Source: Lobosporangium transversale
Taxonomy: Eukaryota
Length of the DNA: 64,000 bases
Reading direction: 5' to 3'
Assembly: GCF_002105155.1 (NCBI RefSeq)
Contig: NW_019028982.1
Coordinates: 1,178,001-1,242,000 of the forward strand
The notes below the pieces were generated by a model. It was not told where the DNA came from and searched no databases. It saw nothing but the letters and a program-made list of their open reading frames with translations. This document shows positions 1 through 64,000 of this stretch, piece by piece. The position numbers were made by a program, and so were the translations under genes. Numbering within the stretch: position 1 is the stretch's first letter; the number at the start of each line of letters is the position of its first letter.

Positions 1-956
1 CGAGGCACCGGCTATTGGATCAGTTCTGATTATGCAGCAATACTTTGCACAACTAGACCGGACGGAGTACAACGCCAAGTTGATGGCTGACGTACGCAAA
101 TACATTCGGCCAGGAACTACGTTCAACTCTTTAGAGACTTATGGAGCACATGTGGTTTTGATAAGTAAGTATCTGGTTAGAGTCAATATAGTAGCAACAG
201 TGCATCAATCATCTAAATTGGCTTATCTGCCCTCTTTACGCTAGATGCGACCCCGAATCCTATGAAAGTTCATTTGGAGGTACAACTCCCACAGGGCACA
301 ATCCCAGTCTATGACCCTCTCGAAGCCTCCCAGGATGTCGATTTAAGTGCGCATGGAACCTTTCAATACGAATATCGCTTTTATTTCCCAGAAGAAGGCG
401 ATTTTTCACATTACCCAGCTCATGTCTCCGACTATGAAAATATCGTCGCATTCGCAAACCCAGCAACCCTCAAAGTCCGAAAACTGGGATCTAGCCGTGA
501 CCATGATGTAGCTGAAATCAATTCTTGGTCTTACATACTCTCCTGCGGGACACAAGGAGATATTCTTCAGAAGCTAAGGTCTGATCCATTGGATGGCATG
601 AATGTAGAACTCTTGATCCCCAGATTATACTGTGATATTGCTTTTTTCAAAGCCGTCACCAAAGTTCTCCGAGATCGATACGAATACATCGACCAAGTCT
701 GGAGCGTAAGTATGGTGCTGCATGCTACACAAGAGGACGACAGAAAAGAGTTGCGGAAAATAGCAAGTGAATACATCGGAAAAAAGCAGATAGCTCGGTT
801 GGTTGGAGACTGGTTTACGTCAGGGCTTGTGGTTCGTAGGCCTCAGGATCGATGCCAACCACCTTCCTTATACAAGGAGGCATTTCAGTACGTCGAGTAC
901 TTTCCTCTTATTAACGCACGTGGTAAAGAGCTTCTTCCCCCTTTAGCTTGCAACTA

Positions 957-994
<38 letters not shown>

Positions 995-2591
995 AAGATG
1001 AGCTATGAAAGTAACGAATGTTCATATTTCCCTCCTTTCTTTCCCACTAATAGCTCACAAGGCTACCAAGCACGTAAGGGTCTTGAATACCAAGTTCAAG
1101 AACCAGTATGAACGGTTCTTGACCTTGCTCAGCGAGAAGCCGTATCACGATATTAATGATCTGCTCGTTCTGATAATCTATTTGTTGGCTCAAGACAGAA
1201 TCCTTGAAGCCAAAAAGCATTTTGTCAGGCTGACGGCTCTTGTTGAAGAGAGGCAGCTTGATCAGGCGATGAATAGTGAGGACGAAGAGCAAACAGATGG
1301 TGCACATCATTTCCAGCATATCCAATATGACTACCTTCGCGCATACCTTAGCCTTTGTGTTGAAATTCAGACAAATGAAGATGATGAAAGCGGTAGTGGG
1401 GATGATGTCAGCGGACTAGACCTTGACTTTACAGGTATCTTGGAGATTGTGGACAAGTATCACAACTACCCAGTGCAGCGATGGAACAAATTATTCAAGG
1501 ATATGAAAGCTTATGTCAATGATATTCAGCAATCCTGTGCTTCGGCGCTTAAATCTGGATCAGAAGTGGATTCAGGCGAGGTTGATGCCGTTGCGCCCGA
1601 AGCTTCTATGGGCTCGACTGAAGAATCCCTAACTGTCAATTCTGGCAAAGCTCTTTCAGGGCTTAACAAAAAACGTCCTGCATCAGTCTATTTCGGAATC
1701 GAGCCGGATAGCCATATTACAATACATCATTCCGGAATTAAGGAAGTCATTGTAGAATACTATGCTATTGACGCTGAAGCAATGTTCTCTGCCTCTCCGC
1801 TCGCGTTCGTTGAGCAGGGTGACGACGAGACGACAGCTACCGCCGCTAGCACTGGTAGTGGCACCATTCCCAAGCCTCTCTTTGGACCACCAGCATTTGG
1901 ATCGTTCAGTCCATTTACTCCAGCATATACCATACCTTCATCTGTACCTTCTACAAGCGCTTCAGTAAGCTATCGTCTGATTAAACCTAACGGTATTGAC
2001 AAGCATGTTGTATCGTTTGTATCTAAGGCTTCTGAGGATGGAATTGGGGTGCTCAAGGTTCCAATCTTGGAGCACTATCGGAATACAAACGTGGTGGTGT
2101 CAGTGGCTACGGTCCCGCCAGCGGCGACAAAGACTTGGAAGGCATATCACTCTCAAAATATCACAGTACAATGCCAGGAGCTGTCAGGAATGATCAAGGT
2201 GACGACAAAACTTGAGCAGTTGGACAGTAGTGCTAGTGGCAATAGCTCACGCTGTCGGCCTCGGCCTCAGCCTAAGAATCGTCCCCTTCGTGGTGGATAT
2301 GTCAAGGTTTATGCAGAGCTGAAGAGTAGTCAGAATGGTCAAAATGACACGGTGTTCTGGAAGGATGGCTATACAGATCTGATGGGCCGGTTTAATTACT
2401 CAAAAGTATCGGCCAATTCTGCGATACCACCACCACCAACGATGATGTTCGGTGGCGCTTTTTGCTCGGGGCCGCCTGACAGCGCAGCTAACGGGGTTAA
2501 AGGACTGGCGGACGTGAAGAGGTTCATGGTATTTGTAGATGGTGGCAAGGCAGGCTGCGTCGTTAAGTCTGTTCCCGCACCATCACTGTAA
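1..2591 (+). CDS. 3' part of a large conserved hypothetical protein (resembles Dictyostelium actin-binding protein F / large bacterial hypothetical proteins); 5' end lies outside the window
   Basis: Exons <1..164, 245..922, 1054..2591 joined by GT-AG introns (GTAAGT 165..244; GTAAAG 923..1053) that keep frame (LIN-ATP, INAR-AHK). Motifs FYFPEEGDFSHYPAHV and C-terminal YVKVYA...FWKDGYTDLMGRFNY. Family assignment is from memory of these motifs only. Confidence 0.7.
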
Positions 2592-4053
2592 CACGCCGAC
2601 ATGCGTTGGCCCTTTTATTGAAATAAACAACTAAGGAAATGATTGAGGAGAAGAGGGATCTTTGCTTGACGAATAGATGACAAATTCTAAGCGCGAACAT
2701 GACTGATTGGCCCACATTAGTTTCTATTGTATAGAGCCGCCACTTCACGAGATTCCATGCCATCAAGGTAACAACACCACGACCCAAATAATAAATCTGA
2801 ATCCGACATCAATGATAGCCTGTCACTAAGGAAAGTCTAATGAAGCAGCTCATTAAATATGGAGTAGAGGACAAGACTTCGACTTTGTATTCGCCCCTGT
2901 GTTCCGAAAAAAAAAAAAAAAAAAAAAAGACTATTTTTTATCAACAAACGCCTAATATTTTCATTTGTTTCGTGGCTACGGATTACTTAATATCGCGACT
3001 CCAATACCAATTAGTTCCAATTGCCCAGTAGTTAAAAACCAGAATTATATATTTCATCCTTTACTAGTCTACCCGGCGCTGGATGTGTCCGTGTGCTCCA
3101 CATTTTAAAAATTCATAAAAATCTATGTCCTTCAGTCTCAATCTCCCTTCAACAATTAACATCTTATATCATTTTCCCCTTTCGCTTTCCCAGCCTTCAC
3201 ACTCCCCTTACCTTAAACCACCACCATAGAAGGAGTTCGTGATGTAAGCCAGATCACATTGAAGCAATAGTTCAGACTAAAAAATCCATTGATGATGGAT
3301 CGAGCTTAGAATGGGAAACAAAATCCCTCTCGTTTTCTGTCCCTTCTTCATTTCATATCATTTCCAGCCAAAAGTCACAAGAATGCAGGTAATCAAAGTG
3401 AACACCTCCGCCTCCATAAAGAAATCCAGGCAAGAAAAGGATGAGATCACTGTCCCGTTCCGTGTTTCTCCTCTCCTCCCCCACTTATAACCAGGAGTGG
3501 TAGAGAAAAGGAGGCAACCAATACTCGGCATGTGACGCGAAACTACTCCAAGCAGCTAATTCGAAATCTTATGTGGTACTGTCAGATCTTCCACAAGGCC
3601 TATATGTGCAGCAATGGGTGCAACACTTCGGTTACCACTGGCTGATGCCAATATTAACATCACTATTTAATCGTTATCTACAACATTACCAACTTATCAA
3701 CAGTGGTACATAAAATTATAGCCTTGAGAAGCTAACGGCGCAAAGGCTTAATAAGATGGACACCAGATATGACATTTAGGCACCTACGATGCGACGGACG
3801 AATAACTTGGCGTGTCGTTTGCTAAAGTAGACCATTTATATGAGTGTTCCTTAATTACTCTTTAAGCTAAATATCACTACGCTTAAAGGCTTTATTTATT
3901 AAGGTTGAATTGGGAAATATATGTATAAGCGTGCTGTCGGTGTTTTGCTAAACAATATCCATCTAGAATACAGTGGTGATAGGTTATATACATGGATACG
4001 ATGACAAGATAGATGCTTCAGAAAAAAAAAAATAAAAAAAAAATAAAAAGAAA

Positions 4054-5442
4054 CTACAGGCCATCTGAACGCTTGATATCCACTGGGAAAGAGTTGGAAG
4101 GCCCGGGTTGGTTTCCTGTGGGGTCTACCATAGTAGCAGCAGTAGAATCCTCTTTACTATCCAAAGCGCTATGATCGACTAAAGAGTCTAAAACCGTGTT
4201 CCGAGAATGCTGGCCTTCCTTGGCATTTCCCTCCAATGGAATGTGGGCGGCTGTACTGGTGAAGGCATGAGAATTTTGATATTGATCAGATTCTACCATA
4301 TCCTTTTCTTGTGCTGCAGCAGGACGTGCTGGTAATGGTGGGAGAGGCCTTTCTTGTGAAGCTTTATCATCATACATGCAGGCTTTGGCGTGTGCAAGCC
4401 CATACTGGCACATCTCCAAGGCATTATCTGTAGATAGCGTGGTAGAGTGGTCAGGGATGGTAAGCACATGAGCATTGCCCATCTCGGCTTGATCATAGAC
4501 CTCGCTCCTTCTTTTCACCATGGAGTCGATACTTTTCTTCTGCTTGCCCCACATCTTATTAGCTATATCATCGTTGGGGTTGTAAAGTCCTTTGAATGTT
4601 GCTCGAGTACGGTTCTCGACAATGACGGCGGCTATGCCTTCAGCAACAGCCAACAGACCTGCTAGTGAATAAAACCCTAAGGCGACTTGATCGAACACGC
4701 AGAGGTAGGACAGAAGATTGGAGCGCACAATATGAGGACAGTTGTAGAGGTCGCGAGGGTTGTAGATGCCGTAGCGTCCATCGTAGATATCTGCGCGATC
4801 TTGAGTATCCCGTTGGAAGGGCAGTGTAAAGATTTGGCGCTCATGTCGTTGATAAGCTTGGATAGAGATATTGAGAAGACCAGCACTGATGAGCCAGACA
4901 GCTAAGAAGCGAATGATGGACCAAGCAGTGACGCAGGAAGAACGGCGTTCAATTGGTGTAACAATTCCATATCGAGGGTAAAGATGATATGCATCATCGG
5001 GCGCCGTCAAGAGATTGACGATATTGCCATGGATATTATTGTTATCACTATTCTTATAGTTATTGTTGACCCCACCCTCAGGCTCACTTGATCCCGGGAC
5101 AACAGTTGTAGCAGCAGCAGCAAAAGGCGGTGAGGCAACGACAGGGTGTACCAAGCTAGGGGTATGAAGAGACGAGAAGGATACATACTGTTGGGAACTA
5201 TAATTGTATTGTCGTTCATATCGTCGTCGTTGAGCGTTTTTGATACGGTATCCAATCTCTGAAAAGACCAATATCAAGAAGAGAAAGCCGACCAGAGCTG
5301 TGCCAGCGTAATATCGCCAGAACATAACCACTTCCGGATAATGGATATAGACATAGAGGAAAAACATGTCAAATCCGAACGCTGTTAACGCTACTAGCAT
5401 CAAGGAGTAACGAATGACTGATTGGAATGTGGCGAGACCCAT
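4054..5442 (-). CDS. Hypothetical integral membrane protein (about 4 TM helices, disordered C-terminal tail), 462 aa
   Basis: Single intronless ORF. Hydrophobic segments YSLMLVALTAFGFDMFFLYVYI, YYAGTALVGFLFLILVF, IIRFLAVWLISAGLLNISI and VALGFYSLAGLLAVAEGIAAVIV; Pro-rich RPLPPLP in the tail. Confidence 0.7.
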   Translation of the reverse strand: MGLATFQSVIRYSLMLVALTAFGFDMFFLYVYIHYPEVVMFWRYYAGTALVGFLFLILVFSEIGYRIKNAQRRRYERQYNYSSQQYVSFSSLHTPSLVHPVVASPPFAAAATTVVPGSSEPEGGVNNNYKNSDNNNIHGNIVNLLTAPDDAYHLYPRYGIVTPIERRSSCVTAWSIIRFLAVWLISAGLLNISIQAYQRHERQIFTLPFQRDTQDRADIYDGRYGIYNPRDLYNCPHIVRSNLLSYLCVFDQVALGFYSLAGLLAVAEGIAAVIVENRTRATFKGLYNPNDDIANKMWGKQKKSIDSMVKRRSEVYDQAEMGNAHVLTIPDHSTTLSTDNALEMCQYGLAHAKACMYDDKASQERPLPPLPARPAAAQEKDMVESDQYQNSHAFTSTAAHIPLEGNAKEGQHSRNTVLDSLVDHSALDSKEDSTAATMVDPTGNQPGPSNSFPVDIKRSDGL

Positions 5443-5680
5443 GGTTGATGTAATATGATGGTTAACGAAGATTTTTTTTATCTGAAATTAAGGAATAGAA
5501 TGTGAATCGTTGTATGATCCCACACTAGAATAAGCAACGTAAAAGAGAGATATGGAAAGAAAATAGATGAGATCAGAAGCCTTTTTATACTTACTTAGTC
5601 CATCAAAAAGTAATAACACCAGTGCTTGGTGAGAGCTTACCGCTCTTTGCTTGTATCCTTAAGCATAGAATGAGTACAGG

Positions 5681-5712
<32 letters not shown>

Positions 5713-6189
5713 CCAAAGTTCTTTTCTACTACAACGCGGCATCATTGAAGTCAAGGATTTTGCGTATTTTCTTGGCAGTGATTTCTTGGCTCTAAAATTT
5801 TCAGGGTTGCACAGGGTTTGAAAAGATATTTTTGCCTGGGCTTTTTGTTGTTAAAAAAAGCTCCTCACATACACCCAAGGTTCCTGGGCTTCAATATTTT
5901 CCTTTTTTTCTTTTTTTCTTGGCATTTTTTTTTTTGTGGACCACTTTCTAACTTGGAATAGGGTTTTGAAAAGGTTGCGCAGTAGAGAACCACAAATTTA
6001 TGACTGTGAAACAGCCATAAACTCATCGGATATATATTCCTTGATCTCTATGCAAAATCCTTGTCTGGAGTTGAAAACCTAAATGATCCTCTTCCTATCC
6101 GTTATGTGAGACAACCACATCTATCTCTTTCCTGTATATTTCCAATGTCATATGGATATTATAGGCGGGTTCATCCTTTAGAGACTATT

Positions 6190-8441
6190 TGATGGGGGAT
6201 TTTGAAACATGGTACAATCTCAAGTGCCCTTTGTAGGACCAGGGTCGTGGTTTGCATATATATTAAGGCCTTCTTCTAAGAACTGCGTCAAATCGCGATC
6301 GCCCATAATCATTCTCTGTAATCCGATTCTAGAAGACCGACTACATTTAATCCCAGGTCACGAACCATATCGCGTATATGGATCTCATTATTGTACTTGT
6401 TATTATCAGCCGCAAAGTGAATGGCCTAGATGGCCGCTGTGGTAAGCCTATGTTCTATATGATACGGCTTTTGCACACTTCTAGATGAGCGTCATAGGCA
6501 TATAAAAAGGATAATAAAACCAAGTCGACTAATATCAGCTTTGCATACAATCGCACGCTTGAGAATACAAAGTGTTTGTGTGTCTCTGAGGTAAAAGGCC
6601 CATGTGGCCGCATGGGCATTGAGGATGTCAAGAAAAAGACAGCCCTGCATAGCAACAAGACATAATCCATGTGCTCCCTCATGATTCCGCCCCCAGGAGC
6701 AAATGCATAGGCAGCAACACAGACATGCGCTAGCGCCAAAGTATTATAGGTTATCATTGCCACCAAAAGTGCTCGGCCCGGAGACTGGTGGCATAGCGAC
6801 CTGATGATGGTAGGGAGGAGAGAAAGGATAGAAAATAATAAAGATAGTACTCCTATGAATTTAATGTTGTCTTCAACAAAATGTAAAAGCGCTAATCCTG
6901 TAGAACCGATACAAAACCAAGGCATAGGTGTTAGGAATTGACACCTCGAAGATAGATAAAGGCCTGTTGCCATGGCAATAATCACCATCAATCTGCCGGT
7001 GGTCGGGTGGGCCTATATTAAGATAGCCATCTAGCGACTAGCGGCAAATCGTGGATGCCTCAGCATGGATAGAGTGCAAACAAATCAAGCATCTCCCTCC
7101 TCCTCCTGCTGCCTTAGTTGAGTTATCGTCTTCTTTTGAGCTATCAATTGCTTTTGCCTCGTGCTTATAAGGTTCCTTGAGTAGCATGGTTCGCATACTT
7201 GCCAATAGGCCCAACATGTTGTTGTGCTCACCGTTACTCAAGCTCATAATCGGCCAAATCGGGTTACTAGTCTACCATACTTGTATGATTGCATTATGCA
7301 GAATAAGGCCTAAAGCCAGCGCCATAGCGCCACATTCTGCTCTGCCGTTCCAAAAGCTTTGTCTACAAAGCGTTGCACCCCATGTCACTAGTGGGGGGTA
7401 ACGCCAATCGCGACTGTCATGAGACGATAGGCAGGGCCATGGCTAGTTACGAGAGAATACTGACGAAGAATAGTAGGTGAAAAAGCTCTTTGGGTCGTTC
7501 AGCTCTCTTGGGAAGGCTATTGATCCCTAAAAGTCCGGATATGGTATTGCAGAATAGAAATAGATTGTATCCGGATAGCCCCATATGTCACAATGGAAAA
7601 TACCATACCATCAGAGGAAGTGACATTAACATTGACCAGAAGATGAGGCCTATATAATAGGGATTTCTTTTCATCTATGGTTAATGCCTGTATCTTCTCC
7701 ATGTCAAGCGCAGGTCAATGGCAAATACAATTGTTTCAGCAAGCTTGATCTGGCTATAAATTGACCGAGCTTTGCTGTAAGCAAAATATCTGCTTCTTTC
7801 GCTAGTATTGGCTACTTTCCTCTCTGCTGGAGCCTCTAAGGTCATCTCCAGGTCTCCTGAGTTCATTGTGAGCTCCACAGGCGCCATAATGTCCTTTTAT
7901 TCCAACATTTACTACATGAACGAAGTCAATTTTTGAGACTGTACCAAATGCTAGATCAGAAAAAATGAGCGACCACTCAAAGAAACCATAGTAGTATATG
8001 TTAAATAAAAGAGCGAGGAGTAGAAAGAAGCAGGTGAGTTGATACACTAAATAGCCAACGCAATCCTCATACATTGTATTCTGGTAAGTAACAGATTTAA
8101 CCCCCTTCCTTGGGCGCGATGGACTATTGTGCAGAGTGCAGAATGAAAAAATAAATCATGGGGACGAGCGCTCCAAAGAATGTAAATGCACCGATCCGTC
8201 TTTTTTTCCGAGTTCGAATATGGTGGAGGGCACTTTTGGTGGTCCCGAGAATATATGGGACGGTGCAAAGAAAGTAAACAACCATGGCAAAGTTGTGAAC
8301 TGTATGGTCATCCGAGGATGTAACATAAACCCAATCACCACATGCCGCTGTTCTAATAACACCGTTTATGGATAAAAGTTGAGCGAACCTGGCGAACCTG
8401 GCGAACCTTTTGGGACAAAATGAACTTAACAAAGCGTCCAT
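6190..8441 (-). pseudogene. CWH43: Decayed CWH43 / PGAP2-interacting protein (Frag1/DRAM/Sfk1 domain plus EEP-like domain)
   Basis: Collinear fragments in several frames: WVYVTSSDDHTVHNFAMVVYF, YYGFFEWSLIFSD, AHVCVAAYAFAPGGGIMREHMDYV and GLLESD/QRMIMGDRDLTQF...DPGPTKGT*. There is a 1-nt frameshift near 6320, TGA where a conserved Trp is expected near 6220, and many other stops. Boundaries are approximate. Confidence 0.8.
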
Positions 8442-9602
8442 GCAGTAAGTGCAATGGAAGTTTAGCAGATGTTTCTTTCAAGGTACACTCTGGTCTCGCT
8501 TTTTTGCACATCGTGTCAAAAAGTGGATTTTATATTTGTTCTGGAGAGGAGGGAGACAAGCAAAATAATTAGCCAATAGACCGCGTCATTTAGCTCTTTT
8601 AAAATAATATTTTAAATTGAATTGAATCTAGCCAATGAGCATCGCGGAATATAAAACCCACTTTTTTGACATGATGTGCAAAGAGTGAGACTGTGAGGGT
8701 ATTAAGGACGGCTTCTGAGGACTTACCCGCAACGTTATTTTTGACTTATAAATTCCTATTGACAGTTTCGATGACTACCAGTTTGGTAGCTTCTTCAATA
8801 GTACGCGCCTTATCTGTAACTCTCTTTGCAGCCTTTTGCTCTGCGCTAACATGGACGATCTTTTCTTCAGCTTTATGCAACTCCTGGCTATGAGATGGAG
8901 GCGAGAGCGTGGCCTCAACCGTTTGGTTTCATCCCTAACGAACATTTAGTGCCGTCCGGTCTCACTCTCGTTCCTCACTTTAGGCTAGGTTGCTAGCAAG
9001 GACGCAGAGAGAAGCTGACTGAGATAGTAAGCAAGCTGACCGGCATCACCCAACTATGCATTTGGAACTAGTAGGCTACAACTGATGACCAAATGTGCTT
9101 TACAATGAATTGTTTCGCAGGAAGTTGTAGTTGTGGTACTTCTAGCAGCCTATTCATCAAAATGTAAATAATAGCGTTAAAGACTCTCCTTTTGAGGCAA
9201 TCGCTGCTGTTCTTTGAGCAGCTGAGTAGTGTTGAGCCGAAAGCCATTGCTTTACTTCATAGATATACCCCTATTCTTCAGTCACTTTGACACCTCTTTG
9301 AGCATCATTTGAGCACCTGCTTGTTAAAACTGCCAAGTAATTTTTTTTTTTATTTTTTTACCTAGCAGTGCTTAAAGAAATATGCGAGAGAGATGAGCTC
9401 AATATTACTGTCCACTGAAGACTACATTCTGGTTTAATTAAATGCAACAAATACTCTATGTAGTTTCAATATGATAAATTAAACGACAATATACCAATGC
9501 CGATAATGATGACTATAACAAGAATGATAGTAGCGACAATAGCAATAGTGTACGCCGCTCAGTGTGTGCTTGAGGTTGGTATATTATGAGGCAGTAAAGC
9601 CC

Positions 9603-12600
9603 TCATTGACGCAGATGGTGAGTTGTAAATATCCGCAAACATTGCTCCAGCTCCTCTTTACGCAGAGGTTTACTGATGTAGTCATTCATGCCTGCTGCAA
9701 TACACTTTTCTCGATCACCCGGCATCACACATGCTGTCATCGCAATGATGTAAGGTCGATCCGATGTACCACCAGATAAATGCTTGCGGATGTATACTGA
9801 AGCATCCAAGCCATTCATCTTGGGCATCCATATATCCATGAATATGAGATCATAGGGGACGAAATGCTTCTGACCATCATTACTGTCAGCAACAGGATTA
9901 TCACCTGTCGCCCCGGAAGCCTCGGAGCCGGGATTAGCGCTGATGTCCAAGTGTGATAATGGCATTGCTGGTGATGGAATTGTCGTTGTTGCTTGTATGG
10001 CTGTTTGTTCTGTATCTGCAGGAGCCAAAGATAAAGACCTGTCTTCTGCGTCACCATCTGATAAGCCACTAATACCAGAATCCATGTTAGTTGTATCAGA
10101 TTGGTCCCCTCTTCTTTCCAGAAAGCGCATCTGAGCTGACTTCTTTTCGATCAGCTCAACGGCCTCTTGTCCATTGTTGGCCTCATCTGGCTTTACGCCC
10201 AGCCGCGCGAGCATCTTGGAGACTACCTTTAGGTTTACGGGGTTATCGTCCACTACCAGCACCCGAACCTTAGCCATCTTGCGCGCTGTCGAAGACAAGG
10301 CGGCTGCCGCAGCCGCCAACGATGGCGATGCGTATCCCGTAGAGCTAGGTGTATCTATTGAGGACCTGCCGCCAGCATTTCGTTTAGATGCGGCTCTGGC
10401 TTTTTGCAGTGACAATCTCTTAGCCATGGGAACCTCTATTCCTTCACCGAGACGAGACTGAGGTTCGGGCCGTGGCTGCTGGTACGGAAGCTTCATATCC
10501 GATCCCATCCCTGAGCCAGCTCTGGGCCTTACTTCTCGAAAGTTGGGTACACTCTGTTCTTTAGGTGGCATAATCGATATCATGGATTTCTCCGTTCCCA
10601 TCATCGACTTGACCAGCTTCTCCTCTGGCGGTACTTGTACCATATCTACAGTAGCAGGAGTAGGAACCAAACCAGACACAAATGCATTCTCATTTGCCGG
10701 CTCTTTTGTAATAGGAACAGGAGAAAGAGGTGATATGGACACTGGCACTGGTTGAATGGCGCTATTGAACAACGTCAATACAGAAGTAGAGTCGTCCATC
10801 GGAGCCAGCTCTTCTACATCCAGCTCCATATTCATTGGATCTTCTGTGAGCGCCTGCAGGACTTTAGAGTGTCGGATTGGCTTTGTAAAGTAAATTGGAG
10901 CAGCAAAAACGCCTTTCAGCCGAGCAGGACCTTGGACAGCAGAAATGTCTTGTGTTGGCGTAGTGGACTCGTTGTCGCTACTACTGAAATAACAAGCCTT
11001 GTTCAGAGATGCAGCAGGCGATGGAACAGCTGCGGAGAGATGGTCAATGCTGCTAATGCTCTGCTCGTAAAAAGTAGTCTGAGTACCGGGCGTCAACAAA
11101 TTACCGGCTCCAGCAGTGGTGGTAAATGTTGGTCTGATACCCAGTTGGTTCGAAGTCGAAGGCGGAGCCCTGTCCAGTGTTAGGGACGACGTTGATGAGC
11201 CAGAATGATCTCTGTACTCTGGTGCATACGGGTTAGAGAAACAACCCTGGCTGTCATGCTGGGGACGACAAATAACTCCAGGCTCTTCATTTGTATCGCT
11301 ATTCGAGATTCGTTCGCCACTCCACCGAGATGCATCTCGACGAGCATGGCCATGATATGAGGTTGATGCCGACGCAGCAGCCTTGATGTCTCTCATATCT
11401 TTGAAGATAATTACAGGGACAATAGAAGGTGGAGCAAGACTCTCTTCAATGTCAAGATATTGGGATGATCCTCTGGCTGCAGTTGCTCGGATGGCATCCA
11501 AAAGATTCTCGGGTTTCTTGTAGAGGAATCCATTAAGATCTGTTTCTAGAATCAAAGCCTCCATCTTATCTTGGATCCTCTCCTGGACACCAGATTCAGA
11601 GCTCTTTTCCAAGAACGGCATGATTTCATTACTCCTTAATATTTTGACACTGTGCATGTTCCAAGCATCTGTTCGCTTTTTCCAGGCCTTGCGACCCATA
11701 TCAGAATCATCTACCACCACGAGTTTCATATCTGTTAACTTTGAGAGCTTAAACTGCTCTTCGTACGTCTGACATCCAACGGGACTATCAAGGATAATGT
11801 TAAAGTAGAAGGTGGAGCCGACATTGGGAACGCTGTCGACCCACATACTGCCGCCCATCATCTCGCTGAGCCGTTTACTAATTGCGAGACCCAGACCTGT
11901 GCCACCGTATTCTCGTGTTGTACTCTCATCGACTTGCGAAAAACTTGTGAATAGCTTATCAAATCGATCCGATGGGATGCCGACACCTGTATCCTTCACA
12001 GAAAAAAGCAATTTGACAGGCTTGGTTTGAAGGGGAGTAAGTGAGCCCGAGCCGGTACGACCTATTACTGGTGTGCCATCCGACAGGACCACACCATCAG
12101 CTCTATTGGCTGCTGGGAGCTCTGTAGATAATGGGGATACCGAGTCGCCATTAACAGCTTGATCGGTTTGATTGATGGATCCCTGAGAAGACAGTAATTG
12201 GCTCATTGTAGGATTTGCGAGCGTATTGACTCTCGGCACTTTTAGAGAATCGGATGTCAGAGTCGGTCTACTGATATCCCCAAGACGGGTAGGCCGAGGA
12301 GGCTCCGTCTTGACGTCTTGTTCATCTTCAAACCTGACTTCAGGCAGGTTCTCAACCGTGACAGTGACATGGATCGACCCCTCCTTTGTGAACTTGACTG
12401 CATTGCTCATCAGGTTCAACAGAATTTGGCGGATACGTGTGACATCGCCCATAATCTCCACAGGGCACTTTCTGTCAATCTCGTACACCAGGCTCAGTTT
12501 CTTTGCTATAGCTTGCGAGCTTATCAGGTTCACAGCAGATTCCATGACGAAGCTCAAGTCCAAGAGTCGCCTTTCCAGCTTCAATTTACCGGACTCGATC

Positions 12601-13352
12601 TTTGAAAAATCCAGGATATCGTCAATAACCGTCATCAGTTGGTTCCCGGAGGACTCTATCGTTTCTGCACATTCTGCCAATTCGGGATTTAACTTGGAGT
12701 CCAACAATATCCTAGACATGCCAATGACGGCGTTCATCGGGGTGCTGTTTCACCATATAAAAACAATGGTATACAAGAGATTAGAGGACTAAGGTACTCG
12801 ATCTCCACCAAAAGGTATAAAAAAGAAGGGAAGTGACATACCGAATTTCATGTGACATGTTGGCCAAAAAGTTTGACTTCGCGGTTGCTGCTGCTTCAGC
12901 GCCTTCTTTGGCTTTTTGAAGATCATCCAATAGCCGATGCGTCCTGGCACGCTCCTCCTCTAACTCCATGGTCCTCATTTGAAGGTTCCTAGTCCTGTCA
13001 TGTACGAGTTCCTCCATGTCGTTACCATACTTCTCGAGCATTGCTGCCATACTACTGATAAAGTCACTGGATTTATGGGGGTTGATATCATTGATTCTGG
13101 CGAGGATTGCGGTAAAATGGGGCCGACTCGTGGGTTCCTTTGATATACACAAGCGAATCAACGCATTGATTTGCTCAATATTTTCACGATCTTCCGCAGA
13201 ATATATTGAATTCTCAGTGTTGATCAGAGTGGGTCGAAGATCGTGCCCCTTTACAAGCTTGATTATGCCAAGGATGTCCGCCTGTTCTTGATCATGGTAA
13301 GGCAGGCGGCGTGTTAAAATTTCGTTGAATATGATTCCAGCACTGGGGGATG

Positions 13353-13385
<33 letters not shown>

Positions 13386-16300
13386 AGCTGCAACTACTTA
13401 TTAATAATAACCAAGGTAAAAGCGTGAGATTAGAGCTTCGAAATACAACTTGCCTGTAAATATCACCCCTCTGACTGCCGATGACTTCATAGTCACCATT
13501 CTTTCCCAAATTAAGACATTCAGGAGCAGTCCACAATAAAGGGATCATATCAACTGTATTTTCGAAACCGCTATGCTCGGGACCATCTGAGATACCACTG
13601 GCGTAGGAGGCGCTAGCATGTGGAGTACTAGAGCTATAATAACTACCGCTGGTATGCCTAGGCCTGCTTCCTAAAGACAACGAGGCTCCAGAGGCTCCAG
13701 CCGCCTCTTCCTCTCCAACTAATCTATTTCCGTTGAAGTCTCCGTTCTCCACATAATTACGCATATTCTTACTTCTCCGAAAGGGCTCGTGGTTGAGGTC
13801 AAAGATCCCCTGCTGCTGGGGGTTTGAATGATCAGACTGCGATGGATGAGATACATCAGATGGCCACACACGGCCAGCGCTTTTCTGCTTTAGCATCTTT
13901 TCACTCAGAAGGCTGGGCTGTGGAGTAGGCGTGTCCAATTGCGACCTGTAGAGTCCATCCAACCCATAGCCTGCGATCTTAAGCTCCCAGCGAGATGAGA
14001 TCAAACAGTTCATGCTTGTTAAACGCCCATGAAACATAATCTTGGACATATGAAGGAACTCCATACCCCGACACAGATCCTGCATGAATGAAAACTTGAA
14101 GAGCCAAGTGAATTTATGGTCCATATTTGCCAATACAGCTGCCAATGTACCTTTTGGAACAAGTTCTGTTGTCGTGGAAAATTTTGAAAAACATTTTCAA
14201 TTTCCAAGTAAAATAAAAATAAAGCGTATTACGCCTAATAATTTACAGAAGTGCACAATGAAGCTGCCATACCTGTGACAATGCAGATGTTGGGTTGTGC
14301 AAGGCAGACGCCAATAAACTCGACAAGCTTAGGATGACGAAGTTCTCGCATATTGAAGATCTCTTTACGAAGCTCTGAGGTCACTGTGACTTTCTTGGAT
14401 CCAATCTTCTTGATATAAACAGGCATACTGCGCCAGGTACCAACTGCAGATGACCCACGGCTCATGACTAAGGAAAATTGGCTGGGGTTGTTTCCTTGAA
14501 GAGACTTTGTATTCCTACTGGAAAAATTGAGGAACCATTCCAATACGGTTAGATTGTGCTTTTTTTCTTTTTCTTTCTATGGTTATGACTTCCCCGTAGC
14601 CCGAACTTACGATGAGCCAGAGGGTGCGCTAAAGCTAGCAACTTGGTCAGAACTAATATGGCTCCCTGCACTATCATTCCCCAGATCATTACTTAGTCGC
14701 GGACCAAACTCAGCGGATGACCGTCTTTTGAGATAAGCTGCAAGCGTAGACGCATTACCAACTGTGACGCCAGGAAGGATAATACCATTCATATTATTAG
14801 GGCCACTCATGCGTGGAAGGCCATAAGTTCTATCTGTCTCACCTCCGATGCCACTATAAAGCAACTTTGCCAGATCCAGTTGCCAAGAGTCATCATTAAG
14901 TTTCTTCCCGTTGATGTATTTTTTCCTTTTATACCAGCAGAAGACCAGCAACGCCGCTAGTACCAAGCCCGACAAGAGAGGAATAAGGATAGCCATCAAA
15001 AGTTTAGACAGACTCACTATTGCAAGATTGTTGTGATCAAAGAGGTCGATTAAAAAAAAAAAAAAAAAAAAAAAAAAGTCAGAACAACTAATCTTTAACA
15101 AGAGACATCAATACTCTATACTCTGAAATCCATATCTGATAGCCTTACTCCCTGAACTGCTTCCACAGTTGCCATCGCTGCAGTCAACACAGCTTACTTG
15201 ACCAACACCTGTAGTGGTCAGACCAGAAGGGCAAGAGGAGCATTTGAGTGCATCCGAATAGTTGCTATATGTTCCGGCAGAACAGCGTGTACACATGGAC
15301 CGAACTTTTACATGACCATCAGGATCCACGCAGAGCACTGTATCTGTATCCTCACTTGAAAAGTCTGTGCTCGTATATGGTGACAAATTCATGGGGATCC
15401 CTTGAAAAGCACCCGCAGACCCTTCCATGCTCTCCGGAATGCTTCGACCGGACGAGTAATATGTACCGGGCTCACAAACGTAGTTTATGGGCACAGGTCC
15501 GGTAGCAAGGAACTGGTTAAAGACCTTGGCTCGATTAGGATACATCATTCTGATTGAAAGACTGAGAACTGAATGAAACCCCTGGATGTATTGCTGTGGA
15601 TTCAGGATGCCAGTGATATACTGATTATTTGCCAAAGAATGGATTGCCTTCGTAGATGTCCCCATCACGAATACTCCAGGAGAACTTGAATCCGGTGCTG
15701 CCTTGGAAAGCAAAGGTAACCCCTCCCTCAATGTAGCGCTCTCCGTCAGAGGTGATAAGCCAATAGAGGCCGCCGAACCACGAATCTTCTTAAGATTAGG
15801 GTAGATCTTGGCTACCACTTCATAAAGTGGTATGGATGTGCAGAGGATCGAGTCAAATGGTAGCGTGGCTTGTTCCGAAAAAGCATTGATAATGCGTTGC
15901 TCGTCCGGCGATAACGTAGACTCGTTATCCTGTCTTTTGTACCAGTGCTCATTATGAAATGCGGCGCGCTCCTGAATTTCGCTGCTGTTAAACACCAAGT
16001 CGCTGGCTTTCGCATCAATTTTCATCATCATGTCTTCCAACCTGCCAACTCTCGCCTCGCCGTATATTGTGGCTAGGAACTTGTGTAGCTGGATACAATG
16101 TCCTTCTTGCCACCATGGCCCATTTAACTCTATGAGACACAAAGGTATGCCAAAGCCGTTTTTCAGGATCTGAGATGAGAATGTCGAGCCAATGGCGGTA
16201 TCGCTAGGCCCGTGGAAAACAACTCTACTCGGTAAAGGCACCCAATTGTCCACTGTGCCTATACCCATGATAGGCATGTTCGGTCCCATCACGGTGTTGT

Positions 16301-18508
16301 TCAATAGCTCACTGTATTGCTCCTTATCAGCTAAGGACATGATGACGCCTTGAATGCCTTTATATGGGCCATACCGCGATTCAGCTAAATTACCAGTCGT
16401 CCCAGAACCAGCAGATAGTAGGGTATTCTGGACCCCTTCCAATTCCGGTACTGAAGTCGCTGAGATCGTGTTCCACCCAAACAATGTCGTCGCTTCGATA
16501 ATACCGCCCAAGGCCTCCTTCCAGCGTGTTTTCTCTAGTGAAATATTGCGGTTAAACACTACAGCTGTCTTGTTCTGCGCAATGAAGTCGAAGAGGTCTC
16601 CTGAATGATCTTGTGCATACTCAGCTTCGACATTGCTAGCGTCCAGCAGCGTTGGTCCCGTCCAAATTGTGTCTACCTGTAATCTTTGTTTCGATGAAAC
16701 CATAAGGAAAATTTCTAGAACAGGAATCGCTCCTTGAAGATACGGCGATTGGGAAGTGGCCGCAACAATGGTTCCTGATTTAACGTACTCTATCATATTC
16801 TCATTCAATTCGAATGTGCCTACCCATAACCCACCTGGCCTCCCAGGCACAGGATTGCCTGTTTTATTCAGCGAAATCTCCACAGCCAAGTCAACTGTGA
16901 GTGTTGACAGAGCGATAATTGAGTCAACGTTCGGATACTTTCCGAGATGACTCTTCACGGTTCGGAAGACTTGTTGACTATCGTTAGTGCGATTGACCAT
17001 TATAGTTCTATTAGAGAAAGAGTCGGTAAGATTCAATCCCCGAGCCCTAAAAGCCTTGAGGACTCCTGAACAGCGGTCGGCGAACGTTTGCACAAAAGGC
17101 ACAGCGCCAAGACAAACAAAACTTCGCGCTCCTACGGCATGTTCAAAACAAGTGGTCAGTCAGCAACCACAATAGATTGTACTTCTTTTGTAAAGGAGTC
17201 AAGCCTATAAATCTAATAGGAATACCTTTGTCAAGTAGTGCGTTTCCGATCAATTCTCCAGCAGCGACATTGTTCTGTAAGACGGAGAGGAATCCTTGCT
17301 GTCTGGCAGATTCCAGGCCTATATTCATGACTACAATTGGAAGTCCTGGACGCTGTCTCTGGACATCAATGACCGCGGCTGCAATGTCGGAGTTGGGGAT
17401 AGTGACAATTAACCCATCAATAGGCTCCTCGGAGGCTTTTCTGATTCGACTAGCCATAGTGTCAGTGTCGAAGACGCCATTCAGTGTCGTCCGCTGCCAA
17501 TCCAGCTGAATATCGGTGATTTTCGCTGCATCCCAAGCACCTGCATGAACTCTGTCCCAAAACGGAGTAATACCTAGTTAAAAATAATGGTCAAGGGTAT
17601 GATATAAAATGGTCCCTGAGCATGCAGTTATTGACAGGAGGCTTACAAGGATTGATAAAAGGATTGGAGTACAAACCATGATCGATTCCCAGCACTCGAA
17701 TAGGCCCATCTTTATATGATTCTGACTTCCGACCATTGAATCCAGTCATAGTTTTGGGATCGCAAAGAGGGAGATTGGAGATATTCATGGCTTTTGAATT
17801 GGACGTCAAGGCATTGTACTGGTACCCAGATGGAGAATCCATAGACCGCCGCCCAAGGCCATGATGTTGAAAAAATGGACGTATCCCTAATCCCGGTGGC
17901 TCCTGAACAGGGATCGAAGCGACAGCATGGAGCATTGAAAGTGGCAATAAAAACACCAGTAGCCAAGTGAGTATGGATAACAATGAAGAAGACTGAGAAG
18001 GTCTTTTCGAGCTTTTCCGAGTGAATTTAGGCGATCTGGAGAATGTGAGATATAACCTTTTCAAATACATAGCGCTATTAGCTCCTAAAAGCTTTCTATG
18101 GCTACTCTTTGGGTACTGCCGGCTTTGGCGAGTCTGGATCGAGTCCTTTGTATTGTTGATCTGGGATCTAAGATGGGGATGACACTGTTCAGACCGAGGT
18201 GTGCGAACCATAGCTACTGATTTCCGAGTTAAGGAGGATCTGAAGAATAAGTGCCGACTCCTTATTCGTATATGACTACTCTTGTACTTTGAGTGGGCTA
18301 TTCTGTCGGGGGTTGGCATCTGACTGAGACTGGTAGAGAAAACAGATACCAGCACAGAGTATAAAGATGGAGGATTGTGATGCCACTGACTGACGTTCAC
18401 AGACGACAGTGGTACTGCAATTTGGAAGGAGACACAGTGTCTGAACTGGGACTCACGTGGCCCCAGGTTATGAGTGATAGCTGTTGTGTGATGGACAAGG
18501 GATTCCAT
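9603..18508 (-). CDS. Transmembrane hybrid histidine kinase: tandem periplasmic-binding-protein ectodomains, Cys-rich repeat, TM, receptor-guanylyl-cyclase-like pseudokinase, coiled coil, HisKA, HATPase, receiver; ~2721 aa
   Basis: Exons 18508..17677, 17573..17226, 17131..15149, 15016..14611, 14514..14273, 14165..13454, 13342..12842, 12744..9603 (8166 nt, in frame; first donor could alternatively be at 17646 and the start could be later). H-box [17 protein letters not shown]-box [15 protein letters not shown]1 DTGVGI, G2 GGTGLGL, receiver VLVVDDN...IFMDIWMP...IIAMTA...[31 protein letters not shown] followed by KRKK. Confidence 0.9.
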
Positions 18509-19574
18509 ATGAATGATTGTTGTGAATCTGAAAATTAGGAGGCATGCAGGTGGTTAGTTGGACGATCAATGTTAATCCAAAAGTAGTTTCATTTTTGCGT
18601 TTGTGGCACGGTGAGATGTAAATGTGAATTCAAGCATATGCAGGATATGTCATCATAAAAAAAGGGGGAGTTTGAGCAGAAGAATCTTTTTAATATTACA
18701 TCGCATCGTTTCGACTACGGTGCGGACTGACGTTTTTTTTAAAAAAAAAAGTTCATTGAGCAACTGAACTAAAATGCTCCTTCCATGTGCGATATCTCCA
18801 CAATAGTCTAGTCTACGACATAGTTCATACTGTACTACATTTGTCGTGTACAGCATGCCAAGAGAATGAAAGAAAAAAAAAAGACAGGTACCATTTCATA
18901 AACATGGCCCCTGCAGCATGCTTAGCCTGCTTTCCACCAAATCGACAATCAGAAAAAAAAAATGCTGTGTTCCAAATACATCCTAAGCACACACCCAACT
19001 AGATCTCAGCGAGGAAGAGAAGACAAAGTGGAGTTGTTGAACGAGCAGGAAACCGCCTTCAAGAGCAGGATTTCCTCCATATTAACTTTTTCAACAAGTC
19101 TTTCTATACCCCTTTCAGGGAACTTTCAACTTTTTCATTAAAAGATTCCGAATTTAATCAAGCTCCGTCTCTGCCAGGTTAATTACATTCATAACCAATC
19201 TCACGACAACATCGATAGAGGAAGGATTATACAAGCGAGAAAAAAAAAAAAAAAAAAAAAAAAAGCGCAAGTCGGTAAAATTGTGTTTTTTAGAAGCGAC
19301 AGGATATTGCTGTTGGTGATGTGCATACGAAAAGAGGGAGGGGAATGACGATGTCCATGGTGCATGGATAGGGACAGGCGATGCTGTTCATGATAATGAG
19401 GTAGGGGCAACAAAATTGATAGATAAACGCGGCCTTACCAGCAGTGCTGATCGGGTTATCAAGAAACGCTATTTTCAAGGTTTATCGTAACCTGCCAATA
19501 GTTTGTTGTAGAACTTGAGCAGGATAGGTGTGTTACGCTGGCTCCAGAATTATAACCACATGAGAATGAGTTTT

Positions 19575-19760
19575 AATGAATGTGTTAATGAATGAATGAA
19601 TTAATGAATGAATAAATGAGTGAATGAATGAGTGAATGAATGAGTGAATGAATGAGTGAATGAATGAGTGAATGAATGAATGAATGAATGAATGAATGAA
19701 TGTTTTAATGTGTTTTAATGAAGGTATGAAGGTATAAAGATATGAAGGTATGAAGGTGTG
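19575..19760. repeat. (GAAT/GAGT)n microsatellite followed by (ATGAAGGT)n repeats
   Basis: Directly visible tandem arrays in the intergenic region between the divergent histidine kinase and CHO2 genes. Confidence 0.9.
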
Positions 19761-21376
19761 TGCATGTAATGCGGAAATACAGGCTGAATGGAACAAAGTA
19801 CAAGACAAAGTGAAAAAAAAAGAAATGGATACGCCACTCTACAGAGATGGCAGGAAGAAGACGATGATTGGCGGCGAAGTCAGAGACAACGGTGAAAGTG
19901 GAGATAGCAGGCAGACCACACGAAGGGTGCAACGAAGAAAAGTTGTCTTGGAAATATCTCCACTACTCAAAGCAAAAGATTGGTCCTCCGATCACTTTAA
20001 TCTTGCATTTCCATGTATCATTTATAAATGTCTCTATACCTTGTATGGTATTGTTGGTCAAAAATGGTTGATGTCATTTTGATAAAATTCTTATAAACCT
20101 TATTGAAATCTGTTTCCTCTTCCTTTTCTTTTCTTCCAAACGCATCCTTTCTCAAGTAATCTGGATATTACCAAGAATTAAAATAATTGGTCTCATCCGC
20201 ATTCGTAAAAATAAAAGCTCTGTTTGTGTTCGAATGGAAACAATCTTTCGCGGTTGTTACCCTTTTAAAATTCATCTAGGCCTTTGAAGACCCTGGAAAA
20301 ATGATTCTTAATGCATTGGACGATTCTTGTACGTCATGAGAACTTATAACCTTTGCTGTGCCATTCTTTGAATGGAATGCTTTCGCACTAGCGCGATTTA
20401 TACAAAGAATACAACGACACTCTACCCCCCTGACAGTCAATCAAAGATTCTATTCAGTTTAGTATTCTCATCAGTCATTAGAGCCCATCCAAGTGAAAGG
20501 AGTAAAGGAGTAACCGGTTGACTACTGATATACGAAAAATACTCCTTCTTCAACCCTCTCTTGCTTTCAACTTTGTATGGAATGAATTCACTAAAAAAAA
20601 AAAAATACGCAATCCGAAAATGAAATTATTGTAGCACGGCTCTCCAGCAATTTACATGTACATCCTTTGGAAGAGAAAAAAATCAATGGAGCTGTTGTCA
20701 GCAAAGCTGTTGTGTTTCCAAAAAAAAAAAAAAAAAAAAAAAAAAAAACGTGACTTAGCGCCACCAATTTGACATATGATAGTTGTTTGTTGGGGTGATC
20801 AACCTCTGAAAATCTTTTCCAACGGCTGATTGCACGCGAAACACTGTATACAGTGACATTTTTAGGTTGGAGTGGATCTCTTGGCAGCACGCGATTACTC
20901 GAGTAAAATCTTTAAAGATGGCGACAGAATAAGCATTGGCATAATGTTGTGCTATTAGAAGCAAATTAATCATCTTTTCCCATAAGCATGGCAAACATGT
21001 TTTACTTTGAAGTTTCTTCATGATTCAAAGTAGAAAATTCGTTCCATTTGTTTCCTTGTGTACCAGCTCTTGACCCGAAGAGCAACATAAACACGAGCTC
21101 AGGTACAATACAGAAACAGACACGAGCACGAGCTTAAGCACGGGTAGACCAGATTGGACCCCAACCAACTTTCTTGAGTCTACAGACACGCACGCTCTCG
21201 CCTTCTCTCTCTCTCTCCTCGCTTCTTCCTTCCTTCTTCCCTCTACTTTTCTCATCCCTACACTCTCTCACCTTCTACTCTTTGTTCTTGTCGCTCCCCA
21301 CATTCCTCATCTCTCCGTTTTGGGCGCTCTTTAAGACAATAGAAATTAAATATTAGAAGAGTGAGACTCTACAATC

Positions 21377-22525
21377 ATGGATTCTGAGCTCCGTAACAGG
21401 AAGGTCTCAACAACCCAGCTGGAGGTCAATGGCGTGTCCTCATCCAACAAGGTGCACGCTACCGCAGCAGTCCGATCAGGAACTCCTTCCATGACTGAAT
21501 CACCCGATCTCCATAATTCGCATGGCAGAGATTCGACCGATTCAGCTACTTCGGGTCAATCTCTATCAGAGTCCCAGAAGTTGAGCCTAGCCAGGGAACA
21601 GGAAGAGACTGCGTTTGGCAAAACTCCCAATGGCACAAGTATGAATCTCCAGTTGATCGACAATTTACTGTTGTTTACACCCACATTCAAAGATTGTTGT
21701 TCATTGTTGCTGATCCTCTCCTTTTTACAAATGCTATCGAACTACAGTTTTTCGCGTGCCTGTTACAAAGGACATGCTGAGCGAGATCTTTGATATGAGC
21801 AAGAAAAAGTCTGCTTTTGATCTCATCACCCTTGCCGTTATGGGTGTTCAGATTCTCATGTTCTTCACTCTACCCACATACATTAAACGTTGGCTGTTCC
21901 TGGCCCTCTTCTTATTCTGGAGAGCAGGATACAATGCGGGTTTGGGCTACTTGTTGAAACTTCAGAGCGAACGTAGAGCGTTGGTTGCTTGGGCTAAGGA
22001 ACAAGGCATTTTTGACAAAAAGCGTGGTGGTGGCTGGTATGAATGGCTCAAGCAAGAGCTCAGCTGCAAGATGGACTCGGACTACGATTTTGATGTAAAT
22101 AAATCTTCATGGTTGCTTGATCATTTGATCATTTATTCGAGGATGCATTCTCTTGAACTGATTTTTTTCACTCCATTTTGAACCCAATAGGCCGTACCTA
22201 TCGAATTCAACACATGGCTATTATACCGACAGCTTGTAGACCTAATCCTCATGAATGATTTCACTACCTATGTCTGCTTCGCTCTATCTTGGCTCACCTT
22301 CCCTGCCGGATCTGGCTTTTTTGGCCACGTATTGCGCTGGACCGCTGGGTTCATTCTTGTGTTCTTCAATATTTGGGTCAAGTTGGACGCACATCGTGTA
22401 GTCAAGGACTTTGCTTGGTGTAAGTTTACACCCTCTCCCTTCAATTTGCGGCCACGACAGTAACAGTAACGACAGTAGCATATGAAGCATCATGTATAAC
22501 CTTCTTCCTACGCTAATTGTGTATG

Positions 22526-22558
<33 letters not shown>

Positions 22559-25132
22559 TTGGGGTGACTTTTTCTTTCTGATTGAACAATCATTAACGTT
22601 TGATGGAGTCTTTGAGATGGCACCCCACCCAATGTACTCGGTTGGATATGCTGGTTACTACGGTATCTCCCTCATGATGGCCTCATACATGGTGCTCTTT
22701 GTTTCACTCTTTGCCCATGCCGCCCAATTTGCGTTCCTCACTTTGGTCGAGAACCCTCGTAAGTGTTTATTTTATGCTACCCTGTCTGATTAGCTTGGCA
22801 ATTTTGCAAAAAAAAAAAAAAAAAAAAAAAAAGTGCTCATATTTACTCTTGTCCTCACTTAGACATTGATAAGACCTACAATCCTCCTCAGATCCCTAAA
22901 AAGCGTGTCCCCACTACCACTGAGGCGTCATTGGGACTATCTACTGGTCAGAGCTCTGTTGTTGCCTCCCCTTCCGACCATGTTGCACCCATTGATCAAG
23001 CAGCAACACTTGTCCCTTGCGGATCGAAGGACATGTACAACACCTACTTTAGACGGGATCTCATTGTTTTCAAGAACTTTGATATTTTCCGTTCAAACGA
23101 TATTTTCGTGGCGCTTATTATCTTTTATGCTACCATTGTGCCGCTGCTGATTTCCAACACAGGACCTCGCTTCTTGACATTCATGATGGTTATTCAGGCC
23201 TTGATGTGGCGTGTTTTCCATTCCTATGTACTTGGTGCTGTCTTGAAGAGGCAGAGTGACAGCAAATTTTATACGAAGCATTTTATCAAGCACGGAGGCA
23301 CAGTACAGGATGCATTCCAAAGCTGGAAAAGCATTTTCAACTTGTCCAACTCGATGACATACGCTACCTTTTTCTTGGCTGCTTTCAAAATGTATTCAAT
23401 CCCGGACGATTGGACCTATGGTACCGTCCTACTTCGTCATGTCCTTGGGCTTGCATTGATTGCTCTCCATATTTGGGCCTCAGTCTCTGTCTTTGAGGTA
23501 CTGGGTGACTTTGGTTGGTTTTATGGTGATTTCTTTCTGGAAGACTCGTCCAGCGGTCTGTTCTACACTGGGATCTATAGGTAATGTTTTGTCCCTATTT
23601 AATGTTACGAAGCAACAGGCATGTGCACTCACAATATTACGTTAAAACTCAGCATCCATCCTACATCTGATCTATATAATCAACTATGAATAGATTTGTC
23701 AACAACCCTGAGAAAGTCATGGGCCATGCTGCATTCTGGGGTATGACCTTGATTTGCAATAGCTGGTCTATTTTTATCTTGGCCATGTTCTCCCAGGTCT
23801 CTAACTTCTTGTTCTTACACTATGTTGAGTCCCCTCACATGCGTAAGATTTACGGAAATAAGATTCGTAAAGATGCTGGTGTTGTCAAGACTGTAAAAGC
23901 TGCTAAAATCTTCCCCAAGAAAATGAAGGATGAAGTCAGCAAGATCCGCGAGAAGCTGGAGGAGACACCCGAAATTAAGGATGTACTTCAGAAGACACGG
24001 GTTGTCTCTGAGAAGGCACAAGAGATTGTCGAAGGTACACGTGATGACTTGAACGGCTTGGTCCAAAGTGTTGCTCCTCGTATACAAGAGATGGTCTCCA
24101 ATTCCAAGGCTCTACTTGAGAGCTCCAGAGAAAAATTAATTGTAGCGTAAGTCTTCAAACACGGCACCGAACTGAGGTTTAAATATGAATGATCAGCCGC
24201 TATTCTTTATTAACGCTAACTTTTATAATAGTCGAACTTGGGATGACATTGGAGTGTATGACAAGTCACAATATTCAGTAAAGATCATCAATGACGTTGC
24301 TCCGGCCGTCAATGCAGAGGGCATTCCCACCTACAGCCTTGGCCAAAAACTGACTGTAGAGTGGACAGCGCCTTTGAACCATGGTACTAAGGATTGGATC
24401 GGTATTTACAAGGTCTCAAGCAACAACTCCAAGGAAGTGACGTCTGTGGCTTCCAAGGGCCGCTATCTGTATGTTAACCGTGATTTGGGACTTGGAGAGG
24501 CCGAAGAAGGCGTGAATGATCATGCTGGCAAAGGCGATGGTGAGATTATTGAAGAGGAGGTTGTTTGGATTGAAGAAAAGGAGCTGTGTCGTGGCCGTGT
24601 TGTTTTCCTGGGCGACAAACTTCCATGGTTCCAAGGCACTTTCGAATTCAGATACCATCACCATGGACGATACAACGTTATGGCTTACACAACACCATTT
24701 GCCATTGCATGTAAGCAGGGTTAACTTCATATCCTTATGCTCATCCAAAAAAAAAAAAAAAAAAAAAAAAAAAACTTACAATTCGTTTTTTTATATCTTC
24801 TTAATATTGCAGTGGAAAACTACCAGGACGAGAAGGAGCACACTGTGGCCTCGATTAGCCATGCGCTCTTGCCATATGTCCAACGTTGTTTCAATTCTGA
24901 TGAAGAAACAATGCCAACCTCCGTGGATGAGCGCTTCATCATGATTAACGAATCAATCGCACAAAGGATTGTCAGGGGTATTCAGCTCATGTATGGAATC
25001 GAATTTACTTGGGAAGTAGTCGCAGTCGATATGAGCTGTCTTCATCTTGCTCTCCGTATCTTCACAGCTCGTCGAGCTCTGGCACCTTTCTCCTCTATTG
25101 ATTCGCATATTTCACTGTCGGATGAGTCTTAG
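21377..25132 (+). CDS. CHO2: Phosphatidylethanolamine N-methyltransferase, ~1002 aa
   Basis: Exons 21377..21638, 21748..22094, 22191..22419, 22558..22758, 22863..23580, 23694..24146, 24232..24710, 24813..25132 (3009 nt). Motifs [89 protein letters not shown]...FEFRYHH. Confidence 0.95.
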
Positions 25133-26427
25133 TTCATCTCAGTCCATCAAGAACAGCAATCTAAGGCATAGTTAAATATGTATAACGCATGGATATGAAG
25201 AATACTTTACCTTGGTTTCTTTTTTTCTTTTTCTAAAAAAATGCATTAGTGTATGTAGATATGAAGTATATATATGTAACAAATAAAATAAAAAAACACG
25301 AAACCATCATGCCTTTCATGCTAATTTTATCACCTAACGGCTTCTTGCTATCGCCGATACTTTCGACATCCACTGAATTTGGTCATCTTCCTTTGAAATG
25401 CGCAAGAAAATCCCAGCCCATTGATTACAGCGATCTTCAACAAATGAGAGATGATACTATCAGTCATTAATCAAGGGTAATGGGAACTATTATACCGGAT
25501 ATGGACAAACGCAAGCAAGAAGTCGCAGTGAATCATGGTTATAATCTCTAGATATTGAACGCCATTGTCGGCTAACTGAATTTGATTTTAAACGCAGCTA
25601 ATGCAGCAGTTACTCAAATCTGGGTCTCTTGAAGTATTTTTGGGCACAATGTATGCTTCAATCCAGGAGCTAGAGATAAAGGCTAATAGGGAGAAAACTA
25701 TCGACAGTGCTAACAACAGTGTTGACAAGCTCAATGCTGATCACCTCCAATGTCCCTGATTCCACTTTCCAGAGTTTATTGAATTTGCAACTGTATAGGC
25801 TTTGCCAAAACAGACCTTTTCTGCTCTCAATGGTGGCCGCACACCATAGTAAGAAAATATAGCCGAACATCTTTCTAAAGTTGTTCGAATGTTTGAGGAT
25901 AAGGCAGTCAAGGGATAATGCGCCCCAACAGGCGAAATATAGACCTGAAGGTTGTGCATATCGCGGTTTATGCCTTAGTTGTTTGCAATGGTACCAAATG
26001 TCTACTCCACGCACAGTTGAGGCTGTCTCATGCCTTGGTTTCCTGTTTCTTATCCCTCATCGATTGCAGTGCTTCGATGCAGCGCTCAATCTGGAGCCAT
26101 ATCAGGTATCCTTCATCGCTATATACATATTACCAAATATCGTCTCCGAATACTGCGGTAATTCTCGACCTTAGACTGTGAATGTTGTGATGAAATTTGA
26201 TCTGTGAAATATGAATTTTTGTGTTGATGCCTTGGGTGGTGGCAACACGTCTACATGTCATGTTGGACAAGCATGTTTGTGATCGTATTTATTGGATTTT
26301 GGAGTACAAAATATAAAGGGGGCCCACTGAACAGTCTCCATGTCTACAAAGATTGCTAAAATTCTTTTACATGTACTTTATTTTTAACTGTTAACAATAA
26401 AAAAATAAAACAAAATAAAATAAAGGC

Positions 26428-28441
26428 CTAAACGGGCTCAGCTGGAGCCAGGGGAGCATTAGGCACACACCAAAATCGGACACGATTATCATTACCACCA
26501 CTAACGATAGCGTTCTCAGCCGGAGAGGCTGAAATGGAGCGAATGACACCCTCTTGACCAAAATAGCGCTTCAACAAGGTGCCTGTGCGAGAGTCCCAGC
26601 AGACGATCGTGTTATTGGACTCATCCGAGCTAAAAACAAAATCCTCATTGTAGGAGAAGACAGTAGATTGTTTAACTGCCTTTTGAGCGGCGCCTTGGAA
26701 TCCATGGATAAGTTTACCGGAGCCTAAATCCCATAATTTGCTTACAGAATCCCAACCGCCTGATAAAATGTATTTGCCATTCTTGGAGATCGTGGCTGTG
26801 GTGACACCTTTACCTGAATGTGCATTTTCGATCGTCCGTACAACTTTTCCTGCAATAGCATCCCAAACTTTAATGGAACCGTCTTGGGATGCAGTGATGA
26901 ATACAGACCCCGTAGACGCATATTCGATATGATTGATACCTCCACGATGTGGACCCTGCTGTTGCTGTTGAGCCGCAATGTCGACAGAAGATGTTGAGGC
27001 TGAGGATGGTGTATGTTGTGGAGGGCCTGTGAAGGCTCGGGGAGTGAAGCATTGAAGGGTTTTGACATCAAAAATCCGGACAGTCTCGGCTTCCGAACCA
27101 ACCAATAGAAAATCGCCAGACGGGTGGAATGAGATTGAGTTGATGGGATGCGAGTCCTATGCGTTATTAGAAAGAAAAGAGGAGTGAGGATGCTATAAGA
27201 GGAAGGAAATATTTAAGCTTGGTCGCTTTTAACCTATGAAAGGTAGTATGTGAAGTAAGTTTGCCTTGGTTTCATGAAAATTCTTACCTGAAGGTATCGA
27301 AAGGATCGCTTCACAGAAGGTTTTGAAATATCATACAGCTTAACAACGGTGTCTGAGCTTGCTGCAAGCACCAAGCCATTAGGGTGAAAATCAACATCTG
27401 TCACAGGCTAATAAAAGGAAGAAAAAAAAAAAAAAAAAAAAAAAGGCGTCGTTATTTTTAAGATGATCATAAAGATCTACGAGGAAATGTAGAAAGTATT
27501 TGATTAGAAGCCTAGTAATCTTACAGTCTCATGATCATAAAGTGTGCGGATGACCGGATGTACATCATCACTAGCTTGTTTCATTTTATTCACATCCACA
27601 ATTTTGAGTGAGGAATCTGCAGAACCTGAGGCTGCGTATCGTCCGTCTCGGGTGAACGCTGTACAAGTCACTGCCTCCTTGTGTGTTGTTGTATGAACCA
27701 TATTGAGCGTGGGCGGATAAAGTGGCGATGATTTCGGATCGGTATCCAAGTTTAACCGTGTAAGGTTTGATCCTACTTCAAGGTCGTCATCTTCATCCAT
27801 AAATTGAGATGCCTCCACTTTGAAGTAGTCTGTGGGCTCAATTTCGACAGATTCCTCTAGATCAATTAAAGTCCCCAAAAAAAAATATATATATATATAT
27901 AAATATAAACATGCACTTTATTGCCACTGATAATTCAAAGATACTGGATCAATCTCTAACGAAAGATCTTACCGCGGGCAATGTACAGCATTTCACTGAG
28001 CTGAGAACTAGGCTTGATAGATGCTGATGTATGTGTTTGTTCAGCTACCATGAGTGCCAACTAAATAGAACAAAGGCCGTTCACCCATATGCGTTAGGAT
28101 AAGGTGATTATTTTCGGTCAATCCAAACATGCCTTTGAATACTCTATTATCCGTTTCTTAGAGTGTAATTCCTTTCCCCGTACCTGTGCATAGCCATATT
28201 CAGCAAGTTGGCTATAAGTCAAAAATATGAACATAACAGTCGTATAGAATGCATTGATTAATACACAATTGAAACACCAGGATCAAAGTTTGAATCCAGT
28301 GTTTATTTACACATACGTCTTTTTCTTCCACCAGGCCATGAGCATGGGCAACCAAGACACAACATGAACATGTTACAAATGTTACCTCACGATCAGAGGA
28401 ATGACCTCCTCTTGCCGCATCTGATTAGGTTCTGAAGGCAT
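26428..28441 (-). CDS. CSTF1: Cleavage stimulation factor 50 kDa subunit (N-terminal dimerisation domain plus WD40 repeats), ~450 aa
   Basis: Exons 28441..28386, 28211..28184, 28060..27973, 27856..27525, 27407..27288, 27156..26428 (1353 nt). N-terminal LIVSQLAEYGY; HKEAVTCTAFTRDGRYAASGSADSSLKI...HPVIRTLYDH matches the CstF-50 pattern; further WD repeats TASQDGSIKVWD and SGGWDSVSKLWD. Confidence 0.9.
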
Positions 28442-28593
28442 AATACTTGTTTCAAGTTAGAAGTTATCCTGGCTTTATTTTTCTTCCTACTACGCTCCTG
28501 CTCCTGTTTCTGTCCTGGAAATTTCGTAAAAGAGTTGTCCCATGGTGGAACGGGAGATGCCTTGAATCAGTGTGGCTTTGGAAAGATAAGTAA

Positions 28594-28956
28594 TGTTGGT
28601 TTTAGTTTTAGTCACGTGTAGAGGGTTCGCCACCAACTATTTAACGAGCAACAGCTCAGGAAAATCTGGCTCCTTGTTCCTTATTTTTACACAAGAGCCA
28701 TTTGAGTACTGACTGTTCTCGTCCAGGTAAAGAGCCCTCACAACGTTCGTCGTTAGTAGCCATAGATCATTAAAGGTTCCTTATTTTTACACAAGAGCCA
28801 TTTGAGTACTGACTGTTCTCGTCCAGTCTTCGAGTAGTGTGTGTGTGTTCTTTTATTGTGTTAGAATTATTTATCTATCAGCTGGAAGTGACCGGCTTCA
28901 TAATCCACCAAAACGACCTAAATCTCCTACCACATCTGCCCCTAAATTTTGCAACA
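28594..28956 (+). repeat. 5' LTR
   Basis: TGTTGG...GCAACA; identical by eye to 35176..35538. Contains TATTTAA at 28638, a 51-bp direct repeat (28676..28726 and 28776..28826), ATTAAA at 28769 and a GT-rich tract at ~28837..28854. Confidence 0.97.
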
Positions 28957-28963
28957 ATATTTC

Positions 28964-28981
28964 TGGTGATCTACGCAGGGG
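28964..28981 (+). other. tRNA primer-binding site
   Basis: TGGTGATCTACGCAGGGG, 7 nt after the 5' LTR. Its complement reads as a tRNA 3' end (T-stem CCTGC, acceptor strand GTAGATC, discriminator A, CCA). The tRNA isotype is not determined. Confidence 0.75.
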
Positions 28982-28993
28982 GTGGCAGCTACA

Positions 28994-31900
28994 ATGTCTT
29001 CCAATTTATCGATTCTTCTTACCATGATCCCGAAGTGGCCGTCGGCAGAGGCTGAGGGTCTAACCGCCGCGACATGGATCAGCGATTTTGGAGGTGTTAT
29101 CGAAGGAGAAACCCTGAGCAACAAGTTGATGTTCGTCGAGAGGCAGGCGACAGGCAAGATCCAACGCTGGATCAGGCGCTGGAGGATGACAAACAAGACG
29201 AATGGTGCCTGGAGCCAGTTCGTCAGCGATTTCATCATGGAGGCCTCTACCCCTAGAAGCCAGGATGTCACCCTGGACGAGTTGCATTCTATTAAGCAAG
29301 GAGAAGATGAGACGACAGCCAACTATGTACAACGAATGAAACTTACCATGGAACTCCTCGACCCAGAGTCTGGTTGCGACGCACAGCCGTACAAGATCCC
29401 AACAGCCACCGAGCGTCTACTGGCGTACAGATTTTGCAAGGGTTTGAGGCAAGACCATCCTTTCAAGGTCAAGAACAAAGAAGCGCCTGCGACCTTGAAG
29501 GAAACCTTCGAATCAGTGACACAATTGGTTGAAGGAAATCGTTGGGGCATTGACACCACTGAGAGCCGTGTCATAGCTCGCAGCAACGCTGAGCATGCTG
29601 CACCAATCGAGACGAATGTTCTGCTTGGATCGACCCTAGTGCCGAGGACGCACTACTCTGGCTTCCTAGCGGACTTCAAAGACGACAAAGAGAAAGTTAA
29701 TCAATTAAGCGTAGACGAATTAACAGACATGTTCGGAGCCTGGACCCTTGCTGCCGAGGAGCGAACTCCGGAGGCGCGAATCGCTCAGACTATCTCAAGA
29801 ATGAGCCCGGCTGTAGCGAGGCGAGTGTTTGGTTCCTCTGAATTGGCCAAGCATATTAGAGTGGAGGCTAGACCTAATGCCGTGCTCCAACCCGCCGAAG
29901 TTCGAAGTCAGCAGGCTATCCCTATGGCCCGTAGAACCTGCCATAAATGTAATCAAGAGGGGCACCTCTTGTCGTTCTGCCCATTGGTGGAATGCTTCCG
30001 ATGTGGCGAGCGAGGCCATACTTCGAAGGTTTGCACTAAGGAACAAGGAAGCCCCGCCACAGGCGCCAATAGCGTCCCATTGGCCACTCAAACTAACTCC
30101 TCGCTAAGAGTGCAAAGTTTAGAAATCTCCGCCACTAATGTCGCCCAATCATTTATCACGACTAAGCCACAGCGATTAAATTCGACAGGTGCCCAGCGAC
30201 GTCGCAGTGAGAGGACAGGCACTCCTGCAGGTCCATCGTCTCAACGAAGAGAGGAAACGAGAGGCACTACTCCACCTGTCCGAGGAATGCAGTGGGAGGC
30301 TGAGGCATCCACTAGTAGTGCGCAACCTTCTGGGGACCCCCACTTCCAGACAGTGACTTTTGATGACAGAGCGGTCGACGGGCGAGAGAATAATGTTGCA
30401 GAAGCTCCAAATGCGACGCCAAAGCGTACCAGGAAGCGCGTCATTCCTGATCCAGTGTTCGTTGATGCGGTCGAAGGATTGAATTTTGATTTGGCCACTC
30501 ACTCCAAGTACCGTGGAAAGATGGCAGTGCAACTCAAGGCAGCTGTTACCGAGGCCTGGGCCCGCCATGCCCCTCCAAGAAGAAGCAAGCCTAAGAGGAG
30601 TCAGTCAGCAATAGCTATGGCCAGGAACGTTCAAGGTGGCAAGGGTGATGTCACGACCGTCACCGCCTTGGGACGAGACTTCAACAACGCCGTTATTGAT
30701 CCAGGCAATGACCATACTATGATGGGCCTACATGTGGCAAACGCACTCGGACTGAAGTTAGAGCCTGCTACTCGTGCGGTGCTATTAGCCCATGGGTCCT
30801 TCCAGAAGCTTGCGGGCCGCACAAGACCTATCGATATTTATGTGTCCGGGATCCCCTTGAGAATGTCGATGGGAGTGATCGACTGTAAGGGCACATATGA
30901 CTTCCTCCTTGGCGATGACTGGCTCAAGGCGCTGAAAGCCAAGGCTGATTGGAGCAACGGTATCGTGTACTACGTGGAGAGTGAGGGAAGGACTATCACC
31001 CTTGGTGGCGGTCTAAATGTTCGCGCCTCAACCCCTCAGCCTACGACATCAACGTACTTGTCTGATGAGAGCGATGAGTATGATGATGAGTACGACGACT
31101 ATGAGGATGACGAATCAATCTACGAGACGGAAGAATCCGATGCTGATGCAGGGTACAGAGCCTTGAGAGTGAAGACAATAGAGGTTGGTGACCCGGATCT
31201 GCAGGCGATGACCGCAAGAGTGTTCTCTAGCAAGATACAGTGCGAGAATGACGATGCTCGCGTAAAAAGGCAGCCGTTCGCGGTTGACGGAGTCAACGTG
31301 GACATCAACCCAAATTTGTCCAATGAGCAATACGGACAGATTGTGGAGTTACTTGAAAAGAATAAGGACAGGCTGACTACCAACCTTGAGGACCTCGAAG
31401 TGACGTCTATTTTAGAACATGAGATCAACATTCAACCAGGCGCCAAGCCAGTGTACGTAGGATGGTGCAAACGGTACTCGCCGAAGGAGCTTGACTTCCT
31501 TAAGAAGAGTGTTGATGATGAGCTTAAGGCAGGAAAAATCATAGAGATGGAGAGCGAGTGGTGCGCGCCGCTGAGTCTTGCTCCTAAGAAAGACGGATCC
31601 TTGCGCAAGTGCGTCGCATACATAGGCCTAAATAAGGTTACCGAAAGGGAGAGCTGGCCACTGCCAAACATCGAGGAAATACTTGACAACTTAGGCGGAT
31701 TCGAGTACTACAGTAGCCTGGACGGATTTCAAGGTTATTACGTGATTGGCATCAAAAAAGAGCATGTCAAGTATCTTGGCTTCCGTACGCCTTTTGGGAC
31801 GTTTGCATACAAGGTAATGCCATTTGGGCTCAAGAACGCGCCACATACCTTCAGTCGCTTCGTTAGAAAAGTGTACTCAGACCTTATCGGAAGAGTGCTT

Positions 31901-34537
31901 GAGGCGTACATGGACGATGTGTGCGTGCGCACGATGACCTGGGGAGAGCATTTGAGAGCCCTCGATCATACGTTTGCGGCAGCTCGCGCAGGAGGAGTCA
32001 AGTACAAGACTAGTAAGCTCCATTTCGGGTATGACAAGGTGAAGTTTACTGGCCACGTGGTCGGCAAAGATGGAATTGAGGTCATGCCAGACAAAGTTGA
32101 CAAGGTCAAGAATTTCACCCCATTACGTAGCAAGGAAGATGTACGTGCATTCTTGGGCTTGACGGGCTACTATCGAAGGTTCGTCGAAAGCTACGCTCAG
32201 ATTGCAGAGCCGCTGACGAGGCTCCTCAAGAAAGGTGCAAGCTTCACCATGGGTCCTGAACAGGTGGCCGCAGTAAAGGGTCTCAAAGCCAAGTTAATTC
32301 AAGCTCCGGTACTTAAGGCTCCAGATTTCGAGAAGGATTGGGTGGTCTCGTGTGACGCCTGCAAATACGCTATGGGCGCAGTGCTAGAACAAGAAGATGA
32401 GGAGGGTAAGTTGAGACCGGTCTACTTTTACTCGAAGACCTTTCAAGGAGCCGAACGCAACTACTCTACCTTTGAGCAAGAGTGCCTCGCCGTTGTCATA
32501 GCCGTCAAGAAGTTTCGGCCTTACATCCTGGGTAGGTCCGTTGTCGTTTACACAGACCATGCGCCACTCAAATGGTTGTTTTCCAAGACTGATCTGACTG
32601 GTCGACCTGCGCGGTGGCAGATGATTCTGTCGGAATTCGAGCTGGTCATTAAGACCAAACCAGGTACGAAGAACGGCAATGCAGACGGGATGAGTCGCAT
32701 TATGTCGGAAGGAATAGCCACGGATGACATCGATGACGAGGTGCCAGAGTGTCTGAGCCGAAGGGCAGAATCCACAGGAGAAAAGTGGCTGGCGAGCCAA
32801 TGGTACGCGAACTTCTACATGTACCTAGCCGAGATGAGACTGGAGTTAGAAGACAAAGTTGAAATGAGGAGGATCAAGAGACAGGCATACAGGTTTCGAC
32901 TGACGAAGGAAGGTGACCTACTGTATAGAGATGCCGACAACAGAGAGAAGAGGTGCGTAGTTGAGGATGAAGTCGAAGGTGTGCTGAAGGAGGCACACGA
33001 CAAGGGCGGTCACTATGGAGCAGAGTCTACCCTAGCAACAGTTCGTGACGTGTGTTGGTGGCCAACGATGAGACGGGATGTATTCCACTGGGTCAAGTCT
33101 TGCGGCCGTTGCCAGCAATTTGGAAGTCGAGTGAAACATAACAGGTTGCATCCTACGGTCTCCGAGTTCCCATTTGAAGTTCTCTTCGTTGACTTGATTG
33201 AGAACTTAGTCGAAACGCCTAGGGGGATGACCACCATAGTCGTCTTCACAGATTCCTTCACCAAGTGGACTGAAGCACATGCAGTGGCCAACAAAGGCGC
33301 GCAAGGCGTCCTAGCTGTTCTATTTATGAAGATTATCTGTCGGTTCGGGCTCCCTGTTATGATTAGATCGGATGGAGGCCCCGCATTTCGTAACGAATTC
33401 AAGACTTTCTGTGACCTCTGGGGGATCAAGCACGTCACTGGTTCGACAAGGCATCCGCAAAGTCAGGGACAGGTCGAGGCGACAAATAAGCTTATCGAGG
33501 AGCGACTGAGGAGAGTACTGCCAGCTGGATCTAAGGATTGGGATGCATTCCTACCGAAAGCAGTATTCGACGTGAATTGTCGAGTCGTTAGGAGCACAGG
33601 AGTGTCGCCAATGGAAGCACTTATGGGCTACACAGGACAGTCAGCGTTACGGCGACTGTTCGCGGACGACAAGTTCCTCGTTTCAGCAGAGGCACCGGAA
33701 GAGAACGATGTAGTCCTAGAAGAAAGCATGGCGAGATTTATCGTAAGAAGAGAGGGAATCCGTGAGTATGCATACTCATGCAAGCTTAATGCCAATGACA
33801 GGATGAAACGTTACTATGATCGACGTGTTCGCCCACAATCGTTCGAAGTAGGATCAAGGGTTTACATGTTCAATTTGGATTTCGTCACAGGCTTTGGACG
33901 CAAGCTGGAGCCGCGTTGGTTAGGTCCATTTGAAGTAGTCTGGGCGAATGAAAAGGGATCATATGGGATCAAGACGGGTCGAACGCATTATGGCACAAAG
34001 GATGGGGTAGAAACAATTAATGGAGACTTCCTCAAGCTCGCAACTCAAAGGCAACGATTATGGGAAGATGATTTTATTGAGAACCTACAGAGAGCTACTG
34101 AGAAGAATCCCCACTACGCCGACACCGAACAACCTCTCGCGCCAGATCAATTACACCAGCCAAGTCTGGGTCGGGGGCGGGAGGACACAGCAAACGAAGG
34201 CACTCCAATCCAATCTCCACATCCCTTGTCGCCAAGGACAGGTCAAGCTCAATCTCGTGACGCTCCTCAGGCGCAAGTTGCACCTTCCGTGAACGAAGCC
34301 TCTCGCGAAGACGCGACTGGTCAGCCAAGCCTCTGGAGAATGCCACCTCGCCGTGAAGAAGATACTTCGCCCGTACGCGTTTCTCAATTGGCTCGTCTAT
34401 GTCTTGAAAGGCCTCAGCTGACCGCTTATTTAGCTCTCGAGCGGGGGGGGGAACTGTCTGGGACTGAGGAGATTCTGGAGAAGACTTCTCCGCTGCAAAT
34501 GGCGAAACAGAGGAAGGGCCAACCTCGTGGTCAGTAA
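28994..34537 (+). CDS. Single-frame Gag-Pol polyprotein, 1847 aa
   Basis: Two CCHC knuckles (CHKCNQEGHLLSFC, CFRCGERGHTSKVC); protease AVIDPGN; RT KVMPFGLKNAP and YMDD; RNase H CDAC...YSTFEQECLAV...YTDH; integrase HDKGGH...CGRC, VDLI/SDGG/QVEATN and the GPF motif KLEPRWLGPF. No chromodomain seen. Confidence 0.95.
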   Translation: MSSNLSILLTMIPKWPSAEAEGLTAATWISDFGGVIEGETLSNKLMFVERQATGKIQRWIRRWRMTNKTNGAWSQFVSDFIMEASTPRSQDVTLDELHSIKQGEDETTANYVQRMKLTMELLDPESGCDAQPYKIPTATERLLAYRFCKGLRQDHPFKVKNKEAPATLKETFESVTQLVEGNRWGIDTTESRVIARSNAEHAAPIETNVLLGSTLVPRTHYSGFLADFKDDKEKVNQLSVDELTDMFGAWTLAAEERTPEARIAQTISRMSPAVARRVFGSSELAKHIRVEARPNAVLQPAEVRSQQAIPMARRTCHKCNQEGHLLSFCPLVECFRCGERGHTSKVCTKEQGSPATGANSVPLATQTNSSLRVQSLEISATNVAQSFITTKPQRLNSTGAQRRRSERTGTPAGPSSQRREETRGTTPPVRGMQWEAEASTSSAQPSGDPHFQTVTFDDRAVDGRENNVAEAPNATPKRTRKRVIPDPVFVDAVEGLNFDLATHSKYRGKMAVQLKAAVTEAWARHAPPRRSKPKRSQSAIAMARNVQGGKGDVTTVTALGRDFNNAVIDPGNDHTMMGLHVANALGLKLEPATRAVLLAHGSFQKLAGRTRPIDIYVSGIPLRMSMGVIDCKGTYDFLLGDDWLKALKAKADWSNGIVYYVESEGRTITLGGGLNVRASTPQPTTSTYLSDESDEYDDEYDDYEDDESIYETEESDADAGYRALRVKTIEVGDPDLQAMTARVFSSKIQCENDDARVKRQPFAVDGVNVDINPNLSNEQYGQIVELLEKNKDRLTTNLEDLEVTSILEHEINIQPGAKPVYVGWCKRYSPKELDFLKKSVDDELKAGKIIEMESEWCAPLSLAPKKDGSLRKCVAYIGLNKVTERESWPLPNIEEILDNLGGFEYYSSLDGFQGYYVIGIKKEHVKYLGFRTPFGTFAYKVMPFGLKNAPHTFSRFVRKVYSDLIGRVLEAYMDDVCVRTMTWGEHLRALDHTFAAARAGGVKYKTSKLHFGYDKVKFTGHVVGKDGIEVMPDKVDKVKNFTPLRSKEDVRAFLGLTGYYRRFVESYAQIAEPLTRLLKKGASFTMGPEQVAAVKGLKAKLIQAPVLKAPDFEKDWVVSCDACKYAMGAVLEQEDEEGKLRPVYFYSKTFQGAERNYSTFEQECLAVVIAVKKFRPYILGRSVVVYTDHAPLKWLFSKTDLTGRPARWQMILSEFELVIKTKPGTKNGNADGMSRIMSEGIATDDIDDEVPECLSRRAESTGEKWLASQWYANFYMYLAEMRLELEDKVEMRRIKRQAYRFRLTKEGDLLYRDADNREKRCVVEDEVEGVLKEAHDKGGHYGAESTLATVRDVCWWPTMRRDVFHWVKSCGRCQQFGSRVKHNRLHPTVSEFPFEVLFVDLIENLVETPRGMTTIVVFTDSFTKWTEAHAVANKGAQGVLAVLFMKIICRFGLPVMIRSDGGPAFRNEFKTFCDLWGIKHVTGSTRHPQSQGQVEATNKLIEERLRRVLPAGSKDWDAFLPKAVFDVNCRVVRSTGVSPMEALMGYTGQSALRRLFADDKFLVSAEAPEENDVVLEESMARFIVRREGIREYAYSCKLNANDRMKRYYDRRVRPQSFEVGSRVYMFNLDFVTGFGRKLEPRWLGPFEVVWANEKGSYGIKTGRTHYGTKDGVETINGDFLKLATQRQRLWEDDFIENLQRATEKNPHYADTEQPLAPDQLHQPSLGRGREDTANEGTPIQSPHPLSPRTGQAQSRDAPQAQVAPSVNEASREDATGQPSLWRMPPRREEDTSPVRVSQLARLCLERPQLTAYLALERGGELSGTEEILEKTSPLQMAKQRKGQPRGQ

Positions 34538-34811
34538 GGGCAACCACCTCAGGAGAAGCAGAAGAAGGGGGAGTGACAACGACGGCAGGAGCAGGAACAA
34601 CGGCAGGAGTAGAAGAAGAAGCAGAAGCAGGAGGAGTGGTAGGGGTCGAAGGAGTGATAGGAGAGTGAGAAGTGACAGCAGGACGCGACTCTGGAGACGT
34701 GCCCAAAGACAGACTTAAGCTCTTGTCTGAAGAGGGAAGCATTGTCTTGGTGGAAGTGGTTGGTCTTGGGCAAGGAGGAACCTCGTCTTTCTTAATAACA
34801 GTGCGGGCCAT
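34095..34811 (-). CDS. Putative antisense accessory ORF of the retrotransposon, 238 aa
   Basis: ATG GCC CGC at 34811, TAG at 34095. S/P/T-rich N-terminal half, KRSAEAFQDIDEPIEKRVR (bipartite NLS-like), and a helical C-terminus. Overlaps 443 nt of the pol 3' end. Confidence 0.6.
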   Translation of the reverse strand: MARTVIKKDEVPPCPRPTTSTKTMLPSSDKSLSLSLGTSPESRPAVTSHSPITPSTPTTPPASASSSTPAVVPAPAVVVTPPSSASPEVVALTDHEVGPSSVSPFAAEKSSPESPQSQTVPPPARELNKRSAEAFQDIDEPIEKRVRAKYLLHGEVAFSRGLADQSRLRERLRSRKVQLAPEERHEIELDLSLATRDVEIGLECLRLLCPPAPDPDLAGVIDLAREVVRCRRSGDSSQ

Positions 34812-34874
34812 GATGACGATGAAGTAGTTCAAGCAGGGCAAGGAGGAAGGAGTTGCGAATGAAAAAAAAAAAAG

Positions 34875-34911
<37 letters not shown>

Positions 34912-35167
34912 AATGGAGGAATGAACCAACATTTATGTCCATGGCAACATCATCATGTGGAAGTAATGGCGTGATCACGGATCAAAATGATTGGCCGAAG
35001 AAAGAAAATTTTCCTTGGTCGATGCCAAGGCGAACCAAAGGGTGACAAGAACAATGATGCAATGACCAAAATGCGGGGTAGCAAGAGTCAAGGTGGTAGA
35101 AGCGCAAACAGCACAATGAGTTTCTTTCTTTTTGAGCTGCGGCTTGGCGGAGCCGAACTTCGCAGCT

Positions 35168-35175
35168 GGTGGGGG
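35168..35175 (+). other. Short polypurine tract (GGTGGGGG)
   Basis: Immediately precedes the 3' LTR TG; preceded by the inverted repeat AGCTGCG (35135..35141) / CGCAGCT (35161..35167). Confidence 0.6.
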
Positions 35176-35538
35176 TGTTGGTTTTAGTTTTAGTCACGTG
35201 TAGAGGGTTCGCCACCAACTATTTAACGAGCAACAGCTCAGGAAAATCTGGCTCCTTGTTCCTTATTTTTACACAAGAGCCATTTGAGTACTGACTGTTC
35301 TCGTCCAGGTAAAGAGCCCTCACAACGTTCGTCGTTAGTAGCCATAGATCATTAAAGGTTCCTTATTTTTACACAAGAGCCATTTGAGTACTGACTGTTC
35401 TCGTCCAGTCTTCGAGTAGTGTGTGTGTGTTCTTTTATTGTGTTAGAATTATTTATCTATCAGCTGGAAGTGACCGGCTTCATAATCCACCAAAACGACC
35501 TAAATCTCCTACCACATCTGCCCCTAAATTTTGCAACA
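35176..35538 (+). repeat. 3' LTR
   Basis: 363 bp; identical by eye to the 5' LTR. Confidence 0.97.
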
Positions 35539-35590
35539 GTAAGTATGCATTGCCCCTTAATCTTTGGGCTAAGCTTTTATGTAGAGCTTT

Positions 35591-35730
35591 AGGCTCGGGA
35601 CCAAACTTGAGATTTTAGGGGGTCAACTTCTAGCGGCATATTTCGACTTAGAAAAAAAAAAAAAAAGGCCATTTCCCCGCCGTTTGTACGATGTTGACCC
35701 CTTCTAAAATCTCAAGTTTGGTCCCAGCCT
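35591..35730. mobile_element. MITE-like element (~140 bp) with ~37-bp imperfect terminal inverted repeats
   Basis: AGGCTCGGGACCAAACTTGAGATTTTAGGGGGTCAAC at 35591 pairs with GTTGACCCCTTCTAAAATCTCAAGTTTGGTCCCAGCCT ending at 35730. No matching TSD seen. Confidence 0.7.
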
Positions 35731-36508
35731 GTCAGTGAGCGTTAGTGCAATGCACATAAGTACAAGCTGGTGACGAGCCTATATGTGTACCTGAACTTCG
35801 TCCTTAACAAAACTTGACAACCTTAATCGTCAAATAAGCCACCACATGGTTGTAGCGGGTCCGGATCCTCAGTAGGACTCAGGAAGGCTCCATGAATTCC
35901 TTGTAAATAATTAAATACATTGACGATCCTTTGATACCGCTGTATACCGTTCTCTTTATCTGGCCTCATACTGTCCTCACAGTCCTGATCGCCTTTATGA
36001 TCTGGAGCTATTATTGGCAATGGGACGGCTTCTTAGGAAATTGTTCCTGCGATTATCCCATCATGAAGCTCAGCAGAGACCTCTTGAGCAGTATTTTCTA
36101 AGAAATCTCAATGATGCGACGAAGACAAAGTAAGACAGGAATATACATGTATATAGATATATAAACGCATTTCATTCGAATTAAAGAGGTTCAAGATTAT
36201 TTTTAATTAAATATCAAAACAGGGAGAGTTTTGTGTTTACTGTGACCACCTACTCTAACCAAAAAAGGAATGACCACGATTGAGCTACTGCATGCATCCT
36301 CCTGAACACTGTGCATGGCGAATATAAAGGAGGGGGAAGATCAACGCCAATATGTTGGTTGTTTGATTGTTTCCCTAAACCCTATAATACATACACCTCA
36401 ATTGTTTTTTTTTTCTAATCCCACTCACTCGTGAATAACACTATTATTACGCCACGTTCATCGCCCAACATCCACAAGTCATACATTCCGACACAAGCCC
36501 AGGCGCAA

Positions 36509-37747
36509 ATGCAAGCACAAAAGAGGATTTGTCCTTTTGAACTTCCTGAAATTTATTTCCATATTGCCTATTACCTCACTAGTGCTGAGCTTGCCTTATG
36601 CTCACGCGTCTGTAAGAGTTGGTGCCATGCGTTCATACCGATCTTGTGGGAGAATGTTCGCGTTTGTTCATCCAACTCTCAAGGAGACTCCCTCCCGGTT
36701 CCACCTTGGAATGCTCTCCATCGGTACTCAGCTCTTATTCGTACTATGGAGCTCCGTAACGATTTTCCTGGACTGTATGACCTAGAGTTCCCTTCAATCC
36801 AAAAATTGACGGTCGAAAGCACTCGAGTCGTTCCCTTCGGAGATACCGAACTCGAGTTTTACCGTGACCCTGTAGGCCTCATTGTCCGAAATCATTCATT
36901 GCTGCAACTCAATCTCTATCGAATGCCTGAGCTGTATCTACGTCAGGGACTATGGCTCAGGCTGGCTAATCAATTCGATCATCTTAGGGAACCTTACATA
37001 TATGGCGGAAAGCTTCCTTCAGGTAGTGTAGGGGTTTTTTGGCGAGCATGCTCCAGACTTGAAAAGCTCGAGCTACGGCTCCTAGAATTCCCGCGAAACG
37101 AGGGTATTCCATATGATTTGGTACTATTCCCTCAAATGCGCGTTCTCGTATTGCATATGGTCAAGATTTCGGAAGATATAGTCACTCGATGTCCGGGCCT
37201 GTCTGATCTCACTTGGAACGATATTGAGCCTCTGCCGTTGTTTCAAGACGTAGGTTTTCATCAATTACTACTAGTTGAAAGAGGAGGAGGAATATTTTGG
37301 TCGAGTATGAAGAATGTGTGCCTAGGATATCTTGTGTCTGACCGACAAATTGCTGCGCTACTAAATGCGATGCAACAGGCAAAGTCACTCAATTTCCCCG
37401 CCACATCCTTCGGATCCTTTGCATTTCAAGCACTTGCCATCAAACATTTCGGTTCATTGAAGGATATTGACTTGCAGGGATGCGACAGTGTAGGGAGCCC
37501 GATGTTGTGTGAAATCCTCTGTTCATGTCCCATGCTGGAGGAACTCAAAGGGGATTGGATCATCGCCAAAGATGTTATGCAGAATAAGCCGTGGGTCTGT
37601 CTCTCGCTGCGGAAGTTAAGTTTGGTCTTTTTGATAGAGCAGTGCAACATTCATATCAAAGTCGTGATACAAGAACGCTTGTATAGTCTACGACAACTAG
37701 AGCAACCGCATCCACAGTTTCGAGTGATCTTATATAATGCACTGTGA
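36509..37747 (+). CDS. F-box / leucine-rich-repeat (RNI-like) protein, ~412 aa
   Basis: Intronless. N-terminal F-box-like PFELPEIYFHIAYYL...CSRVCKSW...PILW; LRR-like CSRLEKLEL, RCPGLSDL, SCPMLEEL, PWVCLSLRKL. First ATG is at 36509. Confidence 0.85.
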   Translation: MQAQKRICPFELPEIYFHIAYYLTSAELALCSRVCKSWCHAFIPILWENVRVCSSNSQGDSLPVPPWNALHRYSALIRTMELRNDFPGLYDLEFPSIQKLTVESTRVVPFGDTELEFYRDPVGLIVRNHSLLQLNLYRMPELYLRQGLWLRLANQFDHLREPYIYGGKLPSGSVGVFWRACSRLEKLELRLLEFPRNEGIPYDLVLFPQMRVLVLHMVKISEDIVTRCPGLSDLTWNDIEPLPLFQDVGFHQLLLVERGGGIFWSSMKNVCLGYLVSDRQIAALLNAMQQAKSLNFPATSFGSFAFQALAIKHFGSLKDIDLQGCDSVGSPMLCEILCSCPMLEELKGDWIIAKDVMQNKPWVCLSLRKLSLVFLIEQCNIHIKVVIQERLYSLRQLEQPHPQFRVILYNAL

Positions 37748-38402
37748 TTTGATTCGATCAATAGATGCAAAATGGCAGATATTTAAATTAATAAATCTGA
37801 GATCCTGTTGTCTCGCGCCTCCCGCGTGATTAAGAGCCCCTACAATGAAAAGACTCCAATATCACAAAGGAAACAAACAGGCCCCTTCTTTCTTCTTCAT
37901 TCATTTAAGTAGTTTAGGACTTCAGGTCGTTTTACTGTGAATTATTACCTTCTTCAATAGTCCATAAAAAACCCAACACTTCTTTTGCTTATTATCATTC
38001 TACGTAAATGATTCACCAACAAGTCCTGTAAGTCGTTGGAGATACTGTTATTCCTCTTTCAAAACAAAGAGACCATGGCAACTAACAAAAAGATTCAAAC
38101 ATAACTGAGATAAGGGCAATTTGTTATGTGTCTTGTCGTATGTGAGGAAAACAGCAGAAACTGAAGACCTGTTTAAATATTTATATATATATATATATAT
38201 TACCTGGGGCAATGTTACATCATTGCATTGACATGTAAAAATTAAATTAATCTACCAAACAGTGAAAGAATGCCCATAATAATAGAATAGTAATAATAAT
38301 AATAAAAATTCTACATTGTCTCTTTTCCTTCAATCCAACCCGACCTTTCATCCTTATTATACTTGTACTCAACATTCTCTTTTCTTTCCTTTTGTCAAGA
38401 AA

Positions 38403-41400
38403 TTACAGACTAAAAGATCCTGAATCTACTCCATTCTGATATCTCAGCACACCCTCCTCCACATCAGGTATACTCGACGCTATGTACATTGCCGATCCAG
38501 CAGCATTAGCAGAAGACAACTTGGAGGACCCCAATCCAGTCGTCGTGTAAGTTGTTTTTGCTGTCGATGTTGTTGCGTTTGCAGCTAATGATTGTTTGGT
38601 AGACGCAGATGAAAACGATGACGAAGACGTTGAGTTTGAGGTGTATGTATCCTCTAAAACCATAAATGCATCCACACCATGGCTCTTTTGGATCTGAACT
38701 TGTGCAGGATCTTTGTTCCCTGGTCCAAAACTTGAGAGAATTAAGCCAGACTCCTTGATATGCGTGATCAGGCTTGGGACTTGTATCTATATATATATAT
38801 ATTTTTTTTTAAAAAAAAAAAAAAGGGAATTTTGGCAAGGAAAACAACATGAATGAGTATGGGAATACAAGGCAAGGTGTCGCTTTTAAGAAAAACTATG
38901 CGAGGATCACGAGGATTTACCAGAGGTGTTGCTTCACATATTACGCCAAGTAGATTATTGCTTCGAGCAAACTTGACGGCTTCCTTGATAGAAGTACATC
39001 TCTTATCATCCTCATGGAACCCTTGATCGGCGATGGTGGCCTCTGCCGATGCTATTGTTGACGAGTCTGCAGCTCTTGGAAGCAATGGTGAACCTACTTT
39101 GCTTGCAGAAATAGATGAAGCACCCGAGGCAACAGAAGCAATAGTTGGCATTGGTGGAGCTGCAGAGCCATGCTTAGGTGAAGGGAGTAACTCTGGATCA
39201 TTAGATCCCTTGCGTTTCTTTCCTTGGCTAGACCCCTCAAGTGTCCGCAAAGCAGCTCGAGCTCTACTTTTGTTGTAACCACAATATGTACTGAAGAACA
39301 CGGCATAATTGGGCTGTTTCCAGTTAAGAGCTGAGCAAATGACGGGATTGAAGGACGAGAACATAAAGCTGCGGTGATGGGTTGCAGAGGATGAGTCATA
39401 TACAGTCTGGAGGATGGTGTCGACAAACTTATTGACCTCGACGCAGTTTGTCAGCCTATAATAGGTCTTTTCAGATAGCGTGGGGTATTTCAATTCTAAG
39501 TTGACGCCGATATGCTTTGGCAAGATCTATTTTATCAAAAGAAGGATTCAAGAGATGGCAAGAAAAGAAAAGAAAGGGATGAGAAATGGGCTTTCTAGAC
39601 GAAACTGTGTTGTTTTTCTGTATTCACTAGGACTTCAATAGATGAAATAACTTTAAGCCCAACTTTACCTTTAACACTTGCTCTAGGCTCATCCAACGCT
39701 CATAGACCTTACGTCGCCACTCACCGCCGCGCCAATTACTAGTTGAACGCATGGCTGCTGTCTCAAATTCCTCAGTTGCAGGCCATTGATGAATCAGCTC
39801 ACCAAACTTCTTAAACTGATTGAATGTCACGTCGGAAACCGCCAGATCAAAGCCTTCTACAGGTAGATACCAATTTGCAAAAACCACAGGTACAAAATCG
39901 CGTGTCATCTGGATGGACAGCTGAATATACTCTCCTGAAAGTGAAGATGCCGTGATAAATGAGGGAATCATATTACCAACTAACAACGATTGTGACGACG
40001 AATGGGGCAATGCTCCTCCAGAAGTTGACATACTAACTGGCATAACCGAAGGTGTGCCAACTTGGGGCGTTGACGTTGCAGAGATAGTAGAATCAATACT
40101 ATTGGTTGATTTCCAGTACGTCTCCACTCTTCCACCTACTTCCAAGCGTACTCCTTGGAAGGGTCTAATCACAGAGTATTCGAATGCCATTTCTCCAACA
40201 ACCTTCAAGTGCGCGTCAAATAATGGTAATACGCACTTGCCCATTGATGACTCTAGAGATGAGAAGATACTAGGTAGAGCAACAGCTCGGCCAATGGCCT
40301 TCGATCCAAATGTGGGGAAAATATCAAACTCAACAGTGAAATGCTCTAGAGAATCGACTTGGAACCCAAAAACCTCTCTATCATCTCCTAAGGGAAGAAT
40401 AACATTATGAGGGATCATTCCATTGTCAGGCCGTGATGAGATGATGAGTTTGAGAGACGAAATCTGAGCAGTTCCATAGAGATGGACAGGGGCTTGATGT
40501 GCTGCTGCTTTATCCTGAAGAGTATGATCTGGGTAATTAGGATGGCCCAAAATGAGGTTAATTTGGTATTTCTTATCCAAGTAGTTGTGACCATAGATCC
40601 TGAAAGGAATAATAGGTGGCGGTAATGACAACGAAGGGATAAAGTCCATATCAAGTTCATCCATGTTAGGACTAGGCAAAGAATCTGATGTTGCCCCGAG
40701 AGCTAACTCAGTAGTTGGTGTCGTGGTGGTGTTCATCATAGTAGCTGTCGTCAATGGCGCAGACGTGTCCATTGCCGTGTCCTCTGAGGAAGTAGATTTG
40801 CCTTCAACTTTTCCACCAGCCTCAACTAAAAGCTCTACACAATCTGCATGCCCCTCGCTTGCTGCGTAGTAGATCGGTGTCTTTCCAAGCTCGTCCACTA
40901 CATTCACATTACACCCAGCTTCCAACAGAATCTTGACACAATCTGCATGGCCTTCGCTTGCTGCATAGAAGAGTGGGGTCCAGCACATGTATTTATCCTC
41001 TTGATCTAAGCGTGCACCACGAGTTGTGAGTGTTTTGGCGAGCCGGGTATGTCCTTCACGACAGGTGATATGAAGAGGTTCCAAGCCATCGGCATTGCAA
41101 GCAATTACATTTGCTCCACGTCCAATAAGCATCATAGCAATATCCTCATGCCCATAATGGCACGCAAGGCTTAGAGGGATTGGATCGCCTTCTTGGCTAG
41201 CCTCAATCTCAGCGTTGTTGGCAAGGAAGATTTCGACGCATTTAGTATGTCCATTCATAATAGAATAAATCAGGGGCCGGAAACCATCATGATCAGTAGC
41301 ATTCATGGAAGCATTCATCGATAAAAGATAAGTCGCACAGTCGGCATGGCCATACATAGAGACATAATGAAGAGGCCGTCTTCCATAAACGTCTGTGCAT

Positions 41401-42861
41401 TCAGGGCTGACACCATTTTCCACTGCCAATTTAAGTAGAGAGAGTCGACCCACCATGGCGGCTTCATGCAAGCAAGTCCTGTCACTGATGTCATCCACAA
41501 ATTTGAAATTTATCAGTCCAGTCTTGACCAGCAGTTGGATGACGCTGTCGGAAGTATTAATCTCTGAACAACATCTCCAAAACACTCGCGAAACAACTTC
41601 TCTCGCGTTTTCTGGCCCAATCTGGTTATTGTTGTTAGAAGTGGCAGCAATAGTCTCTGCGGACACGACATTGTTTTGAAGAGCAGAAGGGGTCGCAAGA
41701 CGTCGCTCAAGGATCTCCTGCACAAGCGATGACTGATTGGTGCTAAGAGCATTGAAGAGATCAGTCTCAAGCTCATCCATTTGTTGTTGTATGGGTGACG
41801 AGAAAGCACCTGTAGGTAAGACCTGCGAGGGTTTAGTGGTAATGGGGCTGGGTGGTGCAGATGACGACCGGCCGTTGCCCTGCTGAATATTTTCAAGCTG
41901 GAGAAGATGATAGGCTGCATTATCGGCAAGCTCAACCATAGCATCCTGATTAAAACATGGCTGTAATTCGACTTGTCGTGACAGATACAGCTCTTTAGTG
42001 CTGGACTTTGAACGCTTGTCCCATTTCTTCAAGATCTTTCGAAATCCAGTTCCATTTGTCTCAACAAATTTCTAGGGTCGATAAAAAAAATAAAAAAAAA
42101 AGCAAAAAAGAGTATGATCTGATTAGTGCTGTTTATGGTCCATCGATAAACTGATCACTCGCAGTAAATGGTGGTGATGAAACTTGAGTTGAGATTATAT
42201 TCCCACCTGGAGTTTGTTAAGATCTTGTTCAAATTGCCTAAAGGCCTCTTTAAGTGAATTGATAGAAGAACTAGTCCCTGGCCGTCCTTGACGCGAGAGG
42301 ATCACCTTTTCCTTATCAATCAAAGAGCGCAGACGAACCTTGAGCTCCGATTCCTTTTGAAGGTAGAACGTATTGACCTAGAAAAAACAGATAAAAGTAT
42401 GTATATATGATACTTGACATATTAATGCTGATCATGTCGAAACAGAATAGTTCGATAGTTCGGTTGGACCAGGTTAAAGTTATGATTTACCTTCTCTAAT
42501 TCACGTTCCAGTTTGAAGAAAAAGGCAGCTTTTTGAGATTGCAAAAACTTGGAGTACTCATCCTCCACGACAACAGGTGCGGATCCAGGAGGTGGTGAAG
42601 CTGCAATGGTTACAGATGTCTGGGCCTTCTCTTGAATAAGCGAATTGATGATCTTTTTCAGACCCTTATAGCTCATGTAGTGATTCTGCCATTCTGTGAT
42701 CTGTTGAAACTGAATCTGCTTTCCGAACTAAAGTAATCCAGTCGTATCAGAAAATAAGAAAAAAAAAAAAAGATGAATGTGAGTGCTTTTGGTATAAGGC
42801 AAAAGAGAAAGGTAGGCGTGAAGAAAGTGAGAGATAGGAGAGAGAGACTGAATACCTTCAT
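38403..42861 (-). CDS. PHO81: Phosphate-responsive CDK inhibitor Pho81/NUC-2 (SPX, ankyrin repeats, inactive GDPD-like domain), ~1268 aa
   Basis: Exons 42861..42856, 42727..42491, 42377..42207, 42071..39669, 39526..38921, 38786..38403 (3807 nt). SPX MKFGK...YKGLKKII...GFRKILKKWDKRSK; ankyrin repeats; LPPPIIPFRIYGHNYLD and LNWKQPNY favour PHO81 over GDE1. Confidence 0.9.
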
Positions 42862-45800
42862 GTTGGGTTATTTAGGAGGAAGTGTTGCAGAGATGTCTGG
42901 AAATGGTGAAAGACCTTGCGTGTGCGACTGAACTGCACGCGAGATGTGAGCACACTTTGCTGGCGTGCGAAAAGCGATCGATCAGAAACAGAAACAAGAA
43001 AAGTAGTAAAGTGAGGGTAAATGCGAACCAAGTTGACAATTAAGAACAACAAAAAAGAAACACTAAGGAATGTAATGTAAAGGGAAGAGTAAAAGTCTTG
43101 GGAGCAGGTTTGGGTCAAGTCAACGACGACAGTGTGCCATTATCACGTCTCTTGTGTGTAACCTGACTCTCGTGCTATTGCTATAATGAACAAGGCCACA
43201 CAATGCAAAAGACACTGGGGGTGGAGGAAAGAAGAAAGTAAAAAAAAAAAAAAAAGAAGAGAGTGATCGGAACAAGAGTAAAGAAGTGAAAAAAGGGACT
43301 ACGGTACATTTAGAGAGGGGAAAAGAAAGAAAATAAAAAGGTATCACAGAAAACAAGAGGCCAGGCACGAGCAAGAACCAGACACGAGGTTACAATGGAC
43401 GGACTAACCGATGTGATGGGACGGGGAATTGTGTTCGTGTGTATGCATGCAATGCAATGTCCAAATTGTCGCTGGGAGGACGAGTGCAAAAGGCGATGGG
43501 AGAGGAGAGGGCCCATTTTTGGGCGAGTCCTTGCGCAACGTGCGCCTTCCACGCTCTCTCAGTGCTCAGAAGCTTTTCTTTTTTTTTTTTTTATTTGTTT
43601 TGTAAAATTTATTTTTTCAGACATCAAAAGTAAAAAAAGCCGTTGCGGATTTTTAGTTTCCGTACTTCTTTTACTTTGAGATTGACCATGATGATGGCGA
43701 TGATTACAATGATGACGGTGATGGTGAATCCAGAGTATGTACATATTTCGCCAAAACACATGTTAAATGTGCCTAAATCCATGTGCGCGACTAGTTTTTC
43801 TTTGATCGTGAGTAGTCGATGTGGGATGTAGTCTCTTGCTTTCCCACTCGTGCATTGGTACACAGACCCGTTTTCTCAAATGACAGGCAAACAAGGGAAA
43901 GCGGAGCTTTTTGCTTTTTCATCAAGGAACAATGACCACGAGGCACATTCGCTTTCGCGAAAGTTTGCAAAATGCTTTGGGAGGTTTTTTTTTTTTTTTT
44001 TTTTTTTCATAGTCGTCTGATCAATTAAGTTAGTGCGCCTATGATCACAAACTGGTGCTCGTTGTCTGACCAACAAGCTATTACCAGCTCTTAATTCAGT
44101 ATTTGGTCCCAGCATTACATCTGTAAAGTTGTACATGTACGAAACACCCAATGAATAGTAGCGTGCCCGTGAAAGAGGAATGTTTACACAGCATTGAGTG
44201 CAATCAGCCAGCGTAACTGACACGAGCAGCATTATATGGTAGCTACAAGCTTCAGTCATCTAACCCATTACTTACGGTATTAGAATCATAGACCTTTCAC
44301 ATAATGAACACATCCCAACGGGAACTGACTTGGCCTCACTGTAATAATCACCTTGGCTTCCCCCCGTAGGAACTTCTGCAGAATACTGTGGCGGTAGTCA
44401 GTAATAGTTGCAGTCCCTGCTGATTTCACCCTTCTACGTCTCGATGCTGTTGCTACATTTTCATGCTTCTATTGTAAGTCATCCATACGTACTGCGATGC
44501 TTTCTCTGTTTGCTGTGTAGAACAGAAAGCCGACTTGAACACCTGCAGAAAAGTGAAAGCTTGAACTCGATAGCCTCGATAGAGCCACCTGATGCGGATT
44601 GAGAAATATCCTTTTGATCTAATGACTAGCGTCTATGCTCTTGCTTTGATTATAGTACGAAGGCCATTGATGGAATTCGATAAAATGACTTTTGTTCACG
44701 CCTAATGATGCGCTTGCTCCTACGAGAAAGGCTTGACCAAGCTCAAATCCCGGATTAGAGACCTTTGAGAAATCACATCTCCAGAACCAATTGATACATT
44801 CTTTGATCCGGATAAAAGTAATCCATTCTCTTAACTCCGTTTGCAACCAGGAGGAGGATCTAGTCTAAAAAGGGTGATTTTTAGACAGTCTTCTGGAGAG
44901 AGCAGCATTCAAGACCTTCAACTTATGCATCATCATGAGTACCAAGTGGTAGCAAATTATTAAAATCGTAGTGTGGATGTTGCAGAGACATAGCAGACAT
45001 AGCTATTCATGCGAACATTGTGATCGGAGCTTGGTTACCTCTTGTCCCAACTTTTATCCACTAATGAAGTGAGAGTATTCCAGAAAGATTCACGGTGTTT
45101 GAAAGCAAAATATGGACTGTCCCGTATATCGCTTTTTGGGTGTGAACATCAAACTCTCTATGACTTTTTAATGAAGGATTCTGTTCTTCCAAAGGATCAT
45201 GGTCACTTCGTGGAACAGATGGATGGCTGGGCGATCCCTGATCCTCAAAACTAAAATCTTAATCCTACATGCATGCATCACCGATGGTTACACGACTCTG
45301 TTGTGTAAGATCGATCATTTTTTTTCTTTGAATTGCTGACGGTGTGGACAAAGTCGATATGACGTGAAGCCTTGAGTTGTGGTCTACTTTCTAATTCAGA
45401 TGGTCAGTCCTTCATCCGCTTATGAAATTTAGCCCATGGCCCCAATGCGATTGTGACTTTCATTCTTAGTCACATCCGAGGCGCTGCACCTGTGTTTTTT
45501 GCAGAGGGTCAAGCTTGTCGCTCTTTTTGGTTAGTCGTTTTCGATTATAAGAATTTTGTTAAGTAAACCATTTATATTTGAAATGTCTAACCAAAAAGCT
45601 TGGTTCTCTGGTTTTTTGTATCGAAGTGTGTGGCATTTAACTAAGCAGACAAATTATGTATTGAATTAGCACAGTTTATAAATATATATTCAGTACTGCA
45701 TGCGGTTGTGCTTAAAACAATTAAAGCATATCAATGGATCAATGGTGATATATAAATCCAAAGCTCACACTTGGGTCCACACTTTTGTTTAGGCACAAAC

Positions 45801-45985
45801 AGGCGCAAAGACCAATCAATGGATCGGTAGCATGTCAATTTAATCTTTAATTGCACATCAAACCTGTTATAAATGTTACTTATTTATTTCGTTGGGATAT
45901 TGCAAAAATAAAAAAAGAGGATAAATATAGTATAGTGTATTGTATTATTATCATTTATTATCGTATATATTCGTTTATCACTGAT

Positions 45986-46852
45986 TTAGGCAGTCTTTTC
46001 TGCAGGTGTGTTCATGTAACGAGGATCCTTCCATGGACCTGGTTCTCCCTTTTGACATCCTCCTTCGCCAGCGCATTCGCAAGTGCCTCCGATGGCCTTG
46101 GGGAGATTCTCAGCATCAATGTCCTCCAACAAAGTTGACTGATAATTGCTTCCTAAGATGACAATCTTCTTAACAGTAACCTCATCCAGCAAGGGCTTCA
46201 CCATACCCCAGACGGAAGTGAACATCATAGGGGCGTTGATGACGTACATCTTACCCATCATCTCAGGATAGTAGTTTTGGGCAATGGCGGAAGTGCGCTT
46301 GATAAATCCAAAAGCATTAGCGAACTGGCGAAGAGAGACACCCTTGAGATCAAGAATAGTGCAGCATTGCTCAATGTGGTGACCGGCACGCTTTGAGCAT
46401 GCAGGCATGCGGTCTGTGATCAGCTTCTCATAGGAGAGAACATGTTGCTTTGTCATGCGCTCTTCATCTGTCACCTTGAACAATGTCTTGATATCAATCA
46501 CACCAATATGCTCGATATAGATAGGACGACCCTTCTTGTCCACATTGTGGTAATAGCGGGGATAGCAGCTGCGGACGACCTCCTCCTCCTCAAAGACAAA
46601 TGTTTCCTTCAATTTATCCACACCAAGCTCCTTTCTCCAGTTTTCGCAGTCGGTGAACATCTTGTTGGTTGCCTCAATGTTGAACTTGCGGGCACGCAAG
46701 AAACGAAGAAGTAGGTGATCATCGTGGCGTTCAGGAACAAAAGTGCCCTGTGCAATAATCAACTTCTTGAACTCTTCCAGAGTAGCCTGCTGCTCTGGAG
46801 TCAAGTTTCCGAGACGACCGGGAAGAATTTCGTGGGTGGTAGGGGCGGACAT
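45986..46852 (-). CDS. SEC14: Sec14 phosphatidylinositol/phosphatidylcholine transfer protein, 288 aa
   Basis: PGRLGNLT, DDHLLLRFLRARKF, YPRYYHNVDKKGRPIYIE, QNYYPEMMGKMYVINAP, VKPLLDEVTVKKI, GPW. Predicted 5'-UTR intron 47101..46854. Confidence 0.95.
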   Translation of the reverse strand: MSAPTTHEILPGRLGNLTPEQQATLEEFKKLIIAQGTFVPERHDDHLLLRFLRARKFNIEATNKMFTDCENWRKELGVDKLKETFVFEEEEVVRSCYPRYYHNVDKKGRPIYIEHIGVIDIKTLFKVTDEERMTKQHVLSYEKLITDRMPACSKRAGHHIEQCCTILDLKGVSLRQFANAFGFIKRTSAIAQNYYPEMMGKMYVINAPMMFTSVWGMVKPLLDEVTVKKIVILGSNYQSTLLEDIDAENLPKAIGGTCECAGEGGCQKGEPGPWKDPRYMNTPAEKTA

Positions 46853-47205
46853 ACTATTGTGTGATATAGTTGATTGACCAATGTTAAAACGAAATTCATA
46901 AAAAGAAAAGCTGATCGATCTCTTCTATTAAACTCAAGGATGAGGAACTTGCAGCAAAGCCCAGGGTGATAAAATATACACAGCCTTGTTGCTCATATCT
47001 ATCCATCAAGCAGCATCAAGATTCTGCTTGAAAGCTACGTTTCCCTACTCTCTTCTGTTTCTGATGAAGCAAGAATAATACGGGAACGGTATATAACTTA
47101 CATGGTGGTGAGGCTACGCTAGCAATGGAATTGGGATCAGAAATGGAGTTCTGCTTGAAATCTTGAAATTGTTCGTTCGTAAGACAAAGAGAGAAAATGA
47201 ATCTC

Positions 47206-47260
47206 TAAGGTAAGGGTGGGTAAGGGTTGGTAAGGGTGGATAAGGCTGGGTAAAGGTGAG
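47206..47260. repeat. Degenerate 10-mer tandem repeat (TAAGGGTGGG-like, 5 copies)
   Basis: taagggtggg taagggttgg taagggtgga taaggctggg taaaggtgag, upstream of SEC14. Confidence 0.75.
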
Positions 47261-48395
47261 AATGAAGGAAGAGAAGAAGAGGAGAGAGAAAGAGAGAATG
47301 GGAGAATGAGAAGAGTAAGGAAAAAGAGAAAGAGATGATGCGACTGATGAGGAAAGACAAAAAAAAAAGGGCAAACTCATTTTATAAATACTTTTTTTTT
47401 TTCTTTTTTTTCTTTTTGGGTCCAACAAATGAGCGTAATAATAATCAACTGGTCCCTTCTATTCATTCTCTTTGCTCTTCGTCGTTGATGCTGACCATCC
47501 GTTGCTCGCTTGCATTGATACCATAATAACCTTCATTTAAACGTTATTTTCTTCCAATTCGGTCGCTGCATGGCATTGTTATTTTTATCTGGTAAAAAAA
47601 GTGCTTTATTTCGAGCACTACTTTTTTGTTTCCACATTTTTGCTCACTACATCCATGCTCGAAATTAATGTTATGGACTCTATTTTATTTTTTATCTTTT
47701 ATTAGTCTACATGTAGTATCAGAGCCGGTGCCTTCATCTCAGTCTTTTCATCATGATTGATATTGCTGTGCAAAGGATCTTTGTCAATTATCCTACGAAG
47801 AATGACAACACTTTTGTTACAACCTTCATCTGTTTCACTCTCTGTTATCATTGTCTGCAAACATAATATCATGATAATGGCTGTAAAGACTTTTTAGCTT
47901 GGGCATGAGGCGGCAAATGGGTGATCATACTCCTTTTTTTTATTTTTTTTATTTTTTTTTTATCTAGGATGACCCCTGGTGAAACCAATGACTATGGAGG
48001 ACGATCAGGCTGGGCTATGTGAAGGGATTACTACATACTTTTGATGGTATGAACCAATCGTGTAATTAACCTAATGCTTCTAATGTTTTTCTTCCTTCAA
48101 AAAAATTTAGACACACGAACTGAAATAGGCCAGAACATGCATCCCACACATATCCAATCAGACCAACAAGATCATTCAATCAGTATTGATTGATAAACAA
48201 AAATTGCCACCACAGCTATTATCCATTGTCTATTTACGCCTGTGACCCGGTAGATGAAAGAGAATGAACAGGGCTCTCTCCGCTCTCAGCGACTCTGTTT
48301 GGAGAGAGAACTCAAGGGAGATGTTACAAACTAGAAGATACATGTATCATACACAGATGAACAGCTTTTATTTTCTCTGCTCTATTTTTTTCAGT

Positions 48396-48433
48396 CCTCT
48401 CAAACCTCCTCTCAAACCTCCTCTCAAACCTCC
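48396..48433. repeat. (CCTCTCAAACCT)x3 tandem repeat
   Basis: Directly visible in the SEC14/eIF4B divergent intergenic region. Confidence 0.85.
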
Positions 48434-48687
48434 TGCTTGCACTTGAGCCGATCAGAGCAGAAAAAATGTGTTGGTGCTGCTTTTTATGTTGGTGGCTGGG
48501 TATATTCACGTGACTGTATTTGCAGACACAAGCCACTTTCATTTGTTTATGTTATAATATATAAAATCCCAGTCTGCATGATAACTATGCATAAAATGCA
48601 GTGTCAGAGGCGGTGTGTCTGGCGTGTGGTCATATAGGCACACTCAAAGCTTGATTTGTCTCTTTCCATCACTCCAATCCACATAAC

Positions 48688-61619: not shown

Positions 61620-63348
61620 CATATGCCCCGATTAGCTCGTATGCCATGGGTGTAGGCTTGGATTGACAGCAATCAGAGACCTTACTCCTAAATACCCACC
61701 TCTCTATGATCCGTATAATTTTCAGAATCAAGCTGAGTGTGAACGCGCGTAAAATCCTCTTGAGCTGCTGTTGAGGGGGATTCCCCTGCGTCCTGTGGGA
61801 CGGCCTCGACAATATCTAAGAGCTGATCGTCATAGCCCCATGCATCATCTTCAGACTCGTGAACTTGATGAATATGCGGATAATCGTCAGAATTAGCGAT
61901 TGTAGCAGCTTCCGGGAGATCACTGGATATTGTAGCAGAATTTTCCTCTATAACTAGTTGTTGGTCAAACCCCCATAAGGAGTTTGTCTGTTCTGTTGAA
62001 AGTGCTTCATCTAAGATAATCTGGTCCTCAAATCCCCATGATGCCTCTGTTTCATTTTGCTCTAACTGTGGGACCTGCCTATTTTTCGTTACTTGCTGGT
62101 GTGGCCAAAAGGGTCTTGTTGATTGTGAGTTTTGAGCAGATGAATGTTTAGCCTTATCATCAAAGCCCCAGGATGTATCCATTTCGGCATGCTGATGGAT
62201 CACATTCATATCCATTGTGTCACCAAAGCCCAATGATGCGTTGTCCCTTTGTTGGTGGCCCAATGATGCAAATGTCTCAAAGCCCATGGAGTTTACTATT
62301 TCATTTTAGTAAAGTTGATTATTTTTGGTGAGCATATCGAAACGCAAGTTAATAGAACTCATTTAGAATCATATCTCGATACATGGAACAAACCTGGTGC
62401 TGCAGCATTGATATGTGGTTGAGACATACTCGGACTCTGAGTGAAAGAGGGAACGTTCTGATCCTTATGCCCTACTTCCTCGGCTTCAATATCGCCGTCA
62501 TCTTCGCTACTGTCCTGCTGCATGTCTTGTTGGTCCTGCAACCAAACTTTGTGGACATGCTCGGGTGTCATCTGTCGTTGTGAAACCGAAGTATTTGGGT
62601 CAAGGTAAGCTTTTACCACTTTCGAGTGTAAGATTGGGCTTTGCCGCATTCGCTCACGCAGTTTTGGTGCTACTCCACGCGATGGGGTTTGACTTTGTTC
62701 ATGATGGGAAATTGAAGAGGTTGAGGATAAGGAGGATGAAGAATACTGGTAGGATTTCTGGTGCAGTTGCTGAGATTGAAATTGGGTCTGGGAATGAGTA
62801 TATGACTGATGATGTTCAGAGGTTGAGGAACTATTATCGGAGTAAGATTGACTATGGCTATAGGAGCTGATATGATGTAGTTGGTCATGATGAATTTGGC
62901 GTGGTTGTTGCTCCTGGGATTGGTGTTGAATCTCATGTTCAAAGTGGTGACGCGCATCTTTAGCACGATGCTGTTGTTCTTGGTTGTGGTCATGTTCCCC
63001 ATGTCTCAACTGGTATTCTTGCTGCTCTTGATGCTGAACGTCAGCAACGGGGTTGGAACGGGGCATTGGGACACGTTGGTCTGGCTGTTGCTGTTGCTGT
63101 TGCTGTTGTTGTTGTTGTTGTTGTTGCTGTTGCTGTTGCTGTAGTATGCTGTGGCCCTGAGTTGCGGTCAACTTGGGACTCTGGCGTGCCATGATAGGGC
63201 TTCGGATGATTATTGGTTCCCATGGCGTATCATCATCGCCTTCAGAAGCACTTGCAAACTCTTCATTAGAATCAGATGTCTCTCCGTTTTCATGGATTAT
63301 CTGAGGATAATGCTGAAGATGCGAATGTGAATGGCCACTTGATGCCAT
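54931..63348 (-). CDS. Large intrinsically disordered protein with ~20 Trp motifs in acidic context, ~2705 aa
   Basis: Exons 63348..62394, 62295..61700, 61583..60933, 60846..54931 (8118 nt, in frame, GT-AG introns). PolyQ/His-rich N-terminus; repeated (D/E)AWG(F/Y/W)D-type motifs; no globular domain recognised. Confidence 0.8.
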
Positions 63349-64000
63349 GATGCCAGATGGCTTTTTTGTCTTGTACTTTCTTTCTTTTTTTCTTTTTCTT
63401 TTTTTTTTACGTGTGAGGACGCGTTGTACGTAACGGAAGGAACAAAGGTTGGTAAAGAAAAGAAAAAAGAGACCTCTTTGGGAATGTCAACAGTGACAAG
63501 TTAGATTAAGGAGAGGTAGGGCTATGATGACAGTTGAAAGCCTATTAGGAATGAAGGCCATGATCATCAATCATTCCCTCACTCCTTACCGTTGCTCTTC
63601 ACGTGACATGTAATATAAGCCCAACCCAAATATCGAAGCTGCGACGATCCTTTCACTCTTACAATGGATAAGGTAAAAAAAAAAAAAAAAGCCTTTGCTT
63701 ATTTGCTTATTTGCTTATTGTTAAGCTTTCTCTTCTCTTGGACGGATAACATGGTATAAATATTTATACTGAATTGGTGTACAACTCTGTCTTTCGACAC
63801 CATGGAAAGAGCGAACAGTTGATTCTGTGGTCAAAGCGGAAAGGCGTTGCAATGATTGGACAATTCGCAGGTCTGCTGGCATTCACCCAGCTTGGAACGT
63901 GCATTTTGTTGGGTGGGAATAAACTTGATATTAACCATTCATCTCTTTTACTCTCTGGGAGAAAAAGAAAAAAATAAAAACTCAGCTAAACAAGCTTGTT

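Follow-up and report, generated by a model that had tools for sequence, protein, structure and literature searches.

A group XVI hybrid histidine kinase of Lobosporangium transversale with a core homologous to that of receptor guanylyl cyclases

Introduction

The signalling helix (S-helix) is a switch in Sln1p and in receptor guanylyl cyclases (rGCs) (PMC1592074), where the kinase-homology domain (KHD) acts as a regulator (PMC12493192). An S-helix following a Ser/Thr kinase domain has been described in animal rGCs only (PMC1592074), none of 30 fungal proteomes contained a member of the RGC group (PMC2838846), and fungi are reported to have no typical receptor-kinase architectures besides hybrid histidine kinases (HKs) (PMC6733946).

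The rGCs, NPR1/GC-A and GC-C as well as the forms of Chromosphaera perkinsii and Pigoraptor chileana, have in common a signal peptide, a type I binding-protein-fold ectodomain and a single transmembrane (TM) helix. Fungal group X hybrid kinases carry a eukaryotic-kinase-related domain N-terminal to the hybrid HK, their canonical N-terminus being S/TKr plus GAF. Another fungal class, group XVI (MS-HKII), was reportedly defined in Defosse et al. 2015. Its range is given as Mucoromycota (PMC6324907), and its members include MeHHK11/MelonHK11 and MeHHK12/MelonHK12 of Mortierella elongata, according to the portions consulted of PMC5285503 Text S1 and PMC6324907. Within those portions, the accounts of the group (PMC5285503; PMC6324907) contain no function, ectodomain family, rGC link, pseudokinase status or Neocallimastigomycota relative.

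One transcript for the whole receptor

An earlier note on this DNA, made from the letters alone, had read a receptor-guanylyl-cyclase chassis joined to an HK across eight exons. All motifs that it quoted were found on the minus strand of the window (the whole stretch of 64,000 nucleotides analysed), in the right order and in a single stop-free spliced frame; all features below lie on that strand. A single spliced contig of 8,433 nt covered all eight coding exons and a 5' UTR exon, which confirmed that they form one transcript. The contig came from run X1, taken as RNA by guess, the contig being spliced, and possibly from the same strain as the window. It aligned to 9564-18528 in eight pieces with no mismatches or gaps. 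Six of the joints had CT..AC ends, and the seventh, at the GC-AG intron 6 (13343..13453), was bridged by consecutive contig positions 4751/4752. Intron 1, as given by the contig, has 103 nt and its donor at 17676.

A loose contig end of 205 nt matched 19439..19644, giving a ninth, untranslated exon (5' UTR) followed by a GT-AG intron of 911 nt (19438-18528); the rebuilt model of 8,433 nt equals the contig in length. Coding exon 1 (17677..18527), based on contig and model, has its first in-frame ATG at 18508, the putative start, a later Met being possible. The stop codon is at 9605-9603 and the predicted protein has 2,722 aa. Exon 7 (13342-12842) holds the kinase C-lobe, the signalling helix and the HisKA H-box, so that the kinase-HK fusion is independent of splicing. 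The two halves are not separate genes, as one contig spans both. On the strength of this contig, and with its run taken as RNA by guess, the gene is expressed in this soil fungus.

The encoded protein comprises, in order, a signal peptide, two sugar-binding-type periplasmic domains, a Cys-rich segment, a TM helix, a pseudokinase, the signalling helix, HisKA, HATPase and receiver. PK_Tyr_Ser-Thr, HisKA, HATPase_c and Response_reg were above the Pfam cutoff on the exon ORFs. The N-terminal hydrophobic segment (aa 176-197; 17918..17983) is, from hydropathy, a predicted signal peptide or anchor; Mucorales orthologues begin with a short signal-like segment, and a dibasic site (aa 220-221) follows the segment in the window protein. 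The Cys-rich juxtamembrane segment (aa 944-1049; 15165..15482) matched Ephrin_rec_like (Pfam), and the TM helix was placed at aa 1060-1082 (14934..15002) by sequence and hydropathy. Full-length orthologues have a signal peptide and one TM, in agreement with the single-pass receptor proposed earlier.

A pseudokinase of the receptor guanylyl cyclase type

The kinase domain (aa 1212 to ~1595, exons 5-7; 13114..14453) was assigned to the rGC type by profile, alignment and trees. As in the rGCs, it is a pseudokinase with an HGxL catalytic loop lacking the catalytic Asp (here HGRL), directly followed by a linker and the signalling helix. K1226 and E1242 are kept, and the DFG Asp is absent (AGYG). 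Since this Asp is gone and an insertion of ~140 aa lies at 1342-1480, ATP regulation of the rGC kind may be lost. Among 53 fungal records, a redundant set, 51 lack the catalytic Asp and two have it; the DFG Asp position holds Gly in 16, Asn in nine and Asp in 28, and its Asp is lost in Mortierellaceae members, a difference from the rGCs.

We considered it highly improbable that this domain has no rGC-like regulatory role and is either catalytically active on Ser/Thr or a decayed spacer, which is the assumption made for "S/TKr" domains. The retention of K1226 and E1242, the two records with a catalytic Asp and the S/TKr drawn for the group in published figures (their labels taken without columns) speak for it, but the window protein lacks both the catalytic and the DFG Asp. 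Moreover, 98 of 523 columns were invariant across six distant orthologues, which argues against decay.

The kinship to rGCs was seen in several comparisons. A PDB search with exon 7 returned NPR1 as the sole match (three of three sequences), its best alignment ending at the middle of the helix. Orthologue P0006 scored 126.8 bits with NPR1 versus 59 with LIMK1, and the family profile scored 208 with NPR1 and 132.5 with GC-C versus 92.6 with BRAF. Kinase-core trees built without the helix placed the fungal and cyclase-linked domains together (100/99) against 15 and 16 outgroup kinases; the outgroups came from our own similarity searches, group X S/TKr kinases being absent, and the second tree left out 11 near-redundant rows of the first. 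These results uphold the homology of kinase and helix to rGC kinase-homology domains. Grouping with the fungal TKL kinases sampled was rejected (fungal plus Rhizophagus TKL, p-AU 0.0007), in trees that had no group X kinases. AlphaFold modelled the kinase-helix region poorly, with a mean pLDDT of 41.6 and values of 78-91 in the helix alone.

Cyclase-linked domains were monophyletic against the fungal ones in 0% of bootstrap trees, though this monophyly was not rejected (p 0.35). The position of the fungal clade within an unresolved fan of cyclase-linked domains, together with the module being seen in two fungal lineages only (among the searches run), would suit a horizontal transfer of the pseudokinase-helix module from a holozoan. 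We regard this as very unlikely: a sister position of the fungal clade to the whole cyclase-linked set was not rejected (the same p 0.35), and the tree within fungi tracks species groups, Piromyces-type first, then Mortierellaceae plus Mucorales.

From helix to histidine kinase

The signalling helix (aa 1607-1647; 12928..13050), delimited by PDB search, alignment and spacing, contains the RT signature twice (R1625, R1632) and is one heptad longer than rGC helices. It keeps an rGC-like segment past the RT signature and then switches to an HK linker. The spacing from RT to His was 6 mod 7 in all five S-helix kinases identified in a set of 79 bacterial ORFs, and the same held for 39 of 40 distinct fungal junctions, these sequences being related and hence not independent events. 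In its approach to the phospho-His, the helix has the heptad register that bacterial S-helix kinases show. As the earlier note had it, the helix runs straight into HisKA, by an in-register join within exon 7. A heptad register kept between S-helix and DHp His is shared with the S-helix histidine kinases Sln1p, BarA and TorS (PMC1592074); the window protein differs from them by the eukaryotic pseudokinase upstream of the helix. Compared with NCBIfam, the HK region matched the BarA and TorS models best.

In contrast to the rGCs, the window protein has no cyclase, the output being HisKA-HATPase-receiver. Guanylate_cyc had no Pfam match in any of the eight exon ORFs, and the exon that encodes the helix goes on into HisKA. 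HisKA/DHp (exons 7-8; 12588..12882), with the phospho-acceptor H1673 at 12852-12850, HATPase_c (11796..12440), split by an insertion of ~120 aa, and the receiver (aa 2503-2716; 9603..10265), split by one of ~100 aa, were located by Pfam and model. The motifs are intact (H1673, the N, G1 and G2 boxes, D2646 and K2701 of the receiver), so by motifs this is a hybrid HK with predicted phosphotransfer.

A sugar-binding-class ectodomain

Pfam found no ANF_receptor in the ectodomain and gave Peripla_BP_4 instead, below cutoff in each of two exon halves and above it in intact orthologues. PBP1, a type I periplasmic sugar-binding domain (aa 269-557, exons 1-3; 16641..17704), was supported by Pfam, profile and structure-family matches and has H277, F282, N361, Q377, R413, E501 and Q521 at family-conserved positions. 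PBP2 (aa 581-943; 15483..16571), a second, divergent type I binding-protein domain, lacks these pocket residues; it was recognised by hhalign to PBP1 (95.8%) and by fold, its predicted model (pLDDT 67.9) matching LacI/sugar-binding folds with Z 16-18. The sequence thus indicates two tandem domains of the inositol/sugar-binding class rather than the ANF type, although both are type I folds. The rGC chassis put forward in the earlier note stands for the TM-pseudokinase-helix core only, because the ectodomain, doubled and of the sugar-binding class, is not of the rGC/ANF type.

The best solved relative of PBP1 was 4ru1 (E 1e-18), called a verified myo-inositol transporter (PMC10747050). Each PBP1 exon half matched the NCBIfam rhizopine-binding protein model and no other, and an Atlas search with an orthologue ectodomain gave bacterial sugar-binding leads (score 0.82). 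Against NF052284 (rhizopine/inositol-binding), orthologues scored 105.9 and 125.8 bits, far under the curated cutoff of 420. The likeness to bacterial myo-inositol/rhizopine ABC substrate-binding proteins extends over ~250 residues of PBP1, with pocket-type residues kept, whereas the fungal domains are fused, doubled and far under the family cutoff. From these sub-cutoff matches, an inositol-like compound is the best lead for a putative PBP1 ligand.

Both ends of the protein are bacterial in type, PBP1 resembling bacterial sugar-binding proteins and the HK region sharing 47-57% identity with hybrid kinases of bacteria. Some bacterial hybrid sensors, such as Bacteroides BT1754, have a sugar-binding ectodomain, and a sugar-type ectodomain was joined to a cyclase in none of the top 150 representatives. 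These observations would fit an ancestor of bacterial type (binding protein, TM, hybrid HK) that received an rGC-type pseudokinase and helix by insertion, no cyclase ever having been replaced in this line. Against this scenario, which we consider rather unlikely, no PBP1/PBP2-like domain lay near any of the 79 closest bacterial HK ORFs (flanks up to 1.5 kb), Neocallimastigomycota-type relatives share TM-pseudokinase-helix-HK with an ectodomain that fits neither PBP profile, and the fungal helix retains its rGC-like segment before the HK linker. That Neocallimastigomycota-type ectodomain resembled by eye the Bmp domain that the Pigoraptor cyclase carries, a likeness not supported by BLAST (E 32) or by hhalign (0.2%), the real sequence scoring no better than 500 shuffles.

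Classification and relatives

The protein belongs, by its N-terminal sensor region and domain content, to the already catalogued fungal group XVI (MS-HKII) of hybrid HKs, and novelty as an HK group is not supported. It has the S/T-kinase-related domain before HisKA and no GAF match (Pfam, exon ORFs), whereas group X canonically has S/TKr plus GAF; it further differs from group X in its signal segment, ectodomain and TM, and in a kinase that abuts the signalling helix. By eye, the first 400 aa of MeHHK11, as given in the portion consulted, match the N-terminal region of the window protein and P0276, and those of MeHHK12 match P0007; P0276 and P0007 both have the kinase-HK order. Both M. elongata proteins are apparently drawn as S/TKr-H-A(-R) in the supplement (PMC5285503), the labels standing without column order in the portion consulted. 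Two Mucor orthologues carry the automatic database label "RGC/RGC protein kinase".

The same domain order occurs in Mortierellaceae and Mucorales, and a Piromyces relative shares the TM-pseudokinase-helix-HK core; for Piromyces finnis the HK count in PMC6324907 is 0. HisKA was carried by eight of the ten matches of one search and by 24 of the 27 fungal matches (among 66) of another, in which no fungal match (0/27) had a cyclase family. No cyclase-bearing fungal sister was seen in three homologue searches; among the 150 top representatives, 89 of them cyclase-positive, 10 were identified by name. Cyclase-bearing counterparts were found in the unicellular animal relatives C. perkinsii and P. chileana. 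The literature searched held no link between group XVI and rGCs, an earlier mention in Defosse et al. 2015 being possible, and likewise neither the ectodomain, the same-core Piromyces relative nor the cyclase-bearing unicellular counterparts.

That the cyclase was swapped for an HK is plausible, the trees not rooting the direction. The reverse, a pseudokinase-helix-HK ancestral in opisthokonts with holozoan rGCs bearing a cyclase in its place, would account for the HK form being present both in Mucoromycota and in the distant lineage of Piromyces, and the tree has no rooting taxon of either form from outside opisthokonts. We deem it unlikely, as the cyclase form is known from animals and also from one ichthyosporean and one filasterean, the linkers of the two fungal lineages are unequal (48 and 62 residues), and their HK donors may differ. 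On the question of one fusion versus two, 13% of bootstrap trees united the Piromyces HK domains with those of Mucoromycota (p-AU 0.43), in an analysis using 28 of the 79 bacterial ORFs and leaving out three fungal rows.

Our tentative reading is that the rGC core is an old transducer of opisthokonts whose output could be exchanged: the opisthokont ancestor would already have had the TM-pseudokinase-helix module, the cyclase being kept in holozoans and an HK taken, possibly twice, in early-diverging fungi. Mucoromycota would have a bacterial-type inositol/sugar ectodomain, making group XVI a ligand-binding cell-surface receptor of receptor-kinase type that may sense cyclitols derived from plants or bacteria.

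Proposed signalling

In anatomy, the protein family contradicts three published statements (PMC2838846, PMC1592074, PMC6733946). Its novelty is bounded by the prior cataloguing of group XVI and by the RGC tags already on the two Mucor orthologues. An uncharacterised HK group gains a testable ligand class and mechanism, and the natural domain swap gives access to the way in which an output is governed by an rGC pseudokinase and helix, yeast offering a simple phosphorelay as read-out.

This group XVI HK with its rGC-homologous core is probably a dimeric single-pass receptor coupling an outside sugar or cyclitol to a His-to-Asp phosphorelay; its response to an outside sugar-like cue would likely be a phosphorelay signal and not cGMP. 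Ligand, with an inositol-like compound as the best lead, would close PBP1, PBP2 being likely structural. The change would pass through the TM to the pseudokinase, which likely serves as an allosteric brake, like its counterparts in GC-A and GC-C, and a shift of the signalling helix would switch DHp autophosphorylation at H1673. D2646 would then take over the phosphate and pass it to an HPt protein. A degenerate receiver-like segment, from aa 2016 and with an approximate end (11500..11726), was also read by eye, and a weak Response_reg match falls at the same place in orthologue P0007.

Gene model and transcript

The gene occupies positions 9603-18508 of the window on the minus strand and presents a stop-free reading frame in eight exons. 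A single 8,433-nt contig from one sequencing run (X1, taken to be RNA by guess) spanned 8/8 exons with zero mismatches, supporting the eight-exon single transcript that the earlier note had predicted. This contig set the first donor at 17676 and revealed an untranslated exon (19644-19439, minus strand). The corrected gene model of 8,433 nt codes for a protein of 2,722 aa, and its intron 6 is of the GC-AG type. Exon 7 alone holds the end of the kinase domain, the signalling helix and the H-box, and thus the fusion rests on no guessed splice and does not come from two separate genes. Long stretches of the protein were 53-61% identical to proteins of Mortierella, Podila and Gamsiella, and the source organism likely belongs to the Mortierellaceae. 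The chimeric receptor is real, conserved and, with X1 read as RNA by guess, expressed.

The 5' UTR (19439-19644) contains ATTC-type repeats and an upstream ORF of three codons. A low-depth (7.9) X1 contig links 9359 to 18733, on either side of the entire gene, through 9 intervening letters, and is probably a low-complexity artefact.

The kinase domain is of the receptor guanylyl cyclase type

The PDB search with exon 7 returned NPR1 as the sole match. For one orthologue, NPR1 scored 126.8 bits vs 59 for the next kinase, and the family profile gave scores of 208 for NPR1, 132.5 for GC-C and then 92.6 for BRAF. The 66 matches of one similarity search comprised 27 Mucoromycota proteins, 33 proteins of the receptor guanylyl cyclase (rGC) type and 6 other kinases. 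Local profiles of the best 150 representatives identified a histidine kinase (HK) in 14, a cyclase in 89 (a few being weak matches in multi-kinase proteins) and neither in 47.

We have built two trees from the kinase core only, after removing the helix and the insertion (224 columns in one tree, 223 in the other), with TKL, JAK and Rhizophagus kinases as the outgroup. In these trees, which contain no group X kinases, fungal and cyclase-linked domains came together at 100/99 against the outgroup, in agreement with the rGC-type kinase domain proposed from the sequence. The fungal domains formed one clade in both trees (97/90 and 99/95). Grouping them with the Rhizophagus TKL kinases was rejected (p 0.0007), and a topology in which they are the sister group of the cyclase-linked domains as a whole was not rejected (p 0.35). 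We consider homology of the kinase core to that of rGCs highly probable. HGRL replaces the expected HRD motif and AGYG the expected DFG, which makes the domain a pseudokinase by motif.

The helix runs directly into the histidine kinase

The fungal helix aligned to rGC helices up to the last conserved turn of the latter and then gave way to an HK-type linker, the Mucoromycota helix being one heptad longer than rGC helices. The distance from the RT signature of the helix to the phospho-accepting His was 6 mod 7 in 5/5 S-helix kinases that turned up in a set of 79 bacterial ORFs. Of 40 distinct fungal junctions, 39 showed the same spacing (36 with 48 residues and 3 with 62); these junctions come from kin and do not count as independent events. 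The sole exception, P0010, has 17 inserted residues, which may reflect an error in the gene model. The direct passage from helix to HisKA was thereby supported, and its spacing fits a coiled coil that continues unbroken from the helix into the DHp, which a functioning switch would require.

Ectodomain and topology

A hydrophobic segment (aa 176-197) lies N-terminal to the ectodomain. The 16 N-termini inspected include six Mucorales orthologues that open with a brief signal-like stretch, an argument for a single-pass topology; in several gene models from Mortierellaceae the start lies further on and the stretch is missing. PBP1 (aa 269-557) forms the first unit of the ectodomain and belongs to the type I sugar-binding domains; its best relative among solved structures was 4ru1, the binding protein of a myo-inositol transporter according to the available part of PMC10747050. 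Each exon half of PBP1 matched only a rhizopine-binding model, with a score far below the cutoff. Pocket-type residues, which we take to be sugar-binding from their role in ribose-type binding proteins, were conserved in most aligned Mortierellaceae and Mucorales rows. An inositol-like ligand is proposed here tentatively, as a possibility.

The second copy, PBP2 (aa 581-943), has diverged from PBP1 (hhalign 95.8%), and its predicted model (pLDDT 67.9) gave Z values of 16-18 to LacI and sugar-binding folds, 4ru1 among them. It is followed by a Cys-rich segment, the TM, the kinase-like domain, the helix, HisKA, HATPase and receiver, the last three with all canonical residues present. Precedent for such ectodomains is found in gut-fungal GPCRs with bacterial-type binding domains, as described in part of PMC5168858.

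The earlier note had read the protein as an rGC chassis with HK output. The rGC core joined to an HK was upheld, but the ectodomain differs from the rGC type. The protein shares the rGC core, though it falls outside the rGC family because it has no cyclase and a different ectodomain.

Distribution and classification

Many Mucorales have the full domain order, as do Mortierella, Podila, Linnemannia and Actinomortierella. In Piromyces finnis and in metagenome proteins, the order is TM-pseudokinase-helix-HK-receiver, the ectodomain is unrelated and the linker is longer; the ectodomain of four hybrid HKs of the Piromyces finnis type (P0274, P0275, P0148, P0271) had no Pfam match. Piromyces finnis codes for a hybrid HK of this type despite the 0 HKs listed for it in the consulted portion of PMC6324907. 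A 780-aa representative, P0134, has a PBP2-like segment and no HK after its pseudokinase and helix, and is possibly a scrambled gene model.

The order TM-pseudokinase-helix-cyclase was found in two proteins of the ichthyosporean Chromosphaera perkinsii, with an ANF ectodomain, and in the filasterean Pigoraptor chileana, with a Bmp and Kelch ectodomain (together P0169, P0177 and P0147), so the core is not confined to animals. On balance, we favor the cyclase as the ancestral output.

The protein is a member of fungal HK group XVI (MS-HKII), and novelty as an HK group, which the earlier note had left to a check of surveys of early-diverging fungi, was not sustained: MeHHK11 and MeHHK12, in the available part of Text S1 of PMC5285503, match this protein and the paralogue type (published sequences compared by eye over 400 residues). 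The classification rule comes from PMC4965123, as excerpted; the accessible passages of PMC6324907 name group XVI, restrict it to Mucoromycotina and appear to show it with an S/TKr domain. NCBI names two Mucor circinelloides orthologues "RGC/RGC protein kinase", indicating that automatic kinase classification had already caught the rGC affinity. In the literature searched, which took in passages of PMC2838846, PMC6733946, PMC10463195 and PMC8778642, no paper was found that ties group XVI to rGCs or describes the ectodomain of the group, and PMC10386755 held no matching passage; Defosse et al. 2015 and figures may bear on this. Group XVI was thus catalogued before, yet is uncharacterised.

Proposed mechanism

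The receptor is most likely a dimer. Ligand would close PBP1, the TM and pseudokinase would relay the change inward, and the helix would switch HK autophosphorylation, with phosphate passing from H1673 to D2646 and on to an HPt protein. We regard this scheme as likely overall; its anatomy is observed, and every dynamic step is drawn by analogy from rGCs (PMC12493192, in part) and S-helix kinases (PMC1592074, in part). The long ORFs of the window included none recognisable as an HPt or a response regulator.

Neighbouring features

A Ty3/Gypsy-type LTR retrotransposon (28594-35475) has two 300-nt LTR stretches that are 100% identical and an open gag-pol frame of 1,855 aa (28970-34537, plus strand), suggesting recent insertion. 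An antisense frame of 284 aa (34095-34949, minus strand) overlaps its 3' part. Ordinary neighbours are a phospholipid methyltransferase (21365-25132), a WD40 protein (26428-27917), an F-box protein (36419-37747), an SPX-ankyrin GDE1-like protein (38768-42071) and a Sec14-like protein (45986-46924). Acidic, low-complexity frames of great length lie on the minus strand at 54931-63486; W-G-acidic motifs recur in them, and one frame has 1,971 aa.

What the first reader, a model, noticed from the sequence alone, without database searches (positions are those of the whole stretch)
15149..17700. Ectodomain built from two bacterial-type sugar-binding proteins plus a Cys-rich ephrin-receptor-like stalk
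Seen: repeat 1 has [57 protein letters not shown] and WTGP. Repeat 2 is more diverged ([36 protein letters not shown]). These are followed by CEPGTY...[11 protein letters not shown]...CSSCPSG...SCVDC. Established: these motifs are typical of type-1 periplasmic sugar/inositol-binding subunits of bacterial ABC transporters, and CxxCxxGTY repeats are GCC2/GCC3 (ephrin-receptor-like) modules. Inference: a horizontally acquired solute-binding domain was duplicated and recruited as an extracellular sensor, possibly for sugars or polyols in soil or root exudate. The second copy may have lost binding.
Basis: partly seen in the sequence, partly recalled or inferred. Interest (0 to 1): 0.7.

Follow-up and report, generated by a model that had tools for sequence, protein, structure and literature searches.

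The report
Fungal inositol-type sensor kinase ectodomain
This is the outside part of a soil-fungus membrane histidine kinase, made of two bacterial-type sugar-binding folds on a cysteine-rich stalk; the first fold likely binds an inositol-like sugar alcohol, the second has lost those binding residues, and a similar pair also sits on algal and fungal G-protein-coupled receptors.

Summary
The region is the ectodomain of an 8-exon, 2576-aa single-pass hybrid histidine kinase (Mortierellaceae), spliced as one transcript. Order: signal segment, repeat 1, repeat 2, Cys stalk, TM, receptor-guanylyl-cyclase-type pseudokinase, signalling helix, HisKA/HATPase, receiver.

Both repeats are type-I sugar-binding folds, closest to the myo-inositol/rhizopine binders 4RU1 and MocB, not ANF. 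Repeat 1 keeps the predicted pocket. Repeat 2 lost it but is as conserved across orthologues (51% versus 52%).

The kinase is already catalogued as group XVI/MS-HKII (MeHHK11, matched by eye); I found no text naming its sensor.

Likely a cyclitol or polyol receptor; binding is untested.

The parts
9603..18070 (-). Whole gene, 8 exons (18070-17677, 17573-17226, 17131-15149, 15016-14611, 14517-14273, 14165-13454, 13342-12842, 12744-9603), 2576 aa; intron 6 is GC-AG. An in-frame ATG at 18508 may add 146 aa.
   Evidence: Open model. One 8433-nt spliced contig crosses all 7 introns: 6 listed as joints, the seventh seen as adjoining pieces. 2575 of 2576 residues identical to annotated P0032, which starts at the upstream ATG.
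17912..17986 (-). Hydrophobic signal segment, followed by a dibasic site (likely cleaved)
   Evidence: Hydropathy peak 2.21; similar segments in P0004, P0006 and P0009; cleavage inferred
16614..17704 (-). Repeat 1: type-I solute-binding domain of the inositol/rhizopine subfamily, predicted pocket largely intact (H131, F136, W137, N215, Q231, R267, E355, Q375; C254/C268 pair)
   Evidence: Best PDB hit 4RU1, E 4.9e-17 versus 2e-9 for the next (orthologue P0004); NCBIfam rhizopine SBP E 2.9e-33; residue counts
15483..16574 (-). Repeat 2: same fold and subfamily, sugar pocket replaced (N to G539, Q to P556, R to H592, D to G738, Q to P759); W451, C579/C593, YxQG and TGP kept
   Evidence: 51% mean identity to 20 full-length orthologues
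15165..15476 (-). Cys-rich stalk, 9 conserved Cys, one Ephrin_rec_like (GCC2/GCC3) unit above cut-off
   Evidence: Pfam PF07699 E 1.7e-5; Cys conservation; low model confidence
14931..14999 (-). Single transmembrane helix followed by basic residues
   Evidence: Hydropathy peak 2.75
13075..14468 (-). Kinase-homology domain of receptor-guanylyl-cyclase type, predicted catalytically dead (HGRLTS at the HRD site, GYG at the DFG site)
   Evidence: Best PDB hit NPR-A, E 3e-15; motif residues conserved in 18-20 of 20 orthologues
12895..13068 (-). Signalling helix / coiled coil collinear with NPR-A, running into HisKA instead of a cyclase
   Evidence: NPR-A E 3e-7, ungapped over 69 residues; 89% identity to orthologues
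11877..12894 (-). HisKA (H1527) and HATPase_c with N, G1, F and G2 boxes
   Evidence: Pfam; His in 20 of 20 orthologues
9620..10265 (-). Receiver domain (DD, D2500, K2555)
   Evidence: Pfam Response_reg E 6e-22; D and K in 20 of 20 orthologues

Best explanation
The region is the extracellular part of a single-pass fungal hybrid histidine kinase (group XVI/MS-HKII by an eye match), in which repeat 1 likely clamps an inositol-like cyclitol or small polyol and repeat 2 is predicted to act as a non-sugar-binding structural relay. SHOWN: one spliced gene; both repeats have the type-I solute-binding fold of the 4RU1/MocB subfamily; repeat 1 keeps and repeat 2 lacks the subfamily's pocket residues; the inside is an NPR-A-like pseudokinase and signalling helix ahead of intact HisKA, HATPase and receiver motifs. 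INFERRED: ligand closes the two lobes of repeat 1; the movement passes through repeat 2, the stalk and the TM of a dimer; the pseudokinase and signalling helix switch the kinase, as they switch the cyclase in NPR-A; phosphate moves His to Asp and on to the fungal phosphotransfer cascade. The tandem is an old module, also used by class-C-type GPCRs, not an invention of this species. Odds: architecture about 0.97, repeat 1 binds a small sugar or polyol about 0.7, a cyclitol specifically about 0.45.
For: Single transcript. Repeat 1: 4RU1 best by 8 orders of magnitude; 4RU1 is called a verified myo-inositol transporter in PMC10747050 (passage). The rhizopine SBP is the only solute-binding family among the 25 of 88 NCBIfam rows shown; rhizopines are inositol-derived and carried by MocB (PMC10107442 passages). 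Of 3 plasmid homologue neighbourhoods opened, one lies beside iolD and one beside Gfo/Idh/MocA and TIM-barrel genes; the third was unannotated and holds only a weak IolG match; genome locus L011 has an iolC gene beside it. Pocket columns in 24 orthologues versus 49 bacteria: N 24/48, R 24/48, D 24/47, Q 24/47, H 19 of 19 covered/45, W 20 of 21 covered/48. Repeat-1 cleft loops are more conserved than the rest (6 of 281 shifts as high). Repeat-2 fold. Pseudokinase and helix; role of the helix from PMC1592074 (passages). Precedent for a PBP-sensor kinase: BT1754 binds fructose (PMC3404733 passages; its structure is VIA row 37).
Against: No binding data. Identity of repeat 1 to bacteria is only 26%, and the MocB family cut-off is far from met (115 versus 420 bits). 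Pocket positions were assigned by alignment and from recalled ribose-binding-protein contacts; I did not see the 4RU1 coordinates. One bacterial pocket Asp (44 of 49) is T/S/N in the fungi. This species also has E355 (D in 24 of 24 orthologues) and N233 (E/D in 23 of 23 covered), so its ligand or affinity may differ. In the paralogue and in one Mucorales protein repeat 1 has lost several of these residues. Most of the other neighbours of bacterial homologues scanned were regulators or unrelated enzymes. The model is of moderate confidence (pTM 0.47).
Confidence: 0.5

Rival explanations
1. Repeat 1 binds a small carbohydrate other than a cyclitol (a monosaccharide or linear polyol); the rest works as in the best explanation.
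For: Pocket changes D to T134 and G to S323 across the fungi; next PDB hits are glucose- and ribose-type binders; inositol binders often also take ribose or xylose (PMC10747050 passage).
Against: 4RU1 and the rhizopine family stand well above other sugar-binding proteins; the subfamily's Cys pair and QxPYLQG/TGP motifs are kept.
Confidence: 0.22
2. Repeat 2 has a re-wired pocket for a second, non-sugar ligand, which makes the receptor dual-input (compatible with the best explanation for repeat 1).
For: Near-invariant R450, W451, N543, W544, W588, Q589, T679 and S680 map to cleft loops; 18 of 49 loop positions are invariant versus 50 of 233 elsewhere; W451, N543, Q589, T679 and S680 are also kept in the paralogue.
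Against: Loop conservation is not above the shifted null (73 of 281 as high), and I set the loops after seeing the list of invariant residues. Many invariants are Gly or Pro.
Confidence: 0.2
3. Neither repeat binds a small molecule; the dimeric ectodomain binds a peptide or cell-wall polymer, or senses wall strain, as the ANF fold of NPR-A binds a peptide between protomers.
For: The inner scaffold is NPR-A-like; the paralogue has lost pocket residues in both repeats yet keeps the architecture.
Against: Repeat 1 keeps the polar pocket set in all 24 orthologues and its cleft loops are selectively conserved.
Confidence: 0.13
4. Origin: a bacterial (for example actinobacterial) binding protein was captured by a fungal ancestor and duplicated there, independently of the algal receptors.
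For: A tree with fungal repeat 1 held inside the mostly actinobacterial group is not rejected and scores 2.3 lnL higher (p-AU 0.56); per repeat, short SBP-sized proteins score as high as algal repeats (medians 100 versus 94 and 64 bits); repeat 1 plus repeat 2 as one clade is not rejected (p-AU 0.82 and 0.58).
Against: 68 of 90 long hits carry the same tandem, in diatoms, a green alga, Picozoa and a blastoclad fungus. The free quick tree puts a 99-support branch between the bacteria (plus the Ostreobium pair) and the other eukaryotic repeats, and joins fungal repeat 2 with the Sorochytrium second repeat at 96 (long branches, so weak). Placement among bacteria changed from tree to tree.
Confidence: 0.3
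5. The region is a separate, secreted solute-binding protein, as in the public 743-aa annotation XP_021885235.
For: That annotation exists and is identical to the window over exon 3.
Against: A spliced contig joins 15149 to 15016 and runs through the kinase; 20 orthologues and P0032 are full length.
Confidence: 0.02

Closest known systems
Fungal hybrid histidine kinase group XVI / MS-HKII (M. elongata MeHHK11 and MeHHK12; Herivaux 2017 PMC5285503, Kabbara 2019 PMC6324907)
   Same: MeHHK11's first ~400 residues share the N-terminal and repeat-1 motifs (read by eye); the labels at the end of that supplement page read S/TKr, H, A, R (order not reliable).
   Different: No function is given in the text read. 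No periplasmic-binding label in the main text or the text layer of the supplements; the kinase is not named as guanylyl-cyclase type in what I read. Figures and Defosse 2015 were not seen.
Bacterial myo-inositol binder ACEI_1806 (PDB 4RU1) and rhizopine binder MocB (NCBIfam NF052284)
   Same: Best sequence and structure matches; shared Cys pair, pocket set and QxPYxxG/TGP motifs.
   Different: 26% identity; below the family cut-off; doubled, intron-split, with 13 N-glycosylation sequons in the ectodomain, and fused to a kinase rather than serving an ABC transporter.
Receptor guanylyl cyclase NPR-A / GC-C
   Same: Single TM, dead kinase-homology domain and signalling helix in the same order. 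PMC1592074 (2006) says this kinase-then-helix order occurs only in animal receptor cyclases (passage).
   Different: Output is a hybrid histidine kinase, not a cyclase; the ectodomain is a sugar-type tandem, not one ANF domain; the DYG Asp is lost.
Bacteroides hybrid two-component sensor BT1754
   Same: A type-I sugar-binding fold is the sensor of a membrane hybrid kinase and binds a monosaccharide directly.
   Different: No Cys stalk or pseudokinase described; DNA-binding AraC output; bacterial.
Class-C-type GPCRs with sugar-PBP N-termini (diatoms, Port 2013 PMC3727952)
   Same: 23 of 34 long hits scanned join Peripla_BP_4 to 7tm_3; the paper notes three P. tricornutum GPCRs with ABC-sugar-PBP-like N-termini (passages).
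   Different: Seven-helix output; across the tandem hits both repeats mostly keep the pocket (46 of 65 first and 57 of 65 second repeats have at least 5 of 6 residues). The passages read mention neither a tandem nor cyclitols. Gut-fungal GPCR sugar domains (PMC5168858) are type II, a different fold.

Membership tests
Fungal HHK group XVI / MS-HKII | HisKA, HATPase and receiver with His, Asp and Lys | tested here: met
   (20 of 20 orthologues)
Fungal HHK group XVI / MS-HKII | S/T-kinase-related domain before HisKA | tested here: met
   published labels
Fungal HHK group XVI / MS-HKII | N-terminal sensor like MeHHK11 | tested here: met
   Motif match by eye to the first ~400 residues shown; not aligned by a tool
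Fungal HHK group XVI / MS-HKII | H-box / kinase-core tree placement with MelonHK11 and MelonHK12 | not tested
   Published sequences are cut at about 400 letters in the held supplement
Type-I sugar SBP (Peripla_BP_4), repeat 1 | Pfam gathering score | tested here: met
   59-71 bits in 3 of 3 orthologues; window exons separately below cut-off
Type-I sugar SBP (Peripla_BP_4), repeat 2 | Pfam gathering score | tested here: not met
   No second stretch
Type-I sugar SBP (Peripla_BP_4), repeat 2 | Two-lobed type-I fold | tested here: met
Inositol/rhizopine SBP subfamily (4RU1, MocB) | Best match among solved and curated SBPs | tested here: met
   repeat 1; repeat 2, 4RU1 second to 3ROT
Inositol/rhizopine SBP subfamily (4RU1, MocB) | NCBIfam NF052284 cut-off of 420 bits | tested here: not met
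   115 bits; the two bacterial homologues scanned also miss it (168, 243)
Inositol/rhizopine SBP subfamily (4RU1, MocB) | Pocket residue set, repeat 1 | tested here: met
   H, F, W, N, Q, R, Q kept; D to T134 in fungi; E355 and N233 in this species; positions inferred from alignment
Inositol/rhizopine SBP subfamily (4RU1, MocB) | Pocket residue set, repeat 2 | tested here: not met
   N, Q, R, D and Q replaced; also in 6 of 6 fungal kinase second repeats aligned
Inositol/rhizopine SBP subfamily (4RU1, MocB) | Binds a cyclitol | not testable with these tools
   Needs a binding assay
ANF receptor / Venus flytrap | Pfam ANF_receptor match | tested here: not met
   No hit at E up to 1 in the window exons or 3 orthologues
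ANF receptor / Venus flytrap | Closest fold | tested here: inconclusive
   NMDA and taste receptor chains appear from rank 28 in Foldseek, below sugar/LacI chains
Receptor guanylyl cyclase | Kinase-homology domain plus signalling helix | tested here: met
Receptor guanylyl cyclase | Cyclase domain after the helix | tested here: not met
   HisKA follows directly; no cyclase hit
Ephrin_rec_like (GCC2/GCC3) | Pfam PF07699 cut-off | tested here: met
   25 versus 23.1 bits, one unit, in the window; 3 of 3 orthologues below

The most novel reading that the evidence does not exclude
A tandem of inositol/rhizopine-type binding domains is an ancient eukaryotic cyclitol-sensing ectodomain, swapped between class-C-type GPCRs (diatoms, blastoclad fungi) and a guanylyl-cyclase-scaffold histidine kinase (Mucoromycota). 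Group XVI kinases would then be fungal receptors for plant- or rhizobium-derived inositols, and NPR-A-like chassis with a His kinase in place of the cyclase.
Probability: 0.25. Interest if true: 0.75.

Novelty: new variant of a known kind. Interest (0 to 1): 0.52.

Why it matters
Few fungal histidine kinases have a known ligand (own knowledge), and group XVI has no assigned function in the texts read. This gives it a short, testable ligand list and named pocket mutants. Mortierellaceae are widespread soil fungi; a cyclitol receptor would be a direct candidate for root or rhizosphere sensing. The inner half places a dead kinase and signalling helix, described in 2006 as specific to animal receptor cyclases, ahead of a histidine kinase, a natural output swap. 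The same sensor pair on many algal GPCRs suggests a candidate ligand class for those orphan receptors too.

Tried and rejected
Word-indexed homologue searches found only Mortierellaceae-type proteins (25 hits, 9, none). This first suggested a family-specific innovation; the full HMMER scan overturned it.

Donor trees gave shifting placements, and all AU tests were inconclusive. Call counts by phylum (28 of 251 genomes around G002, 13 of 251 around G001) do not name a donor.

GC and GC3 of the ectodomain match the rest of the gene, so there is no compositional sign of transfer. With introns and fungal neighbours this also argues against contamination.

ANF-type chains are absent from the 50 VIA rows shown, which does not exclude them. 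The fold of the paralogue's repeat 2 was poor (pLDDT 46) and was not searched; its phmmer search of the PDB found nothing. Profile A4 included part of repeat 1, so one search is not a clean repeat-2 test.

No run on record as RNA was listed; run X1 is taken as RNA only because its contig is spliced, and the transcript start was not determined. No whole genome is held, so paralogues in this genome were not counted.

Earlier scan findings: none. Literature searches that found no description of this ectodomain. Defosse 2015 is not held, and the domain cartoons in the figures of the three kinase papers could not be seen and may label it.
Full report
Observation. They belong to a gene of 8 exons and 2576 codons from 18070 to 9603. 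One 8433-nt contig of run X1 covers 18400-9564 with all seven introns removed; it moved one acceptor in my model by 3 nt. A named public protein, XP_021885235 of Lobosporangium transversale, is identical over exon 3 but stops at intron 3, so that annotation is split. A second record, P0032, matches 2575 of 2576 residues and starts 146 codons upstream.

Anatomy. Signal segment, repeat 1 (aa 123-420), repeat 2 (434-797), nine-Cys stalk, one TM, kinase-homology domain, coiled coil, HisKA, HATPase, receiver. The kinase-like part is closest to the natriuretic peptide receptor NPR-A (E 3e-15), lacks the catalytic and Mg-binding Asp, and continues collinearly into the NPR-A signalling helix. His1527, Asp2500 and Lys2555 are present in 20 of 20 full-length orthologues.

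Repeat 1. It passes Peripla_BP_4 in 3 of 3 orthologues scanned. Its best solved relative is 4RU1 (E 4.9e-17, next 2e-9), described as a myo-inositol binder (PMC10747050, one passage). Its best curated solute-binding family is the rhizopine SBP, at 115 bits against a cut-off of 420; rhizopines are inositol derivatives (PMC10107442, passages). Some bacterial homologues sit beside inositol catabolism genes (iolD in L008; iolC in L011); most other neighbours scanned were uninformative. The predicted pocket residues N215, R267, D355 and Q375 are present in 24 of 24 orthologues and 47-48 of 49 bacteria. Against a simple reading: one bacterial Asp is T/S/N in fungi, and this species has E355 and N233. 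Pocket positions come from alignment and recalled ribose-binding-protein contacts, not from coordinates.

Repeat 2. It has no Pfam hit, yet the same fold and subfamily: HHalign 95% to the 49 bacterial homologues, full type-I topology in the model, top VIA rows 3ROT (Z 13.6) and 4RU1 (Z 12.3), Atlas TM 0.62-0.72. Five pocket residues are replaced. It is not decaying: 51.3% identity to orthologues versus 51.8% for repeat 1. Whether it keeps a different pocket is open: cleft-loop conservation is not above the null (73 of 281 shifts) while that of repeat 1 is (6 of 281), and the loops were set after I had seen the invariant list.

Distribution. Word-indexed searches gave only Mortierellaceae-type proteins. 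The full scan gave 763 hits; of the 145 new ones listed, 90 are at least 430 aa long and 68 of these carry two near-complete repeats. Of 34 long hits that I chose for Pfam, 23 are class-C-type GPCRs, 7 are fungal kinase-type proteins and 4 are other. Of 20 clusters looked up, named ones include Seminavis, Entomoneis, Thalassiosira, Ostreobium, Picozoa, Sorochytrium, Radiomyces, Hesseltinella and Mortierellaceae paralogues. Radiomyces has the whole architecture. A paralogue with the same layout lies in L055, and its repeats group with ours by position (96 and 100). Across the tandem hits both repeats usually keep the pocket (46 of 65 and 57 of 65); fungal second repeats do not.

Origin. A bacterial-type domain is clear; when and how often it entered eukaryotes is not. 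A quick tree of 57 selected rows sets most eukaryotic repeats apart from bacteria (99) but is full of long branches, and holding fungal repeat 1 inside either bacterial group is not rejected (p-AU 0.32 and 0.56). A common origin of repeats 1 and 2 is not rejected either. Base composition shows nothing foreign.

Mechanism. Likely, a cyclitol or small polyol closes repeat 1; repeat 2, the stalk and the TM pass the movement across the membrane in a dimer; the dead kinase and signalling helix gate the histidine kinase; phosphate passes to the receiver and onward. The parts are shown; ligand, dimer geometry and direction of regulation are inferred. The relay role of the helix rests on PMC1592074 (passages), and BT1754 is the precedent for a PBP-fold sensor kinase (PMC3404733, passages).

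What is known. The M. elongata counterpart is MeHHK11, group MS-HKII, matched by eye to the first ~400 residues in Text S1 of PMC5285503 (parts 1-2 of 4 of the text and supplement passages read). PMC6324907 renames it group XVI (section 11, passages and supplement part 3). Neither text names a periplasmic-binding domain in what I read, nor does PMC4965123 (passages and part 1 of 3). Figures were not visible and Defosse 2015 is not held, so an earlier label cannot be excluded. Diatom GPCRs with sugar-PBP-like N-termini were noted in PMC3727952 (passages); those of gut fungi are type II (PMC5168858, passages). Searches found no description of this ectodomain.

Verdict. Real, and a member of a catalogued kinase group, with a sensor and a guanylyl-cyclase-type relay that I did not find described. 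New variant of a known kind; interest 0.52.

Noticed in passing
window 13343-13453 (-): Intron 6 has a GC donor; annotation P0032 misses it and inserts 14 residues.
   Followed up: yes
window 18071-18508 (-): Open frame upstream of the signal segment, basic and Ser-rich; P0032, P0006 and MeHHK11 also have long N-terminal leaders, so the true start is uncertain.
   Followed up: partly
window about 10840-11730 (-): By eye, a degenerate receiver-like segment split by a long low-complexity insert between HATPase and the true receiver; no tool hit.
   Followed up: no
window 15165-17770 (-): The ectodomain has 15 Cys, an odd number, including conserved C103 and C678; one may bridge protomers.
   Followed up: no
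L055:174-7990 (+): Paralogue of MeHHK12 type with the same layout; its kinase motif is closer to NPR-A, and both repeats lack parts of the pocket.
   Followed up: partly
proteins P0121, P0153, P0135, P0066: The sugar-type repeats also combine with an ANF domain, a type-II SBP, or PA plus ephrin-like units in other long proteins.
   Followed up: no
window 28970-34537 (+): Open 1855-codon gag-pol of an LTR retrotransposon (gag, protease, RT, RNase H, integrase).
   Followed up: no
window 21377-25132 (+): Phospholipid methyltransferase gene (PEMT hit), divergent from the kinase gene.
   Followed up: no
window 38768-42071 (-) and 45986-46924 (-): SPX-ankyrin GDE1-like gene and a Sec14 CRAL/TRIO gene; no link to the kinase shown.
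   Followed up: no
window 19560-19710: Long tetranucleotide-type microsatellite upstream of the gene.
   Followed up: no

Follow-up and report, generated by a model that had tools for sequence, protein, structure and literature searches.

To understand how an LTR retrotransposon could be spliced and still pass on its intron, the element at positions 28594-35538 of the window (the whole stretch of DNA analysed, 64 kb) was investigated. Intron loss is the accepted signature of copying through RNA; to our knowledge, Penelope-like elements are the cited exception, and we know of no established mechanism for them. The region is a single intact Ty3/gypsy LTR retrotransposon and a recent insertion. 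It is composed of the following parts.

28590-28593, plus strand: target-site duplication GTAA, with the right copy at 35539-35542
28594-28956, plus strand: 5' LTR, 363 bp, TG...CA, same letters as the 3' LTR
28964-28981, plus strand: primer-binding-site-like sequence (TGG...), 7 nt past the LTR end
28994-34537, plus strand: gag-pol ORF, 1847 aa, with Gag, CCHC knuckle, protease, RT, RNase H and integrase
35168-35175, plus strand: G-rich polypurine-tract-like run, directly 5' of the 3' LTR
35176-35538, plus strand: 3' LTR, with repeat copy 1 at 35258-35308, spacer at 35309-35357 (ATTAAA at 35351-35356) and copy 2 at 35358-35408

The element thus has LTRs in direct orientation, their ends being TG...CA, and a target-site duplication, as Ty3/gypsy elements do, and its gag-pol is one ORF with no frameshift. 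The Ty3/gypsy domain order Gag-PR-RT-RNase H-integrase is present in this element and also in L001, one of 18 loci obtained when a metagenome was scanned for relatives. Around the primer-site-like TGG, 36 of 37 nt are common to the window element and L001 (positions 115-151) despite their diverged LTRs. A start 7 nt past the LTR end is a greater distance than usual, and no tRNA gene was found within the 64-kb window. Among named relatives, an Entomortierella parvispora protein is the closest (68% identity over the RT-integrase part), which makes a Mortierellaceae fungus the probable host. Some relatives at 41-43% (P0005, P0006 and P0010) carry the extra precomputed domains PF00692 (dUTPase) and PF22769. 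At 28831 and 35413, both LTRs of the element have C, a state consistent with one recent reverse-transcription event; all contigs of runs X2, X3 and X6 that align there have T, which also makes up most of the depth in X1.

The first-pass annotation had described an exact 51-bp direct repeat in both LTRs, its copies 100 bp apart and flanked by splice-like signals. All four copies were recovered, at 28676, 28776, 35258 and 35358 (period 100); the 51-mer occurs nowhere else in the 64-kb window, and the repeat extends 0 bases beyond either end. The signals named alongside it, TACTGAC (28707 and 28807), GTAAAG (28727), ATTAAA (28769) and TATTTAA (28638), likewise all lie where they had been placed. 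The module in the 5' LTR reads as follows.

28638-28644, plus strand: TATA-like TATTTAA, 38 nt upstream of copy 1, putative promoter element
28676-28726, plus strand: repeat copy 1, predicted first exon and start of R
28727-28826, plus strand: candidate 100-nt intron GTAAAG...TACTGAC...CAG, consisting of a 49-nt spacer and copy 2
28727-28775, plus strand: unique spacer, with the donor at its start and ATTAAAG at its end
28769-28774, plus strand: ATTAAA, predicted poly(A) signal, beginning 7 nt 5' of copy 2
28776-28826, plus strand: repeat copy 2, forming the 3' portion of the candidate intron; predicted first-strand landing site
28837-28848, plus strand: GU-rich tract at the start of U5, present in L001 too

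The predicted branch A of the candidate intron is 28812. Copy 1 itself also contains a branch point, pyrimidines and CAG, with GTAAAG directly 3' of it. The two LTR pairs are the only exact, non-low-complexity repeats of at least 18 bp with a period of 30-400 in the 64-kb window. A relaxed triple signal, defined as CTRAY 6-30 nt upstream of YAG|GTR, was found at eight of 127,900 positions on both strands of the window, a frequency of about 6 in 100,000, and two of the eight are the LTR sites. This rarity speaks against a plain LTR duplication, enhancer-like or of the R region, that arose recently in each lineage and bears splice-like motifs by chance. Plain duplication could appeal to retroviruses, in which the copy number of 50-75-bp LTR repeats is variable (PMC3187697). 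Here, the copies are split by a unique spacer and are not in tandem, which also argues against it.

The credibility of the splice signals was assessed against spliced host introns. RNA run X6 contains six minus-strand spliced joints, two inside pol and four in the neighbouring host gene, a WD40 gene of which four introns are spliced in this run. The six introns are 86-174 nt long, and their donors are GTAAGA, GTAAGA, GTACGG, GTAACA, GTATGT and GTAGAG. Matches of the candidate donors to U1 are 7/9 in the window element and 6.5/9 in L001, compared with 5.5-8 for the six introns; the candidates are thus comparable with host donors, as U2-type introns should be. The candidate intron lengths of 100 nt (window) and 80 nt (L001) compare with 86-174 nt, that of L001 being slightly below the six seen. 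The spacing of branch point, pyrimidines and YAG is host-like, with TACTGAC in the window element and AACTGAC in L001 placing CTGAC 18 and 17 nt from the end, respectively. TACTGAC is nearer to the textbook branch point than that of any of the six introns. GTAAAG had also been claimed as a donor of host introns at 923 and 53120, and for this claim reading-frame logic is the support: in these two cases, a 131-nt intron with a GTAAAG donor joins two long ORFs and a 126-nt one completes a CCHC knuckle. The first nine bases of the host intron (923-931) and of the LTR candidate (28727-28735) are identical.

We consider it probable that copy 1 of the 51-bp repeat serves as a first exon and copy 2 as the end of a short spliceosomal intron, which would be spliced and rebuilt in each round of reverse transcription. 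Transcription would start at or near copy 1, about 38 nt past the TATA-like box. In the 5' LTR the cap-proximal donor would be used, and 28727-28826 would be removed together with ATTAAA. In the 3' LTR the donor, far from the cap, would lose to ATTAAA, and the RNA would be cut about 10-30 nt into copy 2. Minus-strand strong-stop DNA, templated by copy 1-U5, would then pair with the incomplete copy 2 that terminates the RNA. The parent's copy 1 would thereby become the daughter's copy 2, the intron would be restored and the copies would stay identical. Exon 1 would carry a branch point since this exon supplies the acceptor for the following generation. If the strong-stop DNA landed on the inner copy 1, a 263-bp single-copy LTR would result.

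The proposal that strong-stop landing on copy 2 rebuilds the intron proved workable in a simulated cycle, which restored both LTRs exactly at all six cleavage points tried. A mark placed in copy 1 moved into copy 2, and a mark in copy 2 was erased; when splicing was omitted, the mark remained in copy 1. A jump onto the inner copy gave single-copy LTRs of 263 bp and 260 bp. The simulation shows that the model is coherent, not that the cycle occurs. In the standard cycle, each repeat copy keeps its own lineage. Splicing combined with strand transfer, as simulated, predicts concerted evolution that is bounded exactly at AG|GT. Direct repeats are lost in reverse transcription, at 41% per cycle for 110 bp in one report (PMC3187697), and because of this instability the persistence of the repeat implies selection or regeneration.

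The prediction of concerted evolution could be examined in L001, which encodes a 1660-aa polyprotein with a Pol 56% identical to that of the window element over 1701 columns. By blastn, the LTRs of the two elements do not match except for the last few bases. The LTR plan is nevertheless the same: L001 has a 77-nt U3, TATAAAG 36 nt upstream of copy 1, a 55-bp exact repeat that differs in sequence from that of the window and ends in ACTGAC-pyrimidines-TAG, GTATGA after copy 1 only, and a U5 start that is GU-rich as in the window element. Its spacer is 25 nt long, and TATAAA, a variant of AATAAA, begins 7 nt 5' of copy 2. The hexamers ATTAAA and TATAAA are thus both at -7 from copy 2, with donor-to-hexamer distances of 42 nt (window) and 18 nt (L001). 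The repeat units are homologous (35 of 48 aligned positions identical, a score reached by 0 of 5000 shuffles) and are the best conserved LTR segment between the two elements, the last 30 nt reaching a z of 4.3 compared with 2.3 for U3, 2.6 for U5 and 3.0 for the spacer. The spacers are weakly homologous (6 of 2000 shuffles).

Between the window element and L001, the repeats differ by 13 mismatches and three indels, and the copies within each element are identical. Co-variation of the two copies within an element, as forecast by the first-pass annotation, is therefore what was found. The pattern indicates that the copies evolve in concert, with the boundary exactly at AG|GT. L001 resembles a collapsed contig with a 123-nt terminal overlap; as this overlap is longer than the repeat, the repeat itself is unlikely to be a product of assembly. 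Given L001, the module is clearly not due to chance, with the comparison resting on two families of shared ancestry, which are not independent draws. An exact repeat module bounded by AG|GT was found in none of the other 17 metagenome loci, most of which are distant or lack whole LTRs. L002 is a shortened pol without an LTR; L003 and L004, which are more distant from the window element than L001, have LTR-region repeats (84% in L003; 97.5% and 78% in L004) that have drifted and lack AG|GT ends. No relatives were found among viral contigs, either by protein or by two DNA motifs. A single 20-mer match in one bacterial genome, from the prokaryote genomes, was taken as chance.

Plain duplication is already weakened by L001, as two families with only 56% identity would both have to show these boundaries, the GT that follows copy 1, the hexamer at -7 and weakly homologous spacers. 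Diverged LTR copies in the host species appear to be single-copy, which could be the ancestral state that such a duplication would start from. Weighing these points, we regard a plain duplication as very unlikely. The self-rebuilding intron is the best single explanation because it accounts for the AG|GT boundaries, the conserved branch point, the fixed hexamer and the concerted evolution.

The donor-to-hexamer distances also bear on a different reading, in which the donor is a U1 landing site without productive splicing that suppresses ATTAAA in the 5' LTR, and the copies are homogenised by template switching: reverse transcriptase would sometimes skip from copy 2 to copy 1 during strong-stop synthesis, and the product would land on the 3' copy 2. 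The donor does lie upstream of the hexamer in both families. Suppression by U1 at a donor upstream of a poly(A) signal was demonstrated in foamy virus (PMC3694450), and retroviruses often switch templates between direct repeats (PMC3187697). U1 binding offers no reason why conservation is strongest at the branch point-pyrimidine-AG end, or why each of the two families has its repeat boundary precisely at AG. If template switching were only occasional, erosion of the repeat's 3' end would be expected. Moreover, a U3-dependent fold of the foamy type, which would hide the 3' donor, was not found by predicted folding (61/100 and 34/100 shuffles were as low or lower). We consider U1 binding without splicing unlikely. 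For the self-rebuilding intron, the lack of such a fold means that the asymmetry between the 5' and 3' ends rests on cap-proximity. In the favoured model, the donor of the 5' LTR would be recognised through its nearness to the cap, and that of the 3' LTR would compete with the poly(A) signal. Cap-proximity as a basis for donor choice is an assumption drawn from general knowledge. Premature polyadenylation can also be avoided without an intron, by a poly(A) signal placed in U3; since that placement solves the same problem, this avoidance would be a weak reason for the design.

The single ORF suggests another role for the module. Elements with a single gag-pol ORF need a way to make excess Gag, and copy 1 in the 3' LTR could be an acceptor for a subgenomic RNA, for example a Gag-only RNA, or could serve to define the terminal exon in which the poly(A) signal lies. 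The absence of a frameshift in gag-pol fits such a route, as do stops in the spacer, which occur in all three frames in the window element and in two of three frames within the spacer of L001. A strong internal donor shared by both elements, in contrast, is absent: three and two sites score at least 7, of which 0 are at homologous columns. An acceptor role of this kind would also leave unexplained the GT after copy 1, the second copy and the identity of the copies, and it appears very unlikely.

The single-copy LTRs predicted for landing on the inner copy, and likewise forecast by the first-pass annotation, are present in DNA, with a joint 28656/28785 in runs X1, X2 and X3. In X2, U3 letters are joined to a copy 2-U5 match, with loose ends at 28785. 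Among the pieces listed for X2, one spacer sequence was found at a likeness of at least 80%, without variants and at a depth of 153.5; the main U5 contig has a depth of 174.7 and a single locus about 9, depths that do not represent true copy number. LTR copies that have diverged, recognisable by 28683 A>C and 28823 C>T, have a depth of about 71-73, and no spacer matching them was found at the same likeness among these pieces. Single-copy LTRs may have arisen by separate collapse of individual old copies; the alternative, multiplication of a lineage without the spacer, would imply that the intron is dispensable.

RNA run X6 consists of assembled contigs of the 31-mer type (Logan contigs, presumably k=31). 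K-mers shorter than k=53 do not set the joined form apart, and these contigs cannot reveal the LTR junction; they show presence, not absence. X6 has no coverage over bins 28732-28791, which comprise the spacer and the start of copy 2; these bins are covered in DNA run X2. At 28683 and 28823, every X6 contig has the letters of the LTR copies that seem to be spacer-less in DNA, and the gap is therefore not evidence of splicing. RNA that started at copy 1 and was then spliced is letter-identical to RNA that started at copy 2, and the letters of the 28726/28827 junction also arise from single-copy genomic LTRs or from template switching in vitro. For these reasons, a read across 28726/28827 is not diagnostic.

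Splicing on the element was observed for antisense RNA only. Two GT-AG introns lie on an X6 contig covering 28931-32824, and an antisense ORF was found further along.

31718-31848, minus strand: antisense intron in pol, 131 nt, spliced in RNA run X6
32384-32469, minus strand: second antisense intron in pol, 86 nt, spliced in RNA run X6
34095-34811, minus strand: antisense ORF, 238 aa, no Pfam family

The element makes a processed antisense transcript. The 238-aa ORF has a Pro/Ser-rich start and a charged end, and it overlaps a 150-aa Pol extension that is absent from the relatives. A second X6 contig (32919-34810), from which strand and level are not given, ends at the start codon of this ORF, and a long T-run on the minus strand lies just upstream of it. 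The module might thus serve antisense transcription, as a promoter or 3' end, with the plus-strand splice signals being incidental. Spliced antisense RNA does cross pol, and a minus-strand donor-like hexamer at 28741 and a minus-strand AATAAA at 28857 were found. The conserved signals, however, read on the plus strand, and L001 has the module but no counterpart of the antisense ORF (the longest in its last 900 nt is 58 aa). As L001 keeps the module without this ORF, the two are separable, and an antisense function of the module is highly improbable.

The self-rebuilding intron was further compared with known systems. Canonical Ty3/gypsy elements (Metaviridae, U3-R-U5) share the domain order, LTR ends and target duplication, and the primer-site-like sequence and purine-tract-like run would correspond to theirs; they differ in that here the RNA ends would share R only after splicing, with R templated by a separate upstream copy. 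Penelope-like elements such as Drosophila virilis Penelope and Chlamys-3_cRei have a leader intron in the pseudo-LTR, a short intron near the start like the candidate here. The Penelope leader intron is reported to be 75 bp long, to begin 46 bp after the start site and to be needed post-transcriptionally for reporter expression (PMC2377424), and intron retention in Penelope-like elements is called highly unusual and of unknown significance (PMC8557442). By analogy with the reported leader intron, a likely benefit for the present element would be that its genomic RNA goes through splicing, with consequences for export and translation. Penelope-like elements differ in having a GIY-YIG endonuclease, no integrase and no tRNA-primed strand transfer. 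The window element has a DDE integrase and RNase H and no Pfam match to the GIY-YIG family; with integrase present and GIY-YIG absent, it is not a Penelope-like element. Moreover, no duplicated first exon is described for Penelope in the accessible parts of these reports, and splicing was demonstrated in Penelope, whereas here it is predicted from sequence.

In foamy virus, the 5' and 3' LTRs make different use of a donor that precedes the poly(A) signal (PMC3694450). The same arrangement inside an LTR is found here at the level of sequence, with a putative poly(A) signal. Suppression in foamy virus is described as independent of splicing, with a U3-dependent fold blocking the 3' donor (PMC3694450); the window element differs from foamy virus in lacking such a predicted fold and in having an LTR acceptor, duplicated upstream of the donor. 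In split-intron retroviral vectors (Ismail et al. 2000), a splice site copied from LTR to LTR assembles an intron, according to a review (PMC3182074). These vectors share the use of reverse transcription for intron assembly but are artificial, one-way and vector-disabling; the donor and not the acceptor is copied, and the intron does not renew itself. The HTLV-1 LTR segment of hybrid promoters has a donor and an acceptor inside and is active in vectors (10.1101/2023.01.28.526022); no duplicated exon and no regeneration are described for this intron in the accessible part of that preprint. No description of a self-rebuilding LTR intron was found in the literature searched, with subscription journals largely outside the search.

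If the self-rebuilding intron is real, the acceptor half of an intron would be written in exon 1 and re-pasted behind the donor by first-strand transfer in each cycle, the RNA that is packaged and reverse-transcribed would be the spliced RNA, and R would become a split element. Reverse transcription would then have a natural route to create introns rather than remove them. The layout offers a concrete mechanism by which an LTR element is spliced yet passes on its intron, and it can be tested with one marked element. Such a test is within reach, as the element is intact and recent and its relatives are in culturable fungi. The mechanism would also be relevant to vector design, to the gain of introns through reverse transcription and to the ways in which retroelements profit from splicing. 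We lean slightly towards the wider claim that fungal LTR retrotransposons have here a general way to inherit a spliceosomal intron via an RNA intermediate.

Finally, the surroundings of the insertion were inspected. In all four runs, loose ends were found at 28956-28960, where two to three contigs from other loci run into ATAT. At these loci ATAT follows the LTR end, so that an ATAT-like target may be preferred; at the window copy the sequence is GTAA. The insertion lies immediately upstream of the WD40 gene (window positions 26428-28400, minus strand), and an F-box/LRR gene is located downstream of it at 36419-37747.

Follow-up and report, generated by a model that had tools for sequence, protein, structure and literature searches.

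Antisense extra ORFs have been described in several kinds of retroelements. In plants, the aORF-3R genes occur in the Ty3/gypsy elements Grande of maize (gene23), RIRE2 of rice, Retand of Silene and PvRetro13 of bean, where they probably have their own upstream promoter; GENE23 is nuclear and the function of these genes is open (PMC7264820). The first-pass annotation of the locus described here had placed the precedent in plant gypsy elements, which holds for the plants but not for plants only, as the antisense gene brtn lies between pol and the 3′ LTR of Boty-like (BcGypsy1) elements in Botrytis cinerea and Sclerotinia, according to the available parts of the sources (PMC7264820, PMC8365987). 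In Drosophila, micropia produces non-coding antisense RNAs complementary to RT (PMC7264820), and the minus strand of HTLV-1 encodes the nuclear regulator HBZ, with the HTLV promoter located in the 3′ LTR (PMC7264820 and the accessible part of PMC11963269).

The locus analysed here lies in a 64-kb stretch of Lobosporangium transversale DNA (the window) and resembles the Boty-like elements, as far as the excerpts of the sources describe them, in that a Ty3/gypsy element of a fungus carries an antisense gene in the interval from pol to the 3′ LTR. It differs in that the brtn host is an Ascomycete and that no chromodomain match was obtained here, the two being compared by description and not by sequence. 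The element is an intact, recently inserted Ty3/gypsy retrotransposon in which a module of 1.1 kb follows integrase and precedes the 3′ LTR. The LTRs of 363 nt (TG...CA; 28594–28956 and 35176–35538, plus strand) are exactly alike and lie between two copies of the 4-bp target-site duplication GTAA (28590–28593 and 35539–35542). A putative PBS, a TGG-led stretch, is found 7 nt 3′ of the LTR (28964–28981, plus strand) and the polypurine tract GGTGGGGG (35168–35175, plus strand) adjoins the 3′ LTR; no tRNA gene was detected within the window. The ORF and domain searches gave gag-pol as one ORF of 1,847 aa (28994–34537, plus strand), in which Pfam found gag, two CCHC knuckles, protease, RT, RNase H and integrase in this order. 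The gag-PR-RT-RH-IN order, the TG...CA LTRs, the target duplication and the PPT are those of Ty3/gypsy elements. Pfam gave no match to a chromodomain or to an additional RNase H in gag-pol, and the Rfam search returned 0 families. The distance from the pol stop to the 3′ LTR is 638 nt, and about 1.1 kb when counted from the pol end of the relatives. A joint 35170>28594 in run X2 was considered as circular DNA and rejected as an artefact, the mapped stretch having ended before the 3′ LTR.

The module contains a 238-aa ORF on the minus strand (MARTVIKK..., 34095–34811), and the reading of the first-pass annotation that it shares the last 443 nt of pol, neither frame being interrupted, was confirmed against the gag-pol ORF, the ATG being outside pol. 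Like the plant aORF-3R, it is an antisense ORF past the integrase core and before the 3′ LTR, with an NLS-like motif, here predicted, and a putative promoter of its own. From stop to stop it has 284 codons and is the second longest frame of the element after gag-pol, the next having 149; beneath the pol body, the same antisense frame is interrupted by 109 stops in 1,700 codons, with a longest open run of 61. The start context is favourable, with A at −3 and G at +4. The 146 codons of the overlap are open both ways where 3.4–4.1 stops were expected (P(0) of 0.5–1.8% in either direction), in a post hoc and symmetric test which is therefore silent on which frame arose first. Base shuffling leaves the 91 non-overlapping codons open in 11% of cases, and thus the significance of the ORF comes from its full length. 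Among the contigs listed, the majority contigs of all four runs carry the ORF without stops or gaps. Of the nine variant sites listed, seven are in pol (five silent) and two in the antisense ORF (S28, silent, and V46A); the overlap holds none of the nine, a count without power as less than one was expected. In run X1, the contigs break at 34105–34134, where they overlap by 30 nt, which perhaps marks a copy departing inside the ORF at 34134/5.

The composition of the antisense protein agreed with the earlier description of an S/P/T-rich half, residues 1–125 having 20% P, 20% S and 12% T. The NLS-like KR-x13-KRVR was also found, at residues 129–147 (34371–34427, minus strand), and we take it to be of the bipartite NLS class; a strict pattern, set after the motif had been seen, occurred in 0.14% of 20,000 shuffles of residues 126–238 and a looser one in 5.3%. 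The helical C-terminus is backed by a single-sequence AlphaFold2 model (pTM 0.51, pLDDT ≥90 in 39 of 124 residues), in which the C-terminal half forms a confident helical hairpin with two predicted helices (residues 142–208; 34188–34388, minus strand; block pLDDT 82–96). The pol frame on the same DNA gave pTM 0.16 and pLDDT ≥90 in 0 of 147 residues. Single-sequence fold predictions favour amphipathic helices, and a helical hairpin is a very common shape. In the fold search of this model, none of the 500 matches counted reached E ≤0.001, either in PDB or in BFVD, so that the structural relative sought by Foldseek for the C-terminal part did not appear.

The antisense protein is an orphan in the searches made. 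No homologue was found among 2,895 and 977 candidates, in searches at near and longer lengths, or among 1.84 billion representatives searched with no length limit, and Pfam, Atlas, PDB and Foldseek likewise gave no match; Pfam returned 0 families at E ≤1 for the ORF and 0 at E ≤0.1 for its C-terminal half. One homologue search returned four matches with E of 0.055–0.98, which were counted as blank. No host homologue of the ORF was found in the rest of the window. Three candidate identities were rejected: TRP28 (PF04195), as the ORF has no such domain; a zinc cluster, as Cys is present only at 14, 204, 209 and 230, scattered and forming no cysteine cluster; and an env-like ORF, in view of the antisense orientation and a highest 19-residue hydropathy of 1.08. 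Searches for DNA of related elements gave one among 87 pattern matches in metagenomes (L001), none among 40 and 12 viral ones and none among 116 from prokaryote genomes.

The closest relatives of the element are P0002, which is gag-pol EMPS_05409 of Entomortierella parvispora, and P0001 and L001 from metagenomes. Together with the element they form one small clade (support 100/100) with 74–77% identity in RT/RNase H, and they share the two CCHC knuckles and the single gag-pol frame. In two RT/RNase H trees the element was placed with plant non-chromovirus rows (94/96, just under the cut-off), and it falls outside the chromodomain-rich group. The pol of P0001 ends 57 aa past the WxGP[F/Y] motif as compared with 206 aa in this element, and the pol stop of L001 is at the position matching the P0001 end, with a polypurine tract 49 nt downstream; P0002 as annotated ends inside integrase. 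Both P0001 and L001 thus lack the C-terminal extension of pol found here, which runs about 150 aa past their pol ends (34070–34537, plus strand) and is predicted to be disordered, with no Pfam match and no confident fold. L001 also lacks the antisense module. Since pol terminates short of the overlap in both P0001 and L001, its tail over the ORF is likely read-through. The tail starts about where the module starts; the present lineage probably acquired the module in place of the former pol terminus, with the result that pol continues across the ORF for some 150 residues predicted to be disordered. L001, the sole relative with DNA (66% integrase identity), is without the module, an outcome that the first-pass annotation had named as refuting its reading and that counts against it if L001 belongs to the family; the module is accordingly dispensable for near kin.

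The AT-rich non-coding stretch upstream of the ORF (34812–35165, minus strand; 41% GC) is its putative promoter. A 50-nt pyrimidine-rich leader lies directly upstream of the ORF, TCATTC at 34862–34857 is presumably an initiator-like motif, and five upstream ATGs are present at 34932–34956. The CCAAT box and the poly(T) tract on which the promoter had earlier been proposed are both present, at 34990–34994 and 34862–34908 (47 nt), but the former is at chance level (P of 0.33–0.39 for 364 nt) and the latter belongs to a set of 22 A/T runs of at least 15 in the window, several of which sit within host introns; as promoter evidence the two motifs are weak. That the A tract might be a sense retrocopy's tail was also considered and rejected, as no separate plus-strand ORF of more than 94 codons is present there and such tracts are common in the window.

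The element family is transcribed antisense and spliced, because two minus-strand GT-AG introns are bridged in run X7 and absent from the DNA run X2. The first, of 131 nt (GTATGT...CAG; 31718–31848), lies in RT and the second, of 86 nt (GTAGAG...TAG; 32384–32469), in RNase H, both on the minus strand and both bridged by the spliced antisense contig 11 of X7 (3,677 nt; 28931–32824, upper end computed from length). Run X2 is continuous over 30225–34852, across both of these CT..AC gaps in gag-pol. X7 was identified as RNA by host-gene splice joints, six GT..AG in a plus-strand gene and four CT..AC in a minus-strand gene, none of which is seen in X2, and a CT..AC joint was read as a minus-strand intron because the first three such host joints give an in-frame protein start. 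The intron sizes resemble those of host introns (85–174 nt). This RNA evidence comes from one run of one study, with unstranded contigs and a strain whose sequence departs from the window in several positions. That the RNA is spliced speaks for nuclear transcription by Pol II and not for an RdRP copy of sense RNA. The antisense introns are probably cryptic, since intron-like sites in gag-pol number 16 on the antisense strand versus three on the sense strand. Thus, an antisense transcript was found, by its minus-strand introns in RT and RNase H, and the putative source of dsRNA, which the first-pass annotation had put at the integrase tail, has a wider reach, with antisense RNA over gag, RT and RNase H. 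Once both introns are taken out, the ORF is the only ATG-led frame of more than 130 aa on the minus strand between 34811 and 28931.

A second X7 contig (contig 12, 1,892 nt; 32919–34810) is unstranded and collinear over integrase and the ORF minus its first base. There is no X7 cover over 32825–32918, and no listed contig bridges this gap, where the sequence consensus gives a candidate third intron of 97 nt (GTAGGT...CTAAC...CTAG; 32825–32921, minus strand). Contigs 11 and 12 end, to the base, at its acceptor and at its donor plus a 3-nt microhomology, a fit of which similar cases occur at 14 of 4,901 antisense-strand positions; the candidate intron would tie contig 12 to minus-strand RNA and is taken as a lead only. 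After the record filter applied, X7 has no listed cover over 34811–35155, whereas the DNA runs reach 34852 and resume at 34920; the gap would fit an RNA start just above the ATG and was not counted as evidence. The antisense RNA may stem from another copy of the element, and it may be driven by an LTR promoter or by a host gene at another insertion. Contig depths were 350 over the ORF and 27 over gag-pol in X7, and 60 versus 7–11 in X2, which were not taken as a measure of expression or copy number.

As spliced RNA comes from the opposite strand, it is likely that a small nuclear regulator is encoded by the element itself. We consider it rather probable that the antisense module gives a spliced RNA, likely starting just upstream of the ORF, and likely a small nuclear helical regulator, with the RNA pairing with the genomic RNA. 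A promoter in 34812–35165 would drive Pol II across the ORF and onward through pol, and this read-through would use cryptic splice sites on the pyrimidine-rich antisense strand of pol. The protein, modelled with a disordered S/T-P-rich half, a bipartite NLS and a two-helix hairpin, would enter the nucleus and may tune transcription or integration of the element via protein contacts, by analogy with the proposal for maize Grande GENE23. The antisense RNA would hybridise to the element's genomic RNA, and the long read-through might damp gag-pol through dsRNA/RNAi or transcriptional interference.

The demonstrated antisense RNA across RT and RNase H would also be expected if the module were an antisense promoter for a regulatory RNA, the ORF being young or neutral in a GC-rich stretch and its protein irrelevant. 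The protein without homologues, the ease with which the 91 non-overlapping codons stay open in shuffles, the precedent of non-coding micropia RNAs (PMC7264820) and the repression of retrotransposons by RNAi in Mucorales, as given in the available part of PMC9963178, agree with such control by RNA only; it appears fairly unlikely in view of 238 open codons against the many stops of the same frame under the pol body, the good start context, and the predicted helical fold and NLS-like motif confined to the antisense frame. Recent capture of host-like DNA, a promoter with an orphan gene or fragment that is transcribed and useless to the element, would suit the absence of the module from L001, the host-like AT-rich upstream stretch with its homopolymer tract, the host codon usage, which fits the non-overlapping codons better than pol (index 0.80 versus 0.70), and the possible departing copy in X1. 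Such a passenger is quite improbable, as searches at near and longer lengths and of the rest of the window gave no host homologue, captured genes are mostly sense-oriented (PMC7264820) and the majority contigs of 4/4 runs contain the module.

Very improbable is true dual coding, in which the pol tail would be a selected integrase extension (a tethering or import signal), with the antisense gene overprinted on it and both frames selected. The doubly open overlap (P about 1% in either direction), its lack of listed variant sites and the long integrase tails of other gypsy proteins are met by pol ends in P0001 and L001 that precede the overlap, by a tail without fold or Pfam match, and by a tail start about coinciding with that of the module. 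Unlikely, too, is a newborn accessory gene, whereby a non-chromovirus fungal element related to plant aORF lineages would independently have gained an orphan antisense gene, with 146 codons shared with integrase, selection on both strands, and a single promoter for a nuclear regulator as well as for a spliced RNA silencing the entire genomic RNA; the element would thereby control itself at two levels, in the manner of HBZ.

The preferred reading, a nuclear regulator together with an antisense RNA, departs from the described systems in several respects. Unlike the plant aORF-3R, the ORF overlaps pol by 443 nt and has no match in divergent relatives. An additional RNase H in pol (PF13456) is a feature of Retand/Tat elements; here pol gave no match to it, and the antisense ORF none to TRP28 or to any other Pfam domain. 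HBZ is spliced and helical. The likeness to HBZ is that of a minus-strand gene, with a promoter that would be internal here and not in the 3′ LTR as the accessible part of the source places it, and with no sequence or fold relation shown. Antisense transcription back over the element is shared with micropia, the RNAs of which are non-coding. The module of about 1.1 kb compares with a pol-to-3′ LTR region of 2.9–6.6 kb in Retand, as given in the available part of PMC11963269. The novel points are the orphan protein, the overlap with pol, the non-chromovirus lineage and the antisense RNA running through RT/RNase H.

What antisense extra ORFs do in LTR retrotransposons has yet to be explained, and a search for antisense and spliced transcripts has been urged (PMC7264820). 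Because the element is intact and small, with identical LTRs and a start codon outside pol, the protein, the antisense RNA and the pol tail could be removed separately in a transposition assay, for which a near relative without the module is a natural comparison. This relative also suggests that antisense extra genes have been gained repeatedly from unrelated sequence.

An intact Ty3/gypsy element was found at 28594–35538, in which the two LTRs of 363 nt are 100% identical to each other, a GTAA target duplication flanks the element and both a PBS-like stretch and a polypurine tract are present. The single frame of 1847 aa (gag-pol, 28994–34537, plus strand) contains gag, two CCHC knuckles, protease, RT, RNase H and integrase, and the domain search detected neither a chromodomain nor an extra RNase H in it. 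Among named proteins, the closest is one of Entomortierella parvispora, with 77% identity over RT/RNase H, which makes a Mortierellaceae fungus the likely host. Each LTR contains an internal direct repeat of ~50 nt (for the 5′ copy, within 28594–28956). Loose ends at LTR edges in public sequencing runs, compared as assembled contigs, showed that this organism carries the family at other sites too. The flanks at these other LTR insertions (runs X1, X2, X3 and X7) end in ATAA, ATAC or ATAT as against GTAA here, a possible target preference of the family, and the same runs hold many diverged LTR variants. The DNA run X2 includes a copy with a 47-nt gap at 28931–28979, which takes out the end of the LTR together with the PBS-like stretch, and a loose end at 30254, inside gag-pol, that begins TGTTG and may reflect the insertion of a further LTR element into one copy.

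The first-pass annotation had described an antisense accessory gene with its own promoter-like region in this element. Its account of the ORF agreed with the sequence: 238 aa on the minus strand (34095–34811), a 443-nt overlap with the end of gag-pol, an S/P/T-rich composition and a KR-x13-KRVR motif. The ORF is the element's second-longest frame, behind gag-pol (284 codons from stop to stop, the next being 149), and the same frame under the pol body has 109 stops in 1700 codons. The promoter marks fared less well; the poly(T) tract and the CCAAT box are present, but both are weak, the box being expected by chance (P 0.33–0.39) and the window containing 22 such runs, this tract included. These homopolymer runs of at least 15 nt (1–64000) comprise 18 A and 4 T on the plus strand regardless of the strand of nearby genes, a skew that is possibly an assembly effect. 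The 50-nt leader between the tract and the ORF start has no upstream ATG, provides a good start context and contains TCATTC, which we take to be an initiator-like motif; five ATGs lie upstream of the tract. Separately, an X7 contig shares 47 nt with the low-complexity part of the ORF (34586–34632) and then diverges, probably a chance match.

The antisense protein gave no Pfam match, and no homologue was found among 2895 and 977 candidates in a 5.8-billion collection, among 1.84 billion representatives, in the ESM Atlas or among PDB sequences; the sequence scan found no transmembrane segment or cysteine cluster. A helical C-terminus, also claimed earlier, was borne out at the level of a single-sequence model, in which residues 115–238 are predicted, alignment-free, to form a two-helix hairpin (mean pLDDT 75, pTM 0.51, 39 of 124 residues at pLDDT of at least 90); three other models of these residues reached 66–71 and one 39. 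Among the 500 structural matches counted in PDB and in BFVD, none reached E≤0.001 for this hairpin. Modelling of the pol frame across this stretch of DNA gave a pTM of 0.16 with 0/147 residues at pLDDT 90.

The stretch was found in seven of eight listed runs from four studies, none of them on record as RNA. When X7 contigs were compared with 20500–35170, they bridged gaps in two host genes: six of the GT..AG type in a gene with a PEMT domain on the plus strand, and four of the CT..AC type in a WD40 gene on the minus strand, whose in-frame protein start is restored by the first three joints. None of these gaps was bridged in the DNA run X2, and X7 thereby proved to be RNA. Inside the element, X7 contig 11 (3677 nt, from 28931 to about 32824) spans two CT..AC gaps, at 31718–31848 and 32384–32469, which are minus-strand GT-AG introns of host-like sizes, whereas X2 is one continuous contig across both; thus, antisense RNA of the element family is transcribed across RT and RNase H and spliced. 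The observation comes from unstranded contigs of one run in one study and applies to the family, of which the window copy is one possible source; the X7 strain differs from the window at seven listed sites. That the RNA is spliced favours transcription by Pol II in the nucleus over copying by an RdRP. Contig 12 of X7 (32919–34810, gapless, unstranded) covers the antisense ORF minus its first base. The start codon of the WD40 gene, which resembles CstF-50, lies 174 nt from the element (28420–28594), with the element on its upstream side; this junction is present in X2, and antisense RNA from the window copy would head towards the promoter of that gene.

We lean towards a reading in which an antisense promoter internal to the element would drive an mRNA translated into a small, nuclear, helical protein, which by analogy may adjust the element's own transcription or integration. 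Transcription reading past the ORF would yield RNA complementary to almost the whole of gag-pol, which might limit gag-pol through dsRNA or interference. The two introns are probably cryptic, given that intron-like sites number 16 on the antisense strand of gag-pol against 3 on the sense strand and that no long new frame arises when both introns are removed. Control by the antisense RNA alone, with no part for the protein, is a credible but unlikely account.

That the ORF is a neutral passenger appears improbable. The ORF is free of stops and gaps in the listed contigs of 4/4 runs, and the nine variant sites in the element (two in the antisense ORF, one silent and one V46A; none in the overlap; seven in pol, five silent) are too few for a selection test, rare variants being dropped from contigs. 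X1 alone is broken at 34105–34134, where two of its contigs overlap by 30 nt; the break may mark a copy departing from the consensus at codon 226, near the ORF end, perhaps a form without the module, the ~1.1-kb segment between integrase and 3′ LTR that holds the ORF. Dual coding under selection in both frames is about as improbable, if slightly more so. When one protein was kept and synonymous codons were resampled 5000 times with four usage tables and in both directions, 3.4–4.1 stops were expected in the other frame and zero stops occurred in 0.5–1.8% of trials, a modest, post hoc result that is symmetric between the frames.

After the WxGP[F/Y] motif, pol continues for 57 residues in P0001, a related metagenomic protein, versus 206 in the window element. 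The only related DNA found (L001, metagenomic; a single hit out of 87 pattern matches, with 66% identity over integrase) has a pol that stops at the place matching the P0001-type end, followed 49 nt on by a polypurine tract and then an LTR-like TG, which its contig spans without reaching a second LTR. Judged by its sequence, L001 is without the module. Because P0001 and L001 end pol earlier and L001 is without the module, the pol tail (34070–34537) most likely arose by read-through into the module, which, with one DNA relative, may have been gained in the window element or lost in L001. RT/RNase H trees were made with FastTree (73 of 82 rows, nine dropped for short alignment) and IQ-TREE (22 hand-picked rows), and both placed the window element, P0001 and P0002 (E. 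parvispora EMPS_05409) in one clade. This clade joined plant rows without a chromodomain hit with support of 99 (FastTree) and 94/96 (IQ-TREE, below the cut-off), in trees with long branches and no reference Athila or Tat sequences, so that the apparent kinship is a lead and not a placement. The protease motif DPGN is common to the three members, and the clade possibly represents a fungal lineage not yet described.

In Grande, RIRE2, Retand and PvRetro13, and likewise in the Boty elements of Botrytis and Sclerotinia, an antisense ORF is known between pol and the 3′ LTR; gene23 of Grande is under a promoter of its own and yields a nuclear product, and the functions of such ORFs are unexplained (PMC7264820). 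According to other sources, most Retand antisense ORFs carry TRP28 (PMC11963269), brtn is the antisense gene of Boty (PMC8365987) and RNAi acts against retrotransposons in Mucorales (PMC9963178); the portions of PMC3248453 and PMC13547354 that were consulted do not mention antisense ORFs. A literature search, its coverage excluding most subscription journals, showed among the records listed no report of a Mucoromycota LTR element with such an ORF or of such an ORF overlapping pol. Like Grande, RIRE2, Retand, PvRetro13 and Boty, the window element has its antisense ORF between integrase and the 3′ LTR. The antisense gene is real and probably expressed, and it belongs to a kind that is already known but unexplained; new here are the orphan protein, the overlap with pol, the non-chromovirus fungal lineage, the long spliced antisense RNA and the absence from a near relative.
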